From the NCBI GenBank assembly GCA_021613535.1, contig CP075493.1, positions 10,912,001 through 10,976,000 of the forward strand: 64,000 bases of DNA, written 5' to 3'. Position 1 is the stretch's first letter, and each line of letters begins with the position of its first letter. This DNA comes from Adineta vaga. Its lineage: Eukaryota; Animalia; Rotifera. The notes beneath the pieces are model-generated. The model had not been told where the DNA came from and ran no database searches. It saw nothing but the letters and a program-made list of their open reading frames with translations. The translations under genes were made by a program, and so were the position numbers. This document shows positions 1 through 64,000 of the stretch, in pieces.

Positions 1-499
1 CCATCGCCAGGGTGTTATCTGAAGGGACCGTGCGATAAAAGGCAGGGTATGTCTGTCGGTCGGACAGGTCAGAGTCAGTTGCCGAGTAGGAGACGACAGG
101 AATGCCAATGGTGGCGGCAAATGCAGCAATTTGGTGTGCTTCTCTCGAGAACGTGGGTCCGACGATGCCCATGGTATTCGATGACGACACAGCTTGACAG
201 GTGGCGGCCAGAGCGCTGATGACGTTGCCGTCGGTATGGGCGGCTTGCCACCCTATTGATTGACCCTGAATAGTGATGTTGTATTGCTGAGCGAGGAGCA
301 TAGCAGCTTTGAACATGGCACGCGAATGATCAGAGAAGTCGCTGGTTTGTGAGGCGTTTTCGGCATGCTCGAAGAGACCGAGAAGCTGAATAACGGAAGG
401 ACTCGACGATGGCCACGTGAGCGAGACATTTGTCAAATTAATCAGTAGCAATAGTATACGCAATAGGAGGCATCGAAAGTTCCACCAAGATATGCCCAT
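1..499 (-). CDS. 5' part of a receptor with an ANF-receptor/periplasmic-binding type 1 ligand-binding domain (iGluR N-terminal domain or class C GPCR-like); runs off the window
   Basis: Not in the ORF track. Manual translation from ATG 499: MGISWWNFRCLLLRILLLLINL (signal peptide)...IQLLGLF...GIVGPTFSREAHQIAAFAATIGIPVVSYSATDSDLSDRQTYPAFYRTVPSD, the typical ANF-receptor motif set. The frame stays open to base 1. Confidence 0.85.
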   Translation of the reverse strand, partial: MGISWWNFRCLLLRILLLLINLTNVSLTWPSSSPSVIQLLGLFEHAENASQTSDFSDHSRAMFKAAMLLAQQYNITIQGQSIGWQAAHTDGNVISALAATCQAVSSSNTMGIVGPTFSREAHQIAAFAATIGIPVVSYSATDSDLSDRQTYPAFYRTVPSDNTLAM

Positions 500-1390
500 T
501 GCCTAAGATCTACTCTTTCGTTACGATATCTACAACAAACGGTAATTAGACCTGATGTTTCTCATCCATTTCATATCGTATTTTGAATGCACGATGCAAC
601 AGGAAAGAAGCTGATTTTTCGGAAGAAAAACGTATCGGTTGGATAATTCACTCACTCTTAGAAAATTGACACTCAACCTCTTTAGTACTCACAGCGAAAA
701 GTTCAAGGTCCTACTTCATGATAAAAAAGGTGTTCCAAAAAGATATTTTCCAACTTTTAAATAGTGCTGGTCGCAGATAAAATCTTTCGTGAGTCAGTTT
801 TTTCATTGCGAATAATGGTGAACGACTACCGTTGTGAGACAGGGTAAGATGAGTAAAGAGAGTGTAAAAGCAAGAAAACTGGAAAGCTGTTAGAGAACAA
901 CAATAAAAAAAACAAGCACTCGGCAAGCAGGCATAGCAATGGGTAAATGGAAGAGAAACTAACAAAGAAACAAGGAGGCGACTGCAGCAGCTTGGAAGAA
1001 TATGGAAAAAGATGAAAATACTAAAGAGAAGAAAATGTTATCAACTGAGAATAAATGAAACCATCAACTTCCGGAAGTCAATCTTAGAATATAAAAAAGC
1101 AATTAACAAAAATGAATAATTAAAAAGAAAGAAATGATTACTGACTACAAGATCTTATAAGCAAAGCAATTAATACGCACGTCACATTTGTGATTCATCC
1201 AAAGTCATGACTTTTTTGTTTGTTTTATCGAAAACTCTATTGAATATATAAGAGTCTTATGTGTAGTGTATCATTTTTCTTAGGCGGAACAGTTATAGTT
1301 TTCGTTCGGGAGGTAGACACTTATTTATCAAGGATAATACTCGAAGGCTTCGTTACTGTATGTTCGTGAAAGAGCAATTGTTGCAACATC

Positions 1391-1413
1391 TTGAGGGTGT
1401 GGGTGTGGGTGGG
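1391..1413 (+). repeat. Interstitial telomere-like hexamers TGAGGG-TGTGGG-TGTGGG-TGGG
   Basis: Seen directly. The 21-mer TTGAGGGTGTGGGTGTGGGTG recurs at 29822-29842. Confidence 0.6.
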
Positions 1414-1569
1414 TATTAGTCGAAGATGACACTCACACCTATCTGACGATGATTTTATTCGCAAAGTCCAAATTCAAAGTTTCCTAGGTTTCGTCATGTT
1501 CAGAACGCATGATTATAATAAAGAAATGGCACATTTGAAAAGTACGCTGTCAATTTCACGGCAATCGTT

Positions 1570-1990
1570 GTCAGATGATAGTATTCGTCTAGCATTAGTT
1601 TGGAAAAATATAGGTAGAGTGTATGGATGATACAGTAACAGCGCACCGCAATGTTGGTTGGATACATACTTCGATGGGAAATCATTCAATTGCACTTTTA
1701 CACGTTCTGAATGCACTCGAAATAAATGAAAAATTATTCGCAGGAAACCAGTTTGATCTTGCTATGATTTATCGAGAAAATGCAGTACTACATATGCAAA
1801 AGATACTGATCATACGAGCAGAAACCGTTTCACTAGACAATTTATATGACTGCAATCTTCATTTGATGATAGCAATGCGTTGTAATGAACTTTATCGTTA
1901 CGAAGAAGCCATACAACATAGAAAGCAATAGGCATCGGCTGTCATATCTTCGAACCGTCTAATCATTACTAGGGAATTCTTAATAAGTTT
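1570..1990 (+). pseudogene. Degenerate TPR-protein fragment
   Basis: TPR-like helices (LALVWKNIGRVY; AHRNVGWIHTSMGNHSIALLHVLNALEI; YRYEEAIQH) broken by a frame change and a stop. Confidence 0.5.
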
Positions 1991-2470
1991 CTCGAAACGC
2001 TATTGTACAAGAAGCAACGATAATCATCCTTATTTAATTATATATCTATCTCTTTAGTTTATCGAGCAACGTAAAATTTCATTCTGAGAGCGACTATAAT
2101 ACAGATTATGTAGGAAATAGACAAATGATATTATGTTTCACCATTCTACTGCTAGCACTTTGTTTTTTATTCTTGTAATTAATAGAGCTACAGATAGACA
2201 AAAGATAACTAAGTTTAACTATACATACATTAAAGCTATTACTATTAAATAGACATAATAAGACATATTTGGTATTAGATATCCTTATAGCCAATAGAAA
2301 GATAAACTGTCATATGAGATAAATTCAACGTGTCCTTGGTGATTGTTGTGTTGTGTTTATTTTTTTATCTCATGACGCAAGAAGAAGATGACATCATCAC
2401 GACATATGTTAGTATTAAATCAAGAGAGAATCGAGTGAACTAGTGCATAGTTTTTCTCAGTTGAAAAACG

Positions 2471-3294
2471 ATGAATAATTTTATTAGTCCTAAATCAATT
2501 TATGTGCCTTCAGTACATAGTAAGGATCTATAGTTATATTGTCTATAAACTTAATTTGAATTTTTTTAGCTGAATGCTGTAAGATAGAATTTGCTTCAAA
2601 TTATCCAAACGATTTGGATGGTATTATCAGTCAAAATCAATTTCTAGAATCCATTAATAGAATAAATCGGCGAATTTCTTCAACGAAATTTGTTGTCATG
2701 TTTGTTCTCGCTTTTGCTTTAAGTATTATTGGTGCAATCATATGTTTTATTGTTGGTTTAAGCATGTCAACTGACTCTGGTGGATTTGTATTCATTGGTT
2801 TGGCAATTGCTTTGTTTCTTTTTGGAATTATTTTTAATTTTGTTGGATGTTTTGTTATGCATCGGGGACATGTAGAACGAATACGAAAAGTGATTAAAAA
2901 GGAATCAGACAAATACTCATCACACTTACCCGTTTCATGTACTTGGCGATTAAATACAACAACAGAATATGCTGAAGGAATTGGAAATTATCAGAACTGC
3001 CAGGTAATATCATTTCATTCATAGTATGATTGTTAAATAGATACACTGATTTAGCTAATCATTGATATCCATGACACGACAACTTCTTCGACTGAAAGTA
3101 GAATGAACGATGCAAATCAAATGATTAATGAATCAACATCTATTCTTAAACGTCATGATGACAGTGCACCTCCACCTTATTCTAGTTTATCAATGAAATT
3201 TTGTTCGCAATGTGGTACATTACGACAAAGTTCTGCAGCTAATTTTTGTTCTTCATGTGGAAATTCCTTTGTAAATATGAAAATATCTATTTGA
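2471..3294 (+). CDS. ERF4/Golgin-A7-like 2-TM protein with a PPxY motif and C-terminal zinc ribbon (3 exons)
   Basis: Introns 2520-2569 and 3004-3054 splice in frame. Motifs: FASNYPNDLDGIISQNQFLESINRIN, two hydrophobic helices, PPPY, and FCSQCG...FCSSCG. Confidence 0.7.
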
Positions 3295-3485
3295 AACTAA
3301 AGATATTTCTTCGTTTTTTTTACTGTAAAAACGATTCTGAAGTTGTGTGCTAGAAGCTTTTCTTCGATCCATAAGATGAAGTTGGAAGAAAAAAGAAATC
3401 TTTTTTTCAATTCTGCACACGCACTTTCAACTTTCCAACATACATTAAACAGATGCTGAAAAAATACAATTCTATTCAATAAGTA

Positions 3486-5527
3486 ATGGCGAGTGCCGAT
3501 GTTAATACGAAGCCAAAAAGAAAATTTGCATTTATTACTGGCAATGATAATTATAGTCATGAATGCAACAAATTACGACAATCAGTTAACAATGCTAATG
3601 ATCTGAGTAATCTATTAAAGACGTTGAATTTTGATGTTAGTTCCATTATCAATGGTAATCGTGAAAGACTTTCTCAGGCGTTCAAAATGTTGAGTGGATA
3701 TATGAGAGATGGTGATTTAATCTTTTTATATTTTTCTGGTCAGAGTTATCAAGTTAATGGTATCGATCATTTCATACCTACTGATGATGCACAGTTAAAC
3801 TCTGAATCAGACGTAACAAATAATGCTTTGAGTATTCAAGATATCGTGAACTTATTGTCGGAAACTGGTAAACATTATGCAATTATTGTTATACTGGATT
3901 GTTCAAAGATATATCGTTTGGGTGATGCTCGACAATCAAAAGGTAAATATAATTTCCATTCGGAATCTTGTTCAATAATTATTTCGTTATTGTAGAGGCA
4001 CTGAAATCTAGAGGAATTCGTAAAATCAATTTACCTGGTGAAACAATCATTCAGTTTGCCTGTGATTTTGATCAAACTTCAAATGATATCATCAGTAATG
4101 AACGAAACACTTTGTATACGAAAGCTTTGTTACAACATACAACTCGAGAATTTGTTCACGTTAATGATATTTTCAAGAGTATCGAAAATGATGTCTATCA
4201 GCAAAGTAATCGTCAACAACGGCCAGTGTCTGTCAATCGATTATCAGAAGGTTTACAAGTCTTTTTGAACTATGGAATACGTAAGTCAACTGAAGAACAT
4301 TTACTTTTATTTGTATTCTCTATTACTTCAGAAGTACCAAAATTACGTATTGAAGAATTCATATCGCAAACACCGTTATCACACGAAGAGAAAGCTTATT
4401 TTAGCGAGTGTAAAGAATATTACAATTTGACGAAACAACCGTTGGTTTCTATTTCTGATGAAGTACTTTCTAGCGACAGTTCCTGTTTACAGACAACACT
4501 TAAATTAGCAATCGATGTAGACTGTCATCAATTAGAATTAGAAGTCTTCTTTAATCAGTTTTGTAAGAAAATTGGTCTGCCACGAGACTATTTAACATTG
4601 AAACGAGTACAAAAAGGATCAGCTATTCTCGAAGCAGAAATTGCTGACAAATCAGAACCAAAAAGCTTCAAAGCCAAAATAAAAGTGATCTGCCGTTCTT
4701 TCACAGAAAAGTTGCGCCAAGAACTAGCTAAAATCAAAATCTTTTTCCTATACATGGGTTCAGTGGAATCTCTAGGAAAAGTTCAAAAGTTTCGTTCAGA
4801 AATCAAATTGAATCCAAAGTACAATCGTATCTATGTAAAAGGACATAATTACTGGGAGGGTCCGACGCCTGATCATTTAGATCGTGGTGGCAATCCATAT
4901 TTTTGTCCAGTCGGATGGAAACGATGGTCTTTTTATGTAACAAAAAATTTTTATGAAAGATTCAAAGGATGGTCTATCTGTTATCATGGCACAAAGTTTT
5001 CGTATGGTTTAGCAATATTACTCAGCGGTTTGAAACCTGCGAAAAATGCAGAACATGGACAAGGAATCTATACAACTTCATCTATTAACTATGCATGTCA
5101 TCCACGATATGCTGAAGTGAAACTAATCGAATCATCGACAAATAGTACTTTTTTCAAAAATGGTAAATACGTTCAATTCGTTCTTGAATGTCGTGTTCAT
5201 CCAGATAATATAATTATCAAAGAACGTGAAACATTGGATGCATCAAAAACTATTATTGATAAGAATATTAGTAATGATGTTATCGAATGGCTGATCAATA
5301 ATCAAGGTAAAGATATCGTTGATTTTAATGATCCAAATGCTTCCATTGTTTGTACTGGAATTATGGTTCGAGTGACGGATAATCATCCTGGTCTTCTATC
5401 TCAATCACAATGGTGGCATCATGCACATTTATGTGATAGAAGTTACTGTTGTTTATTAGATATCGATACAAAAACTTTAAAACGACTGAATGAAAGTGGT
5501 AGTCAATGTAATATTATCTATGACTGA
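3486..5527 (+). CDS. Inactive caspase-like (peptidase C14) domain + SEA-like segment + NEURL4/PARP-like ADP-ribosyltransferase domain
   Basis: Intron 3943-3995 joins the two ORFs in frame; a second in-frame intron is likely at 4281-4331. C14 motifs: KFAFITGNDNY, VNNANDL, LYFSGQS, ILDCSK, IIQFAC, LYTKALLQH, QRP. ART motifs: RGGNPYFCPVGWKR, YHGT, GIYTTSSINYA, QFVLECRV, IEW. Confidence 0.85.
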
Positions 5528-6091
5528 GCTTATTCGTGATAATATTCAAGAAAAGAATTCTTTTTTCTAATTATAATAATATAGTTTATTGGACCTATGA
5601 GTATTTCCAAAAAAATTCTTTTTCTTTGATCGAGTTCAAAAATGCATGCAGTTTAGTATTACCGATTTTGGCAATGATCATTTCTCATAAGAGATTATAC
5701 ATTCACAGCTCGATCTGCCACTTTTTTTTATTGTTATTGCGAATCCTGTAATTATTTTTCAAAAAATTGCAACAAAATCAAAGTGTTTTGAGAATGAGAG
5801 TGTACGACCAGAAAGTGTGTATTTTTAAAGAAAAAGTACGCATGTATATCCAACATTGAAAAAAAAGAAGAGAATAGAAAGACTGTTAGCTTCCATCGCA
5901 TTCTTTCAATGATCCAGGAGAAAAAGGAACACGTTTGTTGTTGCTATTTGAGTTTGTTTTAAATATTAACAGAATTTATACAGAAAGCAGACAAAAGAGA
6001 ATTTGTTTTCGTCTATTTATACAAGATAAAAATAAACGAAGGTAAAATAGTTACGAAATCATTTGTACAAAATTCTAACATTCTCTACAAA

Positions 6092-7495
6092 ATGTTCGAA
6101 CAATCCGATTTCTTGGAAGAACAGGCACCGATCCTCGAGGAAGAAGAAGAAGATGCAGATACGATCCAAATGCCTGTAAAACCAGATGATCTCAGTTTTT
6201 CTTGGTTTTTACTTAAAGTCGTAGAAGAAGGCCGAAAATTTTGTCAACTAGATAATATATCTGTCAAACGAAAGGATCTTTCTTATCATGCGCATCTTCT
6301 ACTGGCATTCATTATATTTCTTGTTGCGATGATTATTGGGAGTGTTCATTTAAATGGTTGTTCCAACGAACGAATGATCTGTATTTTTTTAATTGTTCAA
6401 GGTGTATGTGGTCTCTGCATAGTTTTCGTTCATACTGCCGAAGCTTTCGTTAAGTTAGTATTTCTATATGATAGTAAAAGAAAAATCTATATACGTATCT
6501 CTTCAGCTGCAATACAATTTGTCCTTTTCGATTCAATACAAATGTTGTCAAGTGTATCTTTGCTTTTACTTACTGTCTTGTGATATTTTCGATTATTTGG
6601 TTTATGTTTGGTCACATCTGGATGTTTCGAAAAATAAATGTATCAGACAATGGACAATTCTGTAAGACGAGTACATCCAAAGTTACTATTATGATATTAC
6701 TCTATGAATATCTTATTGGAATTTGGTACATGGGTTCTCGCATATGGAATAATCTATTCATTTTAAATTCGCTTCAAAATTTTATACAGCACCGACTTCG
6801 TAAGTTTATTTTCATAATACATACATATGAATATTTTCTTTCATAGATCAACTACGTCCATCGATTGTATTGGAAATCGCTGATACGTCAAATGATGAAC
6901 TTGATGAAATTTCAATTGTAAGAGAACCTACACGATATGAAGAACACGGAAGTGGTATACAGTTTGCACAAATAAGAACAACATATATTCTATATATTGT
7001 AATTGGATTAGTTCTATGTGGTATAATTATAATTTTGATGATAACATCGAGTAAGAACAGAGATTTATTTAAAAATGTGGAATACGAATATTTCTATTCT
7101 TATCAGTTTCACCTGCCGTTGTACTTCCCTCACAATGTTCTACTTATACCACAATCACAGATTCTACACGTCGCGTAACTTATACATCCTGTTGTCAAAA
7201 TGATTACAGTCAGGCAACTGGATGGTATCGTTTCATGGATGGTGCCGGTACACAACTTGTCACAACACCATTGTCTCAAAACAACATCTGCAGTGCTACC
7301 TATCCTGGTTGGTGGAATGGATCTTTACCAGGGATCGTTGGTTCCAGTAACGTAGGAAATATTTGTTTTTCTAGCAGTGGTTCCTCTTGTGCGGACAAAA
7401 TATCCTCGATCATCGCGACGAACTGTGGTGATTATTATGTATTCTATTTAGTACAAATAGCATGCTGTTCATCGTATCGTTATTGCACAACATAA
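6092..7495 (+). CDS. Multi-pass membrane protein: TMEM272-like N-terminal half fused to a TM helix and a uromodulin/GP2-type D8C domain (4 exons)
   Basis: Introns 6454-6506, 6800-6846 and 7051-7106 all splice in frame. TMEM272-like motifs: AMIIGSVHLNGC..E..I.IFLIVQG and IWFMFGHIWMF. D8C motifs: GWYRFMDGAGTQL, C.ATYPGWWNG, NCGDYYVFYL, RYC. Confidence 0.72.
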
Positions 7496-7949
7496 TTTAA
7501 ACTTATACCATCTTGAACTTAAGTGTGTTAGCTATATACTACAGTAGTTTTCTGTTGCTTGATATTCTTTTTAAAATCTGGTGTGCGAGTATGATTATGA
7601 ATTTTAGTAGTCTTTTTTAAACCATACACCTACCATCAAAATTCAGAAGGCAGGATTAATAATTTCATCTGTATTGTAGCTGAAAAAGTCAACTCGATTT
7701 TAAATGCCACAGTATTCATACTTATTCACTTAAAGTGTGTAGTTTCGATTCATTAAACGTAATTTTTATTGACGTCTATACAAGGAATAAAATATTGTTA
7801 CTTTATTCGCATTGCCATATACAATTTGTATGCTTTGCAGTTATCATCATAAAAGATCAACTCATATTTCGGTTTTCCGTAAAATAAAGTACAAAGGTCA
7901 ATGGCTACTTGAAAAACAATCTATTCATCGGCCGTACCCTACACAGTAT

Positions 7950-8570
7950 ACTTCATGAATGGGTGGATAAACATGTACATCAAGTAAAATAAGTTTGTAC
8001 TTTTTATCCGATCATCTATACTTCTCCAGGTATATATAAAATAGCGAAATAAGTTGCGATTGCATTTTTAAAGTATTCATTCAGTTTCAAGTACAGATCC
8101 GAATGTTGCATTTCGACAACAAGCTCTTGATCAGCATAACTAACATCGTCGACTTCATTGTACCGGTCTCAATTCATCTCTTAATACTTCATCTCAAAAT
8201 TAAGCGAATTATTTAGCAGCTAATAAGCTTTTTCAACATAGTGGTGCGTTAGGATTGGGTGAAAATATTTGGTATAAATGGTAAGATTTACTACACTACA
8301 TTCGTTGAAACAAAGCAACAAGTATTTTGTTTTCAAATATTCACTCGGTTCATTGTCAACCATGAGTTGATGCAATGAAACTTATTTATCCAATTATAAC
8401 TCACCCAGTCATTTTACAGAGGCAATTTGGAAAAGTTCCTCTCAGATAGACATTGATTTTACCTTTATAAGCGATAACATGTATGGTTATGTTGTTGCAA
8501 ATTATTATTCTGCAAGACGTGCCCTTCTACTTTACATTTGCTCATCTTCATCGTAAAATATCTCATTAAT
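7950..8570 (-). pseudogene. Heavily decayed ART/TPR-like gene remnant
   Basis: Broken frames resemble rotifer ART-TPR genes (YKG..MSI.EEL, PNIFTQS, then helical repeats), with many stops. Confidence 0.25.
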
Positions 8571-8874
8571 TTCTATATTTGATATCTGAATTTGTTAGTC
8601 AACAAATACTGTTCGATTTCTATGTACATAGTTTGTTCAAAGCGGGAGTGCACGGTGGTGATGCATCTGGTATGTATAATGTCATTATTGGATTCGCTTT
8701 AGTTTATCATATTGATCAACCAAACGAGAAAAAGAATTTTTCTCTGTTCTTACATACCAGAGGCAATGGGTGTTATTGCGAAATTCTGATGCAATACAAT
8801 GACTCAAATATAGCGTGTATATATATACATTTATATTGGAAAGAGAACACGTTAACCATAGAATAAGTACGCAC

Positions 8875-9495
8875 ATGGCAGCGCAAATGATCGTACCTAC
8901 ACATCTTTTTAAATCGCTTCATTTACAAAAGCCTGAAAACTATAACATTTATCTGGTCGGATCTCGTCTATGGGGAACTAATAGTAATACAAGTGATTGG
9001 GACCTTCTAATTGTAGGTGATATTCCGTCAACGCAGCTCACAAGTCTTCATAAAGCTCAATATGATGTCAAACTACTTGATCGACAAGAATTCATACAGA
9101 GAGCAAATAATGGTTCTATCGTCGAAGTTCTATGTGCTCTATTGCGCAAAGAAGATATGCTACAACATGCATTTAACACTGATACTCTCCGTATAGATCA
9201 AGATACTATGAGAATATGGTTGGAAGAACGACGATACAAGGATTTCGAAAAAGCAGAAAAATTTTGGCACAAAGGAAATCGACAAGCAGGTTGGAAAATT
9301 CTTCGACATATTTTACATGCGAAAGCTCTTTACGATTACCTTATTTTCGCTATCCGAGAAAATCGAGTACCAATCGCGATTGAAGATCTACAAACAATTA
9401 TTCGTCCAGCTACTTTACTCTGTGACAAGGGATGGATGCAACTTGATTGGTCGAACGTGCATGAAGCGGTGATTGATACATTGACACATGTGTAG
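8875..9495 (+). CDS. Minimal pol-beta-superfamily nucleotidyltransferase with a C-terminal helical domain, intronless
   Basis: NIYLVGSRLWGTNSNTSDWDLLIV matches the hG[GS]x9-13DhD signature, with a third Asp in YDVKL. The first ATG is at 8875. Confidence 0.8.
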   Translation: MAAQMIVPTHLFKSLHLQKPENYNIYLVGSRLWGTNSNTSDWDLLIVGDIPSTQLTSLHKAQYDVKLLDRQEFIQRANNGSIVEVLCALLRKEDMLQHAFNTDTLRIDQDTMRIWLEERRYKDFEKAEKFWHKGNRQAGWKILRHILHAKALYDYLIFAIRENRVPIAIEDLQTIIRPATLLCDKGWMQLDWSNVHEAVIDTLTHV

Positions 9496-9946
9496 CATGA
9501 TTTGAATTTTATGAATGGTTCTGCGAGATTCTGGGTAATGTGTGATATTCAATGTATGTCTCTTCGCAAAATACATGTTGTACTTTATTTCAATTTGATA
9601 GAACAATTAAATAAATCTCTGCAACGAACAAATCACTTCCATTCAAAAACAGAGTTTATCCACCAACAGCAAGTAGAGAAATATGATATAAACTTCGTAC
9701 TTTGAACTTGAAAAAAAGCTTATTATTTCATGGAAAATACTTTTCATATTCTTTTATTCTCTCTTTAAAATTACTTGTCATAGATACATTTAAATATTGT
9801 TTTCTATTATACTGCCAAACGTAACATCTGTTTAGTAGTCATTGGTTCAATTTATTTTTAATGAAACTGTATCGTCACTTTCACGATGTTAGAATAATTG
9901 TACGGAGATAAAGCGGTTAATAGATAGTCAAGTAGTAGAGAAAAAG

Positions 9947-10879
9947 TTATTTGTGTTCTTGAACTGCTTGCGCGATATGTAGTTGAAGAGAAATAGTAAC
10001 AGTTTTGTCTTCACTTGTATATTCGAAATGACGTGCTGTTACTGAAAGTTTCTTCGTTTCACATAAGTCGAGTAAATCGATTTGATGTGCAATATTAATG
10101 AATCCAAGTGGAATAGGAGGAACACACATTGCAACGTTTCGTAAGCCTATCCCAGCGGGAAGCGAAATATTCAATATGTCGAGTTTGAACATCAATTTAT
10201 TATCGTCGTTGTTTACATATAAACTGCATTCACCATATGCTTCACTTGAATACTCTATTACCTTCTTGAATGTTGCATTACATATGAATTGAAAAACTCC
10301 TGGAGATAAAACAACTTTCATTCGAGATATCTTTACTAAGATTTCGTATTTAGAAAACTGAATTGATTGGATAGCTTTGAATAGCTCGTTAAAGGTATTT
10401 TGATGTACAGTCATTATGATAGATTGATCTATATGCTTTTGTATAGTTGGTACCTCTAGTACTTTTAATACATCACAAATAGCTGAAAGAAGATGACGTT
10501 TTCCAGACACATATTGAGTTTGTGATGTATTAGGCTTTTCTTTGTCTTCATTTTCACTACGGTACACAAATATATTTCGTATTTGAAATGGTAGTCCATC
10601 AAGTGATGGTATTTCTTCCTTGAGTTTCTTCTGTGAATCTCCAGCAATCACAAGAATGACGTTGATTTGTTCGCCAAGATCTCGAATAAAAGCTAGCGCA
10701 CGATCGTATGATTGACATAGTTCTACTTCATGCTGTCCACATACTTTTCTAAGTGATTCTACGCATTTATTAATCGTTTTTGTATTATCACTTGTACCAG
10801 TCACAACGATAAGGATGTTTTGCTTTTCTTTGATTGGTTCTGATAAAGGTTGAACTTTTGATGATGCATCGCAACCCAT
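9947..10879 (-). CDS. Predicted N-acylated protein (MGC..S) with a receiver-like alpha/beta domain and a beta-rich C-terminal domain
   Basis: 310-aa intronless ORF. The N-terminal domain resembles the receiver-like module of rotifer ART/TPR proteins (ESLRKV...AFIRD...VILVIAG...IRNIFVY). Confidence 0.6.
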   Translation of the reverse strand: MGCDASSKVQPLSEPIKEKQNILIVVTGTSDNTKTINKCVESLRKVCGQHEVELCQSYDRALAFIRDLGEQINVILVIAGDSQKKLKEEIPSLDGLPFQIRNIFVYRSENEDKEKPNTSQTQYVSGKRHLLSAICDVLKVLEVPTIQKHIDQSIIMTVHQNTFNELFKAIQSIQFSKYEILVKISRMKVVLSPGVFQFICNATFKKVIEYSSEAYGECSLYVNNDDNKLMFKLDILNISLPAGIGLRNVAMCVPPIPLGFINIAHQIDLLDLCETKKLSVTARHFEYTSEDKTVTISLQLHIAQAVQEHK

Positions 10880-11324
10880 TATTTACGACTAAATACAATT
10901 CAGAAAGATAATCATTAATGATCTAAACATAAGTAAGAAGAAATTTCCCTTTCTAGTTGATTATTCACAACACTGATAATCTATGGAGCATGTCTTGTTC
11001 ACGGTTTATCTACAAACATTCCATAAGAAGAAACGGGACAAATCTGAAGAATTACTTATACAAACAATAAGTTCCACCTTATCGATTTCTTTTCTTTTCT
11101 TTTTACCCAGTCAGGTATATACGGCGTTAAATACAAGTAAAATATACTTTTTGACAATTGTCTTGAGGTCATGTGTGTTGTGCTGAAAAAATTCCAACCT
11201 CAGTTTTATAATTTAATGAGAAATTATTTGCCGATCATAGTGCTCCTATTCATATTTGAAAACTATGCAGTAGATATGAGCAACTTTATTAGCTATAGAA
11301 ATGATCATTTCAGTGAACAATAGT

Positions 11325-12278
11325 TCAAGTTTCCAAGAAGATATCTTCAAGACTTGCTGACTTGGAAATTGTCTGATCTATTGGTGTCGGTATATTAAAA
11401 TCAGTTCCTATGTTAATGGGTATCATTAATTGTACGTTGGAGGATAGAGCATCACTTTTGACTGTAATTCTTAATTTATATATAACATTTGCGACAGCTG
11501 ATTTTTCGAATTCTAGACAAAATTGAAAAGTTGGAGCAAGTGGTCGATCAGGTATTGTCATATCGAATGAATGAACTATTTGTTCAACACTGGGAATATC
11601 TATTGCAGATATAATCTTCTTACAAACTAAATATTGACTTGTACTTCTACCAATTTCATAATATTGTATTAATGAAATAACGATTTGATCAATTAATACA
11701 CATTGAAAATTGTCAATTTCTATTATACCTTGAATACTTTCACCTGGAATAAATCCACATTTATTTAAATTTCCTTTAATAAGAATATCTTTTCGATTCT
11801 CAACACCGAATTGCACTGGAATGCAACAACTTCGTATCTTCGATAGATTGACGCGTGGAAATATGTCTAAACATTGTTTCGGTAGAATCTGAGGTTTGAA
11901 CGATCGTTGATCAATGAATCCTTGAAGATAATATCGCACATGTGGATAAGTTTCCACATCTCCAAGTGTTGATGGTGGATAATCATTAGGCAACTGTATC
12001 TGAAATGGCCATGCGTATTGATCTTGATTATACGTCAACATTTTTTCATTCGATTTTTGATAGAACAACACATAGTTTTGCTTTAGAAATAGAATATGTT
12101 GATATGTTCCTGTAAAATCACCCATTTCACCAATTAACTGCAAGCCAAGTTCATTTGCTCGTATGATTTCATCTTTCACATATAATTCAATTGTTCCCGA
12201 TACAAAATCTCCACCATAAAAGTACGAATCTTGTCTATCAATATTAATATTAATGAAAGTACTAGTTTCGTTCCCCAT
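11325..12278 (-). CDS. Alpha-arrestin (arrestin N and C domains)
   Basis: YGGDFVSGTIEL, YAWPFQIQLPNDYPPS, VRYYL, LNKCGFIPGESI, IPINIGT. Confidence 0.88.
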   Translation of the reverse strand: MGNETSTFININIDRQDSYFYGGDFVSGTIELYVKDEIIRANELGLQLIGEMGDFTGTYQHILFLKQNYVLFYQKSNEKMLTYNQDQYAWPFQIQLPNDYPPSTLGDVETYPHVRYYLQGFIDQRSFKPQILPKQCLDIFPRVNLSKIRSCCIPVQFGVENRKDILIKGNLNKCGFIPGESIQGIIEIDNFQCVLIDQIVISLIQYYEIGRSTSQYLVCKKIISAIDIPSVEQIVHSFDMTIPDRPLAPTFQFCLEFEKSAVANVIYKLRITVKSDALSSNVQLMIPINIGTDFNIPTPIDQTISKSASLEDIFLET

Positions 12279-12506
12279 TTTTCTCTACCTAAGAAGGATT
12301 CTGAAAAGAGAAAATAACATTCAACTAACGATAAGATCTTTTATGGTAGAAAAACGTGAATTGTTTCTTTCAATACGGTAACTATTCAATCCTGTTTACT
12401 TTTTTTTTCACATAAGTTAAGTGCATGATGATGTGTCATCGTAAAGTAAAAAAGCACATGTATTTTATTGATAATACAAAAGCATTATATAGAAAGTCGA
12501 CAAAAA

Positions 12507-13153
12507 TCATTGTGGTAGAATTATTTTCATTCGTGAATGACTTTGGTCGTGCATACCAATAAATTCACATTTTTCACATAGATTTATACCACAAAAACAT
12601 TTATAACGAACGCCAATAATTGGATTCATCAAACATAAATTGCACTGAATATTCGTATGGTACAATTGACTACGATTCATTATATGAATTGATTGTAGAA
12701 ATTCATTGGAATCGTTAATACATAATAATGGATGATGGGATGGATGATTTGTTCTCTTGTTAGAATGACATGATTGACAAAAATCAATATTAGGACAAAA
12801 TACACATTTATAACGATCTCCTTTTATTGGTGATATATTACACGCATCACAATTGACGCTCACATGAATACGTTCATTTGTCGTATTCAATGCATTTGCC
12901 TTTCTAATAGCATCTTGAGCTAGCTGTTGAACTTTCGTCGTTGGGTTGTTCGGTGGTTGTTGTGGAAAAATTGACGGTTTATTTTTATCATTGGAATTCA
13001 GAAGAGAAAAGTTGTTTCGACCAGATGATGCATGCATCATATACGAAGTGACTGGTCCATGTGATTTATTATTTGCCTACAATTAATAAATTGACAGGAT
13101 TTTATAGATCAAAAGAAAGTATTAAAAAACAGACATACTTGATTATTGCTCAT
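12507..13153 (-). CDS. Tandem ZZ-type zinc-finger protein (2 exons)
   Basis: Micro-exon MSNNQ (13153-13139) with intron 13138-13077 in frame. ZZ motifs: [28 protein letters not shown] and [23 protein letters not shown]...H...H. Confidence 0.85.
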
Positions 13154-14269
13154 GTTGCCGTTGTTGTTGTAATAGATTGATACTCACGAATGAATATATT
13201 TAATCTAAAATAAAATTTGAATTCTTACACATTCAGTCATGATATTTTGCATTCATCAAACGTTTAAAAGCAAAAAAAACTCTGATGAAATAAAAGGTCG
13301 ACGTGAATGAAGTTAGGTTAGGACGAAAAAAAAGAAAATTTTCATTGGTCAAAAATTAAGCAACCATAAAATCAAAATCAAAAGAACGAAAACATTAATA
13401 AAGGGTACAGAAATATGGTCATGGTATCCTTAGTAACATAGTGTTAGCGTAAAAATTTTTTCGGTCGAAGAATTAATGTTTTTTGACAGAAAAAAAATGA
13501 ATACATCGATTAATATGAATACAAATCGTTATTTAGAAGTAAACAAAAATAATAGAAATATATAAAACGATTACAATAGATAAGTATGATCTATTCAGAC
13601 GTATATTTGGTATTTGAAAACCTATATTTATGCATTTATGAAGAGACGACTTTTTACAACTAACCTTGTGCATCTATTCTTAATATTATAAGTCTATAAT
13701 TTATCTGACAATGTGAAAGAAAACAGTGAACTATTTATTTCCATCATGTTAGTTTTTACATGATGTAGATTGGTGTAATAGAAAAAAGCAACATGCTTGA
13801 GTAGAGTGATCATCTACCATTGAGATCGACATCGATAAAACGATTTAAAGAGTGTTTACTAATACATTATTTTTTTCTTTACTATATCGTAAAACGATCG
13901 CTTCATCAAATTCCGTATGTATTATCTACATCGCCGTGCAATGGTTGATCTTGTTGTTACTGTTATTTATACAAACCAAACATGGTCTTTTGTATTCACT
14001 GCAGAAGAAAAGCATACATACAATTGAGTTTACGAAACAGTTTGATACTGTTTTGTCGCTTGTTTTCTCTTTCTGGTCGTGGAATATACTATGTGCAGAC
14101 ATATTTTTCGTTTCTAACAATCTAAAGGTGAGTTAGGACACAATTGAGAGTTCAACGTAGATAATTCTTGTTATTTATTCTAATTTATAAAATATGTAGA
14201 AATTATTTTAATTTTATTGAATAACAGCAGTAGAAACAGTAATAAAGAGAAGATTCGTCATCGCAGGCA

Positions 14270-15971
14270 TTAATATTGTTCAATAGTAAATTTTTGTACT
14301 CGATGGTTGTTATAATCAGTTATATACAGATTACCTAATTGATCCAATGCGATATCAATAGGATTATTTAATTGGTTTGCTTGATTACCTCTACCATTAC
14401 CACCAATAATAACCTCTCCTTTAGATGATCCTTCTCGCCAACGTACCACTCGACTATTGTCTGAATCAACAATATAAATTGTTTTCAATCGATCTATAAC
14501 AATTCCAAATGGTCGACTTAAATGTGTTAGATCAGCACCTGGATCAAGACTTCCAGCTACAACAAGACCTTCTTTCGCACCGAATGTCCATTTTGTTACA
14601 CGATTACCAACAGTATCAGATACATAAATCGAATGATCTTGGTCGATGAGAAAGAAATTTGGAGAATACAATTGTTTGAGTTCAGTTCCTGAATTGTTGC
14701 CATCAACGATAATGGTTCCATTCATTTCTCCTATTCGAAACCGTCGAATTGTACCAGTTCTTTTATTCGATACATAGAGAAAGCCATGTTTATCCATAGC
14801 TAATCCTTGACATTCAATATTTATTAAAATCATTTGTGCACCAACACCCGTTTGAATAAACCATCGCATCAATCGTCTATTACCAGAATCACAAATAATT
14901 AAACTTTCTTTCGATTTTTCAACAATAACATGTATTGGTCGATTCAACTGATCACTTCGATTTCCTGGACCATTTTCACCTGCTACAATACGATAATCTG
15001 TTTGATTAAATTTTTTCTCAATAACACGATGATTATTATCATCGACAACATAAACCGTATTTTCATCATCAATATCAATTGTTCCAGGATTTCGTAATTG
15101 ATTTAATCCATCACCTGGACCATGACCACCTAGAATAGTAATACCATTTTGTGACCATCGAGCATTGATTGTTATATCATTCATTGATCGAACTAAAAGG
15201 AATCGAATGATTTATATTTATCGGTCAAATAATTTTTTACCATAGTTGACTTTCGTAATCTTTTCAGCTGTCCTTTTCCAAGATGTCATAACTAATGGAA
15301 TTGTTATAATGGCTAGTACAAGAATGGTAACTAAAAGCCATTCTCGACAATTCATTGATGTACAAAATATTCTATTGATCAAAGAATGTTTAATATCTTC
15401 CTCTTTTACTGGTTGATCAATCGGTGGATTTGAGAGTGGAGATTTATCGATGATTTTCTTATGTTGGAATGTTGGTGTAACTACATCTTTTGTATTAGAA
15501 TCATATAAACCATCTGGAGTTCCTTGACAAAAAAAATAAGCTCCTGATGGCAAAAGGAATAGATGAATACAGACTAATAGCCACTCTGTCTTCTTCATAT
15601 TCTTTCCAAAGAATATCAGCCAACGAAAGACTTTGTGTATCGAATTGTTTTTGATTTTGTTGATATTCTAATACATAACAATTAGAAAAAAACATTCATA
15701 TTTTTAGAAACAAACCTTGAAGACGTTTTGCTGCATCAAAACAACGAATTTTTTGTAAAGCTTCAATAAGATAAATACAATCTTGATCATTAATAATCGC
15801 TTTATCAAATAAAGCTTGAAGAACACGAAGTGTTCCACCTAATGAAAGATCATCACGTAAATTTCGCGGTACATCATCACCTAAGACAAAATGAAGACGT
15901 TGTCGATCATTATCCGAAAGAAGATCGTGAATTTTAAGAAGTAATTCTCGAAATTCAAAGTGACCACTCAT
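14270..15971 (-). CDS. Death effector domain (DED) - transmembrane - NHL-repeat beta-propeller protein (4 exons)
   Basis: Introns 15715-15668, 15574-15523 and 15240-15193 splice four ORF pieces in frame. DED: FRELLLKIHDLLS..DRQRLHF...LFDKAII...YLIEALQKIRCFDAAKRL. TM: WLLVTILVLAIITIPLVM. NHL repeats: QL..P..I.ID...YV.D..NHRV. Confidence 0.85.
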
Positions 15972-16929
15972 TTATACAATTAAATGAGAAAAGAGAAGGA
16001 TGACAACAATATGCTTTTATATACACATGAATGAGTGCATGAAGAAGAAAAGAGAATAAGAAATATATCACCGTATCAAATGAAAAGGTCGTTTGTTTTA
16101 CAATTACTATCATTTGAGTGAGCCAATCATTTTCTATCTATATAAGATATTATTATAAGTGATGATAGATGAAGCGATTATCATTCTCTCTTAAATTGTG
16201 TATATAAATAGAATAACCGGCAGATGTCCTACTAATGAAGGAAAAACCATATAATTTTTGATGATATTGCTTCATTGTGTCAATCTAATGTTGAATATTT
16301 TGTGCTTAAGAAAACAGAGTATACTAAGTGCTTTTTCCTACTTTTATGTGATAAATGGTATGTGAAATGTTACTTTTGATGTAGATCAAATACTAGGAAT
16401 GTATTTACATATTCTTCTGTTACTATATAACATATTATTATTATTCTTCAGAATACATCGTATAGTTGTTCAATCTCTTCCATGTAGAAACTTTACCTAA
16501 GCAATCGGAAGAATGTGAATGTAAATCTTATCTTCGTTTATTTTACAAAAAGATAATAGATCTAAGTAGATACATAAACAATAAATTGTGAAGAAGTAAA
16601 ACGATCTACAGCTGATATCATTTGTTCACATATATATGACGTCATATGTACTACTGAATTTGTACGTTCTGCCATGACATCATATGATCGTGACATCATA
16701 TGGAATCTTCTTATATGTTCTTTTCGTTCTGTTCAAACCTACATATATATATTTCATTTCTTCGTTAGTAAACGTTGTTCCATACATGATAAGATTTTCT
16801 CTTAAATGACATCCAAAGAAACAATACCTATTTTACAAAATATGATGTTCATAAATTTTGAAGATGTAATCAACATAGCATCTGGAGAGAATTTTCCATA
16901 TTTTTAGCATGAATAAATTGTTCAATAGT

Positions 16930-17506
16930 GAAAAATATAGAATTTCTTTGTTAGAGTCCAGCAATGAAGAATGGTATAAAGTATTAGCGGTATTTCGATA
17001 CTCAAAATGCATTAATATAGTACCCCATTCTCCATTATCAATAGCGTTAAATATTGATTCAGTAATACAAGTAATAATATTACCGAAATTAGAATCTTCT
17101 GAATCAATTTGCCAATAACAACATAAAAATAACCTGCATCTGCTGCAATTTTCGATACAATATTCATTTGCAGTTGACTACCATCTGCGTATGGATGACA
17201 TAAATGTATTTAAAGTTGTTTGATCATCAAAAATTTCATTTTGTATATATCGTCAGCATGATAGAGTGGATAAATCTTTATGATGAACAGTATGTGTTTC
17301 AAGATTAAATCGCCGTACTCAACAATATTCTTAATTCATTTTTGAGCAATTAGATCATTAGTTATATCAATCTAATTTTTAGTATTGATAAAGAATGTGC
17401 CAGGAATGTTATTTTCATGCAAATAATTAATAATAGCATCAGTAGCTTCACCAGCACCATCATCAAATGTTAATAAAATTATCAATAAAATCAAGTAAAG
17501 GAACAT
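16930..17506 (-). pseudogene. Polysaccharide deacetylase (NodB/CE4) pseudogene
   Basis: Not in the ORF track. From ATG 17506: MFLYLILLIILLTFDDGAGEATDAIINYLHENNIPGTFFIN, then an in-frame TAG at 17374-17372, then HTVHHKDL, HPY, WQIDSED and GTILMH in shifting frames. All five CE4 motifs appear in order. Confidence 0.8.
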
Positions 17507-18496
17507 TGTATGTGTTACTCGGCTTTGATTGACACCAAACTGTGTGGATCACAAAAGATAATGAAAGAATAAGAAATGTGAAGAATCTCATTGTTTTAAT
17601 GTATATTTTTAGTAAACGAGTATCTATATTAGGTGTCACTAAGATGAAGAATAAAAATATAAAACACCTTTCTTATCAGATGATAATTCTTTATTTTGAA
17701 ATAAAATGTGAATATGTTTATTATTTTTTGCTTTGAAAGAAGAATAATAACAAAAGGATTATAGGCAACTTTTAAGCGACTATCGCGTACTTCTTTCACA
17801 CCTATATACTGTCGTTAAATATCCGTCAAAATTCTTTACATTTAACCAATTCTTAGGTTATATATAAATATAAAACAGAAAGATCATAATATACAATTCT
17901 ATTAAAAACGAAATATTTTTATGAAAAGTTTGCTCATTGTACTGTATAAGAAGACAGTGGTTGTTATAGCATATTTTTATTCATGAAACTTATATTGGCA
18001 ATTTATTGTTTAGATGCATAACTGACGTTTATCATGCAAATTGATGAATATAAACACTTTTCACACATTTCATCTTTTTTTGCATCGCGCTAGGCAGTGA
18101 GCAGAATGAACGTCTACATTCATGCGTCAACATCTTTTTTAATAGAGAACAGTAATTCTTCCAGACAGTCGTTGTTTTGAGTGACGAGGAAGTTGCATTC
18201 TATAATGAATTTTGTTTCTATTTAAAAAAAAAATTTTTCTGAAAAAGACGCACCGTTGTAAAGGATGGACGTGTTTACGCGACAGAAAACAGAAATGGAT
18301 TGAGCTGGTAGCGATGAAGAAATAACTTAGTTACTTTGTCGATAGTACCGAAAGTCATTATAAATTACTATAACAATAAATAGATTATTCACTAATATAG
18401 CACTTCTTTTTGTTTAAATATCGTAGATTTGAATTGTTGCTTGTTATGGCCGATAAAAACCAGGTAAGATACTCTTTAATGTTGCTTTGCTGTTAG

Positions 18497-21400
18497 AAAA
18501 AACTAGTTTATTGAAAATTGATTGGAATCAGTCAATGCACCAAGCGATTACGGATCTTCAATTACGTGGCCGCAAATGTCGGCAGACTCCTAGAAACAAG
18601 TATTGTTTGGCAACTATGTTGAATAATTTATAATTTTTGTTTTCTTTTATATAAAAAGTCCAAGTGATAAAAATGAAATTTGTTACTGTCAAAAGCATAA
18701 CAAGGACGATGATACGGAATCCAAATTGGATATTAATACGCACATGGACAATGATTTGATCACCAAACTTGATTATGGACTAGGTACACCTAAGGTGAGT
18801 TATTCGTCAAGTGAATGCATATATGATCATAAAACCACAGGAATTGGATAAGCAACTCTTTTCAGATTAGAATATTTTGAGTCTTTTGTAATAATCTTCC
18901 AAACTTATAGGAATCTTTCATTTTTGTTGTGGGAAAAACTGCGCATCAGTTATAAACTCAATTTATTTGGGATACAATTTTGATTTTATTACGAAGTATA
19001 TGTATAGAATAATTATATTGTATCTTTCTGTTTTCTAATGTAGTATATTCGCTGTGACATTGAGACACCACCGAGGAATCTTGAAAAATTACTAGTTCAC
19101 ATATGGAAAATTAAACCACCAACGTTACTTTTGGCAATTTGTGGAGGTGCGAAATACTTTAAAATGAGTGAAGGACTTGAAGAAAAATTTTGTAACAAAA
19201 TCATTAATGCAACACGACAATCAAGTAAGTTACATTCTATGCAACCAAGAAAATGCAATCGGATTGAGACTATAGTTCGTAGAGTTAGAGTTAAGATTAG
19301 TGGAATGCATATAGTACAAAGTTCTTTATTTACTGTATAAAGGTGCTTGGTTATTCACGAGTGGGTTTAATACTGGTATTGTACAAATGATTGGACGAGC
19401 TTTAAATAAAATACGTCTGACTCGTTTTGAAGAGAATATTACAGCTATTGCTATAACAAAATATGGTTGTATTACGAATGATTCTAAAATAATACAAAAG
19501 ATTGAACCGGTAAAAAAAAATTTTATATGTCGAATTTCGTTAAATAGATAGGTTTTTAAAGATACTAAAAGGTCATTCAGAACCTAGAAAAAGAGGCAAA
19601 CATGGTCTTGAACCAAATCATAGTCATTATATTTTACTTGATGATGGAACAAGATATCAGTATCAAGGTATGCAAGATCGTGCACCTGTTTTAATGAAAA
19701 CTATTTCCTATGGACAGAATTCACAAACAGATTCGAGTAATATTATCATTGATGAAAGTTTTTTTTAATCTAAAGTAATACATTTTTAAGTACCGGCTAT
19801 AACGCTTCTCGTCGAAGGTGGAAGGGATTCGATCTTAAGCGTTTATTGTTCTTTATTTTACGGTATTCCTGTCATAATTGTAAAAGTTAGTATTATTCAA
19901 ATATATCAAATCAAAGCCTGAACGGTACTGTAAAATCTGCTTATATTTAGGGTAGTGGAAGATTGGCAGATTTTCTTGCATGTTGGATATCAATTCTTGA
20001 CAATGATCAAAATCACGTAGCAATAGGAGCCGAAAAAAATCATGATGACAGATCAAAGGAATCTTCTTCAACGGAAAACTATAAGTACGCAAAATTCTAT
20101 GCAATATTTTCTTCCCAAAAAAAGAGATTCCTTTGTGATGTAGACGCGACCAAGATAAAATCTTACTTTCAGACTCCGACAAAGCAGAGTGAGTTAAATC
20201 TATATCATTTTTATGTTTGCAATGAATTATATGATTAATACGATTTAGACTCGATTCTATGTTCAAATTATTTGCGGAAGATATAAGAAAAGATTTAAGA
20301 CAAACTTTAAAGCATAATAGTGAAGAGCCATGGCAATGGAACGATGATAAAAGACTTGAGAAAAGAGTTGATTCAATTTGGCATCATGTCTTATTTTGTC
20401 TTCAACCTGCCATACGCTCCAATATCTTTCAGTTTAATCTGACCGGTAATGATGATCTTATGGATACGCTACTAAGAACTATTTATCATGGTAACTATTT
20501 CCCTTGTTATTCTTCACTTCTTTATCAAGGAGTTTCTGTATTTTAGTACGCAGAAAGACGATCCATAGTGATTTTAAACATCCTTCAGGCAACAATGAGA
20601 AACTTCAGGAGGATCAGAAAAAAAAATATACCGATGCACGCAAAAATCTTGATCAGCAAATGTTGAGACTAGCTCTTCAATGGAATTGTTTAGAAGTAGC
20701 AAAAGATCTTATTGTACGAGGATCTATCGAGAATATTGATGTAAGTACATTGTTCCTTAAAATAAAATGTTAGTCAAATAGAATAAAATTGTCAACTATA
20801 TGATTACTACTTGTATAGTTGGCAGATCAAGCAACTGATATATTATCAACTTTATCCAACAATTTGCCAGCTTTTCTACACTACTTAATCACTTTGGAAT
20901 TGGCATTACCGCGTCTTATATTTAATGTTGATTCTAATACACAAAATATTAACAGCAAGGTCTACAATGAAACATTGATGAAACACCTCTATTCATTCAA
21001 TGGTATTGTTGCTATTCATAAGAAAAATGGTTGTTTACTCTACGATATACTCAGATTACACTCGAATTCTGGACCAAAGTTGAAGCAACTATTTACCAAA
21101 CATTTGAATAATATTTTAAACGAACTAATTGGAGATATCATGGAAAAACTTTATCCGGAGGATGACAATCAAAATCAAAATCTAAATGGTACAAATGTTA
21201 TCAATATTCAAGGAGAAGAATTACCTGCGCCGAAGTATAGTGTCAGGAATTATACGTTCCGAGATCTTTTTATTTGGTCATTACTAATGAATTATATTGA
21301 CATGGCAAAGATGTTGCTTTCACATCTCAATCATCGTATATGTGCTGCTCTTATAGCTCGTAAAATTTTAATGAGTTATCGAAGTAAATATGTAAAATAT

Positions 21401-23689
21401 AGTGACAAACACTTGGAATATCAACAATTAATGGATTATTTTGAAGAGTACGCCATTCAATGCATAACACTTTGCCAAAAGAATGATCCTAACAAAGCTT
21501 GTAAACTTGTACTCAGAGAATGTGAAATGTTTGGCAATGTAACTTGTTTACAAGTAAGTAAATGAATGTGTTCACAGTTATTTCGATATACTTTCTAACT
21601 ATAAAAATCTTTTATAAGATTGCTATTCATGCAAAGGCCAAACATTTTATTAGTCACCCATGCTGTGTACAAGCAATCTCAAATGTTTGGTACCGTTCAA
21701 TTGATATTGATAAAACTGGGTATGTATGGCTAGTAGTGGATGTACTTACATGTGGTTTAACAACCATACTGACAAAAACCTCTGAAGAAACAGAAGAAGA
21801 AGTAAGCAAATATGAAGTGATATATTTTCAGCAATCATAAATCTCTAGGAACAAAGGCAACAGTCTAACACAAATCAGAATTCTCTTTTGGAACCGTACG
21901 GTATACCGTATTCAGATCTTCGAGACTATCGACAAGTTCAACCAGTATCTTCGCGTCGATCTTTGACAGTTAATTTGGCGAATTTGGTTGAATTTCATCA
22001 ATGTCCAATCGTTAAATTTTCATACGATTGCGTAAGTAAATTAATGTGAAAAGAACCGATAGTCATGTTAGTTTTTGCTTGTAGATTCATTATTTATTAA
22101 TTGTTTTAATCTTTTCCTATGTTCTACTTTTTCAATTCGATCCACCAACTATGCAAATACCAAGTATACCTTGGACTGAAATTCTTCTTATTATTCTGAT
22201 GTCTTCTATGCTGATCTCAGAGATTCGTTTGGTCGGTATAATAGATCGTCTATCACTCGCTCATCTTTTTGTCACTCTATATTGTAGTTTTTCGAACATG
22301 ATACATCAACTCTAATTGCTACTATGAAACATTACCATTTATATCCAGTGAGAACATATGGTGTGACCTTATCTTATTTACTTTTCTATGCTGGTCTTGG
22401 ACTTCGATTTACAAAAATCGAACCATCAGGAAACTTTTTTTACGCAAGGTTTTCTTTCATGAAAATGATTTTTTTTTCTTCTTTAACGTTGATGAGTATT
22501 GTTTAGGATTGTAATGGCCTATAGTTTACAATTTTGGTGGCTTCGAGCTTTAAAATATATCGGTGCTATAGAATTTTTTGGACCACCGATTGTAGCCATT
22601 CGTAAAATGGTAGAAAATCATTTCGTTCGACAAATAAAACTCTATACTAATGTTTTACTTTGTTCTAGTTAAAAGATCTAATTTTCTTCGCTTGTCTGAT
22701 AACCATTGTAATGAGTGGTTATGGAACAGCATCTCGAAGCATTGCTTATTATGGTAATATTACCTTTAATGCCGATGGGATATTTCATGATATAGTTTAT
22801 CCCGTTTATTATCTTCTGTACATTCAACTTGATGATGAATTAACACATCTTGAAAGTATGTATACACAGTCATATAATACTTTAACGAACTGCAACTATT
22901 ATTTGATCGTGAATGGAAAATTTTAGATGCTCGTGGTACAAGTTGGTCAATAGCAACACATATTCTCCTTGCATTCAATATGCTTCTCATGGCCATTCTT
23001 CTAATTAATCTCCTAATTGCCATGTTTAAGTAAGAGAATCACAATATTTTCCATTCAGTTCTATATGCTGCTTTTCGTCTTAGTAAACGTTTCGATAAAA
23101 TCTATGATGAAGCAAAGATAATTTGGCACTATCATCAATATCAATTAGTTCGAGATTATTTTGACCGAGCACTTCTACTTCCTCCAATTAGTGTAATCAT
23201 TGATCTATACAATCTTTTTGGTATGTTCTGTCATCGAATGCTAAATACAAGATACTTTCAAAGATATTATCAAAGAAAACGATTCAGTACGTACTCATGA
23301 AAAATATTACGAAACGTCGTTGAAAAAGTTACCATTACACATTTAGAAATGATTACTAGAGATTCAGTTTTGAGAAAATCATTGGACGCATTTGAAGGAG
23401 CATCAACTTACGAATATGCACAAGCAGAAGCACCGATCGGCACAAAAAAGACATCGAATGTCGTAGAGTAAGACAATAGATTTGAAATGATTATTATCAA
23501 TATTTTATCTTATATAGATCATCAAATTCGGTTGTATCATCACAACATATTTGTAAAGAGATATTGAATAAATCGACAAAAACTATTGAAAATCAGGAGA
23601 AATCCTTGAGAACAATGTTCAATGAACATTCAACTATTAAATCATCTTTGGATGTAATCGAGGCAAAACTTACGATGATAACTAAGTAA
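18497..23689 (+). CDS. TRPM-family cation channel (multi-exon; 5' end uncertain)
   Basis: SLOG/MHR motifs: YIRCD, P.LLLAICGGAKYF, GAWLFTSGFNTG, LEPNHSHY.LLDDG, LLVEGG, GSGRLAD, RDLFIWSLL, ICAALIA, NVTCLQIA, FISHPC. TM region: PIVKF, FGP....RKM, LLINLLIAMF. TRP-box-like IWHYHQY. Stop at 23687-23689. Confidence 0.9.
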
Positions 23690-23744
23690 CTGATCTCTTC
23701 TGATGTCTATATCGTACTCGTTTTTATCATTTCTGTAATATTTA

Positions 23745-25103
23745 TTAATATATATTCTGGAAATTTTCATTGATATCTCGTTTAAAAGCATTCAGAAATA
23801 TTTCTATCTTATCTTTTTCTAATCGAAAAGAAACTTCTGCTCCATTGCGATCTCTTGGTAACCATTTGTTTTCATACTTTTCTGGATTCAAACGAAATAC
23901 ACGTAAATATAGAGCACGTGATCCACATGTATAAAACCGACATTGATCTTTGTAACCAAAATCAACTAGATCAGCCCAATCATATCGAAAATTAGAATTA
24001 ATTGCAATTTCATTTGGAGTTAATTGTCGATTTGCACGTTTGCTACTTTTTGCATTATCTCTCATAAATCTATCAATAGTTGCTATGCCATTAGCAAGAA
24101 TTTTTGAATCACGTAATTGAAGAAGTGATCGACGTATGGTTTGTGCAATATTTAAAAATGAATATGGATCATCGAAATTATCGGATAACATCATAAATAA
24201 AGCATTCGATACTTCTCCTCGTGGAGCAATGGAATCATCCATACCACGATAATTCGCAACTGTAATCGTATGTAAAATACGACGTTCATCATTATCCTTG
24301 TAACAGTATTTATTCAATGTTAAAGTAATATATGCTATAAGTGCATCGTGTATAGTTACATTAGTTTTGCCAGTTAGTACTTTTAATTGAGTAAGTTGTT
24401 CACCGGAAAAATGGATATTTATTGGTTCATAATCTAATTCAAGATTATGAGATGTTTTCACGAATTCTTCGTTTGATTGTGCCGTAAGAAATTGTTTTGG
24501 TATTGGTAAAAACGATTGTTGAACTTCATGTTCTTGCCATAAACGTCGTTCAAATATAGGTAATGGTAATATTGGATCCATTTGTTGATAGAATCGTGAA
24601 AATGTATTTGAAAAACGTAGACATGCATCTGCATCACCTAATGCATGGTACCAACTTACACCTAATATCCATTCATTACTTTGAATAATATGTGTTAATT
24701 TTAAACGTACAAGTGGTTCATCAAATGAATTCGGTAATAATTTTGTTACGGGAACGAAATCAATAAATGTTTGAAATAGTTGATTATCAGCTTCTACAAT
24801 TACATTTGCATCAAAAGGCCATTCTATGAGATCATGATTGTCAGATACTGTGATTGGAATAGAATTATCACACATTTCAATAAAATAATGTTGATCATTT
24901 TCTAATAAAATTCGACCAGTAACTAACGGCCAAAGAGAGAGTGTTTGACCGAGTGCTTCTTTCAGTTGATCAATTTTTATTTCATCAGGATAAACATAAA
25001 CATTGTCAATACGTGCTGAAAGCCATAGATCCATACCAGCTAGTTCTATACGACGATTGTTACCTGTTGGTGTTGATGATGATATCATAAACGTTGATGC
25101 CAT
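23745..25103 (-). CDS. BAHD/transferase-family CoA-dependent acyltransferase, intronless
   Basis: LKEALGQTLSLWPLVTGR, catalytic HxxxD (HALGD) and DFG motif (VDFGY). Confidence 0.88.
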   Translation of the reverse strand: MASTFMISSSTPTGNNRRIELAGMDLWLSARIDNVYVYPDEIKIDQLKEALGQTLSLWPLVTGRILLENDQHYFIEMCDNSIPITVSDNHDLIEWPFDANVIVEADNQLFQTFIDFVPVTKLLPNSFDEPLVRLKLTHIIQSNEWILGVSWYHALGDADACLRFSNTFSRFYQQMDPILPLPIFERRLWQEHEVQQSFLPIPKQFLTAQSNEEFVKTSHNLELDYEPINIHFSGEQLTQLKVLTGKTNVTIHDALIAYITLTLNKYCYKDNDERRILHTITVANYRGMDDSIAPRGEVSNALFMMLSDNFDDPYSFLNIAQTIRRSLLQLRDSKILANGIATIDRFMRDNAKSSKRANRQLTPNEIAINSNFRYDWADLVDFGYKDQCRFYTCGSRALYLRVFRLNPEKYENKWLPRDRNGAEVSFRLEKDKIEIFLNAFKRDINENFQNIY

Positions 25104-26107
25104 TGTTACAATTGAAAAACAAATTGATTTTATTTAAAAGAAAAGTGGTTTCCTTTTATATACGGACAAGGGTAATTGTGAAAGAAAGTGATTTTCGAAA
25201 TTTCAATGTTAAATAAAAGTATCATTGTGGTTTTATATCTGACGTCAAATGTTATAAGCCCTACAGATATTTGATACAGAAATTGAATCAATGAAGATAT
25301 GTTTCTAAAGAGGGCGTTATTAAACATTCTTATTTTCATAGTTTTTTTTTTAAGAAGAAAAAGTTCAAAATCAATTTTACAAATAAATTTTGAATGACAT
25401 CGATGAAGCTGAACGAAGATATACGAGCACGATTTCTCTTTTATTTCCAATCAACTATACAGTTTGTTTTTCTAGTCAAACTAATATTCAATCCAAAGTA
25501 GTTATCGATAAAAGATATTTATATAATAACGATTTCTTAGACAATGTATTGTGCTTAATAGATCAGTTATTTTTTCGTGACACTTACATTTGTTTGTCTT
25601 CTGTCGAGCTGAAAAGAAGGCAAATAATGTCACAAAAAGAATTGTATCGAAAAGAGTATGTGTAGTTAAGACTTTTCTCTTGCTCATACAATATTAATTT
25701 CATATTCACCATCAACACATATCTACAGTGGTGCACTATGAATATTCTCTCGAATTTTCGATCCTCAAACAAGAGTATGACTGAACACAAACAGAACATA
25801 TAAAATGAGCAAATTTTTATTATTCATTCGATAATAATCTTTCAAAAGCGACTAAAAAACCAGAATCAATGGCGAGTAGAACTAAAACTATTGCGACAAA
25901 TAGGATGATAATCAACCAAAGGACTTTTTCAATAGTTTTTATCTATTGGAATCATTTCTTTCTAATTGAATTCAAATAGTTGAAAATGATCGAGGTCATT
26001 CAGCGATTCAACAATTAAATGAATTACATCAACGAAGTAAAAAGTTTATTGACCGACTTCGATGAGCTATTCAACTGCGTCAGTTGCGTGACATAAATAC
26101 AACAGAA

Positions 26108-28005
26108 CTGTAATCGCAGAAAAAGTGCATTACGAACGTTTGTAACTAAATAAAACAAAGTATAAGCAAGAGAACACAAATGATTTATCGTTGCCACATA
26201 AGATTTTTTTTTCAATGACGAACAATTCATCCTTTTGTTTAACTTAAATAAACTGCCATTCATCTTTCTACACTGTTAATCAACATAAAACGGTACGTAA
26301 CTTATTCTTTTCTTGTTAAGAAAGAACAAAATGTGTATGGAAGCATTGCAACGATATCGTATCAAAATATATCAATACTTATTATTTATCGTCACAAGTT
26401 TAATTATCTTCCTCACGAGTGATAGATATCTTACTCATCAGTATTACATTGATAATGATCCGTCATTTTCATCATTAGCATTCTGGGAAGATAATCGAAC
26501 ATTACAAACAGGACGACCGTTACCTGCACCAGTAATCACAAATGACAAAATCAATCTAACAAATTTCACATTAGTAATAGCTGCTTGCTGTCGAAATGTT
26601 GAAAAACATCTGCCTGGTTTTCAAAAGAATGTGTATGCTATTGGTTCTTTATTTCAACACTATCATCTCTATTTGGGTGAATCTGATTCGCAAGATAATA
26701 CATTGAAATTTATTCAAGATTGGGCAAACAATGATTCTAAACATGTTAGTATTTATACTGCAGGAAATCAACGGTTGCGTCTTTTACTACGTGAGTTGCT
26801 TTTTCCATGTCAAACCTTTTATCTTGTAGATGAATTAATGTACACTCTTGATATTTCTCTTTCGTAGGCACTCAACGACTTGCTCATTGTCGAAATAATC
26901 TTCTGCAACGTGCTCGTACTGAAATGCCTTCATTTGATTATTATCTTGTTCTTGACGTCGATGTTACATCATCAGATACATTTTCAGTTAATAATTTTCT
27001 CTCAAATTTTAATTATCCATTATCATCATGGGCAGCGATGACGGCATCGCAATCAGATAGATATTATGATATTTGGGCACTACGTACATCGCCAACAGTC
27101 ACATTTGATTTTCTTGAACGTAGTCGACAAGTATCAATAGTTCCTATAGCTTGGGGATCAGTACTTAAAAACTTAATATCACGACATTTTAAAGGTATTC
27201 CACGTGATCATCCATTGATCGATGTGGAATCCGCGTTTGGCGGTGCAGCTATTTATTCAACTCGATATTTGACTGACAAATGTGTGTATGATGGTTGGAG
27301 AAACTATGGATTATGGTTTTATCGAGAACAATGTGAACATGTTTCGTTCAATCTATGTGTTAGAAAAAATGCAGGTGGAGGAAAATTTTTCATTAATCCA
27401 CGATTTCGAGCTGCTTGAAAATGTTTTGTTTCAATAGTAGAAAAAACAACATACATCAATCAAACAGCGGTTATCGTCTAATTCTGTTATATTTTTTTAC
27501 TTTCATTTGAAATAACACACGTCAGTTTTTGTTTCACAATGTACATGCGCACACACCACATTTTTTTGTTTACATCTACAGAAGGTTGCTGTATTAATTA
27601 ATAATGGGATGTTGTAAATCATCGACTGCTGCAGTCGTAACACCAACTGTTCAACCTTTATCGACGGAAGAATTCGATGAAAAAGATGATGCAAATTTGA
27701 TGTACAGTCAATTATTCAAAGAACTCGTAGAGCAAATACCGGAGCATGATCGATCTAAAGTCATATCTTATTGTCCTGATTTGTATACTAAAAGAAATCT
27801 AGGGATTTTGATCTCTACCAAACCACAATTATTAGATCACACAAACTTAATGAGAAGAAAAATTCAAGATAAAAATCCCTTGTTTGCTCTGGGTCATCTT
27901 CTGTTAGAAATGGGTTCATACGATCGTGCAGAATATTTTTATTTAAAATCTCTTTCCCAACGAACGAATGACTGGAAACATTTATCCATTATATACAATA
28001 ATTTA
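26108..28005 (+). repeat. Segmental duplication, copy 1 (~1.9 kb)
   Basis: Near-identical to 37643-39535, from CTGTAATCGCAGAAAAAG to ATATACAATAATTTA. Confidence 0.95.
26331..27418 (+). CDS. Type II membrane GT-A glycosyltransferase (CAP59/CMT1-like motifs), copy 1
   Basis: Intron 26791-26867 in frame. N-terminal TM; ACCRN, ESDSQDNT, RLAHCRN, DxD (LDVD), YDIWALR, VESAFGGAAIY, CEH. Confidence 0.8.
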
Positions 28006-28053
28006 TCTACTCGAGCAGACAAGAATCGTCAAAAACGCATGGAAACTCTATAA
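27604..28053 (+). pseudogene. TPR protein copy 1, truncated at the duplication breakpoint
   Basis: Matches the 39137 copy up to IIYNNL (28005), then reads into unrelated sequence. Confidence 0.8.
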
Positions 28054-29821
28054 AAATTTTCGCCGTGTTTCTCTAGCAATCGCGGTCCCGAATTGTCAGC
28101 TAGAAACGTCAAAAAAAAGTTACTAAAATATTTTTCTCTAGATATGTGATAACTTTTTCGGAGTATAATATCTCAAAATAATTATGGGCGATATGCATCT
28201 CTTTTTTTCTTGCCGTGTATTTCTACCAATCGGGAACCGCATTTGTCATCCATATTCGAAGCATAAATAGAAGCGTTCAAACTCCGTTTTTATATATAAG
28301 TGTATCTGTCAACATTTATGTTCCAAAACGACTTTCGAAATGTTCTATAGATAACTCTTTCAAAAAAATTTCTCCTATATTTTACCAATTCTTTTCACCA
28401 TTAAAAACGTCAGAAATAGTTCATGCAGAAACGACAGCATTTTCGTGTCCCTCAGACACCATCAACTTTTTGAGGAACACAAACTGTTACTATACAACAC
28501 GAAAATGCTTCTCCATTTTTTCAGCACAAACTCGTCATCATCAAACTCTCAAACGCGTATTTCTTTCAAACCATATTTACATGATCACGAAAAGATTTCT
28601 ACTCCAATAATTACATAACAATATTTTACGTCTGTAAATAAACCAAAACATCTGCGTAATTCAACCATACGATACACCATATCTAAATACATTAGTTCCG
28701 CTAATCAAGCGACTATTAATTGTCTGGATTTTTTATGCATCACCGAAAAACTGTCAATAGTGCAAGATATAACATGGAATTGAATCTAAAAGCAGAGAAC
28801 AAATTAAGGAAAGGACGTACTGCAATGCTGCTCTTGAATGTGGGATTCAACAGAAGAAACATAAGCACTTTTGAGTGTATATGTAGAGGGAAGTGTGAAA
28901 CGAGGTAAACTTCAGCGAGGGAACGGTAGTGTGTAAGCTGCTGTTTGGAAGCTGTTTTAGATGAATGTGAGATCAGCTTGAAGTATCTCTTATGCTGAAG
29001 ATTGATGGAAATCGATGTAGATTGTAAAAGTGGAGCATGGGTCGATGTTTATAATTTGACGTCGAAGAATTTCATCGTGATCGAATATAGAGCCGATGGT
29101 AATATAGCGAACGATGTCGCCACTAAGCTATGAACAATTTGTTCTTACAGATTTAAATGACCTATGAGTTTGTTTATAACAGTCGTACACTTAAGGTTTT
29201 ATCTGGTATTACTAATAATAATCATGAAAGCTCATTATGTATGTGAATGAGAGCGATCTTTTGTTATTGGTCGGTGGTGAAGCCACACCTAATTATCTCT
29301 GTAAGAGAGAGAGAACTGTTAAAAACTCAAAATCGTAATCGACATTTCCGACCGGTCTATATTCGTAGCAGCCGACGAAATACAATATGGAGAGAGACAT
29401 TAGGTAGACTGAATTATTATGTATAGCTTGGTTTATTTTCTGTTCGTACCGGTCGATGAATTTAAGTATGGCACTTAGAACGTGATGACGGCTTAACGCT
29501 AGCAGATTTATCATTGTGAAAAATCGTCCGACATGAAAATGGACGTTTCCTCCTATTTACATCGTATATATTAACAGCTACTCTTTTCTATCTGCTGTGT
29601 ATAGCATACATCGCATTTTCTAGATTATCTTTGGGTGAAAACTACTCAATGGTTTTGATCTCTTCAGAAAATTAGCGTATTGTACGAGCTATACGATACG
29701 AGCACTACAAGTAGAAGATAAGGGGCATGACATGAACAAAATATTTCTTATTTCTATTCCTTATGATTCCAATAAGCGATTCTTAGTGAACACACCAAAT
29801 TTTGTTTATACCATTGATCAA

Positions 29822-29844
29822 TTGAGGGTGTGGGTGTGGGTGAG
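29822..29844 (+). repeat. Interstitial telomere-like hexamers TGAGGG-TGTGGG-TGTGGG-TGAG
   Basis: Seen directly; same 21-mer as 1391-1411. Confidence 0.6.
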
Positions 29845-30039
29845 TGTCGGTAACGATCTATTTCCACTGAAAAAGTATTCAAATTTATATAAGCGCAATT
29901 TAAATAGAACTTCGTGGTGTAATTCTGTAGTACATCTTCACAGATAAACCAAGTTTTGAGTTTTCTTGCAACTATACTTTTTATATCTAGAGTACCCCCA
30001 ATGCATACTATAACTATAACTCATAGGTGACATTATATC

Positions 30040-31655
30040 TAGCGGTGTAACCAAAGGTGGGCTGGGCTGAGCACCACCCAACCACCGATCATTTCTTAAA
30101 AACTAACTTTTTGTGAAGATAGATATAATAAAATACTATTCGTTTGTATTCACTCATATCTTTCCTTATAGATGATAAGTCGTATGGTCAGTTCAACGGA
30201 GCACAAACTAATTTCTACCAACAGAAAGCACTTTGAAATTGTCAGAGATCACCGCTAAAATTCTGGCCGTTTTCAATGATGTTTGATGATTTATAGTGAT
30301 GTCAGAGAAATCATCAGAATTCACTATGAATTACTGGAGCTAATAAAATCGAGAAATCTTTTGTCCCCTGTTGAGCTTGTTAAAGTAAAACTGTCATATA
30401 ATTTTTTGATAAACAAGTGTAATATTATTTTTGAAGCTATTTTAAAGAGACACACACAGAGAGGAAAAAACAAAACTTTTGCGATTTAAAATTCCGAAAA
30501 ATTTCAAGAAAATACCCAAAATCATTTGAATAGATTCTAGTCACTATGGATATTGTCTATAGCTTTATATTCCAAGCACTCATAAGCAAAATTGGTTTTT
30601 CATGGTTAACACTAGTCAGAAATCAGCGAGTTTACTAGGTAATATATTACAATCAAGCAGAAAAGTGGATTTCTGGATTCTTCCGTATTTTTCTAAGTTT
30701 TGTGAGACTTTCGGCTTTTCTGGGATTTTAAGGAATTTTTGAAAAAAATCTTTTGATTTTTCGGAACTTTTCTGGATATATGGATCGTCCTGAGCATTTT
30801 TTTCGTATTTACAATCCGAAAAACTGAAAGAATCAAGGAAAAAAGTCCAAAAATTCGCAAATCTACGTTTTGTGAAACACGATCTGAAAGAGTGTTAAAA
30901 TACTTAAGAATAGAAATTCGGACTTATCATCTTTCCTACGAATGTTACCTACAGATACAATAACTTCCTCACAGATTGTCGCCTGAAAACCTAGTCAACA
31001 GTCACCCTAAGGGTCGCTCGAATTGTTCCGATCTCTATTTTTTCTCGGATCGATTCTAGTCCTGTCGGAATCGGGTTTGAAAACAACAACCTAGTAATAT
31101 ATCGACACGTTGGTCCCAATCCCAATTACGACGGTTGTAGGATCAGGTCTTGAAAAGAAGAGGTCGGGACCATCCTGCAGAGCCTTACCTAATAGACGAA
31201 AGTATTAGGATGTACACTTGAACGTGACATTTCAACCGGAAAATTGCATTAACATACAATGGCATTAGTGACATCTCATTTGACATGTGTTTGAAAAATA
31301 TCTTTGACAGATTCGTCGAAAAACAGAACCGTAACAGGTTCCCCGTTAGAGAAGGGTTTCAGAATTGGGACAAAGTATTTCATCCTACCAAACTCTAAAT
31401 CATCTCCTCCCTAACATAAATAATCGACAGACAAGTAGATTGACTACTAAACTCCATCACAACAAACATACTAAATTACTCGTGTTTCACATTTCGAATC
31501 TTGCCAGAGATTGCACTGAAAGTTTCCTCCACCTTGTAAATACATATTATGTGTTTATTTTACGAGACAAGAATATTACATGTGATAAAAAAGAACTTTT
31601 TTGAAAACCGTTAGGGCGGCACCCATCCACCCGTTAAACTCTGGTTACGCCACTA
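30040..31655. mobile_element. Non-autonomous hAT-type DNA transposon
   Basis: TIRs TAGCGGTGTAACCA and TGGTTACGCCACTA (12/14 match). Perfect 8-bp TSD ATTATATC at 30032-30039 and 31656-31663. No transposase ORF. Confidence 0.88.
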
Positions 31656-32953
31656 ATTATATCTCATATCTTTTGTTTACCTTTCATTTGTACATACTTG
31701 CTTAATATTTTTGATATCTTGAGTGTAACTATATATCTAGAGTAAAGATACAAAGCAAATACCTATGGATTATTTATACTGAATAGATTGGAAGGCAGCG
31801 ATTAGAGATAAGAAATTCTATAGGGACGATTAACATTGAGAAATCATAGCACTTGAAGTGTCAAATACTTCATATTCGCTATATCTGTTGGCTTGAATAA
31901 GTGTCAACAGGTTGTCCTCATCTACTGGGAGGCATAATTTTCCTATACCCGTAACTCCACTGCTTTTTGGATAAGACGAAGCTAGTTTCTTTTCTAAAAT
32001 TCTATTTGAAATATAAAAAACCATGGACTCCGAATACTATGTAAAAATCCAAACAAAAGCATCCTGACAAACGTTAAGAATTTGAACTTGTTTCACTTGG
32101 CGTGTAATATGCATTTCTAGAATAAAAACACATTCTTCAGATTAGTCACTCACGTGTTAGCATCACATGACATATAACTAAAAATAAAAGTCAACCATCG
32201 ATGCTTTTTAGTAGTTTCGGAAAAAGCATTCGAGAACAAAGTTGAAATAATATGAGTAAAACTCTTTCAAAATACAGTAACAAACGATTTACGTGCAATA
32301 TGTTATCGATGTGAAGCGAGCACGACAAAACGATATGTTAGCTAAAAACGTTTTTACTAAATAAGCCCCGTCCGTAAAAACTAGTCCATTCGATTCAGAA
32401 TTCAATTCTGCATCGAGTGGTGATATTTTTATTCACGGAACAAGCTTTGAAAATCTTTTATTTAAAATTTTGTCTCCTATATAGAAAAACAATCAAGATG
32501 TAGGTTACATTTTTTACAAAACAGAATCAAATAATGGCACAGTGGAAGCAAGAACACATAAAGCTGTTATATTCTCCTGTGTTTATGTAGAAGCCGTTAG
32601 TGAGCGTGCACACTATACACTCTATTTTTTATACAAACAGTTCAGTTCCAACTCAAACGAGAGGATCTGATCAACATTTCGAACTTATTTTAGTTGGAAG
32701 TGGAAGCTCAGTGCTTTGATGAATGTTAATAAGATTCGTTTGATGTGAGTATTGCGTCTGTTTCTAATCCCATTCCAGTTATATAGTTTCAAAAAGCATG
32801 ATTTATGTGAAAAGCGGCAATTAATTCATCAAAAATAGCGACGATTGTCACGTGTGATATAAACTATTTCTAACATTTACAATTAAAACTTCCAGAATAC
32901 ATCAAATAAAACTGACAGACTCATTTAATCTAACATTTTGCTCGATCAACAAC

Positions 32954-33967
32954 ATGAATACCAGTAACGCCACTATAATGACAAATACAGCTGAGTCAAT
33001 ATCAATTTTCGCCACTTTTTATAGTTACTATTGCCTATCAGTAATAATATGTGGTACGATATTCAATCTCCTGACAATTGTTGTCTTCTGTCGATCTATA
33101 TTTCGAAACACTAAAGCTCGTCCAACGACTCATTATATGCGTGCAATAGCAGTGGTTGATTGCGTTGGACTATATGGATGGACTCTCGATGGTTATCTAT
33201 ATGCAACTCACGGATTTACACTTAATTACACGTACACGGTGGCATCATGTAAGTTTTTCTATTTTTTAAATTTCTGGACACTTCAAACTTCAGCATGGCT
33301 GCATGTTTTTGTTGCTTTTGATCGGTATTTATTTATGAGTCGAGTGCAGCCAACGACGTGGTTCAATCGGTCAAAAAGTGTCTTGATTGTTATTACTTGT
33401 ATCATGACAATCTTTTTAATTTCAAATTTTCCTCTTTTAATATTAGTTTGTTACAGAAATACTAGTGGGTATATTATTGCCGACTATCCCTTATATCCCA
33501 TGGTTTCCACATTCCAAAGCATACATTTATGGATTTATGACCTTATTCCAGCAGGATTTATTTTATCATTCAATTTTCTCTCAATCTATCATCTTTATAA
33601 ACTACGACGAACAACAATCATAACAAATTCGAAAATTCGTCATCGGCCAATTACAATCACTCTTATCATCAATGGTTTTCTCTGCGTGATTACACGAACA
33701 CCAGCTTCGCTTAACTATGCTTTTTTCTATCCTATTCTTTCAGCAAGTGAAAGGGGTAATTTCCTGATTAATGTATTTAATTTACTTCTATACACATCTC
33801 CTGTTCTGAATTTTCCAATTTATCTAACGACATCCAGAGAATTTCGTCATGAGTTGGTTCATTGCTTGAGAAGAAGAGCGACGGCAGCAGCAACTGTTAG
33901 AGACAAACCGGTACAAATTGTACAAATCAAAGTACGAAGCATACCGAACACACGTGATTTACAATGA
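32954..33967 (+). CDS. Class A (rhodopsin-like) GPCR, intronless
   Basis: Seven hydrophobic segments; GTIFN, CK, AFDRY, LNFPIY, FRHEL. Confidence 0.9.
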   Translation: MNTSNATIMTNTAESISIFATFYSYYCLSVIICGTIFNLLTIVVFCRSIFRNTKARPTTHYMRAIAVVDCVGLYGWTLDGYLYATHGFTLNYTYTVASCKFFYFLNFWTLQTSAWLHVFVAFDRYLFMSRVQPTTWFNRSKSVLIVITCIMTIFLISNFPLLILVCYRNTSGYIIADYPLYPMVSTFQSIHLWIYDLIPAGFILSFNFLSIYHLYKLRRTTIITNSKIRHRPITITLIINGFLCVITRTPASLNYAFFYPILSASERGNFLINVFNLLLYTSPVLNFPIYLTTSREFRHELVHCLRRRATAAATVRDKPVQIVQIKVRSIPNTRDLQ

Positions 33968-34136
33968 AAAACACAAATTTTTTTTATTCTAAATGAAGTG
34001 AATATTTTTCTTTTAGCGAAATAAAATTTACAAAAATAAGACTGTTTTCTTTTATTATTTATGTCAGATTGATTTTGAAAACATATATAAACGTCAATTA
34101 GTCGACGAGAAGATTAGGCGTATACAAATTACAGTA

Positions 34137-36495
34137 GAGCACGTCCACCGGTAACGCACTCAGCATTTTTCACTTTTCAGTAGTTATAACTTCAGAGCCA
34201 TAGCTGCTACAGAGCTGAAACTTATAGGTTCTCAAGATACTTAGACGACCTACGTTTGCTGAAAAGTTCCCTTTATTTGATTGCACTATCACAATTTTAG
34301 AGCTTCGAAAAAGCGTGGTAACACACTCATTCAAAAGGATCCGTGCAACCAGACCACTGTAAAGAAGTTTATACCTCTACGAAACTTTCGCATACGAAAG
34401 TAAATATTTTTATATGCATCCAGAGCTAAGATACCAGGCTTGATAATCACAAATCTACACTTTGAAATCTTGTCTCTTCCAAGAGTTATTACTGAATGAT
34501 TCCGGTAACGCACTCAGCATTATTTCTGAAACTTTTCCATTTACAAAGATTTTCCCGTCATTTTCAAAAGACAGCTTCTGAACAGCATATATTGGTTGCT
34601 GTGGTGAAACTCTTCTATTTATTTAAAAGCAACACTTTTTCGATATAACAGTCTGATAAAAAACACTCCTAAAATATCTGTATCAGCTACTTTTTGTTCA
34701 AAAACTTACTGTCCAAAATTGTGTCGATTTGCCATACAATCACATCTTGACGAACAACAGTTATATGATGTATCTTTCGTGTATCTTGAACGGATTTTGT
34801 ATTATAGACTATCTCTTTCAATTTTGGTAAAGATGCATTGATTGCTACTTCTGTAATTTCATGTAAAATAATTGTATCGGTTTTAGTTCTAGCAATTTGA
34901 ACGAAATTACCCACGTTTGTGCATTGTTTTTTAGTCATAATCTCCTTATAAACTAATCGCTTAATAATACCACCAATGACATCTACTACGCCTTTACCAT
35001 GGCTTGTAGCAAAGTAGTTCCATGATAAATTCAAATTATGGTCAATAGATAATCTTGCTAAATTAAAGAACAAGTACCGCTGTTTAAACTGGGAGCTAGC
35101 TCCATCACTAAAAAATACGATAGTTATCAAATCAGGTAAATATTGTTTTAATTCATGATAATATAATCAAGACAAGTATTAATACAATATTTATCACGAG
35201 TGAGATTGTTCGATGATAAAGCAAATGAGAAATTTAATGAACCACACCAAGCATGTGCAGTAAAAATTGAAATTGATTTAGTTGTCCAGTGTGCTGACTG
35301 AATAGCATCTTGTTCTTCAGTATTGAAGTTCTCTGAATAATGAACTTGAACACTGATTGATTTATAATTCGAATTATCTTTTATTTCTTCGAAAAAATGA
35401 CTTTGTTTACGTTTAATAAATACATAATTCAGATATTGTTCTATTTTCGTCGACAAAACTTGTATACATTCTTTCACTGTACCTGTATGTTCTGTTTTTT
35501 CAGCATGACCACGAATATTATCTCATTGAGACCATTTTAAAGCAATATCTCCATCAATGATTTTGTTTTCAATATGTAATTTGAAATTATTAGAACAATA
35601 ACGACAATTAGACGACATACATTCTTCATTAGACTCATCACAGACGAGTACTGTGGTAAATGCTTGTAAACTAGAACAAGTTGTGTCATCGATAAAATTG
35701 GACAACGCATCAATGAGTAAGATAACATTTTGATGATATAAACATAAGTACACACGATGAGCCATCATAGATTCCACCGCCACATGTTTAGGTCGTAATT
35801 GACAAAACAATGAACGTGATACAGCAAAGCCTGAAAAAAAGACAATGAATTTCAAAAACAACATGTAGACGAAAGGAAAAATAATCTTATACCAAGATTA
35901 TCTTGCAAGAACATTTGATGTGCTTCACGTAAGTTATATAACAAAACTCTTTGCTGAAAAGTTTGCTTACTACCACCAACCTCCCTGACGACGACTGTAT
36001 CACATTTGCCCCGCATTTTATATGATATAAGATCACGTTCATAGTAACGAAGAATAGTATTTTTGGTTGTCGATGATAATGTTCTTGTAATACTAGGATA
36101 AGTTTGTATTGGTAAAAGTCCAACAGATTCGGCAATTGTTTTTATAACGAGATGTTTCTTAGCTGGATCTTTGGGCAATATTTTCTTGACTTTTTTTGTT
36201 GCTTTTGCCACTGTTTGCACTGTTGGAGATGAATTACTAGGTAGAAAAGAAAAAGAAAAAAATGTATTATTGCTCATTATTGTTAACAAACGTACTTCCC
36301 GTTTGAACACTTTTCTCGTATAACGTTTCTGTGAATCAGCATGTGCAACCAGATAATTAATTCGTGCTGATCCAGTCAATTTTCGACGAAAAGCTTTCAT
36401 TCTTATAGCATTTTTAGCTTTCGCCACACCATATAAACCTTTTTTATCAGATTTTCTCGATATCGCTTTTGTTTTTCAGCTGGTGTAAAAGCCAT
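34137..36495 (-). mobile_element. Decayed DDD-transposase DNA transposon (Sola2-like) with one recognisable terminus
   Basis: Fragmented transposase: MAFTPAEKQKRYRENL, SRSLFCQLRPKHV, CLYHQN, HYSENF...QSAHW, FFSDGASSQFKQ, FATSHGKGVVDVIGG. Premature stops at ~35523 and ~35148 plus frameshifts. Putative end GAGCACGTCC at 34137; 20-bp subterminal direct repeat at 34148-34167 and 34502-34521. Confidence 0.75.
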
Positions 36496-36508
36496 AATGC
36501 CGAGAATA

Positions 36509-37598
36509 CATCCTATTCCGGAATTGTTGTAATATGTTAGTTGATGAAAAGACCATCCGCATCGATCGATCGAATTCCCAAACGGAATTCCGGAATTCGT
36601 GCACATATGGAACAGCTACGATTTGGCAGGAGTTCTTGCATTTCCTGCCTATTTTTGCCTAACTCGGAAGTGACTGGATGTGTGAACTCAGGAAAAGTTG
36701 ATCCTGATTTATTCATGAAATGCGGTGCGCACTTTCGAGTTCGTGACCGTGCACCTTTTTTATGAATTTCTTGGATGTGTTGGTTTCTTCATCAGGTCGC
36801 TTTAATTAGGCGTTTTTCAGACACCATTACTATTGTGCTGCCCCACCGACCGAGACTTCCACACACCTACACCCTCCCCAAAATAAAGTTCATAGAAAAA
36901 AACTTTTTTTCCTATCAAATTACGAGATAAAGAGTCCTCTTTCTTTTTGTGTGTCGAAAAGCAGCCAATTCTGTCGCAAAGTAAAGTTAGACGCAATGTT
37001 AGCGTCACTCTACACAATCATGTATATGTGTCTGTCAAACAGTATGACCGTTATATAAGCGGATGAAGAACGAATAAAATTTAAATCAATAGCATATTTC
37101 GATAGAGCGTCGAACGCTCTACAAATTGCTCTATTTGCATTCGTTTACATTTACTTTAATACAGTAAAAAAATGCCATTTACTTACCTTGTGTCAATGAA
37201 AAATGAAATTTTTTCACAATGTTTTTTTCATACGTCATCAACAATACTAGATAGAGAGCTGAAATTTTGTGTGGGTGTGAGACACTCATAGACTAGTATC
37301 ATGTAAAAAAATTATCAAAATTAATCAACTAGAAAAGAAGTTATTCAAAAAATATAGCTGAAACCCAATCGTACCAAAAAGTTGCAATCCACTCATATCC
37401 ATCTTCATATTAATCCTTCCTATATGTCAACAGATCAAGGAATTCCGGAATCGGAAGGAATTGCTAGGAATTTAATTACATCAGTAGGAATCGAGTAGAA
37501 GGAATTCCGGAATGGGATGTGATGAATTCCGGAATTGAACGATAGTCATTTTGGTGGGTCAAGCAATTCCGGAATGTGTAACTTTTCGGAATAGGATG
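36509..37598. mobile_element. Putative non-autonomous element with a 12-bp terminal inverted repeat and ATTCCGGAAT palindromes at both ends
   Basis: CATCCTATTCCG (36509-36520) and CGGAATAGGATG (37587-37598) form a perfect inverted repeat. Six ATTCCGGAAT copies. No TSD found. Confidence 0.5.
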
Positions 37599-37642
37599 AC
37601 TGCTCGAACTGTAATCACGTCTTACATTGAGAACTTGCTGTT

Positions 37643-39535
37643 CTGTAATCGCAGAAAAAGTGCATTACGAACGTTTGTAACTAAATAAAACAAAGTATAA
37701 GCAAGAGAACACAAATGATTTATCGTTGCCACATAAGATTTTTTTTCAATGACGAATAATTCATCCTTTTGTTTACCTTAAATAAACTGCCATTCATCTT
37801 TCTACACTCTCAATCAACATAAAACGGTATGTAACTTATTCTTTTCTTGTTAAGAAAGAACAAAATGTGTATGGAAACATTGCAACGATATCGTATCAAA
37901 ATATATCAATACTTATTATTTATCGGCACAAGTTTAATTATCTTCCTCACGAGTGATAGATATCTTACTCACCAGTATTACATCGATAATGATCCGTCAT
38001 TTTCATCATTAGCATTCTGGGAAGATAATCGAACATTACAAACAGGACGACCGTTACCTGTACCAGTAATTACAAATGACAAAATCAATCTAACAAATTT
38101 CACATTAGTAATAGCTGCTTGCTGTCGAAATGTTGAAAAATATCTGCCTGGTTTTCAAAAGAATGTGTATGCTATTGGTTCTTTATTTCAACACTATCAT
38201 CTCTATTTGGGTGAATCTGATTCCCAAGATAATACATTGAAATTTATTCAAGATTGGGCAAACAATGATTCTAAACATGTTAGTATTTATACTGCAGGAA
38301 ATCAACGATTGCGTCTTTTACTACGTAAGTTGCTTTTCCATGTCAAAACTTTTATCTTGTAGATAAATTAATGTACACTCTTGATATTTCTGGTTCGTAG
38401 GTACTCAACGACTTGCTCATTGTCGAAATAATCTTCTTCAACGTGCTCGTACTGAAATGTCTTCATTTGATTATTATCTTGTTCTTGACGTCGATGTTAC
38501 ATCATCAGATACATTTTCAGTTAATAATTTTCTCTCAAATTTTAATTATCCATTATCATCATGGGCAGCGATGACGGCATCGCAATCAGATAGATATTAT
38601 GATATTTGGGCACTACGTACATCGCCAACAGTCACATTTGATTTTCTTGAACGTAGTCGACAAGTATCAATAGTTCCTATAGCTTGGGGATCAGTACTTA
38701 AAAACTTAATATCACGACATTTTAAAGGTATTCCACGTGATCATCCATTGATCGATGTGGAATCCGCGTTTGGAGGTGCAGCTATTTATTCAACTCGACA
38801 TTTAACTGACAAATGTGTGTATGATGGTTGGAGAAACTATGGATTATGGTTTTATCGAGAACAATGTGAACATGTTTCGTTCAATCTATGTATTAGAGAA
38901 AATGCAGGTGGAGGAAAATTTTTCATCAATCCACGATTTCGAGCTGCTTGAAAATGTTTTGTTTCAATAGTAGAAAAAACAACATACATCAATCAAACAG
39001 CGATTATCGTCTAATTCTGTTATATTTTTTTACTTTCATTTAAAATAACACACGTCAGTTTCTGTTTCACAATGTACATGCGCACACGCCACATTTTTTT
39101 GTTTACATCTACAGAAGGTTGCTGTATTAATTAACAATGGGATGTTGTAAATCATCGACTGCTGCAGTAACACCAACTGTTCAACCTTTATCGACGGAAG
39201 AATTCGATGAAAAAGATGATGCAAATTTGATGTACAGTCAATTATTCAAAGAACTCGTAGAGCAAATACCGGAGCATGATCGATTCAAAGTCATATCTTA
39301 TTGTCCTGATTTGTATACTAAAAGAAATCTATGGAATTTGATCTCTACCAAACCACAATTATTAGATCGCACAAATTTAATGAGAAGAAAAATTCAAGAT
39401 AAAAATCCCTTGTTTGCTTTGGGTCATCTTCTGTTAGAAATGCGTTCATACGATCGTGCAGAATATTTTTATTTAAAATCTCTTTCCCAACAAACGAATG
39501 ATTGGAAACGTTTATCCATTATATACAATAATTTA
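37643..39535 (+). repeat. Segmental duplication, copy 2
   Basis: Near-identical to 26108-28005. Confidence 0.95.
37865..38951 (+). CDS. Type II membrane GT-A glycosyltransferase (CAP59/CMT1-like motifs), copy 2
   Basis: Intron 38325-38400; only a few amino-acid differences from copy 1. Confidence 0.8.
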
Positions 39536-40067
39536 GCTAGAGTATATTATGAACAGGAAAAATATGATCAAGTTTTAAAATATTATCATAAAAATATGAA
39601 TCTTTTACAAAAGAATTTACCTGATGATGATCCAAATCTTAGTGTTGATTATAACAATATTGGTACTGTTTATAAAAAACAAAAAAGATTTGATTTAGCT
39701 TTACTATTCTTTCAACAAGCATTAAATCTTGGAATGAAAGCTAATCAACCCGACGAAAAATTAATTGCATTATTCTATAATAATATTGGTTTAGCTCACA
39801 ATGCTCAACAGAATTTTGCTCAAGGTCTTATTCATCATGAAAACTGTTTACAAATAAATCAAAGACTTCTACCAACTGCTCATCCATCAATTGGCATTAT
39901 CGCATCATAATTTAGCTATTTCTCTTTGTGAATTAGGTCGACTTAATGAAGCATTCGGTCATGCACAAGAAGCAGTTGCTATAACATCACAATCTTTAGC
40001 TGATGATCATCCACAACAAATTGCTCATGAAAATCTTCTAGATGAAATACAGAAAAGAATGCCATAA
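39137..40067 (+). pseudogene. N-acylated (MGCC) TPR protein copy 2, with a +1 frameshift near the 3' end
   Basis: Kinesin-light-chain-like TPRs (YNNLARVY, YNNIGTVY, YNNIGLAH). An extra G at 39893-39894 interrupts HPSI|ALSHHNLAISL...DDHP...KRMP*. It could be a sequencing error. Confidence 0.75.
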
Positions 40068-40313
40068 ATGATTGTAGGTCTTCTTCTTTTTCATCAGATC
40101 ATTGACATATTAGTCAATAAAGACTAAAAAGAAACTTATTTTCAATGATGTTATACGTGACAGAATAACTGACGATTTTTTTATATATTATTCAAGTTAA
40201 AGAAAAAAAGAAGAACAGAAGAAAAACATGCATTGTGTGTTTTTTTTTGTTGTTGCGAAATGATGTCGAAATAACATATTGTTTCATCTATCTTCATTTC
40301 GAAATTTATAACG

Positions 40314-42074
40314 ATGAGTAAAAGCACGCGATCAAAGTTAATCAAATCTAGCACATCGCTTGAATATTTACCAAATGAAATCTTCATTTCAATCTTCTCT
40401 TATCTATCTGGTGTTGATACTGTTTTAGCTTTTTCAAATCTTAATTCTCGTTTTTATTCTCTATCAAATCAATATTGTTATTTCTTTGATTTCAAATCGA
40501 TAAGTAAGACTAAACTGGATTTTATACTTACCCAACAACGAAATAAACAATTTTGGAAATCATTACAACTTTCCAACAATGAAGATGAAACACCAGGACA
40601 AATAGAATATTTTTGTCAATTATATTCATTGAGTAATATTTGTCCTCAACTGGAATCATTATCTTTATTGAATATTGAACAAATTCATAACAATGAGGAA
40701 TTATTAACTCAATTATTATTATCTTCATCAAATCTCCAATCATTAACCATCGAACCTATATGTGCAACTGTGTTGTCCAACATCAATCTTTCACAATTGA
40801 AACGATTAGTGATTCATTCATGTAAAAATATAGGATGGATGAAAGTAAGATCATCTTTATTGTAACTAAAAGAAAGCATCTATAAGAGATTTATTCAGGA
40901 CTTATCTCAGTTGGAAAATCGAATATACCATGACTAAAACTGACTGCGCTTGTCCAGAAATGTTGACATGGCCGTTGTTCTAAAGCGATTGAAAATTGTT
41001 TTTAGAGAGCAGTATGATCTTATTTCCATACAGAACTCATTTATTAATTTATCTCAATTAATAACGCTTGAAATTTATCAAAACAAACAGAAACACATAT
41101 CAATGACTCCTTCCATTGCACAAAGATGGGAACAATTAATTCATTCATTCTTCCCTCAACTTAAACATTTTCGATTCTATTTTTATGTTCGTATAATACA
41201 TGGATCAAAACCAATAACATCATCATTTTCTACACCGTTTTATCTATTGGAAAAGAAATGGTTTGTTCGTTGTGATAAATTTGATAACTATTCTTCGTAC
41301 CAATCTGATATGTTATATAATAACGAAGGAGCTGTCTATTCCTTACCGTTACTTTTTCAGCCATCTATATCTATGTGTAATGGAAATCGTGTTCTTTCAA
41401 TAGATTCAACTTTACCGAATGCTCTCAACAATGATGATTTATATTCAAATCACTTCGTCAATATAAAAAAATTAGTATTCAATGGAGATCCAAACTATTT
41501 GGATAAAAATTATAAACAAAACAATATTGTTAACTTAACTATTCAACAATCTTTTACGTCCCATACTTGGATTCAAGTATTAACTAAACTGCGTCATTTA
41601 TCACTTCATAAAAATGCACAAATGTCGACAGATATATTTCACTATTTATTAGAACATACACCAGAATTAGACTCATTAGTAATAGATAATAATCTATTAC
41701 AAAATTTGACAGATAATGGAAATCATAGTGCTATATGTCATCATTTATCAAATAAGATTCGTTATTTGAAATTTCATTCAGCTACAAATGCGTGTCAATG
41801 TTTCAATAAACATAAACTTAGTAAAATATTGCCTATATTTGCTTCAAAATGTCAACATCTATCATTATCAATTCAGTCAAAACTCGATCTTATTTGTTTT
41901 GTTTTGAAACGAATGAAACGATTGCATAGTTTACATATTCATATGACAGAAAAAGATCATCAACCAATTAACATGGAATGGTTTGATGAACAAAAAGCGA
42001 AATTCAGTTTTTCTAATTGTTTTATTGTAAAACGAGAACAAGATTATTATTTTTGGTTGACAAAAAGTTATTAA
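40314..42074 (+). pseudogene. F-box/LRR-like protein, apparently frameshifted at the start of exon 2
   Basis: F-box LEYLPNEIFISIFSYL...AFSNLNSRF. After intron 40845-40898 the frame hits TAA within 13 codons; the homolog-like sequence continues in other frames (IEYT...LTWP, LKRLKI, WEQLI...L.HFRF). Confidence 0.65.
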
Positions 42075-43316
42075 ATATTTGAATTCTGACCCAGTTGTTC
42101 TTTTGTTTTAAAAAAACAAAGAAAGTCTTGACGTTTATATTATTATAACAAAAGGAATATATTTGAAAGTATATAATTACTTTCCTCATTTTCTTTTTTC
42201 TTTATGTTCAAAAAAAAAGAATGTTTTACTCATTATTGTCATGAGAGTGGTTTCGCACAGAACATCAAGTAGTAGATGTGAGTTTGGCTGAAATATTTTC
42301 TTTGGAAAAACACAATTCTATTTTATCGTATAGCAACATTGAAGGCGGTGAGTATCTCCAGTCATCACCTACAATAAATTGGTGAAGATTAAATTTTGAA
42401 TATAAAACAATCATTATAGGCCTCAATCACATCGATAATTGAAGAAAATTAATATGGACAAGTTGTCAGAATTATTATAACTCATTCGTTGGTGAGAAGT
42501 GCTTCTACTATATTAGTTGTCCAAAAGAAACGTCTTTTATCTATCTGACAGTTATACACCATATCTTTCTAAGTTAATGATACGAGAAAAGAGAATAGCT
42601 TCGTTGATGTAGATTATTTGCATAAAATAAGTTATAATGTATTGGATAAGATATCGTTATTGTGTATAGATAAAATTGATGTCGAATTTATTTTAGAGTT
42701 CATATTTGAATAGGTTTTAAATAAAAATCCTTGTATTATGTTTTAGATTTAATCAATAGTTATAAAAATATTTTATTACGATATAGAAAGTCATCTGAAT
42801 TCGCAAAATGTATTTTAAAATAAATTTTGAGGGTGTATGCACTATAGGTAGCGACATCTGAATGTTTTGAATAGATTTGAGAAAAAATACCTGAGAAATA
42901 TTTCTTAATAAATAGTTAACAAAATTATGTATTTATCTCTTTTATTTAAGTCAAACTCAAATGTTCGATAGCGCTACAATAAACGTCTAATTTGATAGTA
43001 ACACAATTAAAATAACGTATCGTTTTATAGAACAACCATGAATATAATTAGTTAATTCTTCTTCATCGAAAAAATAAGAAAATTAGCTATATACTAAATG
43101 AAGATTTTTCTTTAGTTTTAGAGAATTTCAGAATTTTACTTTGAGTTTTACTCCATTCGCCATCAAGGATATTTTTATTTTCAATAGATGTAACTGACAG
43201 ATGAAACACGCAGTCACGCTTGATTAACACACCACAATAAGTTGTCTGAAAAAGAAAAAAATGACTCGTTTCTAAGCTAACTGTTTTAGTGTAATTTAGG
43301 CCTTGTTTAATCAAGA

Positions 43317-44497
43317 ATGTTAACAGAATATTTTGGTTCTCTGTCAAAAACAGTATATCATTATTACTCCAGTCTGAACCAAAAGTATCTCATTGTACTA
43401 ACTGCAAGTATACTTCTAATCCTCATGGTTTTTTTATTTCCATTTAAAATAAATTTCCAATCACAACCTTTATCAATCAATCCTAATATACATAAAATTC
43501 GGTCTCCTTTCTCACGCACTCTCGCATTTATTCGAATGAACATGCAACGACTCGAACGAATACAAGTATTAGAAAATTATCGACCTTTCTTTATTGATCT
43601 TCATTATTCAATACCACATTATACAAACATAACTAATTATACTATAGATGGATGGATATCTGGTGGTGAGCCATATAAAGTTGTAGCTGACACAATGCAA
43701 ATTCTTTTAAATAATTATTCGATGGTCGAAGGAGTTTTATATTTTCATTTTGATGTACGTATTCGAGTGCTTTTAATTAATTGTTGAGAAATAATCAATT
43801 ATAAATATATATATGTTTCATAGGCATGGATCAATCCTTTTCAATTTGATCGAATGAATTTCGATAGTATTTGGTTAGCTGGACAATTATCTACATATAT
43901 TTGCGGTGGAAATACGGTAGGATCAAAATGGATCTATTGGACTAATGATTCACTTCGGAGTGTACAAAATGCGAAGCGAACTATTTCGAAAGAATATCCA
44001 AATAGATTTATTACTGATGAAAATATTATGTGTGGAGGGTAAGAATATATATATGTATATATATTTATCGAGTCTTAACAGAGTTTTTGTTATTTGAAAT
44101 TTTTAGTTGGGCTGATATTTACTATATTCCTCGACGATTTTTTAGTGATTTTATTGTTTTATCAAATGTATTTAAAAAAAGTGGATCGTTTCATGAAATT
44201 GGAATACCCACAATGTTTAATATGATAGATCTTACTCATCGACCAACCCCTTTTCACACTGTTATTACACATCTTGAAGATTGTTGGGGAGGTTGTTGTG
44301 CATATGGTGCAGGAATCACTGAGATTAAAAAAAAACGATGTGGTCATAAAATGGATTTAGCAAACGGTCAGATCACAAATACATTAATAGAATTTTTGAA
44401 ATCTGAATCATCCTATCTTAATCATATCACTCCAAATAAATCCAATAATCAATCTATATGGATTAATTATATGTGGGATATGTTCAAACCGAAGTAA
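43317..44497 (+). CDS. Type II membrane glycosyltransferase-like protein (STELLO/DUF288-like motifs; 3 exons)
   Basis: Introns 43755-43823 and 44039-44106 in frame. N-terminal TM; GVLYFHFDAWINP, GWADIYYIPRRF, FHEIGIPT, CWGGCC, CGHKMDL. Confidence 0.65.
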
Positions 44498-45071
44498 ATC
44501 ACTTTATACAATTAGACATACGTGAATGAATTATTCATATTTCGTGCATTCTCAGAAACTTCATTTATATATAAAAAACAAATACTATTTTGCACTTGTT
44601 TAATCGTGGAATTAACTAGTAGTTCTTTATAATACAAAAATACAGTGATTGAAGCCGTTGATCTATTTTGTCTTCCGTGATAATTAAAATAAATTTTGTT
44701 CTTTTATTTTGTCACATTTTTCAAAATAAAGTCTGATCAGTTGAATTACGATGTAAAAGTTCATTGTTACCTTCATACAGAAGAGACGTCATAGGTGTGA
44801 AGTTTATGATTTTCGATAATCTTTGTTTTGGAAATCTACATTTCGACGATATAAGTTTTCATCAATGTGCGATAGCTCAAAACCGATGATATGATACTGA
44901 TCTGATTGTGACGACTTATAACTAGACATCTTTGAAATATGAAATCTGTCAAACAATGTATATGAAAAGGAAAAATGAAAAATACAGTAGGTTTTGTATT
45001 CAATCTTAAAATGTCTCGTGACGTCAATTCTAAGTGTCGTTAAAATATCCGTTCAACATTTGTTAGTTGTG

Positions 45072-48000
45072 TTATGCGATTGAATTCTGCATGTTTCCTT
45101 CATCGTCAATGAATGACTCACGTTGTAATTGCTGATATACAATAGAAATATTAATGAGAATATGAGATGGTATTTGATGTAGTTTTAAAATATCCGATCC
45201 GATAATAGTATTGATACAGGATTGTAAATTATCATACTCTTCGATTAATTCTTCTTTGCCTAGAGTCGAATATTTTCGAATGCTTGTAGTTAGTTTGGCC
45301 ATAGCTTCCGGTGTTTTTAAAGGACCAATTGATTTACCTTGTGCACGCTGTGTCAGTTCGATGGTAATGATGTTTGCTTGTGAATCATCTTTCCGTGAAT
45401 TATAATAATCGATAAGTTCAATTACGGACAATGTTTTGAGATCAACATTATTAAGAATTGTTGATTGTACCACGAACGTCTTCTCTTTGATGCTTGATTC
45501 ATGTTGCGTCTGTAGATTTATTTTATCTTCAATATCGTCTCTATTCTTGTATGTTTCAGAAGCGATCTTCGTTTTTGTTTCTTTATTTTTCAACTGTTTT
45601 GCTGCTTTTTTCGTATGAATAGATCGAATCACGTCGAGAACATCGTCTTCAGCCTGACAACTTGGTTCTGATGGTAATGCAGACGTACTGATAGAAGACT
45701 TTGATGCTGAATTTGTAGAATGATTGTTCGACAGCTCGGTCGTATTCGAATTATCAGCAGTATCCACAATAGTCATCTTCGATAGAAGTTTCTTCGAACG
45801 ATCCGGATTGTTTGCTATTCTTTGACAAAGATCATTTAAAGTACGAGTCAACTCAATGGATTGCTTTTTTGCTTCAATATTTCTTAACATACTCCCTTCA
45901 GTTTCAATCTGATGGATCAAAACATACAGCTCTTGAGCAAGGTCAAATCTTGTGCAAAACTGATTCAATTTTGAACAAAGCTGTGTAATATCTTCAGTCT
46001 CTTGTTTTAAGGCATTTTCAAGAAGATTTTTCGCATCTTCTTTCGAAATAATTCTCTTCTCATGGAAATTTTTCTCAGTTAAGGTTTGTTCATATTTTGT
46101 TTTAATATCATGGAGAACATCTTGTATCTTTTTCTTTCCTCTCTGAATCGTTTTTCTTGCATGATAGTGGTTCGTATACGAGCAATGACCAACACATTGA
46201 AGACAATATCCATTATGAATGGCCCAACATTGATAGAAGATTTGATCACCAATTGTCGTACTTTCATCTAATTGACAATTCTCATGACATATGTGATTAC
46301 ATTGCCGACAGAGAGTATTATTAAACGGAACATCAACAAGTTCGATTGTATCGATTTCTCGTTCTCGTGTGTAATCGCGATAAATAGTAAGATCATTGTC
46401 GCATTGTTTGGCAAGATTTTCCCATATGTTAATTTCATCTTGTAGTTTTTGAATTTGACTAATTTCTAAACGAACATTATGTAAGAGTGTCTTGATTTCA
46501 TTTCGAATATTCTTCATCATTTTAAATGCCTGAACAGATTTTGTTTGGAAAGTGTCAATAATGTTAATCATATTTTTAATGACAATCATCGACGTGTCGA
46601 ATTCAGATTGAATAGCTTTGAATGCAACCGGTGTCCAATAAGATGGATCCTGTGAGAAAGCTGAATTCTGCATATAATATGGATAGACATTACCACTCAG
46701 TTCGAGAGCATCAAGATTAAAATTTACTGTATAGCGTGTAGCGTTGGTTAGAACGACAATCACATTATTCATGATAATATCTGGCAAATTTCCACGAAGT
46801 TGACTTAGTACATGTCGTAAATTGATGGTGAGACGACTGACAGCACCATTAACGACAATCATGACGGCATTGAGCCCACCCAAGTTTTCCACCGCATTGA
46901 TTATTTTCGTAATGTTTTTGTCATCTTGTTGTGTACCTCGAGTATCAGATAGACCTGGTGTATCAATAAATAGATAGCGTTTTGAACCAACAGAAAACAA
47001 ATACTGATGACAATCGTCGGTTTTCGAATGCATCGTGTTCTGAAGATCATTTTCACAATGACTGAAGTTTTCCGTTACAGTTAGATGAAATTTAGAAGGA
47101 ATGGCTACACGAAGATTTTTCAAGGTTCCATTATAAAAATAATTGGTTAAATAGTTAATAAATGTTGATTTTCCGGATCCTGTTTCACCAATTATCAGAA
47201 CTTTGCCTATGTCACTTATATCAGTAACTTCTTGCGCGTCTTTCATTGAATATTTCTCGGATGTTGATGATAAATTCGACTCAGACGTCGATTCATTGGC
47301 AAAACTATCCTGCACTTTTTCATTATCGGCCGTCATTGTTAAATTTGTTTCGCCAATATTCTTCATATGTTTAGTGACTGTCATATTTACTATAATATCG
47401 TCTGAGGATTGCTTGTTAATAATACTCAATGATAAAAAGCCTTTCTGGAAAGAATCTCCATCATTATATAGTTTTGCACACATATCTTTCAAATTACCAA
47501 TTAATATATTCGTCTTCTGTTTAGTCTGAGTACTTTTTAGTGTTGCAGGTATGTTGTTTATTTGATCGGTAAAGACGTTCAATTCTTCACTCAGATCGAA
47601 ATCGGCACACATATACTTTAATTTCAGACATAGTTGTAGAATCTCTTTGGTATTTTGTTCTAAAGCATCATCAAGAATACAAATTGCATCTTCTTTCGTT
47701 AGAATTGTCTTTTCAGGAGATTTTAATGTACACTTGATTGTTATATCTTTGAGAAGTTCTTGTATAGATTTTTTACTTTGCTTAATTGTTTTCTTAGCAT
47801 AATAATGTTCACTATAGGGACATTTTCCAACACACTGACGACAGTGGCCATTTTTAATGACCCAACATTGTTCAATAATTTGATCACCAATAATAGTCAT
47901 CTCATCCGACTTACAATTTTCATGGCATGCTTCGTTACATTTTTGACACAGCGTACTGTAAGAAGATGTATTAATAATAGTTATTACATCTATCACGTAG

Positions 48001-49154
48001 CTTTTCATAAGATCTTCGTACGTTCCGAAGCTAATATCAGAATCATTCATTTGGATTTCACATAGATTTATCTGGTCTTGTATGCATAGTATTAGTTCCA
48101 TTTCGACACGTATGCTGTGCAATAATACTTTAAGTTGATTCCAAACTGGTCTCAGTTGTGCTCTTGTTTCTTCTGTTTCCGACGATAGTCTACCGCAGTG
48201 AACTGTTTGATTTACCAATAAGACATCAATGAAAAATTCTCGCATTTCATTATGATCGAGAATATTTAATCGATAAAAGAACTCTGTTTTCGAAATGTTA
48301 GTATTGTCTTTCTCATCATTACCATTCTTGTTGTCTTGTTTTAATTGTTCGGCAGATTCGCATCGTTGATTTTTCGCTGAAGAGTTGAAATCATTGGTCA
48401 TTCTATTAAGAAGATCGGTTAAATTACCATATAGCTTATCAAATTGTCTCTTTTCTTCGATGCAACTTAGCATGCTTTCGATGAATTTCAGCTGAACGAT
48501 CGGTATATTCGGTTCTTGATTCTGATCGAATTCTGCAGAAATATAATTTAATTTCATACACAGTTGTAGAATCTCTCTGGTATTTTGTTCTAAAGCATCA
48601 TCAAGAATACAAATTGCATCTTCTTTCGTTAGAATTGTCTTTTCAGGAGATTTTAATGTATACTTGGTTGTTATATCTTTGAGAAGTTCTTTTATAGATT
48701 TTTTACTTTGCTTAATTGTTTTCTTAGCATAATAATGATCACTAATGTGACATTTTCCAACACACTGATTACAGTGGCCATTTTTAATGACCCAACATTG
48801 TTCAATAATTTGATCACCAATAATAGTTATCTCATCGGAATTACAATTTTCATGGCATGCTTCATTACATTTTTGACACAGCGTACTATAAAAGGATGTA
48901 TCGATAAGTTTCTTTATACACATCTGATCATTGCTTATAAAGTCTATATACGTTTTATAGTCTGTAGAGGAGTCTTTTACCTGACGTATCCACTCCTCAA
49001 ATTTATTCTGCATGTCTTGAATATGATCAAGTTCAAGATGAGCATTATGTATGAGTAATTTTAACTTGTTGCGTATTGATATTAGTTTTAATGATGTTTC
49101 TGATTCTGTCAGTACACCATCGTCATTTTCATTTTCAGTGGAATTTATATTCAT
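45072..49154 (-). CDS. AIG1/septin-like P-loop GTPase paralog 1 (1360 aa): two N-terminal Cys/His coiled-coil modules, GTPase, a third module, and a helical C-terminal domain
   Basis: GETGSGKST, SKT, DTPG, VLTN, MQNSAF. Three copies of TLCxxCxxxCHxxC...C...CxxCxxxC...HY. No introns in the CDS. Confidence 0.88.
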   Translation of the reverse strand: MNINSTENENDDGVLTESETSLKLISIRNKLKLLIHNAHLELDHIQDMQNKFEEWIRQVKDSSTDYKTYIDFISNDQMCIKKLIDTSFYSTLCQKCNEACHENCNSDEITIIGDQIIEQCWVIKNGHCNQCVGKCHISDHYYAKKTIKQSKKSIKELLKDITTKYTLKSPEKTILTKEDAICILDDALEQNTREILQLCMKLNYISAEFDQNQEPNIPIVQLKFIESMLSCIEEKRQFDKLYGNLTDLLNRMTNDFNSSAKNQRCESAEQLKQDNKNGNDEKDNTNISKTEFFYRLNILDHNEMREFFIDVLLVNQTVHCGRLSSETEETRAQLRPVWNQLKVLLHSIRVEMELILCIQDQINLCEIQMNDSDISFGTYEDLMKSYVIDVITIINTSSYSTLCQKCNEACHENCKSDEMTIIGDQIIEQCWVIKNGHCRQCVGKCPYSEHYYAKKTIKQSKKSIQELLKDITIKCTLKSPEKTILTKEDAICILDDALEQNTKEILQLCLKLKYMCADFDLSEELNVFTDQINNIPATLKSTQTKQKTNILIGNLKDMCAKLYNDGDSFQKGFLSLSIINKQSSDDIIVNMTVTKHMKNIGETNLTMTADNEKVQDSFANESTSESNLSSTSEKYSMKDAQEVTDISDIGKVLIIGETGSGKSTFINYLTNYFYNGTLKNLRVAIPSKFHLTVTENFSHCENDLQNTMHSKTDDCHQYLFSVGSKRYLFIDTPGLSDTRGTQQDDKNITKIINAVENLGGLNAVMIVVNGAVSRLTINLRHVLSQLRGNLPDIIMNNVIVVLTNATRYTVNFNLDALELSGNVYPYYMQNSAFSQDPSYWTPVAFKAIQSEFDTSMIVIKNMINIIDTFQTKSVQAFKMMKNIRNEIKTLLHNVRLEISQIQKLQDEINIWENLAKQCDNDLTIYRDYTREREIDTIELVDVPFNNTLCRQCNHICHENCQLDESTTIGDQIFYQCWAIHNGYCLQCVGHCSYTNHYHARKTIQRGKKKIQDVLHDIKTKYEQTLTEKNFHEKRIISKEDAKNLLENALKQETEDITQLCSKLNQFCTRFDLAQELYVLIHQIETEGSMLRNIEAKKQSIELTRTLNDLCQRIANNPDRSKKLLSKMTIVDTADNSNTTELSNNHSTNSASKSSISTSALPSEPSCQAEDDVLDVIRSIHTKKAAKQLKNKETKTKIASETYKNRDDIEDKINLQTQHESSIKEKTFVVQSTILNNVDLKTLSVIELIDYYNSRKDDSQANIITIELTQRAQGKSIGPLKTPEAMAKLTTSIRKYSTLGKEELIEEYDNLQSCINTIIGSDILKLHQIPSHILINISIVYQQLQRESFIDDEGNMQNSIA
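47632..48900. repeat. Intragenic ~340-bp direct repeat (47632-47970 and 48562-48900)
   Basis: Near-identical DNA offset by 930 bp, encoding the duplicated Cys/His module. Confidence 0.9.
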
Positions 49155-50149
49155 TGGAACAACAGTGTGAATATTCTAGAATTTATAGTGTTAATCTAAA
49201 ATGAATAAAATTGAATGAGGAATTTATGACAATAAAAGAAAATCCTTAAAAAGTTAGTATACCGAGCAAGAAATGAAGTTTCATACTCGCTATAGTTATG
49301 TTCGCCTGTTTCATCATGCATAAAATTGTCATCTAAAGCAGAAACGTGTTAAACAATAACAGGTAAATGACTGCATGAGGCATAGAGATAAATTTTGAAA
49401 TTCACATACAGAACCGCATTCTTTTGAAAAGATGTATGTGCATGTGAAAGGAATATGATACGTGATCAAAACCATCTTTAACTAATAATTTGCACAGTAC
49501 TGAAATTCGTGTAACATAAAAGATCTTTCTCGATAGAAGACGTAACTTCAACCAATCGCGTTGTCTGTTTCTTACTATAGTATGCAGTGGTATGTTTATG
49601 CATTACTGTTTTCTTCGAGTGTTTCTAATATTTTACTCGCATATTGGTTTAGGATCGAATCTACAAGTCAAATGCTAAACATAATACTCGAAAACAATTT
49701 CAAAACATTGTTGTCATCGTCAGTATTACCTTTTCTCATAACTGAAGCAATGTTTGTCAGATGAATAATAAAATCTTGATTGTAATAGATTGTGAGTAGA
49801 GAAGCATGTGTCATACGTTTTCCAACATCATATAACAACAAATGTTTCAAGTGCATATATGCTGCGCAAACTTTTCTATCTCTGTATACTTATTCGTTCT
49901 TATCGAGTTTTTTTCGGAGAAAAACGACTTCTTAGCGTCATTTTTGCGAACATAATTTTATGTTGGTAAATTGCTAGCGAAAATGATGACATAAAACATA
50001 CGTTTCAATATTTTAACATTTGACTTATATTTATCAACCCGTGCATGATAAATCATCAGTAACTTCTATTTTACCAACATGGATTATTTATATAGAACGA
50101 AGAGAAAAAATTTTTCATTGTAACTTCATATCGAACATCTGAAACTCAG

Positions 50150-50400
50150 GTAACGTTATGATGACAGATGTATCTAGTAGATACCAATACTGTTGTTCTC
50201 ATGATTGCCAGCAGAATCGATAACGGTATCATTTGTGAATCAATATGTTCCAGTTGCCAACTCTTCACGATTAGAGTTCGTGTATATATTTGAAAAATTC
50301 CCCTGTATCTTCGATGAGATCGAAAACGATCCGACAACTTTTCAGTAACCGCCATTGAGAATATGAATAGTATACGCACTTTCATTCCATTGCGTCAAAT
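50150..50400 (-). pseudogene. Possible NHL-repeat gene remnant
   Basis: TQWNESAYTI..LNG...GN..IY...VIDSAGNH with several stops. Confidence 0.25.
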
Positions 50401-50744
50401 CTGCCTTGTTAAATTGATTTTTTAAGATTTCCGCTAACAGCATGTATTACTAGCAAATAAGAATCTTAATCAGATTAGGAGGATCATGTATATTATAATA
50501 GTCATTGATCACATTAAACATTTTCTCATCTAGTAATACCATATATTTCACTTAAGGATAACTAAATCAACACTAATTTTGATAGTATTTATGATGGTAT
50601 AGCCTATTTGATTAAAAAATATAGGAAGATAAAGTAGGAGCATCGTATTTTTTCTCGAGTATTTCATTTTTTGAAAATGTTTAATCAACAAAGATAGTAA
50701 TGTATATATCTTTTATTCTTGAATTTTTTTCTAGCGTTTCGAAT

Positions 50745-52934
50745 ATGTCCAAGCATGAAATTAATGTTGTTCTCATTGGCGAAACTGGCAGTGGTAAGTT
50801 TTATCTGGTCTCAATTTATTACATGTGAAAGTACTTCTTTAGGAAAATCGACATTTATTAACTATCTAGTCAATTATTTTTACAGAGGTTCACTGAACTC
50901 CTTACGTGTTGCCATTCCAACAGCTTATATTAGAGCGAATATGAACTACATTTCGCAAGAAAATGCGGTCGCAGATCGAACTAAAAGTAAAACAGTAGAA
51001 TGTCAACGTTATTCCTTCGAAATACAAGGACAACGGTTTAATTTTATTGACACGCCTGGTACCAATGATACGAATGGTCGTGTTCAAGATGTTCAAAATA
51101 TTGAAAAAGTCTTAGCTTATATTCAAAGTCTCAACACAATCACTGCCATTGTACTTATTCTGAATGGTACTGTTGCGCGTGCAACTATCAACATTAAAAT
51201 GTTGTTAACATATATCGTGACTATCTTCCAAATGCTATCTATTCAAATATCATTATTGTACTGACCAATTGCGAGGCACATACTGTGAATTTTAGTCCCA
51301 AGGATATTGATCTACCAGAAAAATGTCCGGTATATCATATGCAAAATTCTGCGTTCGCATCTGATCCTCGCACATGGTCACATAATAAGGTTGCCTTCTT
51401 GCAACGACAGTTTGATACATCAATAGAAACGTTGAATCAGTTTTTGGAAAAATTATTGTCACTTCAACCAACATCGACTAAATTATTTGAAAATATGAAT
51501 GATGCTCGAAATAAAATTAAGCAACAGCTGTATCGGGTACGAATGACTATTTTAGATTTACAAACTTTAGAAGATGAACTAGCAGCTTCTGAAGTTTCAG
51601 GAGAAATTCATGCGACGAATGCGAGCAAATTTCAAAAGTTTTTAATGGAACGCACAATCAACCAAACCAAGCAGATAAACACATCTTATTACAATACAAG
51701 ATGTTTTGTATGTGATATAGAATGTCATCGAAATTGTAAACTAAACGAAGCTCCTCTGCCAGGATCAACAGAATTGCGACATTGTTCTGTAATGAACTCG
51801 CTTGGATATTGCCGTCATTGTCCAAATCGATGTCATGCTAGTAAACATTTTCATGCTCGATACAGTGTAGAAATAGTGAAAACTCCTGCGAAAGAATTCT
51901 TGGACAGCATGCAGCAACGATATTTCGAAGCAAGACAAGAACAGCAACAAGCTGATTTGAAATGTGATGATCTTGAAAAGACAAAGCGACTTTTAGAACG
52001 TGAACTTGGACAACAATATAAGGAGATTAAGGAAGAAATTAGTAGTTTAAAAGAGATGTGTAATGAATTGAATATCACTGAAATTCTCTTTCAATTTATT
52101 GAATTATTGCAAAAAGATAATATGCATCTAAAATCACCTTCAGTTATTCGCAAATCAGGTGCATTTATAGACGATCTCAAGCAATTGTGTGCCAACTCAG
52201 ACCAATCAACTTCTCAGAAATCAAACAAATGGTCAGCATCATCATTTTCACAGAAGAATACATCTAAGTTAATGATGAATACGAGTTCAGCATATAGTGC
52301 AGATTTATCAAACAGTTATATGTCAACAGTTGCTCTTCTGCCACACGGTCAGACCACGGATATTTTTCATTCTTCAGGATCAGTCTATCCGCAACTGCCA
52401 TATCGATGTTCACTCGAAAACAATAAGAAAAGTACTCATAACGAGTATATCAAAGCACCAGAAGATATGTGTCATGGCGAAAAGAATGAAAATGATGTAG
52501 AACAAACGTTCCATAGCATAGGAATGGACGCCGAAGAAAAAATACCACAACAGCAGATTATGCCTGATGGTCATTGTATCATGGATTCTAAAGCAAAAAA
52601 AGAACATCTCTCTATGCAATCATTTGGCAATCTAATTCATCTTTTGAACAACGCGACAAATGAATTAGATATGAAGGAGATTAAGGATGAATTGCAGCGT
52701 CGATGTTTTGGAGAATCCGTCGGATTTCTAACTTTCCACGAACAAATTATGTTGTGTGAACAATATGCAAAACATCAAAATATACCCTTTCCGTATCTAA
52801 TGCGCTTGAGTGTTCAGCTGATTGATGAAATAGAAAAGCTGACTGGCGATGATCCTATTAAAATGAATTGTTTATCGTCCGATAAACGATTACAATTAGC
52901 TGCAATCAATCTTCTTATCAAAAATAGAACTTAA
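50745..52934 (+). CDS. AIG1/septin-like GTPase paralog 2; one apparent frameshift (pseudogene or sequencing error)
   Basis: MSKHEINVVLIGETGSG|KSTFINYL with intron 50794-50842; a short upstream exon from 50677 is possible. DTPG present. One A is missing in the run at 51196-51199; restoring it gives NIKNVVNIYRDYLPNAIYSNIIIVLTN, matching the paralogs. Confidence 0.8.
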
Positions 52935-53816
52935 ACAAAAATAGAAACGTGTTCAAAACACTACAACAACACAAAGACTGATTCGTCAATGAAAATATTC
53001 TTTATAAATCTCTCTTCGTAGTAGAGAATCTGCCTGTGACATTTCACACTCAGACACTAGAACATATAGAAATGATGTTCTTTTACTGATTATCAAAATG
53101 TCATAGCAGATAATCTATTACGCGAGTGGTTTAATTGATTTCTTTTCGAGATTTTAGTTGTTGATATATACGAGTAATTTACAATATACAAACTTCACAT
53201 CTTTATTATCGAAACTATAATAAACACGATTTTTTTTCTTTTTTTTCTAGATCAATTAAATACGTTGATATAATTGTTTTCTTCGAACGTTTGAACGAAA
53301 TTATTTGTACGTATATCTTATTATACTTCATTCCTATTTATACGAAACTGTCAGTTTAATTACTGTAAATTAAAAAGAAAACAAGTTTACAAACTTATAG
53401 TATTTTATTGGAAAATCTCACCAGTGTAAAACTACAAAGTTGAGTTCAAGTTTTAAGTATTACATGTATGAATGCTTTTGAGGTAAAATACAATTAAAGC
53501 AACTCAAATTTCGCGTTGCATCTTTTCGTTCTTTTCCATTAGGAAGCGTGAGAGTAAGGGCAGACACGTTTACATGTATAGTGGATTGAAGAAGATGATA
53601 CTATTTAGTTCACACTGCGGGAGTTAATCAGTAATAATAGTTCCGAAAATTGCTCAACGAAAGTATAAGTGCTGATAAGATCATTTTTAGCTAGTTCGGG
53701 ATCATTTGATAAAATGAAATGTTTTTTTTTTAGTCTATAATAGAAACAGAGAAACACCATTTACGTTAATCAAAGTATTAACAATATCTACTGGAAATCA
53801 ATTTAAATATTGTTCG

Positions 53817-56800
53817 ATGAATGCAATGCATGGATTGATTATTATGCAACAGCAATGGGGTCGATCGGGACAACCATCACGTCAGGAGAATCTGAACACT
53901 AGCAAAATGATAAAAGTTCTTTTGATCGGTGAAACAGGATCTGGAAAATCGACTTTTATCAACTATTTAACAAACTACTTGAAACATGGTACACTACATA
54001 ACTTGAAAATTGCCATTCCTTCAGTTTTCCATCCAGATGTCACTGAAGAATTTGATCATCATGAACATGTTCTCCATGACCAAACACAATCAAAAACGGA
54101 TTCTTGTTGTCAATATATGTTTGACGATGGAACGAATCAATATCTATTTATTGATACACCAGGCTTATCTGATACACGTGGTCATGAACAAGACAAGATT
54201 AATCTTCAAAAAATTATTGATGCTGCCGAGAATCTCAATGGACTCACGGCTGTAATTATTGTCGTGAATGGAGCTGTCTCTCGGCTAACAATCAATTTAC
54301 AAAATGTTATTGCTCAATTACGCGGAAATCTACCTGACACTGTTATGGATAATGTTATTGTTGTTTTGACAAATACGTCACGATATTCTACTAATTTCAC
54401 CTTAGAAGCACTTAAACTTAATGGAAATGTCTATCCCTATTATATGCAAAATTCAGCCTTTACAACCGATCCAAAGAAATGGACCACAACAGTCATAGAA
54501 TCATTACAATATGATTGGAATCAGTCGATGAATGAGATCAAAGCAATGTTAGCAACGCTTAATACATTCAAGACGAAATCTGTAGCTGCCTTCACGAATA
54601 TGAAAGATATTCGAAATACGATCAAACAACTGATGCATGCTGCACGTATTGAAGTTGTAAGAATTCAAAAGATGCAAGATGAGATTGCGATGTTCGAAGC
54701 CGGTTTAAAACAAGCTAATGCAGACACAGTTACTTATAAAGACTATAAAAAAGAACGTGTCATTGACAATATTGAATTTATTGATACTCGTCATCATAGT
54801 ACATTGTGTCAAAGCTGCAATTATGTTTGTCATGAAAACTGTGGTCTCAATGAAGCTACAGTTGTGGGTCATCAGATCTTTCAACATTGTATGGCAATAA
54901 AAGATGGCAATTGTACGAAATGTCCTCGAAACTGTTCGTATACAGATCATTATCATGCAAAGAAAACAGTGAAAATTACCAAGAAAAAAGTGGAAGATAT
55001 TATAGCCGACATAAAAAGTCGATATGAAGCTGCATCAGACGATTCAGCTAATTATCAAAAGAAGATTAAAAGTACCGCAGATGCCAAGCGACTACTGGAA
55101 AATGCACTGAAACAGAAAAACGAAGAAATCATAGCAAAATGCAATGAACTACGCAGAATATGTTCTGGATTCAACTTAGCGACAGAACTGCATGCTCTAA
55201 TTGCTCAGCTCGAAATTGAATCGGCGATGTTACGTAATATAGAGACAAAACAACAAGCGGAGACATTTATTCGAAGTCTAAAACAACTTTGTACAGAAAT
55301 CGAAAGAGATCAAAGCGAACAACATGCAAGAAGATCTCAAAATCCAAAAATGACTGTCATTAATACTGAACCAACTATCGTAAGTCAAACGGAACGATCA
55401 TTTCAATCCACGATAGTACCTAGTACTTCCAGTTCAACTCAACAAACTTCAAACATAAATTCACAATCACATGTCAGCGAAGAAATTCTAGCGAAACTTC
55501 GAGAAATGGCTAGAAATCCTTCAAGAACAAGATCAAAACAAAGGGTGAGAAACATATCAACTAATGATACTGATTCAACAAGCGATGAAAATGAGCAGAA
55601 TGAAATCGACAGCAGCGAAGATGAAACAACAAAATCGCGTGAACCTCGATCGTCGTCTGGAAGATCAACAAGAATGGAACCTTGTGTAGAGGAATTCAAA
55701 CAATTGTCGACTAGTGAATTGGTCACACGTTATCGAGTCTGTGATGATCATCGGACAAGTAATTTTATTTTTCATGAACTTACTCAACGATCCTACGGTA
55801 AATCAATGGCACCGCTTACAGAGCCCTCTGCAATAGCTGCTTTTACGACTTTTGTACAAAAGCATTGTTCATTAGATCACAATGCACTAAAATACAAATA
55901 TGAGCAGCTTAAGGAACAAATAACAGCTATTACCGAACCTGATATTCTTCAAATTGAGAAAGTTCCCTTATCCTTAATGTGCGAAATAGCTGCTGTATAT
56001 GAATTACTAAAAACTTCTTCTGATACTGGAAGAATGACCACCCCTAATGCCTCATTTCCATCAAGGCTAACATCACCAGGTGATTACCAACCATGGCCTT
56101 CCTATGCTTACTTACAACAACAACCACCAATCCACCATCGTGATTCACCATTTGTGGCTCCTATTCCGCTGTATCGATACCAATCACCATATGAATATAC
56201 TCATCTCTCTGCTAGAGTACATTATCCAGAGGATGCTGCATCTGAATACATATCTCGATTATCACTACATCCGCATATATCTCCAAATGCGAGTTTCAAC
56301 TACCAACCCAGTCATAATGTACCAAAACCATACGATCATCCTTCACTTAATAAATCTACACATAATATGCCAACAGATGGTTCAGAAAACCAGCATATAC
56401 AACCTTTCATGCATGGTCATTCTGAGCATTTCAGACACCACAATTATGGTAATCCTGCATATCATCCGACTTTAAATTCAAGTGTGAGAAATGCTCCATC
56501 TTCGACTTCAAATCCGTATCACTTCTTACAAGATCAACACCGATATGCTAATGAAAATTTAATATCATCAAATCCAACACATCATCCATTAGCGTCATCA
56601 TCGATTGCATCATCAAATCATCTGTCGGGAGAATGCGACATAATGCGTGTTACTTCGCCATTCAGACCTGTAAGATCTGATGTGTATCGCTCTAGCGCTC
56701 GCTCACCAACACAACGACCATTATCATCTTCCTCTGGTTTTTCAGAATCCAGTACTCATGCAGGTAGTGTCGTTAACCTTCCTTTCGAATTAACCATTGA

Positions 56801-57146
56801 AGATCTACGTAAATATACGGATGCAAAATTATTGTCAGCTCTTGACGATGCAAGCGAAAAAAAGAATCGATCACATCAGCATATTATCTATACGGAACTT
56901 GAACAACGTTGTTACGGCGATCATCCTCTATTAATCCAAGAAAAACGTGCGCTTTTCGATGAGAAATGTAACAAATTTCGTGAATTTTCAATGGCTGACC
57001 TTCGCAGGTTCCAATTAAAAATGCAACAAGATATTTATAACCATCTTATAAATGGTAATGCTACAAATTTAACTAATGTACCATCTGAGCTAATCATTGA
57101 AATCGCTGCAGTAAACTATTGCATTAGAATGTTCAATGATCAATGA
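53817..57146 (+). CDS. AIG1/septin-like GTPase paralog 3 (1109 aa) with two copies of the helical C-terminal domain separated by a P/H/S/Y-rich linker
   Basis: GETGSGKST, SKT, DTPG, VLTN, MQNSAF and the Cys/His module. Intronless. Confidence 0.9.
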   Translation: MNAMHGLIIMQQQWGRSGQPSRQENLNTSKMIKVLLIGETGSGKSTFINYLTNYLKHGTLHNLKIAIPSVFHPDVTEEFDHHEHVLHDQTQSKTDSCCQYMFDDGTNQYLFIDTPGLSDTRGHEQDKINLQKIIDAAENLNGLTAVIIVVNGAVSRLTINLQNVIAQLRGNLPDTVMDNVIVVLTNTSRYSTNFTLEALKLNGNVYPYYMQNSAFTTDPKKWTTTVIESLQYDWNQSMNEIKAMLATLNTFKTKSVAAFTNMKDIRNTIKQLMHAARIEVVRIQKMQDEIAMFEAGLKQANADTVTYKDYKKERVIDNIEFIDTRHHSTLCQSCNYVCHENCGLNEATVVGHQIFQHCMAIKDGNCTKCPRNCSYTDHYHAKKTVKITKKKVEDIIADIKSRYEAASDDSANYQKKIKSTADAKRLLENALKQKNEEIIAKCNELRRICSGFNLATELHALIAQLEIESAMLRNIETKQQAETFIRSLKQLCTEIERDQSEQHARRSQNPKMTVINTEPTIVSQTERSFQSTIVPSTSSSTQQTSNINSQSHVSEEILAKLREMARNPSRTRSKQRVRNISTNDTDSTSDENEQNEIDSSEDETTKSREPRSSSGRSTRMEPCVEEFKQLSTSELVTRYRVCDDHRTSNFIFHELTQRSYGKSMAPLTEPSAIAAFTTFVQKHCSLDHNALKYKYEQLKEQITAITEPDILQIEKVPLSLMCEIAAVYELLKTSSDTGRMTTPNASFPSRLTSPGDYQPWPSYAYLQQQPPIHHRDSPFVAPIPLYRYQSPYEYTHLSARVHYPEDAASEYISRLSLHPHISPNASFNYQPSHNVPKPYDHPSLNKSTHNMPTDGSENQHIQPFMHGHSEHFRHHNYGNPAYHPTLNSSVRNAPSSTSNPYHFLQDQHRYANENLISSNPTHHPLASSSIASSNHLSGECDIMRVTSPFRPVRSDVYRSSARSPTQRPLSSSSGFSESSTHAGSVVNLPFELTIEDLRKYTDAKLLSALDDASEKKNRSHQHIIYTELEQRCYGDHPLLIQEKRALFDEKCNKFREFSMADLRRFQLKMQQDIYNHLINGNATNLTNVPSELIIEIAAVNYCIRMFNDQ

Positions 57147-57947
57147 TCAACGAGTACTTATCACACATACTCATTTCCGTCTCAAATATTAAGGTTTACT
57201 TTTAATTTGTATGTTATTTTTTGTGATTTCTATCATCAAGTCGAAGAGATTATGTTCATATGAAATAAGAAACCGATCAGCATAATATCAAGACATGATG
57301 TATTTTTGAATATAATATTATGATCAATTTATACGAATATATTTGCTCTATGATTATGAGTATTCCTACATTAATATTAATTAAAGATCTACATGGTCTA
57401 TAGTGATTGAATCAGTTGATTTCGATTATTGGACCAATAGCGAGCACAGAGTTAGATTATTCACCGCCTGTTACCATCTCGAAAAAAAGTTCTAAATACG
57501 AGGATTTTTTTATTATAAGAATTGTCTAAAATAAATAAACTTTTGTAACTGAAAGTCATAAAAAGATACATATATATATATAGTTGTTGTGAAGTTCATT
57601 CAGTTTCATAAAACATGTAGACCTATTAAATAATAATAGCAGATTAAGAATCACATAAACCACTGCTGTTATCAGTTATATTCTAGAAAATATTTTTTTA
57701 CTTTTCAGAATCAGTGCATAATATTCGCATTACTTTTGACAGACGTTGATGAAAAGAAACTGCTTTAAAGGTTGTACATTCTTTGAAAAAACCTCTTTCA
57801 AACAACAATGAACTAAATGATATCAAGTCATAGCTACCAATTTAAATAAAATTTCATATTTTTCAAATTTTCAATCAAATATAGATTTTGAGAGTTTGGA
57901 ATGTATATCGTATTCGATATCTATATATACATATCCTCAAGATAATG

Positions 57948-59020
57948 TCATTTTTTCGGCTGTGAAGAAATCGATATTTCACGACAATCGGCAGGAAAAG
58001 GTTCAATTTGATTTCGACTACGATGACACCATTTTCTCAATAAACGAATGCATTTTTTTCCTATAAAAAATTTCACCTGACGACGAAATCGAGATGACGA
58101 TAGCACAAATACATAGAATGGTATCTAAAACAAGTTCATACAGAATGAAAACGGATAAATAAAAAGCAAGGAAATCTTACCGTATAGTTAATATCTTTTA
58201 AAAGAATGACACTTGCTTGCATTATTAAATCGAATGCAAATGGGATATCGTAATTTCCATTACTAATTTTTACAAGTGTAAAAACTCGATAGACGACATA
58301 GGGTAAATACAAAAGAATAAAAGTGATCACTCGTGCAAATGCCATTGCTGTTAATTGGCGATCTAATCTTCGTCGAACAAGTGGAACTCGTAGACGAATA
58401 ATTTGACGAACATGTCGATAAGCAATTAAACTAAAGAACGACGAAAATACAATCGGAAGAATACCAACAAAAACAGGATAATAAAAATAAAGATAATAAT
58501 TAATTGCAATCCTATTATCACATGAACAACCAAATGGTGAAAAAATATGAAATAAATATACTGCTGGTAGACTATGTATAATTGAAAAACATCCGATTAT
58601 AAATAGAAGATGTTGTGCTAATTGAAATGTACTCATTTGTCTTAGAGTGTAGATGTGACTTGTTGCTAAAATCTGATCAAATGCAGTCAAACAAATAATT
58701 GCAAAAGGAAGAATTTGAGCCATTTGATCGAAAACATATCTCATTTTGCACCATACTAAAGAATAATCAGCTAAATCACTGCCATCATCATATTGTATTA
58801 TATGATCGAAGAAGAGATATACAAGTGTTAAGATATTTACGATAGATTCAGTTTTTAAATAAAGAGCACATTGATTCTGACGAAATACTTTAAGACTACT
58901 AAAAGTGCAAGTATTTAAAATATTGCCAATAATTCCAATAATTAAAACCGCTATATAAATATAATACAAATATTTCAAAACAGTCGCGTAGATTTCTATT
59001 TCTGATAATGATGGAGACAT
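57948..59020 (-). CDS. Class A-like GPCR of the rotifer-expanded type (2 exons)
   Basis: GIIGNILN, WCKMR, AFDQ, RRRLDRQLTAM. Intron 58180-58125 leads into IPFYVFVLSSSRFRRQV. Confidence 0.85.
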
Positions 59021-59547
59021 CAACACTATTTTTTTTTTGATTATTAAGACTACTGAATGACTGCCGTCATAAAAGAATTTATAAAATAATGAAAAGAATA
59101 AAAAATGTATTAATGGATTATATTTTTTTCCTCAGCACTTAGTATAATTATAAATGCGTGCTTGCTGATGTTATAAATAAAAAATCTTTTGAAAAAAGAA
59201 GATCATGTAGAAGAAATGTCAAATGTCTTCAAAATGTTGAAATGCATCATTTTGAGTAATTATTATTCTCAGTACTTTTTTTCTTATAAATCAAGAAATG
59301 TCCGAATTTGGTGATAAAGAAAAAGACATTATCATTTACGTTATTTTCTCTATAACATAATAAACATGCATGTGAAGTGTTATGTTGCTCGTCTTGCACA
59401 ACGTATTAGTCATAGGTATCTGATGAAATCAGAAAACTTACACAATTAACTGTAATCTTCTGGAAAAAATGTCAAGCTATAAAAGGCATCTCTCGCACAT
59501 TTACATACATCATTTTTTTTCTTTCATTCATATTAACTTCAATTAAA

Positions 59548-60805
59548 ATGTATTCACGTCGAAATCAAAAAATACCAATCGGAATTCAAGTTGAAAAACG
59601 CGAGCAACCCGAATTGGCAGAACATGATTCTTCTATTCTTGGTAGGATATGATTGAAAATTAGGATTTTATATCTATAGTTTTCTTGTTTCTCCGTATTT
59701 AACTAGATCTTGCATTTGCGATGGATTGTACAGGATCGATGTCTTCATACATCGAAAGTGCTAGAAACAATATTCGTTCGATTGTTGAAGACATTGTTAG
59801 AAGTGAAAAGAGTGATATCCGTTTAGCTCTTGTCGAATATCGAGATCATCCACCTCAGGTGTGAATTGAGTCTAATGAACAAAAAAGCATTGTAATAAAT
59901 TTAGTATCATGATTTAGGACACAACATTTGTTACTCGCGTTCATAATTTTACAAATGATGTCAATGAGATGAAAAACTGGCTCGAACAATGTCAAGCAGA
60001 TGGCGGTGGTGATGAACCCGAAGCGGTCGCAGATGCACTTAGAGATGTGCTCGATTTATCATGGCGTTCGAATGCAACTAAAATTTGTATTCTTATTTCT
60101 GATGCTCCACCACATGGTCTCAATGGAAAGGGAGATGCCTTTGCACGAGGATGTCCTGCTGGTCATGATCCCATGAGACTCGTGCGAGACATGGCTGAGC
60201 TGAGTATCACATTGTATACTGTCGGTGTTGAACCACCTATAGGTTAGTTTTCATATATTCTATAATCAAGATCTCTTCGACGATCTTCTGTTCTAGTTCC
60301 TTACCGTGATTTTTTCATGACTATTGCTTACATCACTGGTGGACAATATGTTCCAATGGTTAATGCTCAATTATTAGCTCAAGTCATTGTTGGTGGTGTA
60401 CGTGAAGAAATTACCTTAGAACGTCTCATGCAAGATGCTCAGGAAGATATTGCTCGCGAAGTACAGCAAGCAGAAGAAGAGGGAGTCGATGATCGAGAAA
60501 CTGCTCGACGCGTCAATAGCTATTTTACGTCCAAAAAAACACGCACTAAACAGATGCGTAATAAAGCGGGAGCTACATCAAAAGTAGCTGAAGAGTGTTA
60601 TTCGAAATGTACTGATATGAGTGAAGTACGATCGAAATTTAAGATGGTAGAAGCAAAGGAGGAAGAAGAAGAAGAAGAAGAAGACAATGTTGGTGCTGAT
60701 GATAAAGAGAAAGTCAATGAAGAAACAAACTATGAAGTTGATGAAGACGATATGAGTCTTGAACAAGCGAAACGAATTGTTCAGAAAGTAAAGAATCGCA
60801 AGTAA
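59548..60805 (+). CDS. vWA-domain protein (vwkA/hemicentin-like vWA) with an acidic tail (4 exons)
   Basis: Introns 59642-59706, 59859-59917 and 60243-60296. DLAFAMDCTGSM (MIDAS), YRDHPPQD, GGGDEPEAV, ISDAPPHG, TGG. Confidence 0.88.
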
Positions 60806-61847
60806 TTGTAAATAGTATAGAATAATGATTATATGTTTTTGTTTTAAATAAAATAAACTGGAATGAAATAGGAGAAAAACAACGGAAGTATTGACATTGT
60901 AAACGTTCAATCTTTCAAAAAATATCTCCCAAAATTGTCTTTTCTTATCAACATTACGATCAAATTCACCGCTTAATACTAATTCATATAAATTAATATC
61001 GAAGGTAGATAATTGAGATGTATGTATCTTTAGTATCGATGGACTTTCCATTCTATAATTACTCGCAATGAATAAATCTTTCAATCAAGATAAATTCATA
61101 ATCCTTTTCATAATGATTGTATGTGCTTTTTCTGTTAGAAGCGTCGGGATGTGTTAGAAAAAAAGATTGAAGATAGTGTTTGCTGAAGAGGAGAAAATTC
61201 ATCAAAAGAAAACAATGATAAAAATACTTTAACTAAACCTTAGATCGATTTATTTGACAAATGGAGTGGGTGAGAATGCAAATAATAAAGGCAGTACAGT
61301 CTCACCCTAGTAAAAAGAAAAGAAAAAGCGATATCTTCGCTGAAATGAACTAACATTCTCAAAATCTCTCAAGAAATTCATATCTTATCATTAACAATCT
61401 GTATGATGAATACACTTAGAGTCATAATCTTTTGTTATCACATTTTTTATTCAACGGTGTTGTATAAAGTATATCGTTGCCCTAAAAAAAAGGTTTTTCA
61501 ATTCTTTAGACTATATACGCACACTTGCTCAATCTCAATACATAAGATGAATGGATAAAGTAAACATTACACTATGTATATACATTGCTTTTGACTATAG
61601 AACAAGAAAAAGTTTCATAATTATGTATTCAATGAATCATTCATTCTTGCACATATCGATGCAATCATGACTCTATCGACTGTCAAATAGTGTAAAAATG
61701 AAATGAAGTAATGATATCGAACTTTCTATTTCTTTATCGCTTCAACATACTTCAAAGTAGAATCGAAGAGAAAATAAATATAAATTGTACACTCAAACGA
61801 ATTCAATATTATCTATTTATTTCAGATAAATACTTATAGTAAAACAT

Positions 61848-63126
61848 ATGGCTACTTCATCATCATGCGTTATCGAACCAACAGTATTAACTTTGTTTGT
61901 TTATGAAGATTTAGTTCTTCATATTCAACGAATTCAAACTCAAATTATTCAATTGACAAAATATCTTCATGATCAATGTAAAACTGATTTAAAATCACGA
62001 TCATTTACTTTTATTGATCCATTTGGAAATCAAACCATACATAAATATATGGATCATGAAATGATCAATGTAATCTTTAGAAAATATATCGAAGAATATA
62101 TACCAAAATATTTAAAACAATGTATCAAATTTGCTCGAATGGTTCAAAGTCGTATTCTACCATTATATGATCATCAACTTCAATTAAATGCATCTGAGTT
62201 TTGCGATAGTTATACATTTGTTGCATATACTGAAGTGACTGTTTGGATAGGTAATTACGAAAATTTATCATATAAACAATTAATAATACCAGTTCTTCTA
62301 ACGGATATTATCGAAAAGATTCAAGAAGAATTAAAAAGGCGAACACGAACTACAAACATTGAATTAAAATCATTAACATCTGATCGAAATATACAACCGA
62401 ATAAAGAAAAGTGGAATGACGGTAAAACACTTCTCTCCAGTGATACAATTATGTCATCTGAATTATATCAGAAGAATTCGATTGTAATGGCAAAATTGAT
62501 AAAAATTAAAGTAGATTAGAAAATTATTCTTTTTCTTTGTATTTAATTTGATTCATTTTCTACGTCATTAGACAGCTGCAGCAGATTTGCATCCGAATAT
62601 GCAACTATTTGTCAGAACTCTCACGAGTAGAGTTGTTACAATAGAAGTTCATTCAGAAACGACTATATCTGAAGTGAAAGAAATCTTACAAAATATGGAA
62701 GGTATTAGTATTGATACACAACGTTTAATCTTTGCTGGAAAACAACTCGACGATGATAGAACTCTATCATATTATAATATACAAAAAGAATCGACATTAC
62801 ATATGGTACTTCGTTTACGTGGTGGAATGTATCATTTTACTAGTGGCCGACAAGATTTTCAACATTTACCTCATGATAGCGCTGTATTAATCAAACATAT
62901 TCTTCAATTCGAGTTTAAGGATATGAATGACATGATTAGTTTACCATCAAATGAATTCCAGAATGATATTTTACAAGCACAAATGCTTCTGTCGAAGTTA
63001 TATCATTCAATTAAAGATTATTCCATTGCAACTGATGCTCCAAATTTAAAAACTATTATACTTTCTACAAATATGGGTGATGAAGATAATGATCAGAAAG
63101 AAAATGTCTTTTCAAATAATGAATAA
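61848..63126 (+). CDS. Ubiquitin-domain fusion protein with N- and C-terminal extensions (2 exons)
   Basis: Intron 62511-62571 in frame. MQLFVRTLT...[36 protein letters not shown], followed by [11 protein letters not shown]. Confidence 0.85.
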
Positions 63127-63570
63127 TCGTCATATGAACAGATCAACTGTCGAGAGTATATACACGCAGAAGAGAAAAAAGCGTATAAACTTCAATATGA
63201 TAATTCTATCGAATAAGAAAATCATTTTCTTTGTGTCGTTCTATAAATAAATATTTACGCAAGCAAGATTCAAGAAAAGTAAATCAATACATTTCTTGCT
63301 TTCATAGGAATATAATGCGAAAACAGTCGATAGTCTTCACTATTCATTTAAGAACTATGTAATTATTACAATGATCTCATCAATTTGTGTGGTATTCTCA
63401 TGTGGAAGGACTTTTGAAATAGTAAGCATTGTTAATCGATGCCGAAATCTGTCATCATAGATATACGAATAAAACATGGATTTGAATTTTTCTACTTATA
63501 GAATAGAATAGAAGAGAAGAGATGTCTTCACATATACAGATATTCGTCTTTTTATTTCAATTTATTTAAT

Positions 63571-64000
63571 ATGAATAACAATAAGAAACGAAAAGCCACG
63601 TCTGTTCATCGTAATCCGATGACGAAAAAGAAATTTAATAATAATTATCAGTACATGTAAACTTTCTCTTACAGGTATAATATGTAAATATATGATTTTC
63701 CTTTTTTTAGAATATCGATTGAAATATTATCTAATGAGATTTTTTTGAATATATTTGATTATCTCGAAGCATTTGAAATCCATCATGCATTTTCAAATCT
63801 TAATGATCGTTTTCACCAACTTTTACATTGTCCAGCACTTCGATTGAAAATTAAATTAACCTATGGATCGGCCGGAGAAATATTTGCGAAAAATCACAAA
63901 TCATTATTATTTTCTTATCAAAATCAAATTTGTTCCGGCTATTTCCATGGTACTTGTGACAAAAAAACACAACATTCACCAAAACGTTTGAAACTTTCAG
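63571..64000 (+). CDS. F-box protein, 5' part (runs off the window)
   Basis: Probable intron 63651-63710, then ISIEILSNEIFLNIFDYL...AFSNLNDRF. Confidence 0.7.

Follow-up and report, generated by a model that had tools for sequence, protein, structure and literature searches.

In both plants and vertebrates, GTPases of the GIMAP/AIG1 group (IAN) are associated with immune functions and with the survival of cells, and their mechanism is poorly understood. Two human members of known structure, GIMAP7 and GIMAP2 (PDB 3zjc, 2xtp), hetero-dimerise and have unequal catalytic roles. Dimerising paraseptin G domains also act as hetero-pairs in the chloroplast import GTPases Toc33, Toc34 and Toc159, which are plant plastid membrane proteins. 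Septins, IRG and dynamin-like/GBP proteins are further oligomerising TRAFAC GTPases, several of which take part in cell-autonomous immunity. To our knowledge, the invertebrate relatives of GIMAP/AIG1 GTPases are almost unstudied. An 'AIG1-like' expansion in the nematode Halicephalobus mephisto, which we know here by its description, has been assigned to a large and uncharacterised eukaryotic GTPase family with a patchy distribution and suspected transfer (Weinstein et al., 2019; PMC6872716). That paper covers the G domain only and describes no Cys/His finger, gene pair or tail.

Here we describe a cluster of three related genes, P1, P2 and P3, in a 64,000-nucleotide stretch of the genome of the bdelloid rotifer Adineta vaga (GCA_021613535.1, contig CP075493.1, positions 10,912,001–10,976,000; hereafter the window). 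The reading to which we lean, with slightly more confidence than doubt, is that P1–P3 are uncharacterised AIG1/GIMAP-like GTPases that include an ancient P2–P3 unit and a derived P1 and that would work as dimerising switches.

Organization of the gene cluster

A reading made from the letters of the window (the sequence-only reading) had described one divergent gene (P1) and two tandem ones (P2 and P3), in agreement with the coordinates and strands listed in Table 1. All three encode a G domain with the motifs G1 (GETGSGKS), G2 (SKT) and G3 (DTPG) noted in that reading, a helical stalk that carries a Cys8/His3-4 beta-hairpin (the finger) and a helical tail of ∼ 115 aa. Pairwise BLAST of the separate pieces confirmed true paralogy of the three genes and the shuffling of their modules, and bore out the proposed counts of fingers and tails, i.e. 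3 + 1 in P1, 1 + 1 in P2 and 1 + 2 in P3. The G domains of P1 and P3 are 67% identical and each shares 43–46% identity with that of P2; between P1 and P3 the identity falls to 48% in the stalk and to 37% in the tail. Two putative RNA runs contained no contig on 48600–54599, although the absence of contigs is not proof of silence. Caspase-like and NHL genes are found among the neighbours of the trio.

Table 1. Coordinates of the P1, P2 and P3 genes and of their parts in the window.
Feature	Position	Strand	Description
P1 (I4U23_003542)	45072–49154	minus	single 1360-aa ORF
P1 module M1	48285–49112	minus	stalk helices and Cys/His hairpin without G domain; E 1e-98 to M2, 1e-68 to M3
P1 module M2	47355–48182	minus	second stalk and hairpin without G domain; pairwise BLAST
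P1 G domain	46635–47237	minus	MMR_HSR1 E 5.9e-7; 67% identity to P3 G domain
P1 module M3	45765–46637	minus	stalk and hairpin in the canonical place after G; 48% identity to P3 module
P1 tail domain	45075–45437	minus	BLAST and tail profile
Gene-conversion tract, M1 copy	48508–48910	minus	Cys/His cassette and next helix
Gene-conversion tract, M2 copy	47578–47980	minus	partner of 48508–48910
P2 (I4U23_003543)	50745–52934	plus	two exons; middle gene, between P1 and P3
P2 exon 1	50745–50793	plus	start codon (ATG) to mid P-loop
P2 intron	50794–50842	plus	49 nt, GT..AG; splits P-loop codons GETGSG|KS
P2 exon 2	50843–52934	plus	clade-B GTPase, order G-M-linker-tail
A4 run at P2 frame break	51196–51199	plus	frame off by one base in this assembly
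P2 tail domain	52575–52931	plus	BLAST and tail profile
P3	53817–57146	plus	single 1109-aa ORF
P3 G domain	53883–54536	plus	MMR_HSR1 E 4.9e-7; AIG1 26.9 bits (cut-off 27); fold nearest to GIMAP7, GIMAP2, Toc33/34
P3 stalk module	54534–55376	plus	long helices 257–300 and 392–508 flanking the finger (AF2)
P3 finger, Cys8/His3-4 beta-hairpin	54759–54989	plus	residues 315–391; AF2 strands 315–331 and 378–391
P3 tail domain 1	55674–56051	plus	AF2 pLDDT 91.7, seven helices
P3 low-complexity linker	56052–56768	plus	Ser/Pro/His/Tyr-rich
P3 tail domain 2	56769–57143	plus	tail profile

P1 has the domain order M1-M2-G-M3-linker-tail and is collinear, at 45% identity, with a 1614-aa protein from another assembly (P0122). 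Its three stalk/finger modules match one another with E-values of 1e-68 to 1e-98 in pairwise BLAST. Between the two tracts marked in Table 1 nucleotide identity reaches 92–99%, with just 43–56% in the flanks; the finger cassettes of M1 and M2 were recently homogenised by gene conversion, and P1 is thus a case, from an asexual animal, of conversion at the level of a cassette smaller than a domain. P1 is a derived clade-A gene and appears to have gained two extra stalk/finger modules, both devoid of a G domain, at its N-terminus. The public gene model of P1 excises 23 conserved residues as an intron.

For P2, the domain content originally proposed was recovered, but the gene is not a single ORF: it contains an intron within the P-loop and, in this assembly, a one-base frame break where four A follow one another. 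In two independent DNA runs (X2 and X3; 2013 and 2015) the contigs have five A at this site, which leaves the P2 frame intact; the reference allele may nevertheless be truly broken. The public model of P2 spans the break by an artificial intron and so deletes the G4 region, which makes P2, along with P1, one of two public gene models corrected here. Our searches with P2 used its separate pieces, and the joined spliced form, with an X at the frame break, entered only the alignment and the tree. In the ORF-based alignment, several other clade-B ORFs and the clade-A gene at C5:16.48 lack the first half of the P-loop, from which we infer an intron at the same position as in P2. The allelic differences listed for P2 comprise at least 11 non-synonymous and at least four synonymous changes.

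P3 is a clade-A gene with the order G-M-linker-T1-linker-T2. It is 100% identical to P0121 and collinear with a Didymodactylos gene (in L039) along 1119 alignment columns, and its public model begins at Met31. The AF2 model of its G domain and stalk/finger has a pLDDT of 86.5.

G domain, finger and tail

The assignment of the G domain to the TRAFAC class holds, and Pfam, Foldseek, VIA-align and profile searches all place it nearest to the AIG1/GIMAP/Toc group. G1 reads GETGSGKST, and the residues T94, D113 and G116 are invariant in the 59 aligned sequences. In Pfam, MMR_HSR1 passes its cut-off, whereas AIG1 (PF04548) stays just short of its 27-bit threshold (26.9 for P3 and 21.6 for the P2 fragment, with P1 not listed); many relatives in the family carry a precomputed PF04548 match. 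A Foldseek search with the G domain retrieved GIMAP7 (E 1.7e-7), followed by GIMAP2 and Toc34/33. In VIA-align, the top score went to Toc33 (Z 15.1), with GIMAP7 at Z 14.1, only ∼ 1 Z above generic TRAFAC GTPases, and GIMAP7 was the top solved relative when the family profile was compared with PDB sequences (E 1.3e-5). The Septin profile (PF00735) gave 15.9 bits with the P2 fragment, against a cut-off of 26.2, and matches of the family profile to septins cover only profile positions up to ∼ 41, the region of the P-loop. Dynamin_N, with a cut-off of 27 bits, reached 26.4 bits with the P2 fragment only, and the G domain has ∼ 210 aa where ∼ 300 aa would be expected for the dynamin superfamily and GBPs. 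PADLOC and NCBIfam returned only matches at the level of the P-loop (LeoA, 16.8 bits; mad8). In the comparison with septins, IRG and dynamin-like/GBP proteins the P-loop alone aligns, and the P1–P3 G domain is small. No one-to-one orthology to a housekeeping GTPase was found.

P1–P3 share with the GIMAP/AIG1 proteins a G domain followed by helices and the occurrence in clustered, lineage-expanded gene families. They differ from them in the low identity (∼ 16%), the AIG1 score below the cut-off, a far longer stalk that bears a Cys/His beta-finger, a private tail and the lack of a membrane anchor; no hydrophobic segment was seen in the sequence outside the G-domain core, and the membrane role raised in the sequence-only reading gains no support. 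The Toc proteins likewise have neither stalk-finger nor tail. The G4 motif is also non-canonical: it reads (L/F)-T-N-(C/A/T) and differs from (N/T)KxD in lacking a conserved Asp three positions on, so guanine specificity is not assured. In switch II, an Arg is kept in clade A (DTPGLSDTRG) and lost in clade B (DTGG or DTNG), which would fit an asymmetric pair.

The Cys/His motif described in the sequence-only reading is conserved across the alignment of 59 family members. Its ligands (C331, C/H334, C338, H339, C342, C358, C366, C369, C373, H378 and H380 in P3 numbering) are each kept in 43–55 of the 59 sequences and sit, in the AF2 model, at the tip of a predicted long two-stranded beta-ribbon. 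Together, these eight Cys and the three or four His would most likely make up two or three Zn sites. Sub-threshold Fer4 matches make an Fe-S cluster possible in place of Zn. A search limited to the finger (residues 300–420) retrieved near relatives only, which reflects a limit of the word index and not the absence of others.

The tail appears to be a seven-helix domain private to bdelloid rotifers, present in one to three copies with predicted disordered linkers between them. The P1 tail matches the first tail of P3 with an E-value of 3e-21; the second P3 tail is weak in pairwise comparison (E 0.003), yet the tail profile reaches it with E 1.6e-49. All 14 matches of this profile in the A. vaga genome fall within these GTPase genes. 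The tail gave no Pfam match up to E 10, and its fold gave no match above noise, with a best Foldseek PDB E-value of 0.8, TM-scores of at most 0.42 in the Atlas and a best Z of 7.7 in the wide VIA-align search, where the hits were helical hairpins within the noise range. A death-fold was considered for the tail and is not supported by these searches, nor is any other known adaptor domain. A search limited to tail 1 (residues 615–745) retrieved near relatives only, again owing to the word index rather than to the absence of others.

The conserved gene pair and the wider family

In the phylogenetic tree, the bdelloid genes fall into clade A (SH-aLRT 96–98), which includes P3, and clade B (SH-aLRT 100), which includes P2. 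Each of the seven B genes whose neighbour was examined is followed by an A gene in the same orientation (A. vaga C1, C3 and C5; A. ricciae; Rotaria sp.; Didymodactylos twice). Outside A. vaga (in A. ricciae, Rotaria sp. and Didymodactylos), the B member of the pair has one tail and the A member two or three. P2–P3 appears to be an ancient two-gene unit, older than the split of the bdelloid families. Since P2 and P3 lie side by side in all rotifer genera examined, they probably work together, i.e. are functionally coupled. Orthologs from different genera are only 42–52% identical, with low identity even between congeners, so some of the 'pairs' may represent the unit by a paralogous copy. There is no P1 beside the A. 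ricciae pair, which makes a fixed three-part complex unlikely. One of the Didymodactylos pairs is adjoined by a BIR-RING gene. The C2 locus of A. vaga was considered as an ohnologous copy and discarded, as it holds two A-type genes with stop codons and shares no flanking ORF with the window.

Overall, 263 cluster representatives match the family with E < 1e-30. Named relatives come from bdelloids, dictyostelids, Arcella, Pelomyxa, Phalansterium, tardigrades, Auanema, Halicephalobus, Aedes, Armigeres and the ciliate Blepharisma, and conservation of the G1–G3 motifs and of the metal ligands is strong all the way from ciliates to animals. One protein of Halicephalobus sp., P0033, is related over its full length, with 39% identity over 90% of the G + stalk query; these nematode genes belong to the clade of tardigrade and mosquito sequences, not to the bdelloid one. 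The family probably corresponds to Pfam DUF8206 (PF26633), which is precomputed on the close relatives P0013, P0014, P0047, P0100 and P0119 and is also the family to which the Atlas neighbours of a stalk-only query are assigned; our literature search found no paper that mentions DUF8206. Large, patchy and uncharacterised, the family is expanded, clustered and fast-diverging, like many conflict-related GTPases. The locus offers an entry point to this DUF-labelled family of hundreds, with a confident predicted architecture, a conserved set of finger ligands and a private tail without known fold.

The bdelloid A and B clades together are sister to the sequences of dictyostelids, Arcella, Pelomyxa and Phalansterium (SH-aLRT 97), and the genes of tardigrades, nematodes and mosquitoes group apart in a clade of their own, as would be expected if bdelloids had acquired the family by horizontal transfer from Amoebozoa. 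We nevertheless regard such a transfer, which would be compatible with any function, as rather unlikely: a tree that unites all animal sequences is not rejected by the AU test (p 0.075), the tree is unrooted, comes from a quick search and is without fungal and chordate relatives, and clade-B genes contain spliceosomal introns.

Possible functions

If P1–P3 are dimerising switches, their G domains would pair across the nucleotide site once NTP is bound, in homo-dimers or A–B hetero-dimers, by analogy with GIMAP2/GIMAP7 and Toc33/Toc159. By the same kind of analogy, the metal finger would be presented by the stalk and serve as a surface for binding, and the tails would recruit partners or form higher-order assemblies. 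The biological role would most likely be related to conflict or stress. The three proteins had originally been proposed to form a hetero-oligomer. The part of this proposal that concerns the coupling of P2 and P3 is upheld by the conserved B-then-A pair, whereas physical assembly is backed by a weak computed pass only. Complex prediction with the A. ricciae A (residues 84–575) and B (residues 1–488) proteins gave 0.40, compared with 0.00 for the best control, which is rated as weak support; by the tool's own counts such passes are more often wrong than right and we do not take this one as evidence of binding. The runs agreed in at least 52% of contacts, with a pLDDT of at least 63 for the partner, in a test that cannot separate hetero- from homo-association of paralogs. 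The P2–P3 unit names a specific pair in which hetero-dimerisation and unequal catalysis can be tested. A much more specific version, which we consider improbable, would have P2–P3 as an asymmetric hetero-dimeric NTPase switch in which the A member gives the switch-II Arg, the finger acts as sensor and the tails nucleate a signalling assembly, while P1, with its several fingers, serves as decoy or amplifier; together they would make up an undescribed innate-immune sensor pair of animals.

Cell-autonomous immunity, in which the trio would co-assemble against a pathogen and the number of fingers and tails would set specificity, is a possible function that we would not bet on. It fits the GIMAP-like G domain, the conserved gene pair and the weak complex pass, the expansion and clustering of the family in several lineages, the fast divergence outside the G domain (from 67% to 48% and 37% between P1 and P3) and the allelic differences of P2, as well as the caspase-like and NHL neighbours and the BIR-RING gene next to a Didymodactylos pair. 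However, a ratio of non-synonymous to synonymous differences near 3:1 fits relaxed constraint equally, P1 is missing beside the A. ricciae pair, no immune role has been shown for the related Halicephalobus expansion (PMC6872716), and a study of bdelloid fungal infection, with its supplements, names no such gene and only the GO term 'GTPase activity'. The lack of contigs in the two putative RNA runs also speaks against it, as it does against a constitutive role.

Such a role, in which limno-terrestrial micro-eukaryotes would use the proteins as a nucleotide-switched factor for structure or trafficking with no link to conflict, would account for an architecture and a gene pair that have persisted from before the split of the bdelloid families, for the strong conservation of G1–G3 and the metal ligands and for the presence of the family in many Amoebozoa. 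The very patchy phyletic distribution, the variable copy number, the stop codons in some copies (C2:10.131–10.137 Mb) and the divergence between congeners are hard to reconcile with a housekeeping scaffold, and we hold it to be quite unlikely. The same stop codons and the missing RNA contigs, together with the frame break in P2, would be expected if some or all of P1–P3 were pseudogenes. This last explanation appears very improbable, given that open frames of 1360 and 1109 codons are unexpected in decaying DNA of 32% GC, that the catalytic motifs and the metal ligands have all stayed intact and that the contigs of two DNA runs carry P2 in an unbroken frame.

Architecture of the three GTPases

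The DNA of the window is AT-rich and eukaryotic (32% GC), and the sequence-only reading of it, a cluster of three paralogous GTPase genes with differing module counts, is confirmed as an observation by pairwise BLAST of the pieces and a tail profile. The layout likewise stands, with P1 opposite in strand to P2 and P3 (see table). The G domains of P1 and P3 are 67% identical, and that of P2 shares 43–46% with either; P1 residues 641–1355 align with P3 residues 23–740 at 46% identity. P1 has two additional stalk and Cys/His modules (M1 and M2) ahead of its G domain, which match the third module at E 1e-68 to 1e-98. The second tail of P3 is weak in pairwise BLAST and matches the tail profile at E 1.6e-49. 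The joined P2 model carries an X at a frame break, and its pieces were searched separately.

Features of the locus, its surroundings and related loci (C1–C3, pieces of the A. vaga assembly; L034, A. ricciae; L037, Didymodactylos)
Feature	Sequence	Position	Strand	Description
P1 (I4U23_003542)	window	45072–49154	minus	single 1360-codon ORF
P1 residues 59–81	window	48912–48980	minus	intron in the public model
P2 (I4U23_003543)	window	ATG 50745, stop 52934	plus	between P1 and P3; spliced, frame-bridged model
P2 intron	window	50794–50842	plus	49 nt, GT..AG; interrupts P-loop codons
P2 frame break	window	51196–51199	plus	four-A run
P3	window	53817–57146	plus	single 1109-codon ORF
Caspase-domain ORF	window	3968–5527
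Arrestin	window	11325–12278
NHL-repeat ORF	window	14270–15184
Transferase ORF	window	23745–25103	minus	452 aa; Pfam PF02458, E 3.9e-9
7tm_1 ORF	window	32954–33967		upstream of the pair
TPR_12 ORF	window	39137–39910
Rhodopsin-type 7TM genes	L034	2042–3072, 7195–8446		upstream of the GTPase pair
BIR + RING (IAP-like) gene	L037	2768–5044		directly upstream of one D. carnosus pair
Head-to-head pair	C1	13794065–13796771		tail-less
Head-to-head pair	C3	4812296–4814864		tail-less
Tandem clade-A genes	C2	10130898–10136717		in-frame stops or breaks in both

In Pfam, MMR_HSR1 scored over its cut-off and AIG1 just under it (26.9 vs 27 bits in P3). A confident AlphaFold2 model of P3 residues 1–520, built with 59 homologs (pLDDT 86.5, pTM 0.82), had GIMAP7, GIMAP2 and Toc34/33 as the top Foldseek matches of its G domain; in VIA-align, Toc33 (Z 15.1) and GIMAP7 (Z 14.1) exceeded generic TRAFAC GTPases by about one unit. 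The nearest solved relative by family profile was GIMAP7 (E 1.3e-5), whereas septins and IRGs matched that profile only in the P-loop. Thus, P1–P3 belong to the known AIG1/GIMAP-like kind of GTPase, one of several kinds initially considered. The proteins have no membrane segment. The G1, G2 and G3 motifs are canonical and almost invariant; G4 reads (L/F)TN(C), the usual Asp being missing.

In the P3 model the stalk consists of long helices (residues 224–300 and 392–508), between which a long two-stranded beta-ribbon (315–331/378–391) forms the finger. The Cys and His residues at its tip (C331, C/H334, C338, H339, C342, C358, C366, C369, C373, H378 and H380) are each kept in 43–55 of the 59 sequences; they most likely make up two or three Zn sites, an Fe–S cluster being a possible alternative. 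The tail, of ∼115 residues, is predicted with high confidence to fold into seven helices (pLDDT 91.7). It had no match in Pfam, Foldseek or Atlas, and VIA-align gave noise-level matches only (best Z 7.7). Searched with its profile, relatives from bdelloids or from unnamed environmental sources carry between one and three copies, and named non-rotifer relatives carry none; in the A. vaga assembly (100.8 Mb, six pieces), all 14 tail matches fall within genes of this family.

A conserved gene pair

The A. vaga genome holds ∼14 loci with a G domain and stalk. In the maximum-likelihood tree, the bdelloid genes split into clade A (P1, P3, C3:14.43, C5:16.48 and C4:4.98; SH-aLRT 96–98) and clade B (P2, C3:14.428, C5:16.478 and C5:9.02; SH-aLRT 100), where labels other than P1–P3 name the assembly piece. 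Clade A retains the switch II Arg (DTPGLSDTRG), as do Amoebozoa, whereas clade B has Gly or Asn instead. Amoebozoa group with the bdelloid clades (SH-aLRT 97), and animal monophyly was not rejected by the AU test (p 0.075). At the base of the tree lie very divergent members of ∼500–600 residues, in head-to-head pairs arranged identically on two chromosomes, C1 and C3.

Wherever both types share an A. vaga locus, which is the case at three loci, a one-tail B gene is followed by an A gene on the same strand. This order is also seen in A. ricciae (140 nt between the genes), Rotaria sp. (260 nt) and Didymodactylos carnosus (two occurrences), and every A gene of the latter three species bears two or three tails. 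All seven B genes whose neighbour was examined have an A gene downstream, and C5:9.02 is apparently an unpaired B gene. The pairing persists in the bdelloid genera sampled, which supports a coupling of P2 with P3. Because the pair recurs across genera and the A gene of one Didymodactylos locus (L039) aligns with P3 residues 21–1104, the P2–P3 unit, with its one and two tails, is older than the bdelloid family split. The 7TM genes upstream in both A. vaga and A. ricciae may be a remnant of synteny, with P1 and other genes inserted in A. vaga. In the tandem on C2, the second gene has the P3-like order of G domain, module and two tails; the locus, which has no flanking ORF in common with the window, may or may not be a decayed ohnologous copy.

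Gene models and the history of P1

At its four-A run the frame of P2 moves by one base. Over 48600–54599 the window was compared with contigs from two independent DNA runs, one of 2013 and one of 2015. A single contig per run covers the site, and both have one extra A after 51195 that puts the frame right. Since the contigs depart from the window at ∼1% of positions, they may represent the other haplotype; the break is thus either an assembly homopolymer error or a defect of one allele, and at least one intact copy of P2 exists. Both public models look wrong. I4U23_003543 spans the break with an intron, losing ∼26 residues that include G4, and the residues that I4U23_003542 removes from P1 align without gaps to P0122, a 1614-residue relative from another assembly, making the continuous ORF the better model. 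ORF translations of C3:14.428, C5:16.478, C5:9.02, the A. ricciae clade-B gene P0049 and the clade-A gene C5:16.48 lack the first half of the P-loop exactly where the P2 intron lies, from which we infer a common intron position.

P1 is sister to P3 (SH-aLRT 92–96). The A. ricciae pair has 7tm_1 genes on its upstream side and no P1 there. The P1 order of two modules, G domain, third module and tail is matched collinearly by P0122 at 45% identity, which indicates that the order is old. Over ∼400 nt, the M1 and M2 Cys/His cassettes of P1 are 92–99% identical in nucleotide sequence, against 43–56% in the flanks; in P0122 the two are 58% alike and share 44–49% with their positional counterparts in P1. 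The two cassettes have thus evolved in concert, through gene conversion.

Family range and possible function

An exhaustive search returned 263 cluster representatives at E<1e-30, a number that rose to 1491 at E<1e-10. Named full-length relatives (30–57% identity over G domain and stalk) come from bdelloids (Adineta, Rotaria, Didymodactylos), Amoebozoa (dictyostelids, Arcella, Pelomyxa, Phalansterium), tardigrades, nematodes (Auanema, Halicephalobus), mosquitoes (Aedes, Armigeres) and the ciliate Blepharisma, and none is named for a function. For the stalk portion, the label DUF8206 (PF26633) is indicated by Atlas neighbours and by Pfam hits precomputed for some relatives; a literature search gave no paper mentioning that family. 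The closest published account concerns an 'AIG1-like' expansion in Halicephalobus mephisto, whose authors describe a large eukaryotic GTPase family not characterised before, saw no induction by heat and suspected fungal transfer (PMC6872716). Neither the gene pair, nor the tail, nor the conversion of the cassettes appears to have been described.

If P1–P3 behave like GIMAP2/7 and Toc33/159, dimerisation of the G domains would depend on nucleotide and might join unequal A and B partners; the finger would offer a surface for binding, and the tails, held on flexible linkers, would serve as adaptors. In complex prediction the A. ricciae pair scored 0.40 and the best control 0.00, a result rated 'weak support', a grade that by the tool's own counts is wrong oftener than right and does not separate hetero- from homo-association. 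The earlier interpretation is thus supported in part: the paralogy, the GIMAP-like nature and the coupling of P2 with P3 stand, whereas the three-part complex of P1, P2 and P3, the membrane role and the defence role do not yet. Two putative RNA runs yielded no contig of the locus. A role of the trio in defence is plausible: its family has expanded, occurs in clusters and diverges quickly, genes of the caspase-like, NHL and BIR-RING types are found close by, and a partial list of allelic differences in P2 comprises 11 non-synonymous and 4 synonymous changes.
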